Below are positions 1-64,000 of a stretch of DNA of 64,000 nt, piece after piece. This stretch comes from Prorocentrum cordatum. Its lineage: Eukaryota. The number at the start of each line of letters is the position of its first letter. The stretch's first letter is position 1. The position numbers and the translations under genes were made by a program. The stretch lies in assembly GCA_963575745.1 (NCBI GenBank), contig CAUYUJ010000001.1, positions 2,976,001-3,040,000 on the forward strand, read 5' to 3'. The notes under the pieces are model-generated. The model worked only from the letters and a program-made list of their open reading frames with translations, did not search any database and was not told where the DNA came from.

Positions 1-426
1 CGACAGCCCCTCGGTGGTGTACAAATAAGCACAGCCAGCCAAAATCGGCGGCCACCCTGGTATGTCTAACATCGCAAAAAGTAGACGGTGTTCGACGAGT
101 ACCCCTCGCGGTAGGTGTGGAGGCCAACGAAGTCCGATACTCGTCCTGGCAAAAATCGCTACTCCAGCCGACGTCTGCCCCGCATCGCAGGGTACCGAAG
201 GTGTGTAGAGCATATGCCATCCCATACCAAGAGCTGTTGCAATCTTGTCACCCACATCTTCGGCCGTGATCCCGATCTCCTGGGCGAGCAGAACCAAGGC
301 TGAGCTCCGCGCAAGACGTTCCGAGAGCGTGCCCCAGCTGTTACCGTCATAGGACTCGCACACAAACAGGAAATTGTCTGCCGTGGGGTCGTCGGCAATC
401 GGAGTTGGCGGACAGCCTGACCCCAT
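1..426 (-). CDS. LINE ORF2 N-terminus: APE/EEP-type endonuclease (runs off left edge; true start uncertain)
   Basis: Hand translation of the frame not listed in the track gives FLFVCESYDGNSWGTL...LVLLAQEIGI...SAGVAIFAR...GCAYLYTTEGLS, which are APE motifs. The frame stays open from at least 960 to base 1 and overlaps the ORF1 end. Nearest in-frame ATG is at 424-426. Confidence 0.8.
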   Translation of the reverse strand, partial: MGSGCPPTPIADDPTADNFLFVCESYDGNSWGTLSERLARSSALVLLAQEIGITAEDVGDKIATALGMGWHMLYTPSVPCDAGQTSAGVAIFARTSIGLRWPPHLPRGVLVEHRLLFAMLDIPGWPPILAGCAYLYTTEGLS

Positions 427-685
427 GGCCGAAATCTTGAAACCAGTGCACAGCGGCTGGCCTGCGAACGGGGCCAGACTAGAATGCTTAACGTGATCTC
501 GGTCCCTCCCATGATACGAGCATCTGAGTTCGTCACTCGAGACGCCCGAAGGGAGGATCCGCTCCTGGTGTGAAAAGGTGCCGTGGGAAAGCTCCGCTCG
601 CCGAAGGCTGCTGCTGTCGTGCCGCTGCACTCCCGAAGAAGTGCTCAGAACACGACGTCCATGTAGTGCATCATGATGTGCGCCG

Positions 686-1732
686 TCAAAGATGCCCTGG
701 AGCTGGTGGCGCCGCCGTCGGTACTGTTCCCGTTGAAGGCGCAGCTCCTGGCGAGAGCACCCGAACCTTCTTGAACTTGGCGGCCACCAGCGTTTGCACG
801 ATAACCCGTTTATCGCTTCGGTGCTGCTCCCAGAAACTTTCAGCCTCTGCGGTGGACACGAAAGCATCATCCATTTGAGCATCACCAGAACCATCATCCG
901 CAGCTTCAGTACGCGGCTCCTGCTTCGTCCTGGACTGGGAGTAGAGCTGCGTGAACTGCTTGAACGCGTCCGTCTGGATGAGCGTTTTGACTTCGTCTTC
1001 GCCTTCCAGCAGATGGTCAGGAATAGTGAAATCAAAATCGCCACCACCAGCGACCAGAGGAGACTGCTTGAGCTGGCCCCTGATATCGTCGATCTCGGCC
1101 TTGAGCACGATCTGCTTCGCCTGAAGCTCGTCCCTCTTGGCCGTAGCATCCTTGATCGCCTTCTCTTGCTCCTCGGCTTCCTCGACTGCCTTTCTGAGTT
1201 GACTCTCCTTGCGCGCCAGCTTGTGACCCAAGTTGATGTGCTGCGTAACGTCACTCTTCTGGCCTTCGATCTGCTTGCGCCCATCACGGAGTTGGGCCTC
1301 AAGAGACTTGCGGGCTTCATCCATGTACTCACTCTTGCATGCTTTGATCGCCGTTTCCAACTCGTTGGCCTTGGCGACCAAGGCATCAGGTTTCTCATCT
1401 TTATCATCAGCGCCACTTCCCCTCCCACCACCGTGACCGTTGGACGGGACGTCCTTGGTGGGCGGGGTTTGCTTGGTGAGCTGATCCAACTGCTTCTGCA
1501 TGGCGGCAAGCGCCTTGGCGAGTCCGACATCCTTGGGCTGCCCACGCGGAGCACCACCGCCACCACGAGCAGGAGGGTTGCCACCACCAAACGACTTGGC
1601 GCGCTGAAGGACGTGTGCTGGTGCCGCTTCGCCGCAGCGGCACTTGAGGCGACACGCCCAGTTACTCGTTCTTCCACAGGACTGACATCCCCAGAGAGGA
1701 AGTTTCGGTCCTTTGACCATGTCATTGTTCAT
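686..1732 (-). CDS. LINE ORF1 (gag-like): N-terminal RanBP2-like Zn finger plus coiled coil, 348 aa
   Basis: WGCQSCGRTSNWACRLKCRCG motif, long heptad-rich helical region, lies directly upstream of the APE ORF. Confidence 0.8.
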   Translation of the reverse strand: MNNDMVKGPKLPLWGCQSCGRTSNWACRLKCRCGEAAPAHVLQRAKSFGGGNPPARGGGGAPRGQPKDVGLAKALAAMQKQLDQLTKQTPPTKDVPSNGHGGGRGSGADDKDEKPDALVAKANELETAIKACKSEYMDEARKSLEAQLRDGRKQIEGQKSDVTQHINLGHKLARKESQLRKAVEEAEEQEKAIKDATAKRDELQAKQIVLKAEIDDIRGQLKQSPLVAGGGDFDFTIPDHLLEGEDEVKTLIQTDAFKQFTQLYSQSRTKQEPRTEAADDGSGDAQMDDAFVSTAEAESFWEQHRSDKRVIVQTLVAAKFKKVRVLSPGAAPSTGTVPTAAPPAPGHL

Positions 1733-1838
1733 CGGTGCTCCTCCAGGAGCTCACTGGAAGAGAATCACTGTCGTACCGAGCCAAAAAGACTCGCACCAGC
1801 TGCTGCCGCTCTGAAGAAAGCTGGTGCAAGCCCAAAAA

Positions 1839-1856
1839 CTTGGGCCAGAACGGCTG
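1839..1856 (-). other. Spliced-leader relic at LINE 5' end
   Basis: Minus strand CAGCCGTTCTGGCCCAAG vs SL TAGCCATTTTGGCTCAAG. A weaker relic AGTCTTTTTGGCTCGG lies at about 1776-1791. Confidence 0.65.
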
Positions 1857-2349
1857 AGGAGGAGGAGGAGGAGGAGGAGGAGGAGGAGGAGAGAGGAGCA
1901 CCCCATCGTTCCCAATCACACTCCCTTGTCCTCCACACCCTCTCTCCTCGACCCCGTCCGCTCGCGGCGGGATGACCGGCGGCGCCTGCAGCAGCGGGTC
2001 CGGCAGCCTTAGGTCCATCCTGCGGAGGAGCAGGGCGACGAGGCGACCGAGGCGAGGGTGGAGACGAGGTGGACGGAGGACGAGGGAGAAGGAGGGAGGA
2101 GGAGGAGGGAGGAGGGGCGATGAGGAAGGAGGAATGCGAGGAAGGAGGAGGGAGGATGGGGAGGGACGAGGGCCCTCCAGGTAAACGGAGGAGGCAGGGA
2201 GGATAGAGGGAGGAAAGAGCAACGAGGAGGATGGCGAGAAGGAAGAGGAGGGAGCGGCGAAGAGGGAAGGCACCCCTCCGAACCCTCGCGCTCGGCCCTG
2301 AAACCTGTCGCATGCTGGCTGATCCCTCTAGGAGCGGCATCGAAGGGGA

Positions 2350-3380
2350 GGAGGACGAGGAGGAGCCTTGACACCCTGGCACAATGAAAACGCACGACGA
2401 ATAATGCTCTGGTCAATATCCGGGGTGTTACAAACTAATTGGACGGGTGTGCCGTGGTTTCGCCTAGTGCCTGGTTGATGGCCAATCCTGGGCGCCTTGT
2501 GGGGGCCCCGTATGCTGGGGGCACCACATCATTTACACCGCGACCTTTCATCCAATAGCCTGCACCACATCGCCTGCAATGCATACCTTACAACACATGT
2601 GGTGCACCATGCGAAGCATGTATGACATACGATGCAGCCTGGATCTTGCACCGCGTAGCCTGCATCAATGTTTTTCTTCATAGCTTGCACCATGTAGGTC
2701 GCACCATATAACTTGCACCGCAGTGATGGCAGCACGCAGCTCTCACCGCATAGCGTGCAGCACATATACACTGCACCGTACACAGAACGCATGTTTGCCA
2801 GCGTGGGCCCCAACACCGAGTTATTGCACTGTGGATGTGTAGCGCATGTGGTGTCATATGAGTGGTGGGCGCTACGTGGTGCAACACATGTGGCGCACTG
2901 TATGTGGCGCTGTGTAATCAATGCATTGCAAGCTATTTGGTGCGAGCTGTGTGGTGCAAGATCTGGGAGGCACCCTATGCTGTGCACAAGCTGGGCGTCA
3001 AAATGCGTGATGCGTTCTGTTCATGGTGCACTATGGTGTAACATCTGCGTTGCAGCATGTGGTGCAAGCTATTGGATGCAAGCTATGTGCTGCAGCCCAT
3101 TTCGTGTGGTGCGATCGATGTGGGGCACCCAGCGCACGGGGCGTCCACGAGGCGGACACGTGCGGGCACTTGGTGAAACCCCAACGCACCCACCAAGCGC
3201 TCGGGGTCCCCACAAGGCGCCCACGATTGGCCATCAACCAAGCACCAAGCGAAACCACGGCACACCCGTCCAATTAGTTAGAACCCTGCTCAATGCAAGC
3301 ACTGCTTGGGGGGGGCATCTCGAGCATGCCTCGTCGTGCATGTTCACTATGCCAGGGTGTCAAGGCTCTTCCTGGTCCTC
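2350..3380. mobile_element. About 1-kb imperfect palindrome (foldback/MITE-like)
   Basis: 2433-2510 is the near reverse complement of 3202-3279. 2358-2389 mirrors about 3342-3375, and 2551-2585 mirrors about 3046-3076. Confidence 0.7.
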
Positions 3381-5811
3381 CTCTCTTGTCAATTCCCCAC
3401 CGTCTAACATCATGACTTGCACCACATAGCTTGCACAACATTGATGAAAGCATGTAGCGCTCACCGCATAGCGTGCAACACATACATTGCACCATATTGC
3501 ACATACACCGAACGCATGTTTGTCAGCACTAGACCAAAACAGTGAATTACTTAACTGTGGATGTATGACGCATGTGGTGCAGAGTATGTGGTGTACGCTA
3601 TGTGGTGATATACATGTGGTGCGCGATATGTGGTGTAAGCTGCGCGATGCCAGTTACGTGGTGTAACCAAGGCGGTGCAAATGGAGCGGTACAGCACGCG
3701 TGGTTTAAAAGCTATGTGGTGTAAGACCTGCGGCCCAGTGTACGTAGAAGTTACGCGGTGCCAAATCCATGATGCGAGCTCTGTGAAGCAAACTGTGCGG
3801 TGTAGTGTACGTGTGTGTGTGTGTGTGCGCATGTACGCGGTGTAAACGACGTGGTGTCACTGAACATTTGAAATTCACGTACACGGTAAGAGCTAGGCTG
3901 TGCAGTCCATGCGGCGCAGGCAGCGTGGAGCAACACGGGTGGCGCAAGCCACGTGGCCCCCGACGGGGCGCCCACGAGGCGCCCACGGGCGGCCACCAGG
4001 AGCGAGCCTGGCCCGGAGGAGGAGGAGGAGGAAGAGGAGGAGGAGGAGGAGGAGGAGGAGGAGGAGGAGGGAGGAGGGGAGGGAGGGAGGGAGGGAGGGA
4101 GGGAGGGAGGGAGGGAGGACTGGACTGGTCCTCCAGAGGAGGCGGTCGGAGGCCTCATGCGTGGCCGCCTTTTCGTGGGGGGCGCCTGGGGCCCGGGAGG
4201 GCCGTCGTGCGCGACCCCACGCCGACCAAGCTTGAGTCCGCCTCCGCATTCTGAAGGGGGAGGAGTGGGTGGAGCTGGGCTACAGGCCCCGCCCTCCCCA
4301 GCACCGTCCCGTCTTCGGAAGTGGGGGGTCGGAGAAAAGCCTGGCCGTGGAGGGGGAATTGGCCAATCGGAGGAGAGCCGGAGGGCCTCTCCGATTGGAG
4401 CTCTTGCATGACCTTCCGACCGAGGCCCTGCCAGTGCATGGCGCAGATGCGTGGCGCGGCGTCGGAAGGAAGGGGGGGAGAGCCATTCCCAGGGAGAGGA
4501 GGGGGGAGGGGCCAATCCACCTGAACCTCAGCGTGCCCAGCCTGGCTCTGCCCGACCCTCCGGCTCCGGAGGGAGGGAGAGGAGGTGGGACGCAGGCAAG
4601 GAGGACGGGCCGAGCGGAGGAAAGGCGAGCTTTTAGTCCGCCACTGGGCCCCAGAACCTCGACACAGCGAGGTCAATGTCTCTGGCGAGGGTGGCTGCCT
4701 CCGCGAATCCGGCCTCCCCTGGGCGGACCGAGAGGATCTCGCGGACCGCTGCTTCCCTGGACGGCGGAGGCGGGGAGCCGCGCGCTGCCCAGAATGCCGC
4801 TCTCGCCACGCCAGTGTTGCTGCAGCTCCCCAGGACATGCAGCATGGGGCTGAGAATCTGCCCCTGACAGCAGACACAGACCTGCCGTCGGGCCCTCGAG
4901 CGGACTCCTGCTGAGTGGCTCAAGACAAGGAGCTGGCACCGGAGCCGACTGAGGGAGCGCTGGCCGAAGAGGGCCGTGCTGGGCAGGCGCAGAGAGAGCG
5001 CTGTGGAAAGGTCATCCCGGGGCACTGGGCCGAGCGAAAGCGGGGCGGGCACTCGGACCCGCGTGTGCAGTCGTAGGCGTAGGGCTGCGCTGCATCTGGC
5101 CTTGAGGGTGTCTCGGATGTGTGCTTTGTACGCCGGGAGGGCGGACTCCCCCCTTGCAGCGCCGACCCAGGCAGGCGGACCCAGGAGGAGGAGGAGGAGG
5201 AGGAGGAGGAGGAGGAGGAGGAGGAGGGAGGAGGGAGGAGGGAGGAGGGAGGGAGGGAGGGAGGGAGGGAGGGAGGGAGGGAGGGAGGGAGGGAGAGGAG
5301 GAGGAGGAGGAGGAGGAGGAGGAGGAGGAGGAGGAGGAGGAGGAGGAGGAGGGAGTCACGGCCGCAGCGGGCAGCAGGCGAAACGTCGGCACAGCCGGCC
5401 CAGCGCACGACGCACACGCGGGGCGCCCACGGGCGGGCCCCGGGCGAGGCCTCGACGCGCCCACCCAACGCACGCCCACGAGGCGCCCAGGACCAGCCAC
5501 CAACCGGGCACCACGCAGACCCTTCGACGCACCCCTCCAATCACTCAGGACGCAAACATGAACCCCTATGGCGAGCACCGTTTGGGGAATGGCAAAAGCT
5601 TGCAGCGCACCTGTCGCACATCGGTGGCGCAAGAGCCCACTGCTTGGTGCCCACGCTGGCTCGAATCGCAATGCCTGCCTGTGATCACAGGCCGCGGCGC
5701 GCGCGATAAACAAAACCGACTTTCCAACGGAGTCGTGGTCTCACTTGAAGATATAGCGGTCACAACCGTGACTAGAACGAGCGCCCGACCGTCAGGAAGG
5801 CGGTCGACAGG

Positions 5812-5862
5812 CGCGACCAAAAACGGCTCCGCTGCGGCGAAAGGCTTGGGCCAGAACGGTTG
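5812..5862 (-). other. Two tandem orphan SL relics
   Basis: ACCGTTCTGGCCCAAG (5845-5860) and GAGCCGTTTTTGGTCGCG (5812-5829). 5845-5859 is identical to 1839-1853. Confidence 0.5.
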
Positions 5863-7499
5863 CAGCCGTGAGAAAGGAGCCCTAGTTCGGAGGCGGCGCG
5901 TGGTTTCCACTCGTCCTGAGGGGCAACGATAGGGGGGGACTGGCACAGGAGGGGATGCATCGACCTGGAATCGGCGATACATCGCCGATAGAACGGCGAT
6001 GGGCCCCCGATAGTGAATCCGCACCTTCCTGTGCAGGTTGGGACCATCGGGCCCCCTATCGGCGATCAGTGGGCGATTTGGGGTCGGTGCATCTATGCCC
6101 ATCCCCCCCCCCATCGTTGCCCCTGACGTCCACGGTAGGTGTCGCGGGCCACTCTCCAGCGGGCGTAAGGGGAGGGCCCCGCGGGCCAGCAGCCAGGCTC
6201 TGCCTCCCCGGAGCGGCGCGGCCGCCGTGCCCGCGGAGGCATGTGCGAGCGCACGCGGGACCGGCCGGGGCCGCCCTGGAGACGTTGTCTGCCCGCCGCG
6301 GTCGGGGCGAGCAGGCTGCGAGGATCCTCCTCCTCCTCCTCCTCCTCCTCCTCCTCCTCCTCCTCCTCCTCCTCCTCCGCGCCACCCAAACCTTTTTACA
6401 GTCCAGCGAAGCCCAATGGCACAGGAGGACATAGGAGGGGGAGGAGGAGGAGGACGGAGCGGGGGGGAGGCCAGAGAGGGAGAGAACGAATTCCGACCGA
6501 TTAGTTAGTCCGGCGGGACGGGGCGAACCTGCAGCCGCGGCGCAGCGACCCCACGCGAGACACGACGAATGCTGCCGCGGAGTGCGTGCTGTGGGGGGGG
6601 TGGCGGACGAGCGGGCCCCCCAGAGTCCAGAGGCACTCGCAGAGAGCAGACACTCCACCCCCAGAAGTGGCATCCCGGCAGGCGAGGACGTTCAGTAAAC
6701 GCACCCATGGAAGTAATCGAACAAGGCAGGGCTGCGTAATAAAACGCCCAGAGCCGTCGAGCAAACGTCAAAATCGTCGGGGTCGTGGTGGTTTGTGTTC
6801 CTCCCTTGAGCTCGGCACTCGGCCCCACCTTCCGTGCGGATCTCGCGCCTGTTTCCTGGGGGCCCCTGGGGCCCGGAACGGGCCCCCAGAGGGGCCCGCG
6901 CCAGGGCGTCGCCGCCTGCCGCAGCCGAGGTGGGGTAACCCACAGAGGAATGGGGACGGAGGAGACGCCGACGGCCGCCCGGTGAACCGGCCCTCTGCGA
7001 CCGCGGAGGGGACCCTTCTGCGCTGATGGGACGCACAGAGGCATACTAGTACTAGGTGTTCTCCTTGGATGCGCGCGTCCGACCCGAACATCTTGTATAA
7101 CCATTTTGTAATATATCGATTCTCGAGCGGGACGCATGTACTACAAGATTTCTCGGTGCGCGCGTCGCCCCTAGCGGGGCGACGCAAACATAGCATGAGT
7201 GTGTTGGGGCGACGCCGAGCTGAGGCCAGGCCCCCCTCCTTCTCCTCGGCCTCCTCCACCTCATCAATCCATTTTCCTTACAGTTAACCCCGCCGTACTC
7301 CCAGATATGTGAGTAGAGCGAGCCGGGCGTTACGCCTCAGACTTCCTCGCCATGCCGCTTACGATCCAGAAGCTTGACACCCTCATCAGTTCAACGGATG
7401 GAGCACATGTCGCTTTCGAATGTGGATCTCGCCGTAACACCGCGCACATTGCCCTTAGAAGCCTGTTAAACAAGTAACACCTGCTAACTGGGTTCCACG

Positions 7500-7900
7500 C
7501 TTGCGGCCCCGTCGTGGCCGAAACGCGTGAAAACACGTGCCGAACGCACGCGTGCCGAGACTCACGTTGGAGACCCCCCCTCCGCACACGTGATGCTACG
7601 TGTCCAATTCCGGCGCAAGAATTCGGCACCTGCCAGTTGGGTCATTCGCTTGCGGCCCCGTCGTGGCCCGAAGCGCGAAAACACGTGCCGAACGCACGCG
7701 TGCCGAGAATGATGGAGACCCCCCTCCGCACGCGTATTTTTACATGTCCGAAACGGCGCAAGAATTCGGCATCTGCCAGTTGGGTCCCTCACTTGTGGCC
7801 CCGTCGTGACCTGAAACGCGTAAAAACACATGCCGAACGCACGCGTACAGAGACTCATGTTGGAGACCCCCCCTCCGCAAACGTATTCTTACGTGTCAAA
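7500..7900. repeat. Three tandem copies of an about 150-bp unit
   Basis: ggccccgtcgtg...aaaacacgtgccgaacgcacgcgt...ggagaccccc recurs at about 7505, 7654 and 7797. Confidence 0.8.
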
Positions 7901-8337
7901 TTCAAGCGCCGCTGATCGACACCTTTTTGGTACATGGCCTTTCGCCCGCAAACTTAAATAGAACCTTGGGCAGGAGCCCTTGCAGTGAAAATGGGGAATA
8001 TCGTTTGAGACATCTTCGAACCTCATGGCCAAACGAGCATGCAACCTTGTGTTCAACAGTTGCACTTACACGTCTAGGGTGGTCTTGATAAAAAAACGGT
8101 GATCTCGCTGGGCACTTCGTTGAATTGTGTGATCTCGAACTTCCCCAGTACGCGCAAGAATCATGCAAGCCAGATGCTTTCCAGAACGGGGCGCTCTCGC
8201 CCGAATGGCATGCCATTGGGAGACTGACCCGTCCGAGGGAGCACCTCTTGCAATAGAGAAAAAGTCTCGTGTGGACTTCCGAGGCGGGACGGGGGGGGTG
8301 TATTGCAGCATCGTTGGTCCATCTTGGGTCTGCTCTG

Positions 8338-8376
<39 letters not shown>

Positions 8377-8570
8377 TTCCTCCTCTTCCTGCTCCTTCTC
8401 CTGCTCTTCCGCCCTCGTGTCCTCCGCCTCCGCCATCTTCACATTCACCTCCTCCTCCTCTTCCTCCTCCTCCTCCTCCTCCTCCTCCTCTTCCTCCTCC
8501 TCCACGACCACGACCTCCTCCTTGTCCTTCTCCTATCATTCCAGTCCTGTTCCTAGAGCAAAGGGGCGTC

Positions 8571-8629
8571 CTGCTGCAGGACCACAGCAGGCTGGCCAAT
8601 TCGTGGGCCTCTATGTCGTCCGTCCGCTC
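8571..8629 (-). CDS. Putative host micro-exon ERTDDIEAHELASLLWSCS (OPR/RAP-repeat-like)
   Basis: CAG|G acceptor and CAG|GA donor. ELASLLWS resembles the octotricopeptide repeat core. Non-repetitive island among microsatellites. Confidence 0.4.
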
Positions 8630-9359
8630 CTGCGGGGCTCGACACACGATGGGAGGGATGGGGATCGGAAGGAGGGGGGGGAAGGGGAACAGGAATTGGG
8701 GAGGAGAGGAGTGGGAGGGAGGAAGGGGGGGGGAGAGGAGGAATTGGAGGAGGACGAGAGGGCGAGGACTGTGGGACGGAGGGAAGGATGGAAGAGGCAA
8801 GATGGCGTGAAGGAGCGAACGCGGAATACAAAACGGAGGGATCTCCTCCCCCCTTTGCATTGTCCTTCCCCCCGCCCATACCGCCCTACCGTCGTCCTGC
8901 TTCCTTCGCCTCCTCCTTCTCGAGCTCCATGCGCGGGCCGCCCGCCATGTCTGAACGCCTGTTTCGAATCCTGCCCTACTGGCGGAGACGGCGGGGGACG
9001 CCCCCTGTTCAGCTTCACTGCGTTTGCGCCCGGGCGCGGTACATAGCACGCCAGCTTAGCGAAGGCCTGCCACGACAGACAGTATGGCACGTGTGCCTGT
9101 TGCTTCTTGAATTGGGTTGACATCGACGTCGATCTAGTGGCATGCAGACTCAAGACACGTGCCGAACGAGTGGGCACCCGCAGCTTGCTGCTTTATATGT
9201 AGAAACTGCGGCAGAATTCAGACACGACGCTGGGCGATCCCGGCAGTGGACAAATGTTGTGGAAGCGCCCATATTCGTGGCACCGTGTGCAAGAATGGGG
9301 ACGAGCCACTCGGCTAGCTGCTGCGACCTGCGATCCACGAGTAATAACTACCCGCCTAT

Positions 9360-12300
9360 CTACAGCATAGCTGCCTGGCCCATCCAAGCCAGAAGGAGAG
9401 GACGAGGAGAATTGCGCCGCTGCTTCCCATTCGGCTTCGATGTTGACCGTCCTGCCAGCCATCGCTCGAACTCTCCTGTCGGCAGCGCCGCGGCGCAGCC
9501 AGTGCATTTCCACGAGCCGCGCGGCGCCTTCGCAGACGCCGCGCAAGCCCGGCACTTCGGCTTCACCGCGGAATCTGTGCTCCACATCCACGGCGAGAGC
9601 GCCAGCTCTGGCTCTCGAACCTCGCACTGAATGCAATCTCGCACTTTCTCCTTGAAGCTGGCAAAGAGTGCGCTCCGCGCCCGCGCAAGATGCCCTTTTC
9701 TCTTCTCGCGCCCGCGCACGCCTTGCATTTCCCTTCTGCGACTGCCACTTTCTCCTGCGTGGAAGCCGAGACCTCGCCGCGCCTTTTTTTTTGTCTGGCC
9801 GCGCTTCGCGCGTGGAAACGTTGCCTCGTCTCGGGCTTCCCTCTTGCGCGCCATGCTGATCCGCTCCTCGATGCTCCAGTCCGCCCTTGCGAAGTCAGTC
9901 GCCGCCTCCTCGCGCGCGCAGCGGGAACGCGTCAGCTCCCGCTTCAGCTCGTCGCAGTCTGCGCACGCCCCTCCTTTGCATCGGGCGCCCATGCCCGCTC
10001 CCATTGTTACTGCGCGAACTACCTACGCACGTCCGCCCCCCGCGGGCAATGCGTTGCCTTCGCCCCGGGCAGTCCGCGCAGCGCCGCGACGTCAGCTACG
10101 AAGGGCGGCGCTGGGAAGCGCGGAGGGCATCCTGGCCCTTCCACAGACTGCACCCCATGCGCTGCCACGGCGTGCCCACGCACTTCTTGCCTTCCAGGCA
10201 CAAGCTACACGCGCGGAGCCGTCGTCCCGACTCCGCTGCCCAAGGGCGCGCTGGTTCTTGCTCTTCGCCGACGTGCGCAGCGCGCACCTCCCCGCAGGTA
10301 TAAATTCCACATCGATGGCGCCCCAGCCCAGGTCGCCCCCGCGCAAGGATTGCAAAACCAACGCGGGCCCCTTCCGTTCGCCCAGGGCGTCCGGCGCGCG
10401 GTCGAAAGGCCGAAACTTTAACGCGCCCTCGCGCCGTCGAGCCCGCGCCGGAGCCGCGTCTCCCGACGACGGCGACGTGCCCCCCTTCGATTCTCACGTC
10501 GACAATGGCCCTTGCTGGAAGGTCTGGCCCCGTGCTGGGTGAGCCGCGACTCCGAACGCAGGCGCCGAGGAGAACGGCCGTCGCCTCCCTGTCGAACGCG
10601 GACGCGGAAGGCCCGCGCCCGCGACCAATCCTACTCCCGCAGCGTCCACGGGTGCAGGCCAGGCGCCTGCAGCTTTGGAATCGCCCACTTCCATGGAACG
10701 CCTGCAACTCCCCCATCAGGGCCCAAGCGGCAACATAGCATCCTCGCCGCCGCGCGCCACGGGGCCAACCCTTTCGTCGCCATCGCACGCCCGCGAACGC
10801 ACGCGCCCCGCCCGTCCGCGAAGGAAGCGCCGTGCGCGAAGGAGGTAACTGTCTTCGCTGCAGTCGACGCGAACGGTCAGCGCGACGGGCATGCATCCCG
10901 CGACGGGCAGGAATCCACGCAGGCCCCCACTCTCTTTGTCGCGGTGCTGCGACCAGCCCATCTTCCGCAGCGGTCGATCTAGCCGTTCTCGCAGCGCGTC
11001 TGGTGCAGGCGCATCGCGCGCCGGCGCGATCGCCGTGGTCTTTCGCGCGCGCGGGCGTGCTGCGCCGCCCTAAGTTTCATTGACTCGTACTTGACGTCGT
11101 CGTTCGGGAATGCTCCAGGCGCGCGCCGACACTTCTCCGCGTGCACTGGCGAGTCGTCTGGCCCGTCGATTACATGGCAGCGCCGTTCGCGTTTCTGCTG
11201 GCAAGACTGGCATTCCTGACCTCGGATGTCTCGAGATCTCTCAGGGCGATGACGACGCGCCCCAACCGTCGCCCCCAGCGGCCAGCGCCCCCCCTCCGCC
11301 GCCACGCAGAGCTTTACACTTCGCACTCCCGCGCGGAACCTCCCCGCTGAGCCAGCTCCCTGGAGCGCTCGCGCCCCTCCCGCGCAGGGGCGCGCGCGAA
11401 TTCTCCGCCAGCGCTCTGGCGCGAAACTCCCCCCGCGCAGCCTTGGGCCACGCGTCGCCGCAGCGCTCGCGCTCCTCCAACTCTGTCACGCCCTGAACCC
11501 CGCCCTCACTACCACGCCGCAAAAGCGCTATCTTGCCCCCGCGGCGCTGGGGGTCGAGGCAGACTGCCAGGCTGCCGCGATGCGCTCGGTGAGCACGTCT
11601 GCGAAAAACCCTCTGTCCTACGGCGGCAACTGCCCGGCGCCCCCGCTCAAAACCACATTCGAACCGCCGAGCGATAGCAGCACTACGCCATCATCGAGTT
11701 CCTGCGCGCCCACGTCCCAAATAATGCCAAGCAGCTTCGCGTCTACCTCTGCGAGCAGTCGGGCGCTCACCATGCTGATCTCGTCGAGGAACAACCACCT
11801 CCACTGCAGCGCGCGCTTCGCCGCTACGTACTGGAGCTTCGCATCGTCTCCCTTCTCGCCCCGGCTTGGTTTCCACGCGCGCGGTGCACGGTGCCCCCGC
11901 CGAGCAGCTGCACCATGACTGCCTGGAAGGCCGCGATCTGGAAATGCACGCCAATGGCCCACTGCTGCAAGTATTCAAAAACCTCTTCGCGCAGAACCGC
12001 AGTACGAGCGACTTCCCCGTGCCTGGCCTCCTTGCATGCAACGCCGCAACGGTTCGCCCATGTCTCCGCCCCCTCCGGCCTCTCCGCCCAGTTCTCGCAT
12101 TGCACTTCTGCGACCTGCCTGACCGCATATCGTGCTTTCGCGCTTTCACTGCACGCCGCCCGGTCTGCTCGTCTTCTCTGGTCTTCAGCTTTCTGAGCCA
12201 CTCCGCCGCGCCGGCGGACGTCGCCCCCGCCAGCGATTCAACCTTCCCTCCGCGCCACTCGGTCGGCCATTGTCTGCTTTTGCTTCGAGATTTCCGCGCT

Positions 12301-12400
12301 GCAGCCAGCGCGCCGTCCAGGTCGCAGCGCGCCGCCTTCGGCCACTCATTCCCCACCTCGCTGAACGATTTTTTGCATGCGCCACCCAATGACGAGACGT
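9360..12400 (-). pseudogene. Decayed Pif1-family helicase (Helitron-like element) with C-terminal Cys-rich region
   Basis: Walker A PGTGKS (about 12010-12030), WLFLDEISMVSARLL (Walker B), GGSNVVLSGGAGQLPP (motif III), FLPVAGCMPVALT. Motifs are split across frames by frameshifts. Confidence 0.75.
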
Positions 12401-13969
12401 CAATTCACCGTCACCCCTAGTTTGTTGTACCCACCGTGGATTCCACCAGCCCATGCGGGCGACAGGTGGTTTAATTGGTTTCCTCTTCCAAGCCCCTCCT
12501 TACCCTTCGGGGCGAGGCCTGTCAGTGCTCCTCATTGATAGACACCCCGCCCCTCACCCGAGCGGGGCCAACCAGGGACGTGCTACCCCCCCCCCCCCCC
12601 CACCACCACACACACACACACACACACACACTTGATAAAAATACGGCATGCACTGTACCACCACATCTGGGGCATGCGCGAACGCCCCGCGGCCAGTTCC
12701 CATTGACTGTGGACAGGGATTTCGAAGGCGCCGTCATATTGCTCGCTGCGCGCAAGCGAACCATCCCTGTCAACAAAAAACGATGCAAACAGCATTTCGC
12801 CTCCACATCTGGAGCATGCGCGGACGGCCCGCCACCAATTTGCATGGTTTTGAACACGGACTGCGGGGGCGCCGACATACTGCTTAAACGTGGGGCGAGT
12901 CTACCCCACACCGGCAAGATACCCTCACGCCACCCTCTAACACGCAGAAATGACCCCACAACGACCGCTTTTCTGCGGTCGGCGGCAGAGGCGGCAGCCT
13001 TTAGATTAAGCCGCGCCTGGTGCTCAGCCGAAGTGATTGCTTCAATCGCTTGTTTGTGGATGGGGTTCTAAAGTGGGGTTATCCGCTGAGCTTCATTGTT
13101 TACTGGTGGTTGGGGATGGGTGTTTCCTAGCCTGTTCGTCCTTTTCTCTTCCCCTCCCTGCTTCCAGTCCCACTCCCTCGATGCGCCCGTGAGCCCGCAT
13201 ACGTGGCCGTGGGCTACGTGCGCACCAACATGGCCGTGTGCGAGGAGTCGGGGGGGAGGAGCAGGAAGGAGGTCCTCTCAGTCAGTGTAGACAGACCTTT
13301 TTGAGGTCGTAGTTTTGTGCCTCCTGAAGCCCACGCTCAGGGGCCCCTAGTGGGTTAACTCCGGCTGGCGCTTCCACGCGAGGCGGCGCCCGCACGGCAG
13401 TTGCAAGCTTGACTCGCACCTTCGAGGAGGACCGACCCGAACCGAACCTCCCTCTCCTGGTCCCACTTCTGCCAGATCTCCCCCTTATCGTTTAGCCGAA
13501 ACAGAAGATGACACAAAAGAAAGGAAAGGGGGGAGTACGCGATGCCAGTGCACCCATCACCGCGAGGAATGGCGCCCTCGCGGCCCGCTGACCTGCTCGC
13601 GAGGTCAGACACAGCAAAGGGCGCGAGTGAGGGAAAGGCATCGTTATCGCTAGGCTTTTGTCCTGTAGAAAACGGCGCTGATTTCTTGGATCGGCACTGG
13701 ACCCCCCTCAATGGCGCAAGGGGCGCGCCTAGGGCGACGCCCGAGGCGCCGCCAAGCGGGCCCAGCTGCCCGTCCAAGGAGCGGAGCTGCAGAATGGTGT
13801 GTTTCCCAATCTGTGCTTGCACTGGAGGGGTCCAGCGGAGGTTCCTGGAGTTCCCCAATCGGTGCTTGCACTGAAGGGGTCCTAGCGGAAATTTGATTAC
13901 GCTAGTTTGCTTATGTATACTATATATGTATGCACAATCCTGCGTTCTGGGCCCTCGTCGCGAATGTTC

Positions 13970-16779
13970 CCTGCAAGCCTTTGCGCCAGTGTCGCGGATA
14001 GCGGCCGAGCTGAGAGACCACCCCCTGCGCACCCCCTGTGGTGTCGAGAAAGTGCCACGCCTGCTAGGCTTTGCGCCAGTGTCGTGGATAGCGGACGAGC
14101 TGAGAGACCACCCCCTGCGCACCTCGTGTGGTGCCGAGAAAATGTCACGCCTGCTAGCCTTTGCGCCAGTGTCGTGGATAGCGGCCGAGCTGAGAGACCA
14201 CCCCCTGCGCACCCCCTGTGGTGTCGAGAAAGTGCCACGGCTGCAAAGCTTTGCGCCAGTGTCGTGGATAGCGGCCGAGCTGAGAGACCACCCCCTGCGC
14301 ACCCCCTGTGGTGTCGAGAAAGTGCCACGCCTGCTAGGCTTTGCGCCAGTGTCGTGGATAGCGGCCGAGCTGAGAGACCACCCCCTGCGCACCCCCTGTG
14401 GTGTCGAGAAAGTGCTACGCCTACTAGGCTTTGCGACAGTGTCGTGGATAGCGGCCGAGCTGAGAGACCACCCCCTGCGCACCCCCTGTGGTGTCGAGAA
14501 AGTGCCACGCCTGCTAGGCTTTGCGCCAGTGTCGTGGATAGCGGCCGAGCTGAGAGACCACCCCCTGCGCACCCCCTGTGGTGTCGAGAAAGTGCCACGC
14601 CTGCTAGCCTTTGCGCCAGTGTCGTGGATAGCGGCCGGCTGAGAGACCACCCCCTGCGCACCCCCTGTGGTGTCGAGAAAGTGCCACGCCTGCTAGGCTT
14701 TGCGCCAGTGTCGTGGATAGCGGCCGAGCTGAGAGACCACCCCCTGCGCACCCCCTGTGGTGTCGAGAAAGTGCCACGCCTGCTAGGCTTTGCGCCAGTG
14801 TCGTGGATAGCGGCCGAGCTGAGAGACCACCCCCAGCGCACCTCGTGTGGTGTCGAGCAAGTGCCACGCCTGCTAGGCGTTGCGCCAGTGTCGTGGATAG
14901 CGGCCGGGCTGAGAGACCACCCCCTGCGCACCCCCTGTGGTGTCGAGAAAGTGCCACGCTTGCTAGGCGTTGCGCCAGTGTGGTGGGTAGCGGCCGAACT
15001 GAAAGACCACCCCCTGCGCATCCCCTGTGGTGTCGAGAAAGTGCCACGCCTGCTAGGCTTTGCGCCAGTGTCGTGGATAGCGGACGAGCTGAGAGACCAC
15101 CCCCTGCCCACCCCCTGTGGTGTCGAGAAAGTGCCACGCTTGCTAGGCTTTGCGCCAGTGTCGTGGTGGCCGAGCTGAGAGACCAACCCCTGCCCACCCC
15201 CTTTGGTGTCGAGAAAGTGCCACGCCTGCTAGGCTTCGCGCCAGTGTAGTGGATAGCGGCCGAGCTGAGAGACCACCTCCTGCGCACCCCCTGTGGTGTC
15301 GCGAAAGTGCCACGCCTGCTAGCCTTTGCGCCAGTGTCGTGGGTAGCGGACGAGCTGAGAGACCACCCCCTGCCCACCCCCTGTGGTGTCGAGAAAGTGC
15401 CACGCATGCTAGGCTTTGCGACAGTGTCGTGGATAGCGACCGAGCTGAGAGACCACCCCCTGCGCACCCCCTGTGGTGTGGTGTCGAGAAAGTGCCACGC
15501 CTGCTAGGCTTTGCGCCAGTGTCGTGGATAGCGGCCGAGCTGAGAGACCACCCCCTGCGCACCCCCTGTGGTGTCGAGAAAGTGCCACGCCTGCTAGGCT
15601 TTGCGCCAGTGTCGTGGATAGCGGCCGAGCTGAGAGACCACCCCCTGCGCACCCCCTGTGGTGTCGAGAAAGTGCCACGCCTGCTAGGCTTTGCGCCAGT
15701 GTCGTGGATAGCGGCCGAGCTGAGAGACCACCCCCTGCGCACCCCCTGTGGTGTCGAGAAAGTGCCACGCCTGCTAGGCTTTGCGCCAGTGTCGTGGATA
15801 GCGGCCGAGCTGAGAGACCACCCCCTGCGCACCCCCTGTGGTGTCGAGAAAGTGCCACGCCTGCTAGCCTTTGCGCCAGTGTCGTGGATAGCGGCCGAGC
15901 TGAGAGACCACCCCCTGCGCACCCCCTGTGGTGTCGAGAAAGTGCCACGCCTGCTAGGCTTTGCGCCAGTGTCGTGGATAGCGGCCGAGCTGAGAGACCA
16001 CCCCCTGCGCACCCCCTGTGGTGTCGAGAAAGTGCCACGCCTGCTAGGTTTGCGCCAGTGTCGTGGATAGCGGCCGAGCTGAGAGACCACCCCCTGCGCA
16101 CCCCCTGTGGTGTCGAGAAAGTGCCACGCCTGCTAGCTTTGCGCCAGTGTCGTGGATAGCGTGCGGCCGAGCTGAGAGACCACCCCCTGCGCACCCCCTG
16201 TGGTGTCGAGAAAGTGCCACGCCTGCTAGGCTTTGCGCCAGTGTCGTGGATAGCGGCCGAGCTGAGAGACCACCCCCTGCGCACCCCCTGTGGTGTCGAG
16301 AAAGTGCCACGCCTGCTAGGCTTTGCGCCAGTGTCGTGGATAGCGGCCGAGCTGAGAGACCACCCCCTGCGCACCCCCTGTGGTGTCGAGAAAGTGCCAC
16401 GCCTGCTAGGCTTTGCGCCAGTGTCGTGGATGGCGGCCGAGCTGAGAGACCACCCCCTGCGCACCCCCTGTGGTGTCGAGAAAGTGCCACGCCTGCTAGG
16501 CTTTGCGCCAGTGTCGTGGATAGCGGCCGCGGTGAGAGACCACCCCCTGCGCACCCCCTGTGGTGTCGAGAAAGTGCCACGCCTGCTAGGCTTTGCGCCA
16601 GTGTCGTGGATAGCGGCCGAGCTGAGAGACCACCCCCACCCCCTGCGCCACGCCCCTTTGTGTCGTGGATAGCGAGAGAAGTGTCCCACGCCTGCTAGGC
16701 TTTGCGCCAGTGTCGTGGATAGCGGCCGAGCTGAGAGACCAACCCCTGCGCACCCCCTGTGGTGTCGAGAAAGTGCCAC
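13970..16779. repeat. 90-bp tandem satellite, about 31 copies
   Basis: Unit ttgcgccagtgtcgtggatagcggccgagctgagagaccaccccctgcgcaccccctgtggtgtcgagaaagtgccacgcctgctaggct; no unique spacers. Confidence 0.97.
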
Positions 16780-16935
16780 GAGCTGTGCTGTGCTGTGCTG
16801 AGCTGAGCCGTGCTGGGCTGTGCTAGGCTGTGCTGAGCTGTGCTGTGTGCTGAGCTGAGCTGAGCTGTGTGCTGTGCTGAGCTGAGCTGTGCTGTGCTGT
16901 GCTGTGATGTGCTGTGCTGTGCTGAGCTGTGCTGT
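16780..16935. repeat. (TGTGC/TGAGC)n pentamer microsatellite
   Basis: Read directly from the sequence. Confidence 0.9.
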
Positions 16936-17719
16936 ACGAAGAGTGAGGTGTGTGTCGCGGGTGCGGCGCGGCAGAGAAGAAAACCAGAACCCCACGAAGC
17001 ATGTGGGGAAAAACGTGGCGAAAATTTCCCGCCGATTTTGGCAGCAGGCTGGGTTCCCGGGTTCCTGGTTCCGGGTTCCCGGGTTCCTGGATGTTGGTTC
17101 CGCGGGCCGATTTCGGTGGGTTCTGGGTTCCCGGGCTCACGGGTTCCCGGTCGATACCCTCAGCGAAAGCCATCCACAGATTGTTTTTTTTCTCGAGTGT
17201 ACTTGAAAGACTTGGCGAAAATTTCCCGCCGAGTTTGGTAGCAAGCTAGGTTCCCAGGCTCCCGGTTCTGGGTTCCCGGAAAGATTTGGCGACAATTTCT
17301 CGCCGATTTTGGTATCGGGCCGATTTCGGAGGGTTCCGGGTTCCCGGGTTCCTGGTCGATCTCCTTATCGATCTCTTTATCGATCCCACGACTTATTATC
17401 GATGTCATGATCGATGTCACGATTCATCTCACTCAATCGATCTCACCATCGATCTCATCAAAACATCCACTGATTGGGTTTTTTCTCTGGTGTAATTATG
17501 GATTTGTTGTTCGATCTCTGACCTCCTCACCCCACACCCCCACCGCCCGCCACCCCACCCCCCTTCCTGGGAGGCCTTCGTAAGAATGAGAGCCATCCGA
17601 CCGGATTATGGAACGGGATTGACCGGAATAAAACTGGATTGTTCCCCAGACAGTGCTCACCCTTAGGGGCTCTTGCTTCTCTTCTAAGGAACTGGGCCGG
17701 TTTGCCAGTCTGACCCGCT

Positions 17720-18060
17720 TGTGCAATCGCACTGCATTGCAATCGCATCGCGTTGCAATCGCACTGCGTTGCAATCTCTTTGCATTGAAATCGCATTGCA
17801 GTGCAATCGCATTGTATTGTTTTGATTTGCTCTGCGTTGCTTTGCCTTGCTTAGCATAGCTTTGCATTGCTTCGCAATGCTTTACATTGCACTGCATTGC
17901 TCACGCAATGTTTGACACTCGCGTTGCGTTGCACTGCGATTACACTGCGATTGAGTTGCTTTGCGTTGTCTTGTGTTGCTTTGCTCTGATGTGCACTGGA
18001 ATTGCGTGGCATCGCAACCGCATTGCGTTGCAATGACAGTGCTTTGGGCTGCTTTGCGCT
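17720..18060. repeat. Degenerate (GCATT/GCAAT)n pentamer repeat
   Basis: Read directly from the sequence. Confidence 0.75.
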
Positions 18061-18324
18061 GCATCGGTTGGGCGCCCGAGTTATCCGGGATAACTCGGGT
18101 CCGGGGTAACTCGGGTTTGGATTCCCGAAAAAGGAACCCGAGTTACCCCTGACCCGAATTACCCCTGATGATTCGGGGCTCTGGACGCCTGAGTTATCCG
18201 GGGTAACTCGGGTCCGGGGTAACTCGGGTTCGGACTCCCGAAAAACGAACCCGAGTTAGCCCTGACCCGAGTTACCCCGGATGAATCGGGGCTCTGAGCT
18301 TTGGGCTGCTTTGCGCTGCATCGG
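18041..18324. repeat. GGGTAACTCGGG/CCCGAGTTACCC palindromic cassette flanked by a 27-bp direct repeat
   Basis: gctttgggctgctttgcgctgcatcgg at 18041-18067 and 18298-18324. Confidence 0.75.
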
Positions 18325-18380
18325 CTTGCTCCGTATCGGCTGCACGACATCGCAGTCTGGGGGCCCACGCTGGCCAACAT

Positions 18381-18546
18381 CTAGGGCTCCCAACTTCGCG
18401 CTTCGCGCTCCGCGAAGCGCGAATAACTTCGCGCTCTCGCGCCGCCCCCCCAAAGGGAGAAGAGGAGGACGAGGAGGGGGGGGAGGAGGAAGGAGGACCG
18501 CGAAGCGCGAAGCGCGAATAACTTCGCGCCCTCCTGGGAGCCCTTG
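18381..18546. mobile_element. About 165-bp TIR element (MITE), copy 1; possible introner
   Basis: Ends AGGGCTCCC...GGGAGCCCT; internal TTCGCGC/GCGCGAA repeats; homologous to 18671-18836 and 43948-44120. Confidence 0.8.
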
Positions 18547-18625
18547 ACGAGGGACGTACTGGCGCCGATGCCGGCGTGCACCTCCGAGGGGTTGAAGAGC
18601 CCGACCGTTTTGACGTCGATCGGGC
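18542..18625 (-). CDS. Putative host micro-exon upstream of MITE copy 1
   Basis: TTCAG|G acceptor; open frame PIDVKTVGLFNPSEVHAGIGASTSLVK; ends at G|GC inside the MITE end. Confidence 0.35.
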
Positions 18626-18670
18626 CTGAAGCGCAGGCTTGTGGCGTTACAGTGAAGGCCAGTCCACAAG

Positions 18671-18836
18671 CAAGGGCTCCTAAGTTCGCGCTTCGCGCTG
18701 CGCGAAGCGCGAATAACTTCGCGCTCTCGCGCCGCCTTCCGAAAGGGAGAAAAGGAGGACGAGAAGGAGGGGGAGGAGAAACGAGGACCGCGAAGCGCGA
18801 AGCGCGAATAACTTCGCGCCCTCGAGGGAGCCCTTG
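18671..18836. mobile_element. MITE copy 2 with 10-bp TIR and 25-bp flanking direct repeat
   Basis: CAAGGGCTCC...GGAGCCCTTG; gttacagtgaaggccagtccacaag at 18646-18670 and 18837-18861. Confidence 0.85.
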
Positions 18837-20399
18837 GTTACAGTGAAGGCCAGTCCACAAGAAACCCTCCGCAAGAAACCCAACCCCGAGACCCCAGGGC
18901 GTCCATAGATTCAGATTTTTGGTGTGGGAGCATCGCGCTCTCCATCGCAAGACCATCGAAGCCCAAGAAGCATCCTGGACGCAAGCAGCGTGTTTCTTTG
19001 GCATGGGCCGCCACCGCAGTGATGCAGTGACAAACAAATCGCCGACTTGGGCGAAGAAACGAGCACGCTGGGCTGCAGTGGCGGGCGCTGCGGGGGAAGG
19101 AGGTGCGAGAAGGATGGGGCGGCAGACAGAGGCCCACAGGGGGCGCAGAGCAGAGCGCTCGCCACCGGCACTCCGGGAGATGCTGGTGAGGAGAGAGGGA
19201 TGAATCCCAACCGCCCCTCCTCCTGCTTTGGCCCCTCCCCTCACCTGCCCCGCGCCACGCCTCGGCCTGCCGCAGCAGCGCCTCCGAGAGGCTGACGGGA
19301 GGCCTGTGGTCCAGCCTCTGTGCGGGGCCGGGCGGGGGAAGGCCCCGAAGAAGGCCCCTCAGCGGCCCCCATCAGGCCCCAAGATGCCTCCTCCCTCATC
19401 CTCGTCCTCGACCTCACTCACTCAGTCACTCATACTCCTCATCCTCATCCTCGTCCTCCTACTCCTCCTCGTCCTCCTGATCCTCCTCCTCCTCCTCCTG
19501 ATCCTCCTCCTCCTCCTGATCCTCCTCCTCTTCCTCTTCTCTCGCGCCTCCTCCTCCGCCTCCTCCTCCTCATCCTCCTCCTCCTCTTCTCTCGCTCCCT
19601 TCCCCTAATGTTCCCCCGAGGGCTCCCGCAACGGCGGGAGGAACACATCTAGTCCAATACCTTGGCCAGACTTTGGCCGAACGTTTTGACGCACAGACGA
19701 TTCCATGAGCCAGGGGGCGGTGGTGGTCCGCCGTAGTCGTCTTCGATCAGCCGCCACGTATTCGATCCGCCGCCCTTGCTGAGTTGGCCCAAGTTGGCCT
19801 CCACGACGGCCCCCAGACGGGCACAGATGGCCACCAAAATTGCACAAAATGTCATAACGAGGTTTCCAACTTCGCCATATATGCATCCGACGCGGCTCAA
19901 AATGGCGCCACGACGGACAAAGATGGTCGCATGACGGCCGATAGGGCCTCAAAGACGCTGGAGGAGTCATCCCAGAGCACCTCCAGAGGGCCTGAAGAGG
20001 CACAACTTCCCTCCTTGTCTGGAAATGCTTGAAGGGCGTTCGAGTTCTGAACCATTTCGGGTTATCAACTGAATGCGGCGCAAGAGGCCTCCAAGGGGGT
20101 CCCAAGACGGCCTAGAGGCCTTCAAGATCTCTCAAGAAGCCCCAAAGACGGCCTAAGATGGCCCCAAGACGTCCCAAAACAGCCTGAAGACGGCCCTGAA
20201 TAGCCCCAAGAAGGCCCAAGACGGCCCAGAGGACCTACGGATGCGCCAGACAGTGCAAGGTCGCCACAAAGATTGTCCGAGCGGGCCCCAGGAGGCCCCC
20301 CAAACGAACCGAAAAACATGACAAGAACCCCAATACAGTCCCGAGCCGACCCCAGAGAGCCCCGCCTCAATGTTCCCCCAATGCTGGCTCCAACGGATT

Positions 20400-20824
20400 G
20401 GGGAACGTGTGCTCCACTAGCGTGGCAACACGTGCGCGCAACATTTCACCACACAAGCGGTTCCACAAAATCGACGGAGACGTTGACTTTCCGGGCACAC
20501 GCTAACTCACATGGCTGAAAGATCCGAGGATCTGGCGAATGGACGCCAGATGCACAGATCGGGGAACGCACCCCTCAAAACATGACGCCAACGCAGCCTG
20601 CGCGCCTGAATCCAGACTTGCGCTTCCTCGAGGCCCGCTGCGCTGTAGGCGTCTTCGATACTCGGCGCCCTCACCCCCGTGAAGGACCAAGCATCCACAA
20701 GTATCGAACCAGCCGCGCGCAGACCGCGCCCGCCTTCACCCGGCGACGGCAGGTTGAAGAAGGTCGAACATTCGTTTCGGCTCAGCTGGCTCGGGAGCTC
20801 GCCACCACCGGCTGCGAGTGCCCC

Positions 20825-20861
<37 letters not shown>

Positions 20862-21680
20862 TCCTCCTCCTCCTCCTCCACCTGCTCATCATCCACCCCT
20901 CGGACCTATCCCCCCTCGGACCCACACACGTGCTGGCCCTACTCCAGTGACGAATGCCCCGGCAGCAGCCTCGCGAAGGCCCACATGACTGTCGTGACCT
21001 GTCCCGCCCGCATCTCGTTGATCCCCTCGCTGCGAGATAGAGCTGCGACGAACTCGGACATGAAGTGCACGCCAGGATGGTGGTTCATCTTGGCAAACGA
21101 CCTGCCGACGTTGGCGCGGTGCTCCCCTCACGTCCACCCACTACATCGTAAAAGGTGTGAATAAACAAACGGCGTGCAACAGATGACTCCCGTGAGAGAC
21201 AAACACATATGCTGACGATCTGCACACTCTCTGCACGACACATTGGTCGACCGTAAGCGATCACCTCAATGAGCAGACCCAGGAGTGTTGCGGGTGTGTG
21301 CGCCGACGGCTAGCAGCAGACTGGCAAATACTTACAAGCGGTGTGCTGCGACAAGTTTCGCCATGGGGGGGATGTCGACGTGAAGCGGCGAGCCCTCACC
21401 CCCACAAGGAAGTCCACAGGAGCCCCTTGCGCTGGGCCACCAGGCTGCGAGAATCAGGCCTCGAGCACTCCGGTGTCAGTATTCAGCGTCTTGGTTCCAG
21501 TGCCAGTCCTCGGTTCCTCGACTCCGAGGTCTCGGCTTTACGAATCTGGGCGCCTTGTTCCGAGGCGTAAAAGTTGTGGAACGCGCCAGCACCCCTGGGC
21601 CAAAGGGGTGTTTCACCAGCACTGGACCGCGTTGCCTCCAGATCTGGTGCCTCCTCGAGCTAGTACAATTATCTAGGCGA
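20400..21680 (-). pseudogene. Degraded LINE ORF2 C-terminal fragment
   Basis: SIEDAYSAAGLEEAQVWIQARRLRW resembles the post-RT 'RRLRW' motif; many stops and frameshifts. Confidence 0.4.
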
Positions 21681-21739
21681 AGAACCCAACCATATGCACT
21701 TGTGAGTGCCGTCGTTGCGGCTATCGCATTCGAGGGATC

Positions 21740-22530
21740 TCCTCATGGGGCCGTGAATGCGAAGCGTGTGCCGAGATGGGGCGGGGCCGCCATGTGGGAA
21801 CTGCCACTGGGGCTTTAAAGGGAAACCACCATGGGGCCGAAGAACGCGCGAGTGGTGCGCCGCAGTGGGGGTGGGGCGCCACTGGGGCCTTCGGTGGAGC
21901 TCCCTAAAGCCACGAAGCGCTGTACTGGGTGGGTGGAACGCATGCGGTCACCGCCACTGGAGCCTTCGGTGGCGCTCCCTATGGGGCCACGAACCATTGC
22001 TCCGGGTGGGGGGAACGCATGCGAACACCGTCAATGGGGCCTTCGGTGGAGCTTCCTATGGGGACACGAAACGCTGTGCTGGGTAGGGGAAGCGCATGCG
22101 GACCATGCCAGTGGGGCCTTCGGTGGAGCTCCCTATGGGGCCACAAAGCGTTGTACTGGGTGGGGAAAACGCATGCGAACACCGTCACTAAGGCCTTCGA
22201 TGGAGCTCCTTACGGGGCCACGAACCGTGAAAGGGGTGTGCCAAAGTGGAGGAAGGCGGCATGCTAGTCATGTCACTGGAGCCTTCGGTGGAACTCCCTA
22301 TGGTGTCACGAAACGTTTGAAGGGGTGTGCCACAGTGAAAGAGTGGCGCCAACATACGAACCATGCCACTGTAGCCTCCGGTGGAGCGCCCTATGGGGCC
22401 GCGAAGCGTGTGAGGTGTGTGTGTGTGTGTGCCAAAATTGACGGGTGGCGGCATGCGAACTATGCCACTGGGGCCTTCCGTGGAGCTACCCGTGGGGCCG
22501 GGAAACGTGTAGGGTGTGCCAAATTCTAAA
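21740..22530. repeat. Dispersed tandem family ggggccttcggtggagctccctatggggccacgaa
   Basis: About 8-9 degenerate units; reverse-orientation copies at about 27650-28120, 46480-46590 and 59270-59400. Confidence 0.85.
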
Positions 22531-23950
22531 CGCTTTGCGTAACCCCACCGGCCCATCCAGAAACGATGCCCAAAGGAATTGCCTCGATCAGGGAAGTGGG
22601 CAGCACACAGAGGAAGGGTCCCCCAGTGGAGGCCTCTTGGAGCGTCTTGGGTGCCTCGGAAAGCGTTTCTTGGGAGCATATTGGAAGCTTCTTGGGCGCC
22701 TGTTGGGGCCTCCTGGGCGATTCTTTGGGCCCTTCCGAAACGCTCTTGGGAGCCTTGGGAGCGCTCGTGGGGCCATCTTGGAAGACATCGATCAAACAAG
22801 CAACGAACATGAGTTAGCGCTGCCCCTCGGGAGCCCAAAACATCGTCTCTTGGGGCGCTCTTGGGGCGCTTTTGGACCGCTCTTAGGCGCTTTGGGGGCC
22901 GTCTGGGGGCTGTCTTGGGCCTCTCTTGGGGCCCTTTTGGGCCATCTCGGAGCCATATTGAGGCCTCGGATGGCCATCGGAAGCGAACAGGCGAGACAGC
23001 CAAACACATATATGTTCCTTAAGGTTTTGGCCTCTTCGGGGCCTCCCGGGGGGGCTCTTTGGCCACTTGGAGCCGCCTTGGAGCGGTTTTGGGGCATCTT
23101 GGAGCATCGTGGGAACCATTATGAAACATCTTGGGGAATATTTGTTTTTCGCCCTGCGCAGGGCTGTCTTTGAATTCCTTCCAGGTGGACGTGGAGAGCC
23201 CGCGACCCACCCGCGACCCTAACTACGATCACAGAGCAAACCAAAACGTCGGCGCCTGCGGCGGTTTTTTTCCAGTCGTTCCAGGTGGAAAACCTGCGAC
23301 CCAAACCGCGTTCAGCGTACAAATCAAGATTGTCGGCGCCCGCGGCGGGCTGATTTTGAATTCTTTCCACGTGGAGGTGGGGAGCCCGCGACCCACCCGC
23401 GACCCAAAATACGTTTACTGAACAAGCCAACCACGGCGTGTGCGAGGGGCTTGGCTGTTCGAGTCGTCGTCTCCGTCGGTCGTCGCCTCCGTCGTCCCCT
23501 TTCCCTGCAGCTTCCTTCTCAAGCTCGTGAGCGAGAGAAAAATCGAGCAGTGTCGTAATCGAGTCGAAGGGAAGCCCCTTCCCCAGGGGGGGGGGGTCCC
23601 CGGGGGGGTCCCGGGGGGGGGGGGGGGTCCCGGGGGGGGTCCCGGGGGGGGTGGGGGGGCAGATTAGTTTTTCCTCGGGCGGTCTAGAAACTTGGAAAAA
23701 AAACACTCCAAATGAGGTCCGACTGCCCCAGAAGGCCCCCGAGACGGCCAAACAGGGCCCCGAGTGGCCCAAAGATCGGCCGAAAACCCCCAAGATAGCC
23801 CCAAGACCGTCCGAGAAGCCTCCAAGACGTCCCAGGCCCCCTTCCAAGAGACCCCCAAGAAGCCCCAAGAGGCCCCCACGAGGCCTCCAAGCGGCCCCTG
23901 AGAGTTTCCCCAGAGGCGCACAAACTACCCCCAAGAGGCCCCCAAGAGCG

Positions 23951-23990
<40 letters not shown>

Positions 23991-25545
23991 TTCAGGGTCG
24001 GCGGCACCGGCCGTAAGGCCTTCTCAATACGTTTACTGAACAAGCCAACCAGAATCGCCCGCGACGCCCGCGCCCGCCCCCTCACTCGCGTCCGCAATTG
24101 CGGGGTGCTACGTCAGTTATATAACGTCAAAGCCAATGTGATTCCCACGTGGGTTTGTCACTATAGAGAAAGTCATGAAACAAACGTTGCAGCACATGTT
24201 GTGCCTCTCTGTGCATAGGCGGTCTGGCTAAACGGGGCGACATCAACACGACGCCAAGGAGCGTCGTGGACTCGAGCATTTGGCCTGGGCGCATGACGCG
24301 CACGACTGTCCAGATAATGAAACTCGGCAACCGACCACCATGTTCTGGGAGGGCGCACGGACACGCAACCCACTGATCAGCTGAGCGTGAACTGGCGCCC
24401 GCCTCGCCCTCATGCCCCATCCCCCGCCTCTTCCCGATATCCCTTCGTTTTCGCCCCACCCTCACTCTGTCCTTCCGACTCCCCCCCGTCCTCATCATGC
24501 CCCTTCTCCTCATTCTCCACTCCCCCGTCTGCCAGTTCATGTCGTCCCTCCTCGTCCTCCGACAGATAACCCCCATCATCCAAATCCGCGCCCTCCTCCC
24601 GCCCCCTACGCCCTATTGCAGATCATCCCCCTTCCCTTTGCCCCTCCATTGTTCGTCGTCCTCACGATGTTGACACCGATGATGCAGCTCCTCCTGGACC
24701 CATTTCCTTCCGTTTCGTCCTGTCGATTCCATCCCCGGGCCCATTCGCCACCCCTCCTTTCGAACCCCTTGCCTCCCATAGCCCCGCAAACCCCCCCCCC
24801 TGCGCCTTTGCCCTCCCAGACCACGGTTCCCCCCTGGACCAGCCGGGAGATCCGCGGAAACACCCACCCATTGGCCACTCCAGCGGGTGGCGCGCAACGC
24901 CCTCACAGTTGGACACGCGAGCTGTATATTTTGACCGCGTACAACGCCCCCCTTGGACCAGCCGAAAGAGAATCGTGAAAGTTCGGGCCCCGTCAACGCC
25001 ACCCGCGAGGGGCGCACTCCGAATGCACAGATGGGAATATAATCTGCGCGCACAAGTCTCACCAGGATCTGTGTAAAAACCATGGACCCACGCATGCGAA
25101 TACACAGTTGAAGATACCAACTGCGTACGCAGAAAACACCTTGATCGGTGCATTTCGAAAATAGGAAACGCTCGCCACCTCGACTTTGCCAACCCGGAAC
25201 CGAAGTCGATTTTCCCTGGTGGGGGGGAACGCAAATTCACACTTACCTGGCCCAGGGCGGCCCCCAATGGGGGTGCAAACGCACGTTTCCCAGGGCGGCC
25301 GCGGCGAAATGCGGCACCAAAGCGGCCCACAACGGCCCCGAGACGGCTCAAGAGGACCCCGAAGGACCCCAAAGAAGGCCCCGCAGCAGTCCGAGGACAC
25401 GAAAGGTGTCACATGTCATGGAATTCTCAATCGCGAGCGCGTCGCCGTACAGATCGCTCGCTGCCAAAGGGGCGGACATTGCCGCAGGGACCCATATATA
25501 TACATACATACATACATACATACATACAGACATACATACATACAT

Positions 25546-25577
<32 letters not shown>

Positions 25578-26399
25578 GTTTGCGTGTTCGTGATGCGACT
25601 GTGCTCGTCGGCCGTTGCCGCCCGCGCTTGGAGTGCGCCCCGAACGCTTGCATTGGCAATCCCCCCCTGTCTGGTTGCGCCGTTGTGCTCGGATATCGAG
25701 CGGGCGGTAGATCGCCGATGCGGGCGCGCGGCATCAGGGACTTCTCCTCCCCTCTTCGAACAAGGAGGGAGGGCGAGGTAAGACGACGGACGGTGGATCA
25801 GGGAGGCAAGGAGGAACGAGAAATCAACGGTGGAGGTGGAGAGGTGCGCTCTCCCGCCCGGGCCGCGGACGCCTTCGACACTATCCCGGGGGGGAGGAAG
25901 GAGGGGGACGGAGTTAGGGGTAGGACGGCAACGGGGAGCAAGATGTCCTCGGTTCGTACCTAGCCATGTGCCTGCGAATGGGGTGCGCGGCTGCCTTCGA
26001 GGCACTCCAAACTCGACCAAAACTAAATTCACTATTCCTCCCAACTGTGTAAACACTCTGCCCTCTGTACCCCCTCGTATACAACTGCCTCACAACGGAG
26101 GTGCAATGGATTCTAATTCGCCAAGCAGGGACATGGTCCTCGTGACATTCCGGCGAAATGCTTCGGGTACGCACTTCCATCATGCAGGTGTAGTCTTTGA
26201 CTTTTCGTGACGACTGCGAGGATGCACAACTACATGCTCACGTTTTCATCGCCTACCATGGTCCTTTTCTCGCCTCAGCTATCATGATCATGTACATGCG
26301 GCTGTGTCGTTTTGTGAGGGTGTGCGTTGGGGTCGCTCATGACTTGTGCGTTGCGTTAGCCCTCACTGTTGGTCTGCGGAGGTCGTGGTTGCAGGCAAC

Positions 26400-26930
26400 T
26401 GTTGACGACTTACTGATGTAACCGTCCGTGTCGGGGGCCTTCGCCTCTTTCAGTGCCGCGTCACTCGAAGAGTGGATTGCCGTGGTCAATGACAACCCGT
26501 CGCGCTTCAAAACAACTCTCTGGGATGCTAAACCGGAAAAGTGGGCCAAGACGAAACGGGATGCTGAAGTGTACGTGACTTTCGCGTGCACCAGGTGCGA
26601 TTGCCACTCCAACTCTCCTCAACACTTGGCCCAACATGCTTCTAACATGCATGGGGTCGGACAGATCGCCAGGGAGTATATTGAGACGTACTATCGCCCC
26701 GTATGTAGGCAATGTTTCCATTCCAGAATGCGCGTGATCAAGCATATCGAAAAGAAATTCAGGCGTCGTCGGCTTGTTTTGGTGGAACATTTCCAAGAGG
26801 ATGCCCTCGCATGTGGCCGCTGAGCTTGACGGGCAGGATGCCGACCGAGCGCGTAAAATGACCAGGCAAGGACGCAGGCGACACCATGTTGACACTGGCG
26901 TTGAAGGGCTGAGTGGGCCGATGATCAGGA
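26400..26930 (+). pseudogene. LINE ORF2 3' end with C2H2-type Zn fingers (5'-truncated, frameshifted)
   Basis: FACTRCDCHSNSPQHLAQHASNMHG...YRPVCRQCFHSRMRVIKHI, continuing in another frame as ELDGQDADRARKMTRQG. Confidence 0.6.
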
Positions 26931-28349
26931 ACGGTTGCGAGGCTGGCGTCAGCCACAGATTCTTCCTGTCCTGTCCTTTTCTCCCAGCCCCACAGGTGGC
27001 CGAACAGGGACTCATGCAACACGTGAGTCTGAACAAGCAGGCGCCTCTCTGACAGACTATGCCGAGCCGTCGTGGCTACAGGTGGCACCTTTTCGCATGC
27101 ATGTGTCGCCCTATCGTACTGGCTGGCTTTTCTTTGATGCATCTCTGGGGCTCAAGACTCCTGTTTGGGGGGGCTCCCAGCCCCAAGGCAGAGCCGGATG
27201 CCGCTGGTCCGCGGCAGACCTCCATCATCTCTCGTGCAGGCCGCGCGTGGCAAGGGCAGCCGCCTTCCCTGCCACTCGAGCTGCGCATTGTCGGGGACAC
27301 ACAACCTTCCTTTCGTGCCCTGTGTTACCGCCTTGCGATCCGTGCGGGTCAATGTGATCTAGGCGTTATCATCTTTGCACACTCGGCGTTTTCGCCTGGT
27401 TTCGAGCCCTGGGATCATGCTAGATCTATCGGGCTCGAAACATACCACTGAAAGATGGGTCTAGGGCTCTGGTCATAATTTTCCGCACTGGTAGATTTGC
27501 CCAAACACTCCTGTGGGTTGGGCCCTCGTTTCGAAGACGCAGCGCCCCGCGTCCTTCCTCATCCTTCCTCCTCCTCCTCCTCCTCCTCCCGCTCCCCTCT
27601 CCCATCCCTGCCCCTGCCCTCCGCCTTTCTCTGTTTCGGCACACCCCTCGCAGGTTTCGTGTAGGGAGCTCCACCGAAGGCCCCCAGCAGCAAGGTCCGC
27701 ATAGTGTACCAGCACCCGGCGCGGCACACCCCTCACACGCGCCGTGGCCCCGCTAAGGAGCTCCACCGAAGGCCCCAGCGGCAGGGTCCGCACGGCGCAC
27801 CCACAACCGGCTCGGCGAACCGCTCGCACGCTTCGTGGCCCCATAAGGGGGCTCCACCGAAGGCCCCCACGGCAAGGTCCGCATGACCCGAACCCGACCC
27901 GCCACACTCGTCACACGCTTTCGTGGCCTATAGGGAGCTCCACCATAAGCCCCCGCGGCAAGGTCCGCAAGGTGCGCTCGCACCCAAGTCGGCACACCCG
28001 TCACACGCTTCGTGGCCACATAGGGGGCTCCACCGAAGGCCCCAGCGGCAGGTTCCGCAAGGCGCACCCGCATCCGACTCGGCACACCCCTCACACGCTT
28101 CGTGGCGTTATTGGGAGCTCCAGCAGGAGGGCGAATTAGCTAGGAAGGAAATGGGCACGACAACGGCTTCGCTCGGGGTTCGGACCAAACAAAACATCCC
28201 CCCGCAAGCCCGTACCTACTGTTCCTTTCCTGTGAACGCCTCAGTATTTGTGCTGGTCCCCCTCCTCCATTTCATCTGCATCGCGATGCTCGCAGCTGCA
28301 AAAGGTTGGGTCCCTCGCCAGGCTACTTTTGTTCGGAGCCGCGGATGTC

Positions 28350-29290
28350 AGGGGTGGGCAAAGAATCATCACGCCATGTTGTGATGGTCAGCCGCATGAC
28401 TGGCAAGGCCGCTCATGTACTCAACAACCATGTGGAACCATGAGTCAATACAGGCCGGAAGGTGCACTTCAGCAGCTTCGAAGAGGGTGGCTGCGGAGGA
28501 ATCCGCAAATAATCTTGCTTAGTGCGGAGCAAGACCCCGTCTGCATCATCAATCTTCTGCACGCCACAGCAGGGGTCCGAGGCACCAGTCCCAAGGAGGG
28601 GGAGCTGGCCAGGTTGCAGGCTGAGATCGCCGCGCTCTGCAAGCATGTCGGAGCGGGAGGAGCAGGATGAGGCTCTCGGCAACGTGAGCGCGCCTGGGGG
28701 GAGATGGACATCGACGAGAGAGGCGGTGGCAAGGAGGACCAGGAGCTCTCAGCCCAGATCGAGGCGGTCGGGGCCGTGCACGCTGTGGCATGTCGCCTTC
28801 CGTCGGGATGTGTGAGGCACGAGCCCGCACACCTTGGCCAACAGAGGCCCCCTCGCCGCCACTGCCAGACACAGTCGCAAGGCTGGTCGAAGTGGTGCCC
28901 AGGAATAGATATTGATCGGGTTCTGGCTGGGAGGGGGAGAGCGGACCTGCCTTTCCGCGGAGCACCACGTGGGCAAAGACGGGGCCCGAGGAGCAAGCCC
29001 AGGTGTTGGCCAAGGAGCGGGTGGAGCTCACGGGCAAGCGTCGTGCCAACCAGCATGTGCCTTCTCGACTGCGCCAGCTGTCGCCTGAGATGGACTTCGA
29101 GGGTGGTGATATGGGAAGGCTACGACAGGTGGAGCTCAAGCGTGAACTAGTTGAGCGACTGCAGATGGCTCCAGGAAGGAAGTGGGACATGCATGGCGGC
29201 GCGAAGGCGCCACAACATCTCGGGTGCGCTTTGCCCAAATCGGTGCGCCAACGAGACTACAAAGCATCTCCCGGAAGCTGGTGCCAACAT
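28350..29290 (+). pseudogene. Possible degraded LINE ORF1-like coiled-coil fragment
   Basis: ELARLQAEIAAL, MDIDE...ELSAQIEAV, LAKERVELTGKRRA...LRQVELKREL across shifted frames. Confidence 0.3.
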
Positions 29291-31715
29291 TGACGCGCAG
29301 TCTCGGGTATCTCCTGCTCCTCATGCTGCTCCTCCTCGTCCTCATCCCCATTCTCCCCCTCCTCCTCCTCCTGCTCGCCCTTTTGCTGCTGAAGGCTCAA
29401 TCGAGGCAAATCCACAGGTGTGCAACATATTTGACTGGCGGCTTACTCCTCCTCCCTCTCCATGCTGGCGCTCGCCGCGATCACGGCGAGCGCCCAGGCG
29501 AGCGCGACGCCTAGCTCCGCTCCGAGCTCCTCGTACTGCTCCTGCTGCTTTTTTCTGTGCCTCATCATCTTGCTTGTCCACCTCCTTCTACTAGGCCCCT
29601 GCCCGCCCCCCCCCCAGCCATAACAGCTGGCCCAGCATGTAAGTGCCCAGCATTGGGAGGGACCGCGCGGTCTTCTCCGTGACAACCTGCGCAAATCTCG
29701 GAAGATCTCGCCTTATCCTGCTCGTCATCGTCCTGCTGATGTACAGTAACTGTCCCTCCTTGTCCGGCTCCTCGTCCCACTCATCCTATCATCCTTATTC
29801 TCCTCCTTCACATCTCTCTCCGCGGCCCCCGCGATCCCCGATCTACTCTCGCGGTTCGCACAGCCGAGCAAAACACACAACGATGCGGAATGCTGCCGCC
29901 AACAGAGCTGAGAGCGACCACCTCGAAACCTCCTTCTCTTCCGCCCCATCCTCCACATCACTCATCTCTCTTCCTCCTCCTCCCCCTTGTCATGATCACC
30001 CCTCATTTCCCGTCGGCATCGTCTTCCTCCGAGGCCGAACAAATTAGCGATGCTGACAAACACCCAGCTTGAGCTTTACTACGCTGCCATACTTAGTTCG
30101 AGCACGACATAAAGCTTTGACGTATGGCACGGCGGCCTTTTAGAGCACAGTGCTTGTTGGATGTTCGTCGTACTGTCCAGAATCTCGGTTAGTCAGATGC
30201 AGAGACAATAATCAACAAAACATGCATGTGCCGTTGGCAGCTGATGGCTGTTCACTGTGGGCATGCTTCTAGACGCGTGGTTGAAAATCAACGGGTGCGA
30301 ACAGAACAAGACTCGGCCTTCGCCTGCGGCAACTGACACTGAGACTTACTGACACCCGCCACCGTGCCCTTGGCACGAAGTGGAGTGCCCCCAAGGCTCA
30401 CAGAAGTGCTGCTGCTGCTGCTGCTGCAGCCAGGATTCAAGATTCTCAAGGGCCCCGACCCCAAGTTCCCAGCGGCCCCTAGAAGCTCTGGACAATTTCC
30501 AGGAGCTCTTGGGGTGTGTCGCGTGCGTCTCCTGGAAGCCAAGAGGGTCCCAAGGCGGGCTCGGTCGCACCCAGATCCTTCGGATACCTTGAAGGCGAGC
30601 CAAGAGGCCTCCAAAAAAGCTCAAGCAAGTACCAAGAGCGCCCCTCAGGCAGCCCCGTGGTGCCAACATCGTCCCAATCTTTTAGGGCGTGCTGGTCTTG
30701 CATACTCGCGTGACCGGGCGTCACAGCAGTCCAGGCAGCCCTGGAAGCCTCCAGGATCGTCCCAAGAGAACCCAGGATGCCCCCCATATCGCCCCAGGAC
30801 GGCCCCCCCAAGAGGCCCCAAGACGACCCAAGAGGGCCACCAGGACAGCCCAGGAGGCCTCCAGGACAGTACAAGGGGACCCCCCAGGGGCCTCAAGAGG
30901 GGCCCCAAGAGGGAGAGCCAAACCAGCATATCGAGCTTCACCCCCAAGACGGCACCACAGGCCCCCGACACGCCCCAAAGAGGCCCGAACGAGGCCCCAA
31001 GAGACCTCCAAGAGGTCCCAAAGAGGCTTCAAACTGAATCCAGGAAGTTCCCGAGAGGCATCCCAAGACACCCTAACCTGCATACAAGACCACTCTGACC
31101 CACAACTCAGGCATGTTGGCGGGATGGGCCGAAGGCCATGAGACCTGCTTGCACTGGGACGGGAAGTGCTCGTACTCTGGGAGGGCGCGAGATTGCTCGC
31201 TCAGTGTCTTGAAGTCCTCGTGGTGTTAAGACTTTGTTATACCGAACACTTACACCAAACCTTGCTTTCGGCCCCTTTGGGGGGCCTCTGGGGCCTTCTG
31301 GGGACGAAATTTGAAGTTTCTTGGACCGTCTTGGGCCCTTCTGGGCCCGAAACAGCGAGAACCCGGAAAACCATCAAAAACCTGTTGTTTTTGATATTTT
31401 CTGAGGGACGTTGATCATCGGCTGCCCGCGTCCTCTTCAAACAAAAAGGAAAACCAGCAAAAACCATACGGAAATCCGCCGGCCCCCTTGCGGGGCCACC
31501 AGGCTGTAGGCCGGAGGTTCGCAGTTTCCTGTACCAGTTGCAGCTTCCAGTTTACACTGTTACAGTTCTGCTTCTTGCTGCTTATTGTTCCTTGTTGACT
31601 TCTTGCTGCATACTGTTCCTTGTTCATGGACCGCGCGAGGGGGGGAGGCCCCGAAAAGGACAATGTTAGCACGGAGAAATCGTCTTGTCTGAATTGCTGG
31701 GGTGTGTCAAAATTG

Positions 31716-32626
31716 ACACCCCTCACGCAGATCGGCGGGGTCAGGGTCCAAAAACACAGGACTTGCCACATTTCTGACATTCGGTGGCACCCCTCATGCA
31801 GATCGGTGGGGTCAGGGTCCAAAAACATAAGGGATTTGCCACATTCTAAAAACCGGTGGCACCTCTCACGCAGGTCGGCGGGGTCAGGGTGCAAAAACAC
31901 ATGGGATTTGCTACATTTCTGACATTCGGTGGCACCCCTCACGCAGATCGGTGGGGTCAGGGTCCAAACACATAAGGGATTTGCCACATTTCTAACATCC
32001 GGGGGGCCCATGACGCAGATCGGCGGAGTCAGAGTCAAAAAACACATTGGATTTGCCACATGTTTGAACTTCGGCGGTACACCTCACGCAGATCGGCGGG
32101 GTCAGGGTCCAAAAACACAGAGGATTTGCTACATTTCTGAAAATCGGCGGCACCCCTCACGCAGATCGGCGGGGTCAGGGTCAACAGAAACACAACGGAT
32201 TTGTCACATTTCTGAAATTCGGCGGCACCCCTCACGCAGATCGGCAGGGTAAGGGTTCAAAAAGCACATGGGATTTGCCACATGCCTGACATTCGGCGGC
32301 ACCCCTCGCGCAGATCGGCGGGGGCAGGGTGCAAAAACAATTGGGATTTGCTACAGTTCTGAAATTCGGTGGCACCCCTCACGCAGATCGGCGGGGTCAG
32401 GGTCCAAAAGCACAGAGGATTTGCCACATGCCTGACATTCGGCGGCACCCCTCACGCAGATCCGTAAGGTCAGGGTCTAAAAACACAATGGATTTGCTAC
32501 ATTTCTGACATTCGGCGGCACCCCTCACGCAGATCGGCAGGGTAAGGGTTCAAAAAGCACAGGGGATTTGCCACATGCCTGACATTCGGCGGCACCCCTC
32601 ACGCAGATCCGTAAGGTCAGGGTCTA
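31716..32626. repeat. About 72-75-bp tandem repeat, about 12 copies
   Basis: cacccctcacgcagatcggcggggtcagggtccaaaaacac...gatttgccacatttctgacattcgg; an isolated extra copy at about 33900-33980. Confidence 0.92.
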
Positions 32627-32714
32627 ACATGATCGACCCACGAACCCGGAAAGGAATATAGAACTGTAACACATGGCAGCATGTTCAAAGACACCTGATT
32701 GGGTGACGGGCAAA

Positions 32715-33475
32715 TGCAATGCTGAGTGTATCGATCTTGATGTACCCTGCCGAGGGCTGTGCTGTGCTGCACCGTGCTGAATTGCGATGTGACATGGCGC
32801 GATTGTGCTCTATAGCGTCGTGGATCGAGTCCTCCTTGGCATCCGAGTCCTGACCGAACTGATCTGGATCTTAAGCTCGAGCTGCCTGAACACATAGTAG
32901 CTGCCCCAGAGCTAATGGACAGGGGAACATGCCAGGAGGACGCGCCGCGGAAACGTCCCAAGGGATGCGCCAGGCGACGTGCCAGGGGACGTGCCATGGG
33001 GTCGCACCGCGGAACGTGCCAAGGGGACGCGCTACGGAACGTGCCAATGGATGTGCCACGGGATGTGCCAGGGGACGCGCCACGCGACGTGCCAGGGGGA
33101 CTCGCCAAGGGACGCCCCACGGAACGTGCCAAGGAACGTGCCAAGTTGCAATGCTGAGTGTATCGATCTTGATGTACCGTGCCGAAATCTGTGCTGTGCT
33201 GCACCGTGCTGAATTGCGATGTGCCATGGCGCGATTGTGCTCTATAGCGTCGTGGATCGAGTCCTCCTTTGCATCCGAGTCCTGACCGAACTGATCTGGA
33301 TCTTAAGCTCGAGCTGCCTGAACACATAGTAGCTGCCCCAAAGCTAATTGACAGGGGGGCATGCCAGGAGGACACGCCGCGAAACGTCCCAAGGGATGTG
33401 CCAGGCGACGTGCCAAGGGACGTGCCATGGGGACACACCGCGGGACGTGCCAAGGGGACGCGCTACGGAACGTGC
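32715..33475. repeat. Tandem duplication with about 430-bp period containing acgtgcca repeats
   Basis: tgcaatgctgagtgtatcgatcttgatgtacc begins at both 32715 and 33147. Confidence 0.85.
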
Positions 33476-34939
33476 TGGGGACAAGCGTTTCGCTCGAGGC
33501 ATCCTGTCAAAATCCAAAGACTTCCTGGCAAAACAAAAGAATTAGTCGAGACATCCTCAAAATTCCTGCGCGCGGGACGCGGCACGCGCGAGACATTCTC
33601 GGAATTCCTGCGACCGGGGCGTGAAAACAAGCATTTTGCCTGAGACATCCTTTGAATTCTAGCGTCCCACGAGGCACCCGATCGAGACATCCTCCAATTT
33701 TGCAAAGCCAGCGTTTCGCTCGAGACATCCTCAACACATTCTGAAAAACAAGCGTTTCGCCAGGGACATCCTCAAAAATAATTCCGCCGGCCCACCTTGA
33801 CCTCGATATTTATCAGGGAATAATTCCGCCGGCCCACCTCAAGTCAGGTCCGGGGGTAAACAGCTAAAAGAAAACCCTGGGCCTACGCCCTTTCTGGGAA
33901 AAAACACAAAGGGTGTGCCACATTTCTGAAATTCGGTGGCACCCGTGACGCAGATCTGTAAGGATCAGGGTCGAAAAACAAACAGGTCCCGACACTGCTT
34001 CACGGCGGCGCCCAGACCTCAAGATTTAGCTTTTGCATCTCCCATTCTCCGAGAGAGGGGGCCGGCGGCAGGCGGCGAAGCCTTTACGGATCAATATGTT
34101 TGACCTCCTGGGGTCCTCTCGAGGGCCTGCTTAAGCCATCTTGAGGCTCTCCAGGACCGTCTGGAAGCCATCTGAGGCTCTCTTGGGGCCGTCTTGGTGC
34201 CCTCTTGGGCCGTTCTGGGGCCATCTTGGGCCGTCTTCGGGCCCTGGAGCCGCTGCTTCCTAAAACATACGAGGCAACGGGCCATGAGAGCCGCCCGGGA
34301 GCCGCTTCACTCGAAAAAACGCAAAAAGGAAGCTGACCATTAGATGTAGGTCTTCCCCGCTTCGCCCCTCCCCTGGAACCCCTGCCTAAAGAACTCCGAC
34401 CTCCAAGAGCGTCATCACTCGTACCTCGCTCCTTCCGTTATCTGGGCCCGCGGCTGCCTACCTCCCACCCCCCCTTGTTCTTTCTTCCGGCTAACGGATC
34501 GCGACGCTACACGCGCTTTCCGTCTTGTGGGTCCCTGGCTGCGTCCCCCCCAACCCCCCTCTGCTACTTCTCCCGACTTGCGGATCGCGACGCTTCGCGC
34601 GCTTTCCGTCATCTGGTGCTAATCCTGCCTACCCCCGCTCCAACCCCCATTGTTGTTTCTCCCGGCTAACGGATCGCGACGCCCCGTGCGCTGTCCGTCA
34701 ACTGGGTCCACTCCCCCTTGTTATTTCTCCCAATTAGCGGATCGCGACGCAAGCGCGCGTTCCGCCATCTGGGTCCGCAATAGCCAACCCCCTTACACTC
34801 CCCCTTGTTAATTCTCTCGGCTAACGTATCGCAAAGCTACACGCGCTTTCCGTCATCCGCCGCCTCCTGTTGATTTAGCACACGGGTACCCGCTGGCCAC
34901 CTGGAAAGCCTGGGACAATTCAGTCTCCATTGCCAAAAT

Positions 34940-35580
34940 AGCCTCCAAGACGGTCACGATGCCTCCAGAACAAGCCGGTCAAGACGGCCCCAAGAGATCG
35001 CAAGTATAGCCCCAAGATGGCCTTCAAGACGGTCCCAAGATGCTTCCAAAACCGCCAAGATGGTCCAAGAGAGCCCAAGAAGGCCCAAGAAGCGCCCAAG
35101 AGGCCTCTTAGGCGGCCCAAGACGACTCCAAGAGGTCCTACAGGAAGGTCCAGAGAGGCCGAAATCATCGTGTTTCCTTTTGTTTTGGAAGGATTGTTTC
35201 AAAGGAGCTTTCCGACGGCCCAAGACGGCCCAGGAGGCACCCAATATGGCCACAAGATCGCCCAAGAGGCTTCCATGACGGCCCCAGGGCGGCCCAAGAG
35301 GGTCCTAAGACGGCCCCCAAATTGTCCCAAGACTGCTCAAGAGGCCTCCAAGACGCCCAAGATGGCCTTTCGAAAGATCCTGAAGGGGCCCCATAAGAGC
35401 CCCAAAACATCCCAGAAAGGCTCCAAAGTCGGCTTCCGACGGCGTCAGACGGGCTAGGAACGCCGTAAGACAGTCAAAGAGGCCCCCAAGAAGCTCCCAA
35501 ATACCCTCAAGAGGCTCAAGGAGGCCCCCAAGAGGCTTCCGATGAGGCCCCCAGGAATGACCCAAGAGGCACCCAAGAGG
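34940..35580. repeat. 'GGCCCCAAGA'-type low-complexity dispersed repeat family
   Basis: Same family at about 20090, 22630, 23720, 30530, 34100, 44800, 52100, 53810, 57440 and 60160, in both orientations. Confidence 0.8.
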
Positions 35581-37836
35581 AATCCTCATCCTTCTCCTCA
35601 TCCTCCTTGTTCCTCCCTCTGCTAATAATCCTCTTCCTCCCCCACGTGTTCCCTGAATGGCTTCCCCAACGGCTGGGGGAACGTAAGGTCCAATAGCGTG
35701 GCCAAACTTTGCCAAAATGTTTGGCCACATAGACGTATCCTGAAAAGCAGGGGGCGGCTGTGATTATGACTTGCTGCAGGCGTCTACGATAATCTGGTGC
35801 TAGAAACTTGCTGTATTGCTTGATTGGAGAGTGTGCCTTGTGGCGGCCCTTTATTCACACGTGCCCGAGATTGGACGGCACGACCTGGCCAGACGATTCG
35901 GAGAAAGCCGAATGGACTGAATGTTTGGCTTGACGTTCGGGCCCCCTCTCGCAAAACGTGCTGGTGATGCCGATGCTCCTCACAATGGTTCTTTCTGACG
36001 ACCACGATTGGCGTCGTGATCGCCGTTGCCACCGCCCTCGTTGCCATCACGTGTAACTCATGCGCATTTTGGCCGTAAGTGGGCCCAGCTAATGAAGGCG
36101 CCCTCGACAGAGGCGGGTCCGAAATATGAATGCGCGAATGAACGAGGGTCCGATTAATCAGTTCATTTGGGGGAGGGGGAGGTGATCGTTGATGCATCGA
36201 CAGACGGGGGTGGGACGAGGAAGCGAGGGAGAGGGGCACGGCCAGAGGGACCTGCGGAAAGGTCGGGAGGAGAAGAATGGATGGAGGGGGGACGGAGGGC
36301 GGCGGGGCGGGGCAGCTGAGGGGGATCGTGCATGACACACGGACACACACACACATCAGACGAACCTCCAGCGACACCCGCGTGGGCAACTGCATCACGC
36401 GGTCCGATGTTTCGGGCCCCCCCCCCCGACAATGTACACCACCCCCGCCAGACCCGCCCAGTAGAATCCTTCGCCCGTCCCGCCCGCTAGGAGTCCGCCC
36501 AACCCGCCCGTCTCAAAGTCCGCCCGCCCGTCCCGCCGATTGGGGTCCGCACGACCGGCCCTTGTAAGGTCAGCAGCCCGGCCCGCCTAGCGAAGGCGAC
36601 CGCCAGCGAAGACTTGAGTCATGAGCAGGGACCGATCGTCCCAGCAGCCCTACAGGCCCACCACGAGATGATCTTAGATTTCAAAACCGTTTCAAGAACA
36701 AGAGTAATGTTCTGACAGCATAAGCCAGATGTGTTAGAACAAGTCGGTCCCAGCCAGAACTGTTCTCAGAACATTTCGTGCAAGCAACAACAGGTTCTAA
36801 GAACACTCTTTGGTGGGCCCATAGCCAAGCCAGGAGGCTTCGCCAGTGCTTGCAAGGCGACGGCCAGCGAAGACGACCGCCGGCGACATTGCACGGCCCC
36901 ACTGTCTGTCGCTGACGCTCACTGGTCTGATTTCTTCCATGCGCGGCGCGCTGAAGTTCCCGCCCCCTTACCCGGGGGCCAGCTTCTCGCCGCGGAATCC
37001 CATTTTGATGGCCCTGGCGCCCGGTAGCGCACCCTGGAGGCCAAAATCTAGGACCAGCCGAAACATGAGCTTGATTGTATCAATGGCTGAGGGACGGACG
37101 GATCTCGTACAGCAGGGGCCCTTCCACAAGAAACCTTCCACAGCAAAAAAACACCCCTGAGACCCCAGGACGCCCATTGATTTCTGGTGTGGGAACGTCA
37201 CGCTTTCCATGGCAAAACCATCGAAACCCAAGAAACCCAGGGCACCCTGGAGGCAAGCAGGGTGTCTCTCGGCATGGGCCTCCACGGTATACCAATGGCC
37301 GAGGGAAGGACGGCCAGGCTGAAAACATCACATCATCGGAGCTCTGGGTGTCTGCCCCCTTCGGGTGCTCGATCGCTCCCCCGCGCGCCGCCCCGACGCC
37401 ACGCCTGTATGAACACCTTTCCCGGGTTGTGGTCGAGCTTCGCGCACGCCCACAGGATGTCCACGAGAGTCTAACGCGGGGGGGGGAGGGAGGAGGGCGA
37501 GGCTTATGAGGATGGGCACGGCCAGGAACTTTTGCATCAGCGTGTCGCGGCGGCGGCCCCTGTGGCACGCTAAGCCTTGCGAGCGGATGGCGTGTCGCTC
37601 CGCTCCGCGGGGCATGAGGCCGGGAGAAACTCGGGAGACGTTGGCGCTTGTGAGAGTGAACGTGGATAGCGTGTCGCGCCGAAGCGTGATGGGCCAGAAC
37701 GAGCGGCGCGACACGCTAAGCCAATGCTACCGACCGTAACGAGATGATCAGGAGTTGTTTAGGGGAGCGGGCGGGGGGATCCCTCTCTCATCTGCTGTGG
37801 CCGAATATGAATATGATGATGATGATGATGATGATT

Positions 37837-37893
<57 letters not shown>

Positions 37894-38839
37894 CGTTTCA
37901 GGATGAAAGATGGCAGCAGCGGCGGCATCGGGAACATGAGCAGGACCAGGACAAATGCGACTGACACGACGATGCGGGGTGAGAGGAAGAGCACCACCAG
38001 CGGCTGCAGGAGGTGGCAGCAGGATCGTGGACAGGACCCCGACGAGGTTAACTTAGAGTCTACTGAGGCGGCGAAGTGGATGGAAGATGAAGAGGTGGAA
38101 AGGAGGCGGGTGGACAGAAGTTGGAGGTAGGAACACGATGTGAATGAGTAAGGGCAGCGACGGCAGCACCACCATCAGCAGCGTCCGCAGGGGCGGCAGA
38201 AGAGGTGGATGCAATAAGGAGGACGAGCACGACCGACAACTACCACGGGTGGGAAGATGGCATCGGACACGCTTCCTGTTGCAGTCCTGGCTGGGAAACG
38301 CCGGGCGAAAGCAACAAACAGAGCGTAGGCACGAGTATATCAAAATCGTTTACCCAGAAGCCTCCAAAATGGAGTGCGAGTAGGTAGGGTCGAAGGCTTG
38401 CGCCGCATCGCCAATGCATTGGCGACGTCGGCGATACGCCGGCGACGTCGGAATGGAGAAAGTCGGGCTACACAACGCGCCGCATCGGCGATGCGGCGCG
38501 ATCCTCCGGCCCAGTCCACTCGGACCCCATCTGTGCGGCCTGGGTTGCCTGTCTACACACGCACGGCGTTCAGTACGTCGCATGTCCCCGACTTCGCGCC
38601 GCTCCTCCTCCGAATGCGAAGCAGAGAGCATCGGCACCAAAGCCAAGAGCAAAAAAGCTCGGCTCATGTATGAAATGATTGCGAACGCCGGCCCGTACTA
38701 GGCCATCACAGCCAGGCTACGAAGACACGGCAGGAGAGACCACGCGAGCCCGCGCCGACCCAGGCGTACGACGGCGGATGAGCTGTCTGACCGAACTGGC
38801 GGCAAGGAGAGTCCCGAGGCCGCACAGCCTGGGGACTCA

Positions 38840-41800
38840 CCGCGCTCTTGCGTAGTTCTTGTGCCTGCCGTTTGTGTTCACGTAGCTCGTACCGCACGCT
38901 CGTACAACATCGAGGCGTGAGCTTCCATGAGAGACGCAAGCCGCGCCCGCTGGTAGAGGAACAACGAAAGCCATAAGCATCAGCCGTGGAAGGTTCGTGC
39001 GGATGTCTTTGATCTGCGCTTGACCTCTCTCCCTGGCGCGCGGAACACGCCAGGTGCGGCGCCGGAGGCGCCGCCAAGGGGGGTTCCAGCGCAGATCCAA
39101 GAAATTCGCGCGGAGCCCTGAACGTATAGGTTAGCGCAGTTTTCTTGCTTCGGATGAGAGACGCCAGCCGCGCCCGCTGGGTTGCGCGGGCGCCGCGCTC
39201 GAGCCCAACCTTGCGGCGCCCCGCCTGGACTCGGCGGATCCACGCCTCTACAACCCAGGCTTAGGTTGGGCCTGTCCCCCTGCAGGAGGACTCTGGGCAA
39301 ACATTGAACATGCCCCAAACATGCCCCCCAAAATATTCAAAACTTGTCAAAACATCGTCCCTAGACTATCTCTTGACTACTTCAGACATTCACCCTGTAG
39401 AGGGACAGGCCCAACTTACACCCCGGCCCCGCTCCGTGCCTGCCCCCCGCAGGCGAGGAGCCGTTGTCCTCACACTTTGGCCGGCCGCGCCGTTCGCAAT
39501 CGTCAGACTGCCAGGCCGGGCTTCGCCCTGCAGCGATGCTGCCACCATGCTCGGCTGGGGGATGTACGCTTCCAGGGTGCGTTGCACGTCCTACATGCCA
39601 GCCTCTCACTCCTCCCCATCCTCCTCCTATCGGCGGCGCGCCAAGGGGGGGGGGGATGAGACGGGGCGAGCCTTCTAGAAAGGCCAGGGGGCTTGTCAGA
39701 AGCCCTCTGGCATTATGTGCAGCCCTCTGTGGTTTCGGAGATGGCTCAGAAAGGCCTTCCGAGCCTTCTGAGAAAACAGCCCTCTGTGGCTTCGGAGAAG
39801 GCTTGGAAACCTTCCCGGAAGAACCGACACCTTCTGAGCCCTCTGAGAAAGCTGCCCCCCCCTGCCTTCCCCCCTCGTGGGCGCGCCACCGATCTTCCGA
39901 GCAGATCTCCTCCCCCGACGCCGTTTCTCACTCTCCGCCCATCCTCCTCACTCACCTCCCCCACTTCTCCTCCGCACCCTCTCCTCGCCTCATCCTCCTC
40001 CTCCTCCTCCTCCTCCTCCTCCTCCTCCTCCTCCTCCTCCTCCTCCTCCTCCTCTCAACCCTCTTCCGTCTTCCGTCCTCCCGTCTCCCCACGTCCCCTC
40101 CCTCGCCTCCCTCCTCGTCCTCCTCCTCCTCCGCCTGCCCGAGTTCACCCTCCTTGTCCCCTTCGTTCCGCCTCCTCCTCCCGACACTGGCGTCGGCGGC
40201 ACCTCCAGTCCGCTGGTGGGCACTGCCCCTGGCCGTCGGCGCCCCAGGAGCACCCTGGGGCCCAACCAGTTCTAAGCAGTGGAGTCCAGATCGACCTACT
40301 GGGGGAGACGGCCTACCCCTCCTCCTGATCCTCCTCCAATCCTCCTGACCCCCACCCCTGCTCCTCTTCTTCCCCCTCCTCCTCCTCCTCCTCCTCCTCC
40401 TCCTCCTCATCCTTCTCCTCCTTTATCCCCCTCCCCCTCCGCCTCTTCCTCCTTTCCGGCATCTCCGTCCGCGTCCCCATCCGCGTCCCCCTCCGCATCC
40501 TCAAACCTTGTGTCGACATCCTGCTCTTCCTTCTCCTCCTCCTCCTCCTCCTCCTCCTCCTCATCCTCCACCTGTTCCTGCTCTAGTTGCTGCTTGTCTT
40601 CCTCCTCCACCAACTCGTGCCTGATCCTCCCCCCACCTGCTCCTCATCCTCCCTTCATCCCTCGCACCCTCCCTGCCTCCCTTCTTCCCTCCCTCCCTCC
40701 TCCTCCCTCTCCCGCTTCCTCCTCCTCCTCCTCCTCCTCCTCCTCCTCCATTCCTTCTCCTTTGAATAACTTCTCACTGTCGCTCCCCGAAGCTGGCCGA
40801 AAGGGCGGCTCGGGCGTTTCGCCTTAGACGTCCTCTCCATGACCCTGAAGCTCAAACATTGGCAACAGTCTCACATATGGAGGGGGTGGGGGTCAAAATG
40901 CGGCTCTCGCCTTAACGCCGCGCAAATGTGTTTGAAAGCATCGCAAGAGTTTCACGGACTCAGGGCGGTTCGTTTTCATAATGTGGCTCTCGCTTTAGCG
41001 CCGCGCGCATTCTTTTGAACATTTGCCAGAGTTTGACCTATCCCAAGAGTTTCACAATCAAGGGCGGTTCGTTTTCAAATTGCGGCTCTTGCCTCAGTTT
41101 CGCGCACATTCGTTCTAACAAGTTGCAAGAGCTTCGCTGATTCCCATGGCCAACGTACCAGAAATTGTTTTTTGGAAGGCTTCAGGATTGTGAGGGCGCA
41201 ACAGTTGCGTGTATTCGTGGCGTTGAAGTTCCAGGAATGGCGTTCTGCCACGGTTCAAGATCGTCAAGACGCAACAGTCAGGCTGATCCGTGGCGTTGGA
41301 GTCCCGAGAATAGTGTTTCGTCATGCTTCGGGGTCTTCAAAGGGTTGTCTCTCCCAACGAGGCAGTTCCCTCAGTGGAAATTTCCCCCTGTAGGGGCCCA
41401 TGAAGAGGGAGCCTGGAGGAAGGGTCTATTCCAACGCCGTTGATGAGTCTTGGGTTTGCACTGGTCCTCCTCTGGGGCAAGGAAACACGGCACAAACAAA
41501 ACATTCGGAGGTCCGCGCGGATTTCTTGGATCTGCGCGCTGGGCCTCTCTCCCTGGCGCGCGGAGCGCGCCATCTCCTCCTCCGCCTCCCTCCTCCGTGT
41601 CCTCCCTCCGCCGCCGGCTCCCCCTGCCCGCGTCCACGAAGAGGAGGAGAAGGAAAAGGAGGAGGAGGAGGTGGAGGGCAGGAAGAGGAGGAGGAGGAGG
41701 AGGGCCTTCTCGCTCGACCCGTCCACTTCTGGCCTCCCCCCTCCATCCCCTCCCCTCCACTCCCTGAGGCGGTGGGCGGGAGGAGCAGGCCGGCCCCGCC

Positions 41801-41928
41801 AGAGAGAGGGGCTCCACCCGGCGGCGCCGGCGTGGTGGGGTCCGCCGCGCGCGGAGGCCTCGGGCCTCGCCCGGGCCACCTGCCGGAAGGTCGACGCGAG
41901 GGCGTCCTGGGCGGGAGGCCGTCGTCGC

Positions 41929-41964
<36 letters not shown>

Positions 41965-43800
41965 AGCCGCCACCGCTGCAGCCGCCAGTGAACACCGCCG
42001 TCCTCCTCCACCCCTTGCCCTTGTCAAGACTTCTTCAGAGACGCCCTCACCACGCATGACCATGAGGCTCGAGATGCTGAAACCGCTTCGAGGCTGGAGG
42101 GCACTTTTTTTGTCAAAGGGTGGCTCTCGCCTTAGAGCGCGCACATTCGTTTTCTTGCAACAGCTTCTCAAGGCTGGAGGGCGGGTCCTTTTCAAACTGT
42201 GGCTCTCGCCGTAGCGCCGCGTACATTCGCCTAAAAAGTTTGCAACAGCTTCAAGGAAGGAGGGCGGGCCCTTTCCAACATATAGCTCTCAACTTAGCGC
42301 CGCGCGCATTCATCTTAAGAGCTTGCAGCAATCAGAATTCTCAACGGCAGTCTTCCAATGGGGTGCTTCCCGTAATCAAAACAGCTTCAGATGAAAAAAA
42401 AGTTGAGGGAGGATGTATTGCAACATCGATGATGCGTCTTGCGTTTGCACCGGTCCTCCTCCTCCTCCTCCTCCTTCTCCTCTACCTCCTCCTCCTTCTC
42501 CTCTCTTTTCCTCCATGTACTGCTCCGCTCCGCGCTACCTCTTCATCCTCCTTCTCAACGTTCTCCTCCTCCTCCTCATCTGCAAGTGTGCCGATACCCT
42601 CTTCTCAGCCTCCTCTTCCTTATCATTATCCTCCTTGTCCTCATCATCGATCCGCATCGCATCTCATTAAAAACGCGTCAATGAGCATAGAGCATAATGC
42701 ATACACGTTGAAGATATAACTCAAATGACAGAAGAAAGTTACGGGACGACGACAGAGAGAGAGCGAGATAGACCGAAAGACATATTGACATGGTGACCAA
42801 CAGACAGCCAGCCAGAGAAAGAGAGAGAGAGAGTGAGAGAGAAAGAGACAGAGAGAGAGAGAGAGAAAGAGAGACAGAGCGGCGAGGAGCTCGCCAGCGC
42901 AGAGTAACCGCACCCAGGCCCACGTGCTGGGGCTGACCAGGTCCTGCGTACACCAGTGCTGCGGACCAGCTGAGGCAGGAACGGCGGCCCGGCGGGCCAA
43001 GGAAGCCGGGAAGATGGAGAGACGTGAACGGCCAAGAGCACTACGGCCAACATGCCACGTGCTGCTCCGGCTGCGGCGGCCAGGGACGAACGGGAGAAGT
43101 GCTTCCACGGCGACGTGGGGGAAGAACAGAAGCAGGGAGCCGCGTTGGATGGCTAAGGGCCTCTTCTCTGAGAAGGGCAGCCGCAAGGGACCTTTCTGGC
43201 CCGAGGCCGATACCCTGGAGCCCTGCTGGGACCTCTCTGGAACCTTTCTGGCAAGGGACCTTTCTGGCCCGAGGCCGATACCCTGGCAAGGGACCTTTCT
43301 GGGACCTTTCTGGCCCGCTGGCACCGCTGGAGGGGGAGGAGGAGCGGCAGCAGCGCCCTGTGGGAGGCCGCACGCCCCGCGAGCCCCCGTCCTTCATGAA
43401 CTCGTCCCCCGGGTGGTGCTGCACCTCCGACGCACGGGGCAGGGAGGCCGCAGAAGGCGTGCGCTTCTGGCCGCTCGCGCGAGGTCTCGGCCCCCCCCGG
43501 TCCGCGAGGCAGGCCTCTCGCGCCACGGACGCTCGCGCCACGCGTGCGCTCGACACCGCGTCCTCTGCTCCCTCCTGGAGGGGGGGGGGCCCGGATTCGG
43601 GGCCTCGTGGGGGGGGCGGAGGTGGAGAAGCCCGGCCGGCCCCGCTCGCCTCGTGCTCCTCGCGGCCTCCCAGCGCCCCCCCCCCCTCCCCCCATGGCCG
43701 GCTGCCTGCGCCCCTGCAGGCCGGGTCAGTCCTCTCACTGCTTGAGTTCTTTGCACCATCGCAATGACTGGCCAGCGCGAAGCACTGAATCGTCCGCCAT
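38840..43800 (-). CDS. Putative multi-micro-exon host gene (partial model, product unknown)
   Basis: AG|G-bounded open islands: MADDSVLRAGQSLRWCKELK (43739-43800), VQHHPGDEFMK (43392-43424), DALASTFRQ (about 41880-41906), DVQRTLEAYIPQPSMVAASLQ (39528-39590), YELREHKRQAQELRKSA|GTGAGT (about 38841-38891). Confidence 0.35.
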
Positions 43801-43947
43801 GGTGCGTCTCGAAGCGGGAGATCGTGCAGTTGGTGGGCCGCAGTCCGACGCGCGGGAGATCGAGTTCACTTAGAATGCACGCGCCCCTGAACCTGCCCCG
43901 CCCCCCGCCCCTTGCCCTCCAGTCCCTGCCCCTCCAACCCCCCTCCT

Positions 43948-44120
43948 CAAGGGCTCCCAACTTCGCGCTTCGCGCTGCGCGAAGCGCGAAGCGCGAATAA
44001 CTTCGCGCTCTCGCGCCGCCCTCCCAAGGGGAGAATAGGAGGACGAGGAGGAGGGGGAGAAGGAACGAGGACCGCGAAGCGCGAAGCGCGAATAACTTCG
44101 CGCCCTCGGGGGAGCCCTTG
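43948..44120. mobile_element. MITE copy 3
   Basis: CAAGGGCTCC...GGAGCCCTTG, same interior as copies 1 and 2. Confidence 0.82.
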
Positions 44121-45934
44121 CCTCCCTGCCGTCGCTCTGCCTGCTCCTTCCCCCTGGGCTCCTGCACGCCAGGGGCAGCCCAGCTTCTCCACACTGCTTC
44201 TGCTCCTCCTCCTCCTTCTCCTCCTCCTCCTCCTCCTCCTCCTCCTCCTCCTCCTCCTCCGCCCACCGTCCTCATCGTACCGCACCGCCTTCTCTTCATC
44301 TCTCCCTCCTACGTCTTTCCCCTCCTCCTCCTCCTCCGCCCTTCTTCTACTCGGCCCTCCTGCCCCTCCTCTTCCGACTGGTCTTGCTGCTCATCCGCCT
44401 TCTTCCTCCGCCTCCGTGTCCTCCAGGATCCATCCTACGTTCCACCCCTCTGCCTCTCTCAACCCTCACCATTATGTCACCCACCGGTTCCGACCCCATC
44501 TCCTTCCAAACAGGGCTGAGGTGGCGACAATCTACATATCTGTTCCCCTCTTCGGTACAGATCGTTTCGGGCCATCTGGCTTCCTCCTCCACCTCCCCTC
44601 ATCACCCTCATCCAACTCATGCCCCCACTTCACCTCCGACTCCGAAAAGATCCGCCATGGTGGAATAATCCACACTGAGCAAATCATACTTGTTTAAACC
44701 AGGACATCCACATGTCGGATTTCCAAAGGCTGCTCGCGTGCCTCTCGTGATCCCGCGTGAGTTTCCCAGAGGCCAGAGGGCCCACGACGGACCATGAGGA
44801 CCCTGCGAGACCCCAAAGACGGTCCAACTGAACTCCAAGACGGCCAGGAAGCGTTCCAAGGCGCCGAAGACAGACACAAGACGACCACAGAGGCTCGCAA
44901 AACGCCCCAAGATAGATACAAGAGGACCGCGCAGAGGACCCCGAGATGTCCAAACCAGTGATTATCCAAAATATGTTGGATTGTGTTAGCGCTATCGAAT
45001 GTTCAGGCTTCCAACACCCGAAGATGGCCCACGAGGCTCCCAATATTGCACTCCGACGGCCCCAGGGGCCTCTGAGACGGCCCCAAGGCGGCCCCAAGAG
45101 GGCACAGGAGGCACCCAAGAGGACCGCGCTGGGCCCCAAGAGGGCCCCGGGAGGAGCCCAAGAGGGACCCGAGATGAAACCCTGAGCCTTCTCACCAAAG
45201 ATGGCCCCGAGTCCGCCAGCGGGACCCCAAGGAGGCTCACAGATGCTGCAAACGTCCCCTGAGAGACCCTGAGACAGACAGACAGACAGACACCCTCTGT
45301 CGGGCAAGAGCCCGACCCAGGGCGGGGCGGGGGTGGCAGGCACCGCGGTGCCCCAGTACCTCGCGAAGCCCTCTCCCAGACTGCCCCATGCAACCGCGTC
45401 TGCAGCGCGAGCCACCCATGCTGGCCTCTGCGTGTTAAAACTCAGAATCCTGATCTAAGAGACCCCGAGAGGCATGCTGGAGGCCCCAGGCACGCCTCCG
45501 ACGTGCCCACAGGAGGTTCCCCAAGGGGACCCCCCAGGACGCCTCTGTGGTATGCCGCCCGTCCTCGACCCAGGCGCGGTGGCGGGATGGGCCGAAGGCC
45601 ACTGCGGTGGGGGCATTGGGTACGGAAGCATTGGATAGCCAGTGGAACTCCAATCGCGGATTGGCAGTGGATATTACGGCCGCCCTCATCAGATAAGGAA
45701 TCCTCCAGGGTCTGCAGCCTCCTGGGCGCATTCCTGAACCAACGCCCCCACCGTGGATCCGCCGCCCCCTGTTGGCTTGCCACAGGGGTGCCTGGCGTGC
45801 TGGATCCTACGGTGTTTGGTTTCGGTTCTTTTCCAACGGAGCCTTGGGGCTTCGGAGCCGCGGAAGGCCCACTTGGAAGGGAGGCCGGCTTGGTAAGCCT
45901 TACAAGCGGTTGCACCCTTTACGCTCTCTTACAG

Positions 45935-46126
45935 CGGGTTGCTACATATTTGATAACTTGTTCGCTAAACCTTCCTAGCCGTGATAGCTAATCAATTTAC
46001 ATCGGGTTGCTAGTGCGTTTACTATCGCGTTACCAAGGGTTAGCTAAATCCGCCTGTGGGGTTGAACGGGTTAGCTAAGCCCCGCTAAGTAGGTTAGCTA
46101 ACCCCCTAATCAAGTTAGTAACTCCA
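45935..46126. repeat. TTAGCTAA-rich AT-richer block (left of gene cluster)
   Basis: Multiple ggttagctaa/gggttgcta motifs; related in inverted orientation to 57817-58190. Confidence 0.55.
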
Positions 46127-46683
46127 GCGGAGCATTTTTTTGTTGTGTTCATGGGGGAGAAATAATGCTACGAGGTTGGACGCGTAACGAATTCCAGGCT
46201 GCGGCGGGTCACGTCGACCCCCCACTAAAATACAAATCGAAGCTACGATCGCCGAAAAATTCGCCAGACCCACCACGCGTGGCCGCCGAGGCGCGGTCAA
46301 AATGGATCGGGCTGCCGCCTAAAACGGCGACCTATCGTATCGTACGAGGGATCACAAGGCCTGGGCCCCTGGCGATAAAAGTGGGGCGGCGGAGTTGACG
46401 CTAGCCGTGATCTGTGTCGGGGGTCTTAGGGGGGACAGGGGGAGGGGAGAGGAGGAACGGAGCAGACGCTTTTCATTTCGGCACATCCTCACACGCTTCG
46501 TTGCCACATAGGTAGCTCCACGGAAGGCCCAAGTGTGCATGTTCATATGCTTCCCAGCATATAATTTCGGCACTCCCCTCACACGTTTCGACAGAGGATG
46601 GAGGGGGGGAATACCTGAAAAGGGGGAGGGCTAATCCACTCCCAGGTGGTGGGGGAGGAGGACTATAGTTTTTGTGCTATGCT

Positions 46684-48726
46684 TTACTCCACCAGCGCCA
46701 GGGGATGAAGTACAGTTAAGACAGCGTCGTTGCCACAAACGGTCAACACTTCAATCAAATCAACCAAGTCCGCAAACATAGGCTCACCTGACTTTGTCCA
46801 CGTGCTGTGCCAAGGCTTTTTTGTCAGGCACCTGAAAGGCTGAACTGCAGCGTACGGCACAGAATTCGTCGACGCAAAGAAAATCACCCGAGCAACGATC
46901 CAACCCGCAGTGGATCTGACAGCCACGAAATCACGAACCCATGCAACATCGAATTCGTTAAACCTGGCTTTGCCAGATGCTTGGTGGTCTGTTGATCTGA
47001 ACACTTCTGTTAAAAACTTGCACAACTTCTTATTCGGCGCAGTCGGCGCTACCAATCCTACAGCAAGGTCTAGCCAAGGTGCGTCGTGCAAGTTGAAAAA
47101 ACTCTCTGCCACAACTTCTCGGATCACGGCCTTTGTGTCTTTCTGATGGTCTTCTCCAAATTTGAGCACTGATTTATGTTTGCGCTCTAGCGGCAGCGTG
47201 TGGGGCGACCACCCCCACTTCGCCACGTAGGCTGAATGGTGCAAGATCGCATGGTGTTTCCACAACGCCCCGTCTGTGCCGAAAGCCTTCTCAGAGGCTC
47301 GAAGGAAATTCTCAGTGGCCCGCGCAATTGCCTCGCTTGAAATGCCCAATTTAGCCGTACTCCAATGGAATTGTACGAGCGTGCAACATGTGATAATCGC
47401 CTCGCATTCATCATTGTGCAACCCACTGGGAAGGATCCTGGTTCTGAAGAAATGTGCTATCGGGAGATGCATGCTCAGCGCCTCGGAAGCGCTGCAACTC
47501 CAATACGCCTTCTTCCAATTAGAGTCGGCCCGCTTTTGTTTCCACATGTCAATGCCTGTGACGCCCTTGCTTGATATTCGCCTCGGCCACGTGAAAGACT
47601 CCATGAATTTAAGAACGTGCGACGGTTTGAAGCCAGAGAAGCTAATCGCCCATAAGGCCAGAAATAGTGTTTGTTGAAATATGCCCTGGAGCAGATTGTG
47701 AACCCAATCGTAAACGTTTTGCAGCGGCGGGTCCAGGATTTCTCTCAGCTTACGATTGTGCAACATATTGAAGCCAGAATGCGCCCAACCACGGCGCTGT
47801 TCTTTATCTTCGAACAGCCCCTTTTTCATTGCAGGCTTAGACATGGCAAGGTCGTCGATTATGTGCAGCACCATAGCCTTGGTTGTAGGCTCGCATTCTC
47901 GAAGAGAAAAAACCTTGGAGTAATCTTTGAGATGGGCAGCCCCCTCGAGTTCACCAGCAGCAAGCCAGTTCTTGTTGACGATGTTGCAGCAGTGCAGGCA
48001 GCATTTCGTCCCCCCGCTCCCTTTGCAGAGCCAAACGCTGTGGAGCGCTGACTCATCGCCCAGCATGATGCTGAACACCGCGTGCAGCCTGAACCCGCTC
48101 CCGTCACCGTAGTCCACGTTTACGCCAGCATGCTCCAAATCGTGGCCATCTGGATTGAACATACGAAGTAAGACTGCACCCATGAGCTGCGCCATCCCAG
48201 CCTCGCAGTCCTGGATGTCCACGGTTCTGACGCAGCCGACGCAGAGCCAAGCGTCCTCTTTGCAAAGGACTGCCGCGCCCAGCTCAAGAAACGACATGTA
48301 CAGATTTTGCGTGGCCCTCTTATTCCACTGTTTGAGCTTATTACCAGGTTTGGCCTCGTCGCTGTAAATAATGATGTTCCATGGTGATTGCAACGAACAA
48401 GGCGCCTTTGCGCGCGCTTCCTCGAGGAAACAACGCCACCTGTTACATTTTCCTAGTGCGTGCAAGTATGGCACTGGATCTGCTATCTCGACATCCAAGG
48501 CCTTCCCTTTTTTGGTAGTTAGCTGTATTGTGCACATGACAGGTCCATACATTGTGTTTTGGAGGGCTTGCATGTCCCTGGCTGCACGAATGTCCTTCGT
48601 CGAACATGCATCTGGTAGCTCGCCCTGTTGAGCCAACTCGATGAATTTTGAGAGCGCAACCTTAGTTGTGTGAGGGAGCGCATACCTGATCTCCGATATC
48701 CTGCGGAGCTTCGCTGGCCTGTCCAT
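46684..48726 (-). CDS. CACTA/EnSpm-Plavaka-like DDE transposase, 680 aa, intronless
   Basis: IIIYSDE (D1), LGDESA (D2), KGSGGTKCCLHC, YDWVHNLLQG, KHHAILH, LERKH (E): the motif order of CMC-group transposases; uninterrupted ORF. Confidence 0.8.
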   Translation of the reverse strand: MDRPAKLRRISEIRYALPHTTKVALSKFIELAQQGELPDACSTKDIRAARDMQALQNTMYGPVMCTIQLTTKKGKALDVEIADPVPYLHALGKCNRWRCFLEEARAKAPCSLQSPWNIIIYSDEAKPGNKLKQWNKRATQNLYMSFLELGAAVLCKEDAWLCVGCVRTVDIQDCEAGMAQLMGAVLLRMFNPDGHDLEHAGVNVDYGDGSGFRLHAVFSIMLGDESALHSVWLCKGSGGTKCCLHCCNIVNKNWLAAGELEGAAHLKDYSKVFSLRECEPTTKAMVLHIIDDLAMSKPAMKKGLFEDKEQRRGWAHSGFNMLHNRKLREILDPPLQNVYDWVHNLLQGIFQQTLFLALWAISFSGFKPSHVLKFMESFTWPRRISSKGVTGIDMWKQKRADSNWKKAYWSCSASEALSMHLPIAHFFRTRILPSGLHNDECEAIITCCTLVQFHWSTAKLGISSEAIARATENFLRASEKAFGTDGALWKHHAILHHSAYVAKWGWSPHTLPLERKHKSVLKFGEDHQKDTKAVIREVVAESFFNLHDAPWLDLAVGLVAPTAPNKKLCKFLTEVFRSTDHQASGKARFNEFDVAWVRDFVAVRSTAGWIVARVIFFASTNSVPYAAVQPFRCLTKKPWHSTWTKSGEPMFADLVDLIEVLTVCGNDAVLTVLHPLALVE

Positions 48727-48740
48727 TTAACAAGCTGGGT

Positions 48741-48761
48741 CTTGAGCCAAAACAGGCTACA
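48741..48761 (-). other. SL relic 14 nt upstream of the transposase ATG
   Basis: TGTAGCCTGTTTTGGCTCAAG. Confidence 0.85.
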
Positions 48762-49369
48762 CAAACGCACATGCATGGACAATGTATTACACATATACAC
48801 ATACATATTACAATCACAAGCTAACGCACACCATTTGCGCACGACAAATAAGAGCACGTGGCCGCAATGATTGGCTACATATGTGTACTATGTTGTTGAC
48901 AGGTTGCCGTGTGACTTTAGGTTATGCGTAAATGTTGTCGTTCGTAGCTGTGCGTTGTTGTATGGTGTGCGCCAATTGTTCTTAAGCCGTCTTGGAGCGA
49001 TCGGTGGCCGCCTCAGGGCCTCAAGGGCTCTCTTAAGCAGTCTCGGAAACCATGCAAGACAGCCTTGAGGCCTCTTGGGGAACGTAGTTAGGCAATGATG
49101 GAACATATTGGTGCCATCTTGGGTCGTCTCGTTTGGCTGTGTTAGGCCATATTCAGGCATTGATGCAGTATTGGCAAGAGTGGCAGGCGCATGGGCAGCA
49201 GGGCTATCAAGAGCAGGAGCAACGTGAGCAGCAGGAGTTGCAGGAGCAGGAGCAGCAGGAGTGGCAGGATTGACAAGGAGGGGACAGGAAGAGGAGGATG
49301 CGTAGGAGAATGAGGGAAGGATGGCATAGGAGGAGGAGTGGGAGGAGGAAGGGTGGATGAGGAGGAGAA

Positions 49370-49455
49370 ACCAAAAACAACAACAATTTTCAAAATCAAA
49401 AATTACAGTCGGTCAAAACCGACAACAATTTCAAAAATCAAAAAATGCAGTCGGG
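49370..49455. repeat. About 45-bp A-tract/palindrome repeat (also at 51856-52019 and 56165-56280)
   Basis: aattttcaaaatcaaaaa..cagtcggtc...accgac units. Confidence 0.7.
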
Positions 49456-49684
49456 AGGAGGAGGATGAGAAGATGCATGATGATTCGGTTATGGTGAATG
49501 ATCATGTGGATGACTCGATTGTGTTTACTCTCAATCTTGTATATCTGGTTTAATACCAAACGTGATGTGCAAATGCGCACATTCGGCACAGCTGGCAAGC
49601 TGTCAAACCTAAGACAGATTGCATACCCATATGCTGTGTTGCACAGGAAGAGCGCCCACTGAATGCAAGCAGCACGCACAAGCT

Positions 49685-51469
49685 CTAGGCCGAAGCAAGA
49701 TCTTTGTATGCTTTGATGATGTTCAGAGCTTCGCTGAACGATTTGTCGGGGGAGTCACCGTACGGCACACACTTCTCAGCCCCACGCTTTGCGATGTTGG
49801 GCCAGACCCTCCAGCCGCCCTTTGAATTTGAATGCGAAACCCTACCACCTAGATACTCCACGGACCCACTCTCAGGCATCGGGGGGCGCTTGGCCACAGT
49901 ATGCGTCGAAGCAGCTGGCCTCTTGCCGACAAACGTGTTGACCGAACCGCCGCTCCTGCCTGCGCCTCTGCCCCGACCGCGGCCCCTGCCGCTCGTGGCT
50001 GCGCCCCTGCCAGCAACGGCCGCGGTGACAGCGCCGCCTTTGTTGCGTGACTCATTGCCGTCATCATCGTCTGACGCATCGGACTTGTCGCCCTTCTCAG
50101 CAGCCTTGGCAGCCTTGGCAACTGCCAGCGCCTTCGCCTCAGCGGTCGAGCTCGCGAGCTTGTCCTTCTTCGCCTTGGCCTTGCGAAGGAGCTCCTCGTA
50201 CTCAGTCTCAATGGCTTTAATCTTCTTCTCAGCTTCAGCAACTTCATCTGTTGAAGACTTGGCCCCGTCGAACTCGCTGAGCGCTGTGCCAAATGCTGGT
50301 CTCTGTGCACTTGGTGCAGGTGCCTCGGCCTTGTGCTGCCCGAGTGGCGCTGTCGGAGGAGGCGTGGTCGGGCTGACAGCGTTGCCGCTGCTGCTCGCGC
50401 CAGCGGGGCTCGCGCCAGCGGGGTTCGCGCCAGCAACGGAACGCGCAGGATGCTGCATCTGAAGTTGGAAAGTGCGGGGTTGCTGCGCACGCTGGTCAGG
50501 CGAGACCCACTCGATGGCCAGTGGCTGAGATGCCCAAGGCAGACCAGCAGCTGGAACCATCGACATCTGCTGGAAAGCTTGCTGTGGTGTCAGGCCTTGC
50601 TCCATTGCTGCGGCCATGAAGTCCTTGACGGGCATGTTGCCGAATGATCCAGCCGCACCAGCAACCATCGGCGTTCCACGCGTTTTCGGCAAGAGGTCCC
50701 TCACGTGCTTCCGTGAAGACCTGCAGCTCGTCAAATCCCTCACGACGAAGAAGTTACCTACCACCTGCGCGACTGGAGGGTCCGACGGGTCTGGGAACAT
50801 AGCCTGGAACACAGCTTCTGGAAGGTCGTGTGGGTTCGCGGGGTACTCCTTGACGAGAGGTAAGTCGGCCTCGGTCAGTAGAGCTGCGCGCGTCGTCTTG
50901 AACGACTTCGTCAACTTGCCAACCTCGTCGAACAGCTGCATGGCAGTCACGTCCTCGGACCAAGCATACATGGCGAGCATGGCGATGACGTCAGCACACG
51001 CTGGAGCGCTCGGTTTGGTCATACCACCGAGCTTCATGCGTTCGATGACAGTATGTATCTTAACTCCATCGTTGAATGGCGTAGTAGGGTCGCTGAAGAT
51101 GTTGAAGTCCGTCTGTGTGAAATAGTTCAGCACGTTTGAAGTATTCTCTTTCTTCGCAGAGAATGATTGGAACTCGTGTGGGCCAAGCTTTTCGGGCTTG
51201 AAGCTACGAATGAGTGTCTCCTCAACTGCGTCACTCAACGCGTGTTTCTGTGGTTCAGAGAACGCTGTCAATGAAATCGACTCAAGCAACTTCTTAGCAC
51301 CCTCACTGTCAACCGTGACGGAAATCGATTTGATCATTTGAACTATTGAAGAACACAGTGATGCACGGAGCCTGTCAGCCCTGACAGCGTCTCTGCGAAG
51401 CTGAACCTGTGTGTTGATCAAGGTTCCAGCGTCCCTGAGCTCATTAATGATCTTCTGGATGCTAGCCAT
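49685..51469 (-). CDS. 594-aa protein, probable element accessory factor; small C-terminal putative DNA-binding domain
   Basis: Long non-repetitive ORF: globular N-terminus, low-complexity linker, RGRGRG, C-terminal YLGGRVSHSNSKGGWRVW...SFSEALNII. Confidence 0.75.
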   Translation of the reverse strand: MASIQKIINELRDAGTLINTQVQLRRDAVRADRLRASLCSSIVQMIKSISVTVDSEGAKKLLESISLTAFSEPQKHALSDAVEETLIRSFKPEKLGPHEFQSFSAKKENTSNVLNYFTQTDFNIFSDPTTPFNDGVKIHTVIERMKLGGMTKPSAPACADVIAMLAMYAWSEDVTAMQLFDEVGKLTKSFKTTRAALLTEADLPLVKEYPANPHDLPEAVFQAMFPDPSDPPVAQVVGNFFVVRDLTSCRSSRKHVRDLLPKTRGTPMVAGAAGSFGNMPVKDFMAAAMEQGLTPQQAFQQMSMVPAAGLPWASQPLAIEWVSPDQRAQQPRTFQLQMQHPARSVAGANPAGASPAGASSSGNAVSPTTPPPTAPLGQHKAEAPAPSAQRPAFGTALSEFDGAKSSTDEVAEAEKKIKAIETEYEELLRKAKAKKDKLASSTAEAKALAVAKAAKAAEKGDKSDASDDDDGNESRNKGGAVTAAVAGRGAATSGRGRGRGRGAGRSGGSVNTFVGKRPAASTHTVAKRPPMPESGSVEYLGGRVSHSNSKGGWRVWPNIAKRGAEKCVPYGDSPDKSFSEALNIIKAYKDLASA

Positions 51470-51524
51470 TCCTACTCGTCACAACTATGTAAGTGACACG
51501 CGGGGAGCGATGAAACCACCTGCG

Positions 51525-51544
51525 CGTGAGCCCAAATTGCTACG
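51525..51544 (-). other. SL relic upstream of the 594-aa ORF
   Basis: CGTAGCAATTTGGGCTCACG matches SL CGTAGCCATTTTGGCTCAAG at 17 of 20 positions; 55 nt from the ATG. Confidence 0.75.
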
Positions 51545-52855
51545 CCTGAAAGCATATAACTTGTATATGTGAGGGATTGTTTTGTGTGAAGTAATGCGCC
51601 ATTCCGAACCACATACATATGATATATTCCAAATGCACATGTATTTGTGGTAACTCAACGCACAAATTCAATATATTGATCAATGTTCTGGCTCACCGCA
51701 GAGGTTCAGTCACACTGGAAAGTCGATCCCTTCTTGACCGAGGGAAGACCACGAACGATGCGGAGGAGGAGGATGGAGGATACTGTGTGAGGAGGATGAT
51801 GAGGGAGGAATGATGATGAGGAGTGGGTGGGAGGACGAGAGAGAATAATTAGGATATCAACGGCAATTTCTTATATTAGAAATGTGCGTTGATGAGAACC
51901 GACGACGCTTTTTGATTTTGAAAATTGACGTCGTCCCGTATCGACAGCACTTTTTGATTTTAGAAAGTGGCGGTGGTCCGGACCAACGTGGAATTCTAAA
52001 TTCAAAAATTGCCGTTGATTTCAAATATCAGCACCACAGGTGGTTAGTGAACCGAATTAGAAGCACATTGAGTGGTTCTGAACACCTTTGGGAGCACGTT
52101 GAGCAGTCTTAGTGCCATATTGGAGCTGTCTTTGTGGCCCTCTTGGGCTCTCTTGGAGCCGTCTTGAAACCAGTTTGATGTATCGTGGGCTGTCTTGGGG
52201 CCATCGTGGGCATCTCCTGGATTGCAGAAGATGGCATCAAGAGGGCACTTCGGTCCACCCGACGTGCGGTATTTATTAGAAACTACATACCTCCATATTG
52301 GGTTGCTATCTTGGGCAGTCTTGGGAGCGTCTTGGGCAGTCCTGGTGTCATTTCGGACCCCCTTGGGCCGTCTTGGGGCCATCTTGGAGCAATATTGGGT
52401 GCATCTTTGGTCGTCATGAGGCCATTTTGGAGGCCTCTCGGTCGATCTTCGGGCTGTATTGGGGGCCTCTTGGGTTCTCTTGTGCAGTCGGAAGGCCGAA
52501 ACTGCGCGAAGTACAGAAAACACAATTCACATCAATGGTTTTGAAACCAAGTCAACTTGGACAATTCACTTTTTTTTTCAAAACCTTCGCTGGGAGTGGC
52601 GGTTTCTGTAAAAATGCTACATGTGTCTTTGGCGCCGTCTTGGGCTTTTTTGGATCCCCTTGGGTCCCTCTTGGAGCCGTCTTAGAACCCCCTTGGGCAC
52701 TCTTGGAGCAGTCTTCCTCATTGTGACGATGCTTGTTTTTTTTAATCGCTGGCTACGCCTGGCTCGAGGAACTCCACGGCGCGCATCGCGCGTAGCAAAA
52801 CAGCTTGCACGCACAACAGCTCAAGCCTGACAGAATATCAACTGAAAGTGAAACT

Positions 52856-53503
52856 TCAACACACGGGCTCGATATCTGCATCTTCACCGCCGCACTCCTT
52901 CCCGACATCACAAGTTGATTCACGTGCTGACACCTTGCGCCTCTTCTCGTCACCCTTGGTGTACGTTCGCTTATCTGGCTCACTGATCTCCGTTGCACGG
53001 ATGAACAACCATTTCAGAACATTGGCATCGAGCGAGACCATAGCCTTAGTTGGCTTGACGTTCAATGGCATGTGTGTGTGTACCTCGCGGATCTCTTCCC
53101 CCGCCTTGGTCAGGAAAGCTGGGAGCACGACGTCCACGATCGAGCTCGACGTGCCCTCTTGGAGGTGCTGCAACGCCTTCTCCTGGGTCCTCCTGCGGTA
53201 ATCTGATTGCTGACCTCCGCGAGTGTTTGTAGCGCCGAGCTCCTGTTTGCTGGCTTCCTCCTGGAGCTTACACAACTCGGTAATGAGGACAGAAGCACGG
53301 GCTGAGTACGTTCTCTTGTTCACTAGCCAAGACTGCATCATCTTATCGCCTCGCTTCAGCTCGACGAAGTTTCTCCCTCCGACCGTCCGCACAGGCACGC
53401 CACACCAATCGGGGTGAGTGTTCACAGGAGAACTGATAGTCACAGTCGTAGTGAATGTGATATCTTTCATCACTGAAGTATGGAAGGGAACTGGTTCCGA
53501 CAT
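52856..53503 (-). CDS. 215-aa hypothetical protein (start MSEPVPFHT)
   Basis: Non-repetitive part of track ORF 52856-53827; the ATG at 53503 lies 50 nt downstream of an SL relic. Confidence 0.65.
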   Translation of the reverse strand: MSEPVPFHTSVMKDITFTTTVTISSPVNTHPDWCGVPVRTVGGRNFVELKRGDKMMQSWLVNKRTYSARASVLITELCKLQEEASKQELGATNTRGGQQSDYRRRTQEKALQHLQEGTSSSIVDVVLPAFLTKAGEEIREVHTHMPLNVKPTKAMVSLDANVLKWLFIRATEISEPDKRTYTKGDEKRRKVSARESTCDVGKECGGEDADIEPVC

Positions 53504-53553
53504 CGAAACAGTGAAATACACCTGATGCGGAAATCTGAATGAACGCAATATGC

Positions 53554-53573
53554 TTTGAGCCAAAACGGCTATG
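53554..53573 (-). other. SL relic upstream of the 215-aa ORF
   Basis: CATAGCCGTTTTGGCTCAAA. Confidence 0.8.
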
Positions 53574-54425
53574 TACACACGTACGCACACACGCACGCAC
53601 GGTGGGAGGAAACGAAGGATGCAGGAGGAGGACGAGGATGAAGAGCAGCAGCAGGAGCTTGAGTGGAAACAGTGGGAGGAGCAGGAGGACCAGGGAAAGG
53701 CGGAGGAAGGAAAATGAGGTGGGCGACAACATTGAGCAATGCCTCGGATCTTGAAAAAGGACCGCGTTGGGGCGAGAGCGCCATTCTGAACGACGGGAGC
53801 CCCCACCCAAGATGCCCAAGGCCCCAAGATGCCCTTAAGGCCCCAAATACAGCCAGCCAGCCAACCAACAACCCAACCAACCCCTGGCCGTGCTACGCGA
53901 ATTGTATGCGAGGCCCCAAAACACCTAAGGCCCCAAGATGCCTAAGGCCCTAAAATGTCCAGAAGGCAAAACATACAGCCAACCAGCCAGCAAGCCACCC
54001 AAACAACCTCTGGCCGTGCCACGCGAAGCGTATACGAGTCCCCAAGACGCCTAAGGCCCCAAGATGCCTAAGGCCCCAAGATGCTCCTTAGCTCACTGGG
54101 CCTTGAAAGGCCGAAGACCTCGGAGGACCCCGAGGCACGCGGGGCACCCAGGCCCTCAGGGGCCGTCGCCCATTCCAGCGCACCCCTCACACGGATCGTG
54201 GAGTCTGGACGTGAAGGGCCGAAGGCCTATGGATAAGGGATCCGTTGAAAGGGGGTAGTTCTTTCTGTACCCCCGTCCCCCCTCATCCTCCTGTCTGCTT
54301 CGCCTCTCATGTTTTGCATGTGCAGCTGCACGCCAAAAGGGCTTCGCAGCGTGACGGTGCAGCGTCGTCGCTTCGGCCTATGCCGCAATCCACACGCGCA
54401 GTCGCAACGGCTGTAAAGGAACTAA

Positions 54426-57356
54426 TTAGCGGCGGGACCGCTTCGCTGGCGAGCCGATTTCACTAGACGGTGTCTCGTGAGGAACTGGGACGCCCTGGTA
54501 CAGCATCTCGCCCTCCTTTACCTTTCGGTGGTTCTTCAGCATGGGCAGCTTGACCTCCATCTCATCTGCGTCATCGCCAGTCTTGAGATGCAAGTTGATC
54601 TTGTGGGTCATCCAAACCGTAGTGAGGTTGGGCTGCCACACTTGGTTTGCAAACGGAACACACCAAAATGGTGATACGAAATTCTGATTCTCGCCCTTGC
54701 CGGCCGCGAACTGCGGCATGAGGTGGAAAAGCGTGCGAGGTACCCGCACTAATTCACCCAAATCGATTGCCCTATCTGGGGCCTTCTGGTCTGGCAAACG
54801 GGTCTTAATGAATTGTGTCGCTGGCACAAGCGTGATCTCGCCTGCTTTGAAATCCCGTTTCGCAACCACAGCGTAAGGGTTGTGGTACACCTTCAAGTCG
54901 TGGTTGATGTTGTTCCAATGAGCATTCTCGCTCAGAGCGTTGAGGACGATGGTGATCTGCGCCTTCATGCAATCAAGTGCCCAGCTCCAGTTCGTCTCGG
55001 GAACCACGCTCATGACGTCGACCTCCTCCTGCGGCTTACTGGTAGACACGCACCAGAGGTCCTTGAGGTTGGCCAGCATTACGGAGTTATCCTCCAACAA
55101 GCCTTCGTGCACGCCAGTCGGGGAGAGGATGGCCGTGGCGATGCCCAACTCTTTCACGGTCCACAAGTTGCACTGGCATTCAGGATCAGGTTTTTTCAAT
55201 TTGACCACAGCACCAAGCTTGAACCCAAGCTGCATCATCTGAAACGCTGGTGACTTGGCATCTTGCAACTGCTGCAGCGCCAAGTGTTTCGCCTGCTCGG
55301 GCGCTTCGGGTTTGCTCTCGACGGTCGAGACGTTCCCCGAGGACGCAGAGGCAACCTCGGAAGTCAAATTACAAAACAACAATCCTCCTTCCTCCCTTCC
55401 TCTATCCTCTCATCCCTCACCCCTCCTCCGTTCCGTCCCTTCCCTCCGAGGGAGGGGGAGGAGGAGGAGGGGGGGGAGGAGGAGGGAGGAGGGGGAGGAG
55501 GAGGGTGGAGGAGGAGGCGGGGGAGGGATGAGGAGGGAGGAGAAGGGTGGAGGAGGAGGCGGAGGAGGAGAGAGAGAGAGAGAGATAGACAGACAGACAG
55601 AGAGAGAGAGAGATAGGAAGAGGAGGATTTTTTCATGTGCTACGATCACCTTGCCGACTTGCTTCGCGCCGATCCTGTGGCGCGGGAGGAAGGGGTGGTC
55701 GATCGCAATGCCCGTAATGGCAGCCAAGCCGTCGACGAAGACCTGGAAGGCAGCGTCCAGGGACTTGTGCTCCACGCCCTCCTTGCTGGCCTTACCCTTT
55801 TTCATAAGGAACAGCGCCAGCCGAATGTCGTGCTGGCCCGTCAACTCAAGCTTCTTGATTTTGTCGAGCCCGTAGTTGTCGCACATGGTGCGGGCCTGCT
55901 CCATCATGCTCTCGGCCCGCTGCACGTCGTCGTAGATGGACTTCGCAGTCAGCTTCGACAGGTCAGCATCCTTCAGCAAGCACGCCCTATTGTCAATCAC
56001 CTTCTCGATGGGGGAATCCATCTGCGCGAGCAGCGCTGCAACTCGGATCCTCATCGGCGGAACCACTGATTTCGGCCAGCTCAGCGACGCCAGCTTGTCG
56101 AAGAAGACGCCGCCGACGTGGCCGAAGGAAACACCAGCTCCGCGCGGCGCCTGACGCTGACAGACGACGATTTTTGATTTTAAAAATTGCCGTTGGTCCT
56201 GACCAACTGCATTTTTTGATTTTGAAAATTGCAGTCGGTCCAGACCGACTGCACTTTTTGATTTTAGAAAACTGTTGGTGTGGTTAGTTCCTCCTCCTCC
56301 TCCTCCGCCTCCTCCTCCCTCTCCTTCTCCTCCTCCTCCTCCCCCTCCCCCTCCCACTCATCCCACTCATCATCATCACCCGTGTCCGCCCCCTCCTCCT
56401 GGCCTTGAACAGTGCCACCTTCATGTCGCGAGCCTCCTCCACCAACTCCCTCGGGACAACGCTAGCGAACTTCTTCAAGGACTGCGCCCATGCTGCCCAG
56501 AACGGGTTCGTGAGCAACGCGCCATCGACCGCGGCCTGCCACGCCAGCTTGTCGTCCTGCACATTGAGCTCCTCCACCTGATGTTTGAACGTCGAGTGCA
56601 TGGTCAGCAAGCCCTCGAGCTCCGAGACCTCAGACGTGTCCACGCGGTTCAACGCCGCGTAACCAATCTGGATGACCTCTGGGAAGGCCTTGATGACTTC
56701 AAAACTGACCACGGTCCATTCCAGCCCCCTGGAAAGCGCTGTGTTCAGGCTCGGCCACTTGGTGATGAGGAACTGCGAATCCAAAGAGCCGCTGGGCGCG
56801 ATGGTCTCATCGGTGCATGGCAAGGCGGCCTGGATGGCGCGCAGAGTCACGTTGGAGTGCGTGCCGCCGAAGGAAGCCAATTCCATCTTCTCGCAAGGTG
56901 GGAGGCCGCACTTCCTGCTGTGCTCTTCATTCCAAGAAATCCAGCCGCCGCACGCATCATCAGTGGTCGGAACCTCCACGGCGAACGCGCCCTGGCAGGC
57001 TCGCGGGTAGCTCCAGCCAGCCCTGCAGTGCTTGCCGAGGTTCGACAAGCTCTTCTGCACCTTGGAGTCCTCCTCCTCCACCTCCTCCTCTTTCTCCTCC
57101 TCCACCCCCTCCTACACCTCCTCATCTACCTCCTCCTCCTCCTTGGCACCTCGAAGCCCAAGCCGCCGCGATTCTGCGGCGAAGCGCCGACCCTGGTCGG
57201 CGCGACCGTGGTGACCCGCAGGAGCTCCTTCTTGCTACCGAGGATCCCGAGGATGCTGTCCCAAGCCTTGACCACCTCCGCGTCCTGCTTGAACCGACAG
57301 ATGACCTGCCGCAAGTCGCCGCTGACCTCCCGCAGGGCCTGCTCCACGGCTGGCAT
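54426..57356 (-). CDS. 4-exon gene, about 764 aa: ParB/Srx-like N-terminus plus degenerate SET-like C-terminus
   Basis: Exons 57356-57150, 57060-56404, 56150-55650 and 55355-54426 join in frame. Introns are GT-AG (89 nt), GC-AG (253 nt) and GT-AG (294 nt). Motifs: VGASPQNRGGLG, FGGTHSNVTLR; VVAKRDFKAGEI...PNL...LKNHRKVKEGEML. Confidence 0.7.
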
Positions 57357-57394
57357 GGTTGCAAAAGCGCCAGGCCGATCGGAGCGAAGGCGAC

Positions 57395-57414
57395 TTTGAG
57401 CCAAAACGGCGATG
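57395..57414 (-). other. SL relic upstream of the 4-exon gene
   Basis: CATCGCCGTTTTGGCTCAAA, 38 nt from the ATG. Confidence 0.75.
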
Positions 57415-57816
57415 CGAACGACGACGCCAGGCAGCCCCAAGATGCCCCATGGCCACAGGAGGCACCAGGAGGCACCTGCAGGAGGCACCAGGAGGCGTCA
57501 GGAAGTCCCAGGAGGCTCCAGGACTTTCCAGGACTTGCCAGGAACTCACAGGAAGTTCCAGAAAGCGCCAGGAAGTCCCAGGATGCCCCAGGAAAGAAAC
57601 ACCAAGGGAGCTCAGGATGCCCCAGGAGGCTCCAAAATTTCCCAAGAGACCGCAGGAGTTCCCAGGATCCGCCTAAAGCCCCTCAGGATGCCGAAGGAGG
57701 CTTCAGGAAGCCCCCCCTAGGCCACTATGAGGCCCCAGGAAGCCACAGGATGCATCAGAGAGCCATATGAGGCCCCAAGAGCCCCAGGAAGTCCTAGGAG
57801 GCCCCAGGAGGCTCCA

Positions 57817-58190
57817 GGAGGTTGCTAATCTTCTTAGCTAAGCCGCTAACTCACTTAGCTAACCTGATTAGCTAACTAGCTTAGCGGCTTAACCTAAGGA
57901 TGTTAGCAACCCTTGCAAGTCACGTGCTAACACGTTGCCAATCGACGTCCGCAATATACCTAACGCAATGTATTCCTTTAGCTATATCGTCTATCATGAT
58001 ATAGGCATGCGGTGGCGTTGGTAACGACTTGTATAACGAACCCTAAGCCGCTAATGCGTTGCAACAGTTATAAGCACGTTATAAAAGTTATCAAGATGTT
58101 ATTGGGAAGTTGCTAAAGAGTTGGTAGAAGTTGCCAGAGGCTTAGCAAGTTGTTATAACGACGACAAGTGTTAGCAAACCCGGCACTCTT
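57817..58190. repeat. TTAGCTAA-rich block (right of gene cluster; similar sequence again at 58945-59083)
   Basis: ttagctaa occurs three times within 57835-57875, plus ttagcaaccc and aagttatcaa. Confidence 0.55.
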
Positions 58191-58239
58191 CCAAGCAGAA
58201 GCGACCTCCATGTCCACAATACCACAATTCCGCCTGACG

Positions 58240-58925
58240 CTGTCCGGGCGCCCGGGCGGCCCGCGGGCGTCCGGGCGGCTGGGCGCCCGGGCGTCCGGGC
58301 CGCCCGGGCGTTCGGGCGCCGAGCGCTCTGGGCGTCCGGGCGGCCCGGGCGGCCCGGGCGTCTCGGCGGCTGTGCGGCTGGGCGCTGTCCGGGCATCCCG
58401 GCACCCGGGCGTCCGGGGCGCCCGAACGGCCGCGGCGTCTGGGCGGCTGGGCGCCCGGGCGTCCGGGGCGCCCGGGCGGCAGCGACGTCCGAGCGGCTGG
58501 GCGCCCGGGCGGGCCCTCCGGCGTTCGGGCGCCGGCGCTCTGGGCGCCCGGGCGGCCCTGGCGGCCCGGCGGGGCTGTTTCGCTGGGCGCCGTCCGAGCA
58601 TCCCGGCGCCCAGGCGTCCGGGGCGCCCGAGCGGCCGCGGCGTCCGGGCGGCTGGGCGCACGGGCGTCCGGGCCGCCCGGGCATCCGGGCGCCGGGCGCT
58701 CCGTGCGTCCGGGCGCCCGGGCGCTCTGGGCGTCCCGGCGGCCCGGCGGCCCGGGCGTCCGGGCGGCTGGGCGCCCGGGCGCGTCCGGGCGGCTGGGCGC
58801 CCTGGCGGCCGCGGCGTCCGGGCGGCTGGGCGCCGGGGCGTCTGGGCCGCCCCGGCGTTCGGGCGCCGGGCGCTCTGGGCGTCCGGGCGGCCCGGGCGGC
58901 CCGGGCGCCCGGGCGGCTGGGCCGC
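58240..58925. repeat. Extremely GC-rich (CCGGGCG/GGCGTCC)n degenerate repeat
   Basis: Read directly from the sequence. Confidence 0.85.
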
Positions 58926-59177
58926 TGCTGGGATCACCGCTCTGCTTAGCATGTGGATAGATAGCTTATATCTACTTAGCCGTCGACATAACATACTTAG
59001 CTAAGCTACATAGCGCGCGCCCGCTATCCAAGTTAGCAGGGCCGCGCTAACCAGGATAGCCTAGTCGGTCTATCCTAGATAGCACGTGTGGCCGCACGTC
59101 CCGCGGCCCCATAGGAAGCTCCACACACACACACACACACGCGCACACACACACACACACACACACGCGCGCACACT

Positions 59178-59238
<61 letters not shown>

Positions 59239-59455
59239 GCACACACACACACACACACACACTCTCTGGCACAACCCTCACACGTTTCGTGGCCCAACAT
59301 GTGTGGCCACACCCAGTCTGGCACACCCCTCACACGTTCCGTGGCCCCGCATGCGTGGCCACACCCACTTTGTCACACCCCTCACACGTTTCGTGGCCCC
59401 GTGTTCTGAGATCGTCGTCGTCGTCCTCCTCGTCGTCGTCCTTGTCCTCGTCGTC

Positions 59456-59494
<39 letters not shown>

Positions 59495-59783
59495 TGCTCT
59501 GGAGTCGGCGGGGGGGGCGGAAGCCCTACGTTCTGCTGGGGGCGGCGGGCGGGGCGCAACCCTGGATCTGCCCACATAGCGAAACGCCCCCAGCAAAGCG
59601 CCCTAAATAGCAAGGGGGGCGCGGAAATGGCAGAAGCCTACGGAATAGGAAGGCGGGGGGGAGGGAGCGACGACGACTAAGACGACGACGACGACGAAGC
59701 TCCGAACGGTCTGCGGCCAGAGCGGTCTGCGCTCGCAAGCTCCGAGCGGTCTGCGGCCAGAGCGGTCCTGCAAAAACCGCTGA

Positions 59784-59823
<40 letters not shown>

Positions 59824-60129
59824 TCGTCCTCCTCGTCGTCGTCGTCGTCGTCGCCCTCGTCGTCGTCGACGTCGTCGTCCTCGTCGTCGTCGTCGTCGTC
59901 CTGTTCGCCAAGTCGCACGATGCCCGACTCGGCGCACGGGAGCGGTCTTCGCTCGCAAGCTCATTCATGAGCTGTCCTGCAAAAAACCTCCGAGTCGTCG
60001 TCGTCGTCGTGGTCTAGCTGTTCACCTCGTCGTCGTCGTCGTCGTGATTCGGTTCGGCCAGTTCGTCGTCGTCGTCGTCGTCGCCGCCGCCGCCGTCGCC
60101 GCCGCCGCCACCCTCGCCGCCGCCGTCGC

Positions 60130-60160
<31 letters not shown>

Positions 60161-60688
60161 CCAAGAGGCCTCCAATACGGCCCAAGAGGCCTCCAAGAGG
60201 TCCTCCAGGAAGGCCCGAAGATGCCAAAATCACCGATTCCCCTTAGGTTGTTGAAGGGTTTTGGCATTTACGCCTTTTCGGCCTTCCGTCGGCCGAAGAC
60301 GGCCCAAAAGGCCCCCAAGGTCGCCCCAAGAGGGCCCCAAGACGGCCCAAGAGGCTTCCAAGACGCCCAAGATGGCCTCCAAGATGGCCCTGAGGCGCCC
60401 CAAGAGGGCCCCAAGTCGGTTCAGGGAGGCCCCCAAGACGGCTTCCGACGGCGTCAGACGGGCCAGGAACGCCCTAAGACGGCCAAAGAGGCCCCCAAGA
60501 GTATGGCCGCCCGCCTCGGAGCGATTGGCCTCGTCGTCGGGCGGGGTGAAGGGCTCGCCCTGCGTGGCCATCTCGGGCTGGGGATCTCTCGGGGCTGGGG
60601 GAGTCCAGGTCTGCTGCGTTAAAGCTGGGGGCCAAGGATGGCTGCGGACTCAGAGGGGCCGCAAACACCCTAACAGCAGTGAGAGTGA

Positions 60689-60795
60689 CCCCGATGGTTG
60701 TCCCGATGGTTGTCCCGATGGTTGTCCCGATGGTTGTCCCGATGGTTGTCCCGATGGTTGTCCCGATGGTTGTCCGAATGGATGTCCCGATGGTT
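60689..60795. repeat. 12-bp tandem repeat (CCCGATGGTTGT) x about 9
   Basis: Read directly from the sequence. Confidence 0.93.
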
Positions 60796-61226
60796 ATAGC
60801 CGCAGCGCTCGAGAGGGGCGACCCCGGACCCACAACCAAGGCACGGTGGCTGATCAGATGGCGAACTTCCACGATCGTCGCAAGCTCTCGGTCCTTCTGG
60901 GGGTCGGCTGACGAGGAGGAGGACGGGATGATGATGATGAGGATGATGATGATGAAGGGACGTTTCCACGCGAGCAGCGCCGCGAGCGCGCGTGCAGGTA
61001 CAACTCAAACGTCATGCGTGTCTCCTCGCGTGTGTCCTCCTCCTCCTCCTGCTCCTCCTCCTCCTCCTCCTCCTCCTCCTCCTCCTCCTCCCTCTCATTC
61101 CCGTTATCGCCATCATCATCCCAATCCATAGTCACTTTGCTCCTGCTCTCCCCCCCTGTCCTCATCCCCTCCCCCTCCTCACCATCCGCCTCCCTCCATA
61201 AATACACGGCACCACCCATCTTTACC

Positions 61227-63417
61227 TTATGGGGGTAAAGCACCGTTGCAACAGAACCTGCAGCAGCAGGAAAAAAACACACACGGTTCTATGATGTTAT
61301 GGGTCTGGTACAGACCTGGAGCACTCCAAACTATACACTTTGCCGCACTGGTGCCCATCTCCTGGACATCCCACTCCGATATGCACGAAAGTAATTTGCC
61401 GCCCACTTTCGCATGAAAGAGGACCTCCCCGAACGCAACCTGATGCGAAGCGTTACTGCACGCAACGCAATCCCCAATGCAGACTGCTCTACCGCGCACA
61501 AAGCAGGATGACGAACTGACAACATCCTTCTCGCTGCCGATGGGCAGAGGCAAAACTTTACTGATGGACGAAATGAGCTGGCGGCTGGCGGGCTTAGGGC
61601 CCAAGAGGTCCACGCCGAAAAGTGCATGATGCTCCACGTCGTGGAGGTGCTGCAGCGTCACCTCCTGCATTATGCCTTTTTCATACCCTTTCGTATTGTG
61701 CCGCCCGCCAGCAAAGCGCTTTATAACGCGATGCTTCCTCTCCATGAGGAAAGTTGAGAGGAGGCATCTGTGCCGCTCCAATTGAGATGGCAAATGGAAA
61801 ATCCAATGGTCCTTCGGCTTAAAAAGCTGGACCCCGTAGACCGCTCTGTGGCGCTCCATGTGGGATGAAATCGCCTGGGCTAGCATGAAAGGCTGCACGT
61901 GGCCACAATTGGCCATGATCAACAAGTTAATCACATCGCACGAACAAAATGCACTAATAATCTCGCCCTTAAGCTCATCTGCGCCATCGGCGTTCGAAAC
62001 CACATCGCTGAGATACCGCTGAAGAACGGGCGCGAGCGAAACATATTCACTTGCGGAGCCCTGCATTGTTCCACCACTCATGGTATTCTTTGCATGCGCA
62101 TAGCCCCTCGGCCAGCACCAAGCCTGAAGATAATCGCGCAGGCAGTCGTGTCCTCTACGAATGCTCGACAACCTACCCAGCATCTCGTCCACCTCCCTCT
62201 CGAATAGCCCACCTATCATATAGCAGTGCATCCAGTCCCAAGAGGTGGCCTCCGCAACTGGCACCGCCAGATGCCTGTCCTGGAGGAGGCCGTCGCGCTG
62301 GTAGGACCACCCGAACAAGACCTCGAGCCGCTTGACCTCGGCCCACCGTCCAGCATCGGCTGCATCACTGAGGCGCCGCTGAACCGCCATGATCTCCTCG
62401 GTCGTGTAGAGATCGAAGAGGCTGACGTCGGTGCAGTGCGCTGGGATCAACCACCCAGTCGGGTCAGGGGGAAGATCGCTTCTGGGGCACACGACGTTCT
62501 TGCGCAGCATGCAGGGCTTGATGCCCGTGGCGCCCTTCACCTGCAGCACGAACTTGCGGGCCCGCTCGTCCTGGATCATGATCTGCAGCTTGCCCTGCAG
62601 CATCGCGACCTAGGGGCGGGGCTGCCACCGTCCTCTTTCCCATCCTCCTCCTCCTCCTCCTCCTTATCCCCCTCCCCTTGCCGACCCTCCGCCCTCTCGT
62701 CGTCGTCGCCACCCTCCCCGCACGGGGGAAAAAATCACGCACCCCTCCATGGAGGGAGGGGTGGTTCGGCGAAGTTGGGGGCGGGGTGAGTAGCATGGGG
62801 GGGCGTCGGACCTGGCCGCCGATGCGCAGAGCAACTCCACGTCGGAGATCGGGCCCTGCAGGCAGGCCGAAGAAAAGCTTCAGGCACTCCTTCATCACCG
62901 TGGACACGCCACCTACCACATCGTCCAAGATGCTGCTACGCATCGCGGCAATGGTGTTCCAGCAGAGCTCGTTGCTGAGGGCCGGAAAACCGAGCTCGGC
63001 AAAGCTCCAATAGAATGCTTGCGTCTTGCGACGGTTCTTGCCGTCCAAGACGTTGCCAGGGACGATCTCGTCGCTATAGATATACACGTTCATCGTCCCA
63101 TGATGCTTGGCCGCCAACTCGAGGAACATCTCCTGGTACGAGGGTGATGTCCTGCAGGCCGCCTCGAGCCACGCGAATGGATGCTGGAACCACGCGCGCA
63201 CGTCCGATGACCCGAGCCGCTTCTCCACGAGAACGGGGCCGAAACTCGTGTCCTCCATGACTCTGGCCTCGCGGTGCCTGGCCAAGGTCGACGCGCTGAA
63301 CGCCTCGGGGAGGCCCTCCCTCTGGATGTCGGCCATCAAGGCGGCCGTCGCGGCGGCCGTCGCGTGGGACGACCTGCCGTACACGACAGTGCGCATTCTC
63401 TTCGGAACAGAAGGCAT
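61227..63417 (-). CDS. Second CACTA/Plavaka-like transposase, 2 exons (63417-62812, 62609-61227), about 662 aa; possibly decaying
   Basis: YIYSDE..PGN, FYWSFAELG, IQDERA, KGATGIKPCML, WDWMHCYMIGG, KPKDHWIFH, MERKH are collinear with the 680-aa ORF. A GT-AG intron at 62610-62811 restores the frame. Confidence 0.8.
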
Positions 63418-63447
63418 AGCTTCTGAGAGCTGGTAAAGCCAGAAACG

Positions 63448-63470
63448 CTTGAGCCAAAAATGGCTACGGT
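63448..63470 (-). other. Near-perfect full-length SL 30 nt upstream of the second transposase ATG
   Basis: ACCGTAGCCATTTTTGGCTCAAG is the canonical SL plus one T. Confidence 0.92.
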
Positions 63471-64000
63471 GTTGCCGCTGATGTTTATGATTTGAACTGT
63501 CGGCGCAGGGTTGTTGCGCCCCGCGTCAGCAGTGTGCAATATACCGTTGCTAGCTATGGGGCCGTTTGCTTGCTTGCTCGCTTAGTTTAAGTTGCTGCTC
63601 TGGTTGATGCTGAATCGCTCTTGCTGGAGCGTTGGTGTGACTCTTAGTTCTTGCCACGATCGTTGATGCTGCTATGTTTGATGCTGAATCACTCTTGATC
63701 CGATCTCTGATGCTGCTCTTGCTTGGATCGCTGGTGTAGCTGGCTTCTTCACTGATGCGCCCTGCTGCTTGGGCGCGTGCGACGATGCGACTGCCGTGGC
63801 GCGCGGCTGCTGCCACCCGCCATTGTTGTGACGCAACGCAGGGCGCCGAAAGCTCCCCAGCCCAAACGAGGCAGGACAGGGGCAGCGAGGGTGCGGAGAC
63901 AACCATTTCTCACCAAAAGGCCAACGCAACATGGGTGCTTGCATCCGCAGCTGCCTTCCCCTCGCCCTCCTCCTCCTCCTCCTCCTGCCCCTCCCACGTG

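Follow-up and report, generated by a model that had tools for sequence, protein, structure and literature searches.

Four co-oriented genes (A, B, C and D) occupy about 12 kb of the minus strand in the 64,000-nucleotide stretch of DNA analysed here (the window), and the last of them, D, is by its predicted fold a DDE transposase belonging to a very large family without any Pfam model. Our favoured, although still tentative, reading is that the block (~45886-58050) constitutes an old, low-copy, transposon-like unit of a dinoflagellate-type genome, and in appearance it is a multi-gene mobile element whose family is very large and hitherto undescribed. There is partial support for a transposon-like unit with C and D as its conserved core, and the initial annotation of this DNA, which had proposed a single mobile multi-gene unit, is thereby upheld in part; a boundary of the unit drawn around all four genes is plausible but unproven.

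Gene order and the predicted transposase

ORF calling recovered all four of the co-oriented genes claimed earlier (Table 1). Along the minus strand the order in the window is D'-A-B-C-D, where D', which lies outside the bracketed block and was absent from the earlier list, is a second, divergent member of the D family (~30% identity). The four genes had been described as intronless or intron-poor, and this holds for B, C and D, each of which is a single ORF, but A is broken three times. Because in-frame G[T/C/A]...AG joins can be made across each of the three breaks in A, we regard these as putative introns; many combinations are available and the exact splice sites are ambiguous, while one GT..AG join (57149-57061) is suggested by the intronless homologue found in metagenome locus L004.

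Table 1. Genes, spliced-leader relics and end repeats, with positions counted from the first nucleotide of the window
Feature	Position	Strand	Sequence	Description
Left arm, degenerate inverted repeat	45886-46101	.	GGTTAGCTAA	three exact copies of the motif: 46038, 46069, 46092
Gene D	46684-48726	-		680-aa intronless ORF; predicted DDE transposase
DinoSL relic of D	48760-48741	-	GTAGCCTGTTTTGGCTCAAG	14 nt before ATG
Gene C	49685-51469	-		594-aa intronless ORF
Degenerate DinoSL relic of C	51543-51525	-	GTAGCAATTTGGGCTCACG	55 nt before ATG
Gene B	52856-53503	-		215-aa intronless ORF from first ATG after relic
DinoSL relic of B	53572-53553	-	ATAGCCGTTTTGGCTCAAAG	49 nt before ATG
Gene A	54426-57356	-		four ORF pieces, ATG 57356 to stop 54426
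Pieces of A	57356-57150, 57060-~56405, ~56150-55650, ~55380-54426	-		split by three low-complexity putative introns
Shortened DinoSL relic of A	57410-57394	-	GCCGTTTTGGCTCAAAG	37 nt before ATG
Right arm, degenerate inverted repeat	57855-58050	.	GGTTAGCTAA-type	opposite-strand copies at 57834-57877
Gene D'	61230-63417	-		two exons, 63417-~62821 and 62609-61230; outside the bracketed block
Near-perfect DinoSL relic of D'	63469-63448	-	CCGTAGCCATTTTTGGCTCAAG	one extra T; 30 nt before ATG

The label of DDE transposase given to D was borne out by fold only, that is, by the predicted structure. An AF2 model built from a 98-sequence alignment (pLDDT 95.3, pTM 0.92), which superseded an earlier one from 7 sequences (pLDDT 62), comprises a RAG1/Transib-like core at residues ~40-559 and a C-terminal BAH domain at ~554-670. 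When this model was submitted to Foldseek, RAG1 provided the top matches (E 1.7e-7). In VIA-align, residues 40-559 of the model aligned with residues 497-1008 of the RAG1 core 4wwx_E (Z 15.5, rmsd 5.1, 436 residues aligned), and the catalytic core of ~520 residues was likewise similar in fold to BbRAGL of ProtoRAG (6b40_E, Z 13.9) and to HzTransib (6pqn_A, Z 9.3); the scores for the P element and Hermes were 9.0 and 7.3, respectively. Residues 554-670 matched the BAH domains of ZMET2 (Z 10.8) and DNMT1 (BAH1, Z 9.7), and the presence of such a C-terminal domain is one of the differences between D and RAG1, ProtoRAG and Transib.

In the model, D123 is placed in a strand (116-125), D224 right after another strand (216-223) and E514 in a helix (511-524), with C243/C246 and H492/H496 located between D224 and E514. 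Across the 98 sequences all seven residues are either fully conserved or conserved in at least 90%, which, judging from the model, fits an RNase-H-type DDE enzyme. The zinc ligands of RAG1 are C727/C730 and H937/H942. In D, a Cys-x2-Cys motif follows the second Asp by ~19 residues and a His pair precedes the Glu by ~18-22 residues; judged by spacing, this arrangement appears to mirror D708...C727/C730 and H937/H942...E962 of RAG1. The catalytic triad of RAG1 is D600/D708/E962 (bioRxiv 10.1101/698332, in excerpt).

At the level of sequence D is unlike RAG1 and Transib: its family profile retrieved no PDB chain at E<=10, and no Pfam family was obtained with D itself (E<=1), with a 7-member alignment of D and 6 relatives (E<=10) or with 54 further relatives (E<=0.01). 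The D alignment found no relative among the prokaryote genome contigs scanned. The family comprises 9828 representative clusters at E<=1e-3 and 2681 at E<=1e-30, and is thus huge in comparison to the 35 Transib transposases which one survey recovered, according to an excerpt of it (bioRxiv 10.1101/2021.09.26.461848). The initial annotation had called the transposase CACTA/Plavaka-like, a label that was not sustained, as the nearest solved fold is that of RAG1/ProtoRAG/Transib and no CACTA, Plavaka or KDZ model of Pfam matches D or 60 of its relatives. Still, no solved CMC/KDZ structure is known that could be compared, and D may be distantly related to CMC/KDZ.

In the protein encoded by gene C, a conserved N-terminal domain (~1-257) is followed by a low-complexity region and, towards the C-terminus, by a GGR-x-SHS-x-SKGGWRVW motif. 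This protein matched nothing in Pfam at cut-off or among PDB sequences, and a word search with C returned only a 99%-identical fragment of 328 aa (P0155). In three of five metagenome loci (L001, L002 and L004), the D homologues of which are 36-39% identical to D, a C-like gene is located directly upstream of the D-like gene and in the same orientation. C had previously been regarded as cargo; judged from this gene order, it is rather a conserved upstream partner of D-family genes. A complex prediction for D and residues 1-300 of C gave a score of 0.01 with the fold of C uncertain, and speaks neither for nor against binding. ProtoRAG encodes RAG2L beside its transposase, and the presence of a second protein gene next to D is similar in this respect, but C, which lies upstream of D in the same orientation, does not detectably resemble RAG2.

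As to the remaining genes, the ParB/SET-like label proposed for A found no backing, since none of its four pieces matched a Pfam family at cut-off; the same result was obtained for B, C and D in this search of seven ORF pieces. Pieces A2 and A4 had no match among PDB sequences, nor did A4 among longer proteins, and no relative of B was found among PDB sequences.

Ends of the block and extent of the unit

The A-D block is bracketed by ~200-bp degenerate inverted repeats with arrays of the motif GGTTAGCTAA. When at most one mismatch was allowed, this motif had 11 matches in the window against 1.32 expected, and 9 of them fall into two clusters on opposite strands. The inverted alignment of 45886-46101 with 58050-57855 scored 69, while shuffles gave 32.9 +/- 6.2 and never exceeded 53; the direct-orientation alignment of both ends also scores 54, because the core of the motif is palindromic. 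Moreover, ten 9-mers are common to both ends, in comparison to at most six in ~3800 random segments. Ends had been proposed close to these positions, and related inverted motif arrays do bracket the four genes there, but no sharp TIR was found. Neither at the candidate ends of the block nor in contigs of the DNA runs did we find a TSD, an empty site or a second copy, and these results speak against a single mobile multi-gene unit, in favour of which are the fold of D with its conserved residues, the size of its family, the C-D linkage, the inverted end arrays, the relics before all five genes, and the similar GC3 and absence of introns in B, C and D.

The only 25-nt terminal pair, at 45872/58195 (19/25 matching), was set aside as being, by our own estimate, at chance level among the ~5.5 million pairs tried. 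Joints in the runs, such as 45103 to 60472 and 57816 to 60180, were likewise rejected as empty sites, their sides (21-31 nt) lying inside GGCCCCAAGA-type repeats. In the best DNA run, summed contig depth, which is not a measure of copy number, amounted to 2-14 over gene bodies and 10^2-10^4 over intergenic repeats, and a contig of run X1 with a depth of 4.48 covers the left-arm region (45872-46401). The genes of the block look low-copy and old. The low-copy signal consists of matches at a likeness of at least 80% in contig depth and is a weak hint only.

It is possible, if on balance rather doubtful, that only the C-D pair, or even D alone, constitutes the element or functional unit, with A and B being unrelated neighbours in a unidirectional gene array of the kind typical of dinoflagellates and the GGTTAGCTAA arrays being intergenic rather than the ends of a 12-kb unit. 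The C-D linkage is the sole one seen repeatedly, B has no relatives in the five metagenome loci, and in L001 no A-like or B-like gene is present in the 1.9 kb upstream of the C homologue, while related motif arrays occur there on either side of the C-D pair and also between its two genes. In addition, B, C and D are all intronless and have a GC3 of 0.60-0.64, from which A departs both in its GC3 (0.72-0.91) and in its putative introns. On the other hand, all arrays in the window lie beyond A or beyond D, with none between genes of the block, and an A-like gene adjoins a D-like gene twice, in L004 (order C-D-A) and in the window (D' then A). As A lies downstream of a D-like gene in L004 and after D' in the window, the unit may be permuted, tandem or limited to C-D. 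Among the five metagenome contigs, C-D synteny is seen in three, A has a different position in the one contig with an A-like gene next to a D-like gene, and B has no relatives.

Spliced-leader relics and gene recycling

With one mismatch at most, TTTTGGCTCAAG has 4 matches in the window against 0.29 expected, all of them on the minus strand (48741, 53554, 57395 and 63448), and the 19-mer GTAGCCATTTTGGCTCAAG has, within three mismatches, 2 matches against 0.00 expected (51525 and 53554). These include the four positions (57395, 53554, 51525 and 48741) at which SL-like 20-mers had been reported 14-55 nt before the ATGs, so that this observation was reproduced. The DinoSL sequence CCGTAGCCATTTTGGCTCAAG and the model of mRNA recycling are described in excerpts of PMC9651163, and also of PMC6050394 and PMC5585692; the full 21-mer has no match within three mismatches in the window, because the relic copies carry small insertions or deletions. 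A relic is present directly upstream of the coding region in all five minus-strand genes between 46 and 64 kb. D homologues of other organisms (L002 and L004) are also preceded by SL relics, at variable distances, and in two Symbiodinium genomes relics occur in about 23% of genes (PMC5585692, in excerpt). Because relics are this common in dinoflagellate genes and precede foreign D homologues as well, they are by themselves no mark of a transposon. As for traces of poly(A), only an A8 run ~110 nt after B was encountered, and by eye neither a poly(A) remnant nor a TSD was seen after D.

A further explanation, which we consider unlikely, assumes no present DNA transposition: D would represent a domesticated or fossil transposase family spread by mRNA retroposition (cDNA recycling) together with segmental duplication, and the region would be an ordinary cluster of recycled genes. 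Similarly to SL-relic retrogenes, every start codon has a DinoSL relic just upstream, at distances varying from 14 to 55 nt, and B, C and D are intronless; the relics before D homologues in L002 and L004, their frequency in Symbiodinium and, weakly, the low-copy appearance of the genes agree with this, and well-kept relics beside proteins of only 30-37% identity would point to repeated recent passage through mRNA. However, retroposition of single mRNAs would break the C-D synteny, which is nevertheless kept in three loci of distant organisms; putative introns interrupt A, D' is split into two exons, poly(A) remnants were not seen, and inverted repeats bracket genes of transposase type. Furthermore, the DDE, Cys and His residues appear, from the alignment of 98 divergent members, to be conserved as in an active enzyme, and a family size of 9828 clusters points more towards a mobile element.

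It is improbable that the block was copied whole as an incompletely processed polycistronic RNA (with the SL on the first gene and poly(A) after the last one) and reinserted, its internal relics deriving from earlier cycles. Co-oriented genes with a relic on each, and an order which looks permuted (D'-A-B-C-D in the window, C-D-A in L004), would be compatible with such an origin, but the absence of a poly(A) remnant after D and of a TSD, the putative introns within A, and the inverted end arrays, unexpected from retroposition, are not. An origin of the block as an integrated virus or episome is highly improbable: its GC content (0.52-0.54, below the 0.60-0.69 of the flanks) and genes matching no known family might suggest this, but no relative was found when IMG/VR contigs were scanned with D, A4, B and C, no BFVD structure resembled the fold of D at E<=1e-3, and the block is devoid of any capsid, polymerase or packaging gene.

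Proposed organization and relation to known elements

In the transposon-like unit that we favour, the core would be a gene pair, C and then D. D would act as a cut-and-paste DDE transposase in which a part of RAG1/Transib architecture is joined to a BAH chromatin-reader domain, and C might be an accessory protein, perhaps a DNA-binding one; A and B, upstream of this pair and in the same orientation, would belong to one unit, and the 12-kb block would be mobile as one piece. The GGTTAGCTAA arrays in the inverted repeats are its candidate subterminal binding sites. Since every gene has a DinoSL relic, we infer that the ancestor of each was a copy which had gone through trans-spliced mRNA and cDNA. 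The relic consists of a U-rich tract with AG at its end and now probably serves as an acceptor for renewed SL trans-splicing, and in this way each ORF could be matured from read-through polycistronic transcripts.

D, with its 680 aa, is similar in length to Transib transposases (~700 aa), but its unit of 12 kb with several genes is unlike Transib elements of 3-4 kb with one gene. Transib elements are flanked by 5-bp TSDs, and their 38-bp TIRs begin with 5'-CACAATG (PMC1131882, in excerpt, as for the transposase length). No CACAATG-type TIR and no 5-bp TSD were seen at the candidate ends of our unit; the only positions of CAC[AT][AG]TG or its complement are 47412, 48550, 51354, 52719 and 57723, none of them paired at the unit ends. 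Elements of the CACTA/En-Spm (CMC) and Plavaka/KDZ kind are several kb long, encode a transposase and an accessory DNA-binding protein (TnpA/TnpD in En/Spm), and possess short subterminal motif arrays in both orientations; their termini are 5'-CACTA...TAGTG-3' with a 3-bp TSD. The GGTTAGCTAA arrays at both ends, together with the C-D pair, resemble CACTA/En-Spm in design, homology not being implied, and CACTA and TAGTG occurrences were not placed at the ends of D, C-D or A-D.

We found no description of D-family elements in the literature, including under 'Transib' combined with 'dinoflagellate', in a search which had Repbase and subscription journals outside its scope. In its broadest form, our proposal would be that of an undescribed, superfamily-level lineage of transposons with a RAG1/Transib fold, massively diversified in dinoflagellates, with a two-gene core (C and a BAH-bearing transposase) and with SL copies as portable trans-splice acceptor cassettes before every ORF; the element in the window would represent it with 12 kb and four genes between GGTTAGCTAA subterminal arrays. 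Such a combination is speculative and rather unlikely.

The enzyme responsible for antibody gene assembly, RAG1, has its origin in Transib-type transposons. One survey characterizes the latter as a small superfamily occurring mainly in animals (bioRxiv 10.1101/2021.09.26.461848, in excerpt). A family with thousands of members, a RAG1-like fold and a chromatin-reader domain of its own, residing in protists that employ SL trans-splicing, would broaden both the known range and the design space of RAG-like recombinases, and a large set of 'dark' dinoflagellate genes could thereby be named. The conserved partner gene, together with the SL relics, also raises the question of how genes of a DNA transposon are expressed where transcription is polycistronic and each mRNA needs an SL. 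If the reading of relics as SL cassettes is true, this would be a transposon adapted to a host which has no gene-specific promoters and in which all mRNAs are SL trans-spliced.

Predicted fold and active site of the D protein

Gene D belongs to a block of about 12 kb (~45886-58050) holding four minus-strand genes, A, B, C and D. A word-based search with D returned six relatives (22-50% identical), and HMMER, run exhaustively with the alignment of these, retrieved 9828 representative sequences at E<=1e-3 (of which 6550 passed E<=1e-10 and 2681 passed E<=1e-30), mostly of ~680-700 aa and matching end to end. None of the 54 family members checked had a Pfam family at cut-off, one showing a sub-threshold HxlR match, and the family profile matched no chain among the PDB sequences at E<=10, leaving D without a sequence-level link there. 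A first model of D, built on 7 sequences, had a modest pLDDT of 62 and already indicated RAG1; the model from a 98-sequence family alignment reached pLDDT 95.3 and pTM 0.92. In a structural search against representative structures, residues 40-559 of the latter matched residues 497-1008 of the RAG1 core (4wwx_E; Z 15.5, rmsd 5.1, 436 residues), and the catalytic core matched amphioxus BbRAGL (Z 13.9), HzTransib (9.3), P element transposase (9.0), ISCth4 (7.8) and Hermes (7.3). Foldseek, as a second search, agreed (RAG1 chains E 1.7e-7 to 1e-5, BbRAGL 7e-5, HzTransib 9e-4). Residues 554-670 proved BAH-like in the structural search (ZMET2 Z 10.8, DNMT1 BAH1 9.7, ORC1 8.7).

Invariant or at least 90% conserved in the family are D123/E124, D224, C243, C246, D340, H343, K490, H492, H496, E514/R515/H517 and D599. 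In the model, D123 lies within strand 116-125, D224 right after strand 216-223 and E514 within helix 511-524, a predicted placement that would suit the DDE triad of an RNase-H-fold enzyme. A Cys-x2-Cys follows the second Asp by 19 residues, and a His pair precedes the Glu by ~20; their spacing to this putative triad would mirror that in RAG1, whose zinc ligands are C727/C730/H937/H942. The RAG1 triad itself is given as D600/D708/E962 (bioRxiv 10.1101/698332). Taken together, the modelled fold and the conserved residues identify D as a predicted transposase nearest to RAG1/ProtoRAG/Transib. They bear out the "DDE transposase" of the initial annotation, while its "CACTA/Plavaka-like" label was backed by no test that we ran, Pfam included. 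We know of no solved CMC or KDZ structure, and thus a relationship of D to these groups is possible.

With the family HMM in six frames of the whole window, the sole matches were D and D', a second D-family gene outside the bracketed block. D' is ~30% identical to D and matched as two segments, at profile positions 16-208 and 215-671, split by a low-complexity gap at ~62815-62610, a putative intron. As read by eye against the 98-sequence alignment, it keeps the DDE residues and has Arg at family position 246, where Cys is conserved.

Gene content of the block and the neighbours of D

The window is GC-rich (0.56-0.69), with a dip to 0.52-0.54 at 46-54 kb, and from 46 to 64 kb its long high-complexity ORFs are exclusively minus-strand. 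No Pfam family was found at cut-off in the seven ORF pieces of the block (four pieces of gene A, A1-A4, plus B, C and D), and the 13 other long ORFs in the remainder of the window gave a single LRR_6 repeat match. That weak match (E 1.5e-5), the only Pfam signal outside the block, falls in a 445-aa tandem-repeat open frame (13358-14692, minus).

Genes of the window and their homologues in metagenome contigs
Sequence	Feature	Position	Orientation	Detail	Method
Window	D'	63417-61230	minus		ORF scan
Window	A	ATG 57356 to stop 54426	minus	four ORF pieces	ORF scan
Window	B	53503-52856	minus	215 aa	ORF scan
Window	C	51469-49685	minus	594 aa	ORF scan
Window	D	48726-46684	minus	680 aa	ORF scan
L001	C N-terminus	1921-2718	co-oriented	28% identity	tblastn
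L001	C C-terminal motif	4140-4289	co-oriented		tblastn
L001	D	4765-6849	co-oriented		tblastn
L002	C C-terminus	356-526	co-oriented		tblastn
L002	D	from 909	co-oriented		tblastn
L004	C	1441-2594	co-oriented		tblastn
L004	D	from 3199	co-oriented		tblastn

One metagenome scan gave five contigs with D relatives (L001-L005), against which all seven pieces were run by tblastn. As a C homologue sits directly upstream of the D homologue in L001, L002 and L004, C is a conserved partner of D rather than cargo; L003 and L005 hold only partial D matches (residues 308-678 and 46 residues, respectively) and no C match. The C homologues have in common an N-terminal domain and the C-terminal motif GGR-x-SHS-x-SKGGWRVW. 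A 328-aa protein of a public eukaryote protein set (P0155) is 99% identical to C residues 145-408, which means that a near-identical organism has at least this part of C, predicted or transcribed.

In L004, an A-like ORF, collinear with A1+A2 and without the first gap of A, starts at 5879, ~650 nt 3' of a D copy that is frameshifted. A also follows D' in the window, 3.9 kb of repeats separating the two, which makes the order C-D-A in L004 and D'-A-B-C-D in the window. B, A3 and A4 had no tblastn match in the five contigs, and the 1.9 kb upstream of the L001 C homologue holds no A-like or B-like ORF. After D in L001 comes a different, small Cys/Trp-rich ORF; the gene following D varies from locus to locus. 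Of the three co-oriented cargo genes first proposed, then, the co-orientation stands and the cargo status of C does not, and the four-gene synteny is recovered for C-D in three contigs, for an A-like gene only in L004 and in another order, and for B in none of the five.

GC3 is 0.91, 0.82, 0.85 and 0.72 in the pieces of A, 0.64 in B and in C, 0.60 in D, and 0.80 and 0.69 in the pieces of D'; the compositional history of A differs from that of B, C and D. The block looks old. Its spacers and the gaps within A are packed with genome-wide repeats. One DNA run contains 73% of the words sampled from the region, and its contigs were placed at at least 80% likeness. Single contigs (depth 4.5-8.4) run over segments of the left end and of each of the four genes and show few differences from the window; summed depth is 2-14 over gene bodies and 10^2-10^4 over intergenic low-complexity blocks, which, depth not being copy number, gives only a hint that the block genes have no near-identical extra copies.

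Two kinds of repeat were also observed. Units of ~42 nt at 49384-49454, 51860-52020 and 56164-56270 (two sites in intergenic spacers, one in a gap of A; one inverted) consist of a perfect ~22-nt hairpin (GCAGTCGGTC..GACCGACTGC type) and, after it, an A/T-rich TTTTGATTTTGAAAATTG segment; their six matches (0.06 expected) all fall within the block, and a MITE or a signal for processing are possible explanations. Short-period repeats of very high copy number (GGCCCCAAGA/CCAGGAGGC-type 8-10-mers and a CCCCTCACACGTTTCG family) occupy 58700-61360, 46480-46530, 52070-52730, 53800-54090 and 57440-57830, where contig depths in the same DNA run add up to between 10^2 and >7x10^4.

Ends of the block

TTAGCTAA occurs seven times in the 64 kb (three copies at 46040-46101, three at 57834-57875, one at 58997), and GGTTAGCTAA, at up to one mismatch, 11 times in the window versus 1.32 expected, its exact left copies on the plus strand and its right copies mostly on the minus. 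Both regions also have the 9-10-mers TTGATAACTT, CGTTACCAA, GGGTTGCTA and TAGCTAATCA in inverted, roughly collinear order. The ends have ten 9-mers in common inverted and five direct (maximum six among ~3800 random window segments). Aligned locally to 57855-58050 in reverse complement, 45886-46101 gives a score of 69 (shuffles 32.9 +/- 6.2, maximum 53); in direct orientation the score still reaches 54, the core of the motif being palindromic. Thus, related and probably inverted motif arrays of ~200 bp bracket the four genes. The boundaries first proposed, 45935..58190, lie near these arrays; at the candidate ends no TSD was seen, and the block ends have neither a Transib-type heptamer nor a CACTA terminus in a fitting position. 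Of the 25-nt terminal pairs, the best (45872/58195, 19/25 matching) is expected by chance among those tried and was rejected. In the window no such array lies between the four genes. In L001 another motif, GCTTCAGCA, forms arrays upstream of C, in the C-D spacer and, in inverted form, downstream of D; such arrays therefore need not mark outer ends alone.

The best-supported reading, which we put forward tentatively, is a transposon-like unit with a core of C and the RAG1-fold, BAH-bearing transposase, whose subterminal motif arrays also enclose A and B. A narrower unit, of C and D only or of D alone, would make A and B mere neighbours; it is consistent with C-D being the one linkage that recurs, and we consider it rather unlikely for a block in which the arrays lie outside all four genes. 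The transposon-like unit resembles En/Spm in its two proteins and subterminal arrays, and RAG/ProtoRAG in the catalytic fold of D, a chromatin reader and the adjoining partner gene. The RAG reader is the PHD finger of RAG2; that of D is a BAH domain within the transposase itself.

Spliced-leader relics and the origin of the block

Remnants (relics) of the dinoflagellate spliced leader, DinoSL (CCGTAGCCATTTTGGCTCAAG; PMC9651163), lie upstream of the ATGs. Its last 12 bases, at up to one mismatch, have four matches in the window versus 0.29 expected, all minus-strand (48741, 53554, 57395, 63448), and a 19-mer with up to three mismatches confirmed 53554 and added 51525 (0.00 expected); the full 21-mer found no match in the window within three mismatches, because the relics carry one-base insertions or deletions. 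The earlier claim of one relic for each of the four genes is correct in number and position, the counts being well above chance. Read off the sequence, relic end and ATG are 14 nt apart in D, 55 in C, 49 in B, 37 in A and 30 in D'. The best copy, that of D' (CCGTAGCCATTTTTGGCTCAAG), is near-perfect with one extra T, and the variant GCCGTTTTGGCTCAAAG is common to A and B. Two D homologues have an SL-like relic in front of them as well, that of L002 (TTTTGGCTCAG, ~50 nt 5' of the ATG) and that of L004 (TAGCCGTTTAGGTTCAAC, immediately 5'); the L001 homologue has no clear relic upstream, and in the region 7031-7220 of L001 an exact TTTTGGCTCAAG lies 170 nt past its stop, 14 nt 5' of the small Cys/Trp-rich ORF. 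Elsewhere, ~110 nt past the B stop (52735-52765, minus), GCGATT and then a stretch of A8 come after GCGTAGCCA, a 5' segment of the SL; this may be what is left of a poly(A) tail next to a further relic, or coincidence.

Each gene, as its relic shows, is derived from an SL-trans-spliced mRNA that returned to the genome as a DNA copy, the subject of the mRNA recycling model (PMC9651163, PMC6050394, PMC5585692). As the relics are well preserved beside proteins just 30-37% identical, and their distance to the ATG varies, they have been either renewed repeatedly or held by selection. Since the relic end provides a U-rich tract and AG, it is reasonable to suppose that it would act as a trans-splice acceptor. 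A domesticated or fossil gene family spread via mRNA, the region being an ordinary recycled gene cluster, would fit such relics; considering also the C-D linkage and the bracketing arrays, we regard it as unlikely. That the block was retroposed as one polycistronic RNA, genes co-oriented and each with its own relic, seems very improbable. A viral or episomal block has next to no likelihood, with no relatives in IMG/VR and no fold match in BFVD.

For the transposon-like unit, we found no account of such elements in the open literature on Transib, dinoflagellates and related topics, and an earlier description is possible in Repbase or non-open journals, outside that scope. A survey preprint describes Transib as a small superfamily (35 transposases) and alveolates as minor hosts of DDE transposons (bioRxiv 10.1101/2021.09.26.461848). 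What would be new here is a DDE transposon of RAG1/Transib fold with a new domain and gene architecture, carrying SL relics typical of its host.

Follow-up and report, generated by a model that had tools for sequence, protein, structure and literature searches.

Relics of spliced leaders were attributed by Slamovits and Keeling (2008) to a recycling of mRNA which, as described in PMC3229502, yields nested relics and in which the AG of a relic is proposed to favour the persistence of the relic itself. This AG has been proposed earlier as an acceptor (PMC3229502; PMC5585692), and the DinoSL relics of retrogenes have been suggested to act either as basal promoters or as acceptors (Song et al. 2017, PMC5585692; PMC6050394; PMC12014239). 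Whether a relic is a dead footprint, a promoter or a splice acceptor has so far been argued from bulk motif counts.

On the side of the transposons the CMCT clade has to be considered, the survey of which was reportedly written by Kojima in 2025. The clade comprises EnSpm/CACTA, Mirage, Chapaev, Transib, Plavaka and ESTA, and its signature is a DDE transposase with C(2)C and H(3-4)H (PMC12730594). Giant four-gene Plavaka (EnSpm/CMCT) elements of 17-19 kb were described in the red alga Bostrychia, where a CMCT transposase is accompanied by three accessory genes, ParB-like and SET domains included (bioRxiv 10.1101/2025.02.11.637652).

We analysed a stretch of 64,000 nucleotides of Prorocentrum cordatum DNA, called the window hereafter, for which a preliminary description had reported relics of the dinoflagellate spliced leader (SL; for the motif see PMC7245778) in front of five genes. 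Scanning of both strands of the 64-kb window disclosed five matches to the core TTT(T/G)GGCTCA, all of them within 48743-63459 of the minus strand, compared to 0.21 matches expected from an order-3 Markov model fitted to the window. Thus, all five reported cores were present, as were the internal TAG in four of them and the full-length copy at 63448-63470, which contains one extra T. The distance between the end of the relic and the ATG of the ORF or first exon was 14-59 nt in all five genes. The five genes are not parts of five separate elements, an arrangement that was rejected: four of them reside in element 1, and the fifth occupies the last gene position in element 2. The features are as follows.

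45872..58195, minus strand: element 1, a 12,324-bp four-gene cut-and-paste DNA transposon with the gene order S4, S3, S2, transposase S1
58171..58195, minus strand: left imperfect 25-bp TIR of element 1, starting with CTTGGAAG; TSD TG at 58196-58197
57395..57415, minus strand: SL relic ahead of S4, the first gene of element 1; core 57397-57406, internal TAG changed to TCG
54426..57356, minus strand: accessory gene S4, four predicted exons; introns at about 57061-57149, 56151-56400 and 55381-55620
53554..53574, minus strand: SL relic ahead of S3; core 53556-53565, TAG retained
52856..53503, minus strand: accessory ORF S3, 215 aa, without Pfam family match
51525..51545, minus strand: SL relic ahead of S2; core 51527-51536, TAG retained
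49685..51469, minus strand: accessory ORF S2, 594 aa, without Pfam family match
48741..48762, minus strand: SL relic ahead of transposase S1; core 48743-48752, TAG retained, ATG 14 nt away
46684..48726, minus strand: S1, an intact 680-aa DDE transposase of CMC/Transib (CMCT) type
45872..45896, minus strand: right TIR of element 1, ending with CTTCCAAG; TSD TG at 45870-45871
58928..76271 in window numbering, minus strand: element 2, 17.3 kb, reaching past the window end (58928..64000 inside); ends CTGGGATCACCGC...GCGGTGATCCCAG, TSD CA
63448..63470, minus strand: SL copy ahead of transposase S5, full length with one extra T; core 63450-63459, TAG retained
61227..63417, minus strand: transposase S5, final gene of element 2, interrupted by one intron at about 62610-62802

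Anatomy and class of the elements

The stretch constituting element 1 recurs in three other contigs at 96.9-99.9% identity, with sharp ends and unrelated flanks. A fourth contig is a duplicate of the whole neighbourhood around the element. Element 1 is bounded by inverted repeats of 25 bp, which match imperfectly and are of the type CTTGG...CCAAG. Out of 22 contigs tried, 18 family copies yielded both ends, taken from the boundaries between sister copies; all 18 revealed a TSD of 2 bp, and a length of 3 bp fitted only once. Each of the genes S1 to S4 has dozens of homologues, which mostly reside on the same contigs, and the order S4-S3-S2-S1 is common to subfamilies sharing 40-72% amino acid identity. 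Trees of S1, S2 and S4 (a quick version in the case of S2, and with one short row left out for S1) agree on a clade (B,D)(A,C) that includes the window copy, indicating that the genes travel together.

Element 2 contains five relic-headed genes. Four of them lie past the window end, with relics ending at 75748, 71046, 68983 and 66718, and two relatives of the element harbour four relic-headed genes each, as opposed to the five of the window copy. The window copy also exhibits an extra SL-headed ORF of 160 aa behind a (CCT)n tract, which is absent in the two relatives. The intron of S5 is common to S5 and two sister lineages. S5 shares 20-30% identity with S1, and in the window copy the second Cys of its CxxC motif is replaced by Arg. 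Strong divergence of two transposases that both retain a relic, as claimed before, was hence confirmed.

A structure model of S1 (pLDDT 83.8) gave RAG1 as the best Foldseek match (E 2.9e-6, TM about 0.45), followed by RAGL and Transib. The S1 motifs D123, D224, CxxC, DxxH, HxxxH and E514 are conserved in the transposase alignment, where most of the 16 rows contain YSDE, GDES, CxxC, DWxH, HxxxH and ERKH, the catalytic roles being assigned by the order of the motifs. A sequence search of the PDB gave no match. Neither the 16 aligned members (E<=1) nor the 40 relatives covered out of 150 listed (E<=0.01) matched a Plavaka or EnSpm transposase family of Pfam, and no Pfam family exceeded the cut-off for the element proteins, S4 included, or for 66 other ORFs of the window. 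The terminal motifs are CTTGG..CCAAG and CTGGG..CCCAG and not TGT..ACA, CATCA..TGATG or CAC..GTG. With their TIRs, a 2-bp TSD, a DDE transposase possessing C(2)C and H(3-4)H, and a RAG1/Transib-like fold, the elements are DDE cut-and-paste transposons of the CMCT type. They were filed in this way and not as Plavaka, since a Pfam family match is lacking and their termini differ from the descriptions of EnSpm and Plavaka.

Inspection of S4 by eye gave the impression of ParB-like and SET-like words. The single-sequence fold of an intronless S4 relative reached a pLDDT of 33, making the model unusable, and an ESM Atlas search with this relative gave no usable match. The S1 profile detected 6,788 clusters at E<=0.001 (50% cluster level). 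Of four metagenome loci with relatives, two were found to include an N-terminal portion of S2 as well, and another one its C-terminal end; three of these four loci disclosed weak relics, with scores of 15-21 at five gene starts.

Frequency and conservation of the relics

To determine how common the relics are, the 30 best loci from each of five gene searches were collected, of which 145 with enough upstream DNA were kept and grouped at 85% nucleotide identity into 48 lineages. A relic, defined by a score of at least 21, was found in 127 of the 145 loci and in 43 of the 48 gene lineages, while none of 48 control windows inside coding sequences reached this score. An absence from most family copies, which the preliminary description had named as an argument against function, was therefore not observed. 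Genome-wide we counted 15,271 exact leader 21-mers and 51,370 sequences with up to three mismatches (control, 130). Among the first 30 exact leaders listed, 25 were located behind a simple repeat, as judged by eye, and four were accompanied by an exact nested relic.

Relics also occurred in front of host genes. Out of 57 loci encoding E2-enzymes or small GTPases, which had been chosen for a match near the domain start, 23 contained a relic with a similar spectrum of changes; a transposon-specific feature was consequently rejected. Relics were more common in the transposon gene lineages (43/48 versus 23/57, p=2e-7), the host value being a floor because first exons may in some cases be more distant and the set includes duplicated loci or pseudogenes. 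The first AG was kept in 36 of 43 lineages and in 15 of 20 distinct host relics, the terminal AG in 20 of 43 and 17 of 20, respectively.

Among 154 lineage pairs with less than 65% amino acid identity, agreement was 0.29-0.31 (about 0.30) at fourfold sites and 0.23-0.32 (summarised as 0.26) in the ungapped 21-nt flanks on both sides of the relic, i.e., near random, as compared to 0.69-0.76 in the relic. Eight pairs with 65-95% amino acid identity gave 0.51 at fourfold sites, 0.32-0.37 in the flanks and 0.79 in the relic; in both classes the compared lineages are related to one another and not independent. Relics that are alike where fourfold sites and flanks are saturated must have been either kept or renewed. 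Since the elements carry four or five genes behind a relic, and dozens of lineages with saturated neutral sites are available, they provide a replicated test.

Not all letters of the relic were retained equally well. Position 4 was a pyrimidine (T or C) in all 43 lineages, and A5 was kept in 38, G6 in 40 and both G15 and C16 in 42 of them. Lower numbers were obtained for A9 (28), T13 (27) and the last G (24). Positions 14-18, GGCTC, make up the best-kept block. For comparison, a genome-wide pool was retrieved using a pattern with six positions freed, and its first 100 rows were counted by hand. A5 and G6 together accounted for 8 of 53 substitutions at these six positions in the lineages and for 20 of 35 in the pool (Fisher p=5e-5; 0.002 without three double-change rows), although the lineages are related, the pool mostly comprises near-perfect relics at young retroelement heads, and 5'-truncated leaders may mimic changes at positions 5-6. 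Without S4 the number decreased to 3 of 40, and for the transposases only to 0 of 17. When eight other positions were freed, C7 and C16 were likewise depleted of changes (5/48 in the lineages, 14/32 in the pool, p=0.001), whereas T10 and T12 were not protected (14/48 versus 9/32). TTT(T/G) was intact in 29 of 43 lineages. The idea of a T-tract promoter, raised before, hence gained no special support, while the retention of relics across the family was borne out by their presence in most lineages, their outlasting of saturated neutral sites and the depletion of substitutions in the first AG.

Possible explanations: splice acceptor, promoter and renewal

On balance we consider it fairly probable, judging from these comparisons, that the relics are kept by selection with the first AG as putative trans-splice acceptor, and that they originated from mRNA copied back into DNA. 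As the splice-site letters of the relic outlast the surrounding DNA, the relic likely still functions as the position at which a new leader is added by splicing. The genes may have entered the element, or may have been overwritten within it, in the form of cDNA that the abundant non-LTR retroelements with an SL head produced, while the element itself would still move as DNA. Single copies would decay almost neutrally and only lineages with trans-spliceable genes would go on transposing, so that the AG would be filtered over long times; occasional cDNA may renew the relic or nest it. The same rule likely applies to many host genes, for which the transposon family supplies replicate lineages. 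The anatomy of the elements and the frequency and spectrum of the relics were observed directly, whereas we infer splicing, the start of transcription and the cDNA route from the sequence data. The earlier interpretation is hence supported in part. Regarding the functions considered in the preliminary description, which were acceptor, promoter, cis-encoded leader and recycling through cDNA, selection for an acceptor and occasional renewal through cDNA both seem to operate.

The gene S4 does not follow this pattern in every respect. It kept the first AG in only two of six scored lineages and retained the GGCTC core, so that retention is not accounted for in full by an acceptor. The core without the first AG is present in lineages A, B, C and G, in some copies even without any AG between relic and ATG, while two further S4 lineages, omitted due to a low score, exhibit AG-bearing relic-like words farther upstream. 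A general loss of the AG in first genes (kept in 3/8, as opposed to 39/42 downstream, p=0.001) was not trusted as a real trend, the losses representing about three events. These S4 lineages, together with the GGCTC block and its G15 and C16, are best explained by a relic that is kept mainly as a DNA signal, be it a palindrome for protein binding (AGCC-N5-GGCT) or a basal promoter, or as a leader encoded in cis with which the transcript begins, a role that was also proposed for host retrogenes (PMC5585692, PMC6050394). As an account of the relics in general we regard it as unlikely. The T-tract named by that proposal was not protected, and three S1 lineages have lost the 3' half and retained only the 5' part CCGTAGCC, in one of them directly before the ATG. 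Moreover, nested relics require transcription from upstream of the relic.

Likewise unlikely is a renewal without selection. In this reading the relics would be neutral footprints, made to look young by cDNA that time and again overwrites the genes inside the element and resets the leader. Pure renewal would account for the neutral rate at short term. In recent copies of one lineage, 26 of 665 relic sites, 76 of 1860 upstream sites and 36 of 854 UTR sites were variable (p=0.91; relic versus flank, 0.039 versus 0.041), and five of the 26 variable relic sites were positions 5-6. This comparison has little power, because the coding sequence of these copies is weakly constrained as well (pN/pS 0.61), and it still lends no support to a function. 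Decay at the neutral rate, which the preliminary description had named among its arguments against function and suggested to assess by comparing relic and UTR, was accordingly found among recent copies, but not between lineages, where the relics outlast their flanks.

Traces of cDNA are present in the family. Nested relics, which result from splicing at the first AG and in this respect agree with an acceptor, were clear in two of ten scored S2 lineages (L157 and L165), and a nested-relic score of at least 12 was reached by 8 of 43 lineages and 4 of 172 controls. The S4 gene of lineage G is intronless, while its sister F (support 94/95) retains intron 2 at the common codon, which suggests an intron loss through cDNA. 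Together with the captured SL-headed ORF of element 2, nested relics and intronless lineage point to cDNA renewal. A potential source is at hand in the exact leaders: 20 of them were extended downstream and 38 ORFs scanned, by which seven RVT_1 matches and three more RNase H matches were obtained, i.e., 10 out of 20.

Against a renewal that would suffice by itself stand the introns, since the renewal of whole genes through cDNA would remove them. Intron 2 of S4 is located at a common codon in seven of nine lineages, with differing lengths and sequences, and four of these seven have a scored relic; the intron of S5 is common to L081, L083 and L085, all three of which are relic-headed. Relics have thus been retained by genes whose old introns lie 200-600 nt behind the start. 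Renewed relics should furthermore match the spectrum of the pool, in which A5/G6 and C7/C16 are not depleted as they are here, and sister lineages have derived states in common (A9G in S1 and loss of the TAG in S4, each in A, B and C).

A retention as RNA hairpin in the 5' UTR is very improbable and was largely rejected: the leader folds into an AGCCA/TGGCT stem (-5.1 kcal/mol) whose positions are among the best kept, but of the 55 stem pairs with a change only 17 have retained pairing, nearly all of them as G-U and without a clear two-sided change, and a portion of the 5' arm would be lost upon splicing at the first AG.

Returning to the acceptor reading, an extension of it is conceivable, though doubtful. 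The transposon family may have been assembled from retrocopies and may work like an operon, with one precursor being cut at the relic AG of the downstream genes, and with the first gene, in which the AG is often missing, relying on its relic for a promoter or for a leader encoded in the genome. Genes would be overwritten and added by cDNAs, and the element would move as DNA with its cargo renewed through RNA.

Comparison with known systems

A literature search, which covered mainly the main texts of open papers, did not reveal any report of dinoflagellate DNA transposons whose genes are headed by relics, and a description of this multi-gene CMCT family was not found in the open literature. The accessible parts of PMC9651163 and PMC11453091 contain nothing on relic-headed transposons. 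The words "transposon" and "transposase" are absent from the main text of PMC5585692, the supplements of which list "DNA mobility" families. New are the anatomy of the elements and the selection test, while the relic as acceptor or promoter had already been proposed in print.

With the CMCT clade as described in PMC12730594 the elements have in common a DDE transposase with C(2)C and H(3-4)H and a RAG1-like fold, and with PlavakaA and some PlavakaB a TSD of 2 bp. They differ in their termini, which are CAC..GTG, TGT..ACA or CATCA..TGATG in CMCT lineages and CTTGG..CCAAG or CTGGG..CCCAG here, and in a TSD that is not fixed as TA (PMC12730594). The elements thus represent a large multi-gene CMCT family whose termini are unlike those of the named lineages as described. 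Large size, a CMCT transposase and accessory genes are shared with the Plavaka elements of Bostrychia, the likeness of the accessory genes being one by description only. Leader relics are not reported in the accessible description of the algal elements, and the transposase found here is without Plavaka or EnSpm match in Pfam.

The genes resemble recycled genes with relic DinoSL in the sense copy of the leader just before the start and in nested relics that are cut after the first AG (PMC3229502; PMC7245778). Those relics were described for host genes (PMC3229502), whereas here they head the genes of DNA transposons with TIRs and a 2-bp TSD. Similar to the retrogenes of PMC5585692, in which the relic precedes the ATG by 0-90 nt and AGCC is singled out, about two thirds of the lineages (29 of 43) have preserved TTT(T/G), as have 62-72% of the retrogenes. 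Unlike in the retrogene proposal (PMC5585692), protection applies to the AG and to the GC within GGCTC and not to the T-tract, and these two sites, the first AG and the core GC, are what the replicated test points to.

Exact genomic leaders and a probable captured reading frame

The genome of P. cordatum (G000) contains 15,271 exact copies of the spliced leader (SL), whose main source may be SL-headed non-LTR retroelements. On contigs C1-C3, most of the exact leaders (L051-L080 and L201-L220) were preceded by simple repeats, (CCT)n, (GGA)n or others, and were followed by long open reading frames. Matches to RT or RNase H were obtained at 10 of 20 extended loci on these contigs, and four out of 30 exact-leader loci harbored an exact nested relic. 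Within element 2, the second DNA transposon, which extends beyond the window, an ORF of 160 aa with a near-perfect leader was identified (L042; contig C1, 68983 in window numbering). A (CCT)n tract lies ahead of this leader, and two related copies of the element do not possess the ORF. It is likely a retrocopy that was taken up by the DNA transposon.

Variation among the element genes

In lineage G of S1, the CMCT-type transposase gene of element 1 (L017, L018, L020 and L023; lineages comprise copies grouped at 85% nucleotide identity), the relic itself contains the start codon, reading CCGTAGCC and then ATG. In other lineages, the leader is complete, and CC or C separates it from the ATG. This is the form expected from the type with the ATG within the relic, if splicing took place at the first AG and was followed by reinsertion.

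None of the three introns of the accessory gene S4 is present in its lineage G (L126, L127), and the first two are absent from lineage K (L128, L131). Intron 2 resides at one codon, common to seven lineages, and several S4 intron donors are GC or other non-GT words. The S4 homologue search of G000 disclosed dozens of distant, near-identical relatives of the middle exon (E ~1e-7) with open frames of 320-371 aa. These relatives point to another high-copy element family, which would contain a related accessory gene.

In S5 (61227-63417, minus strand), the transposase gene of element 2, the second Cys of the CxxC motif is replaced by Arg, and the match to an intronless relative ends approximately 27 residues before the terminus. 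The copy in the window may be decaying.

Repeats and duplicated DNA

The following repeats were detected:

13970-16780, tandem array, 31 copies of a 90-bp unit, 93% match
31717-32624, tandem array, about 12 copies of 73 bp
49384-49454, 51860-52019 and 56158-56270, 42-bp repeat unit, both orientations

The 42-bp unit, which includes TTTTTGATTTT..AAAA, is located within intron 2 of S4 and within two of the intergenic spacers of element 1. The subterminal regions of this element (57820-58195 and 45872-46130) contain abundant short GTTAGC/GCTAAC words, oriented both ways. Such words also occur near the ends of other lineages; the subterminal ones are possible transposase binding sites.

Positions 41673-68668, including the junction of both elements, are 99.5% identical over 27 kb to positions 27465-54518 of contig C6315; the matching stretch is a segmental duplicate or an uncollapsed haplotype.

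Predicted structure of S1

The C-terminal strands of the S1 model are possibly a BAH-like domain; these strands gave weak Foldseek matches to the DNA methyltransferases ZMET2 and MET1 (E 0.02-0.04, 93-127 columns).
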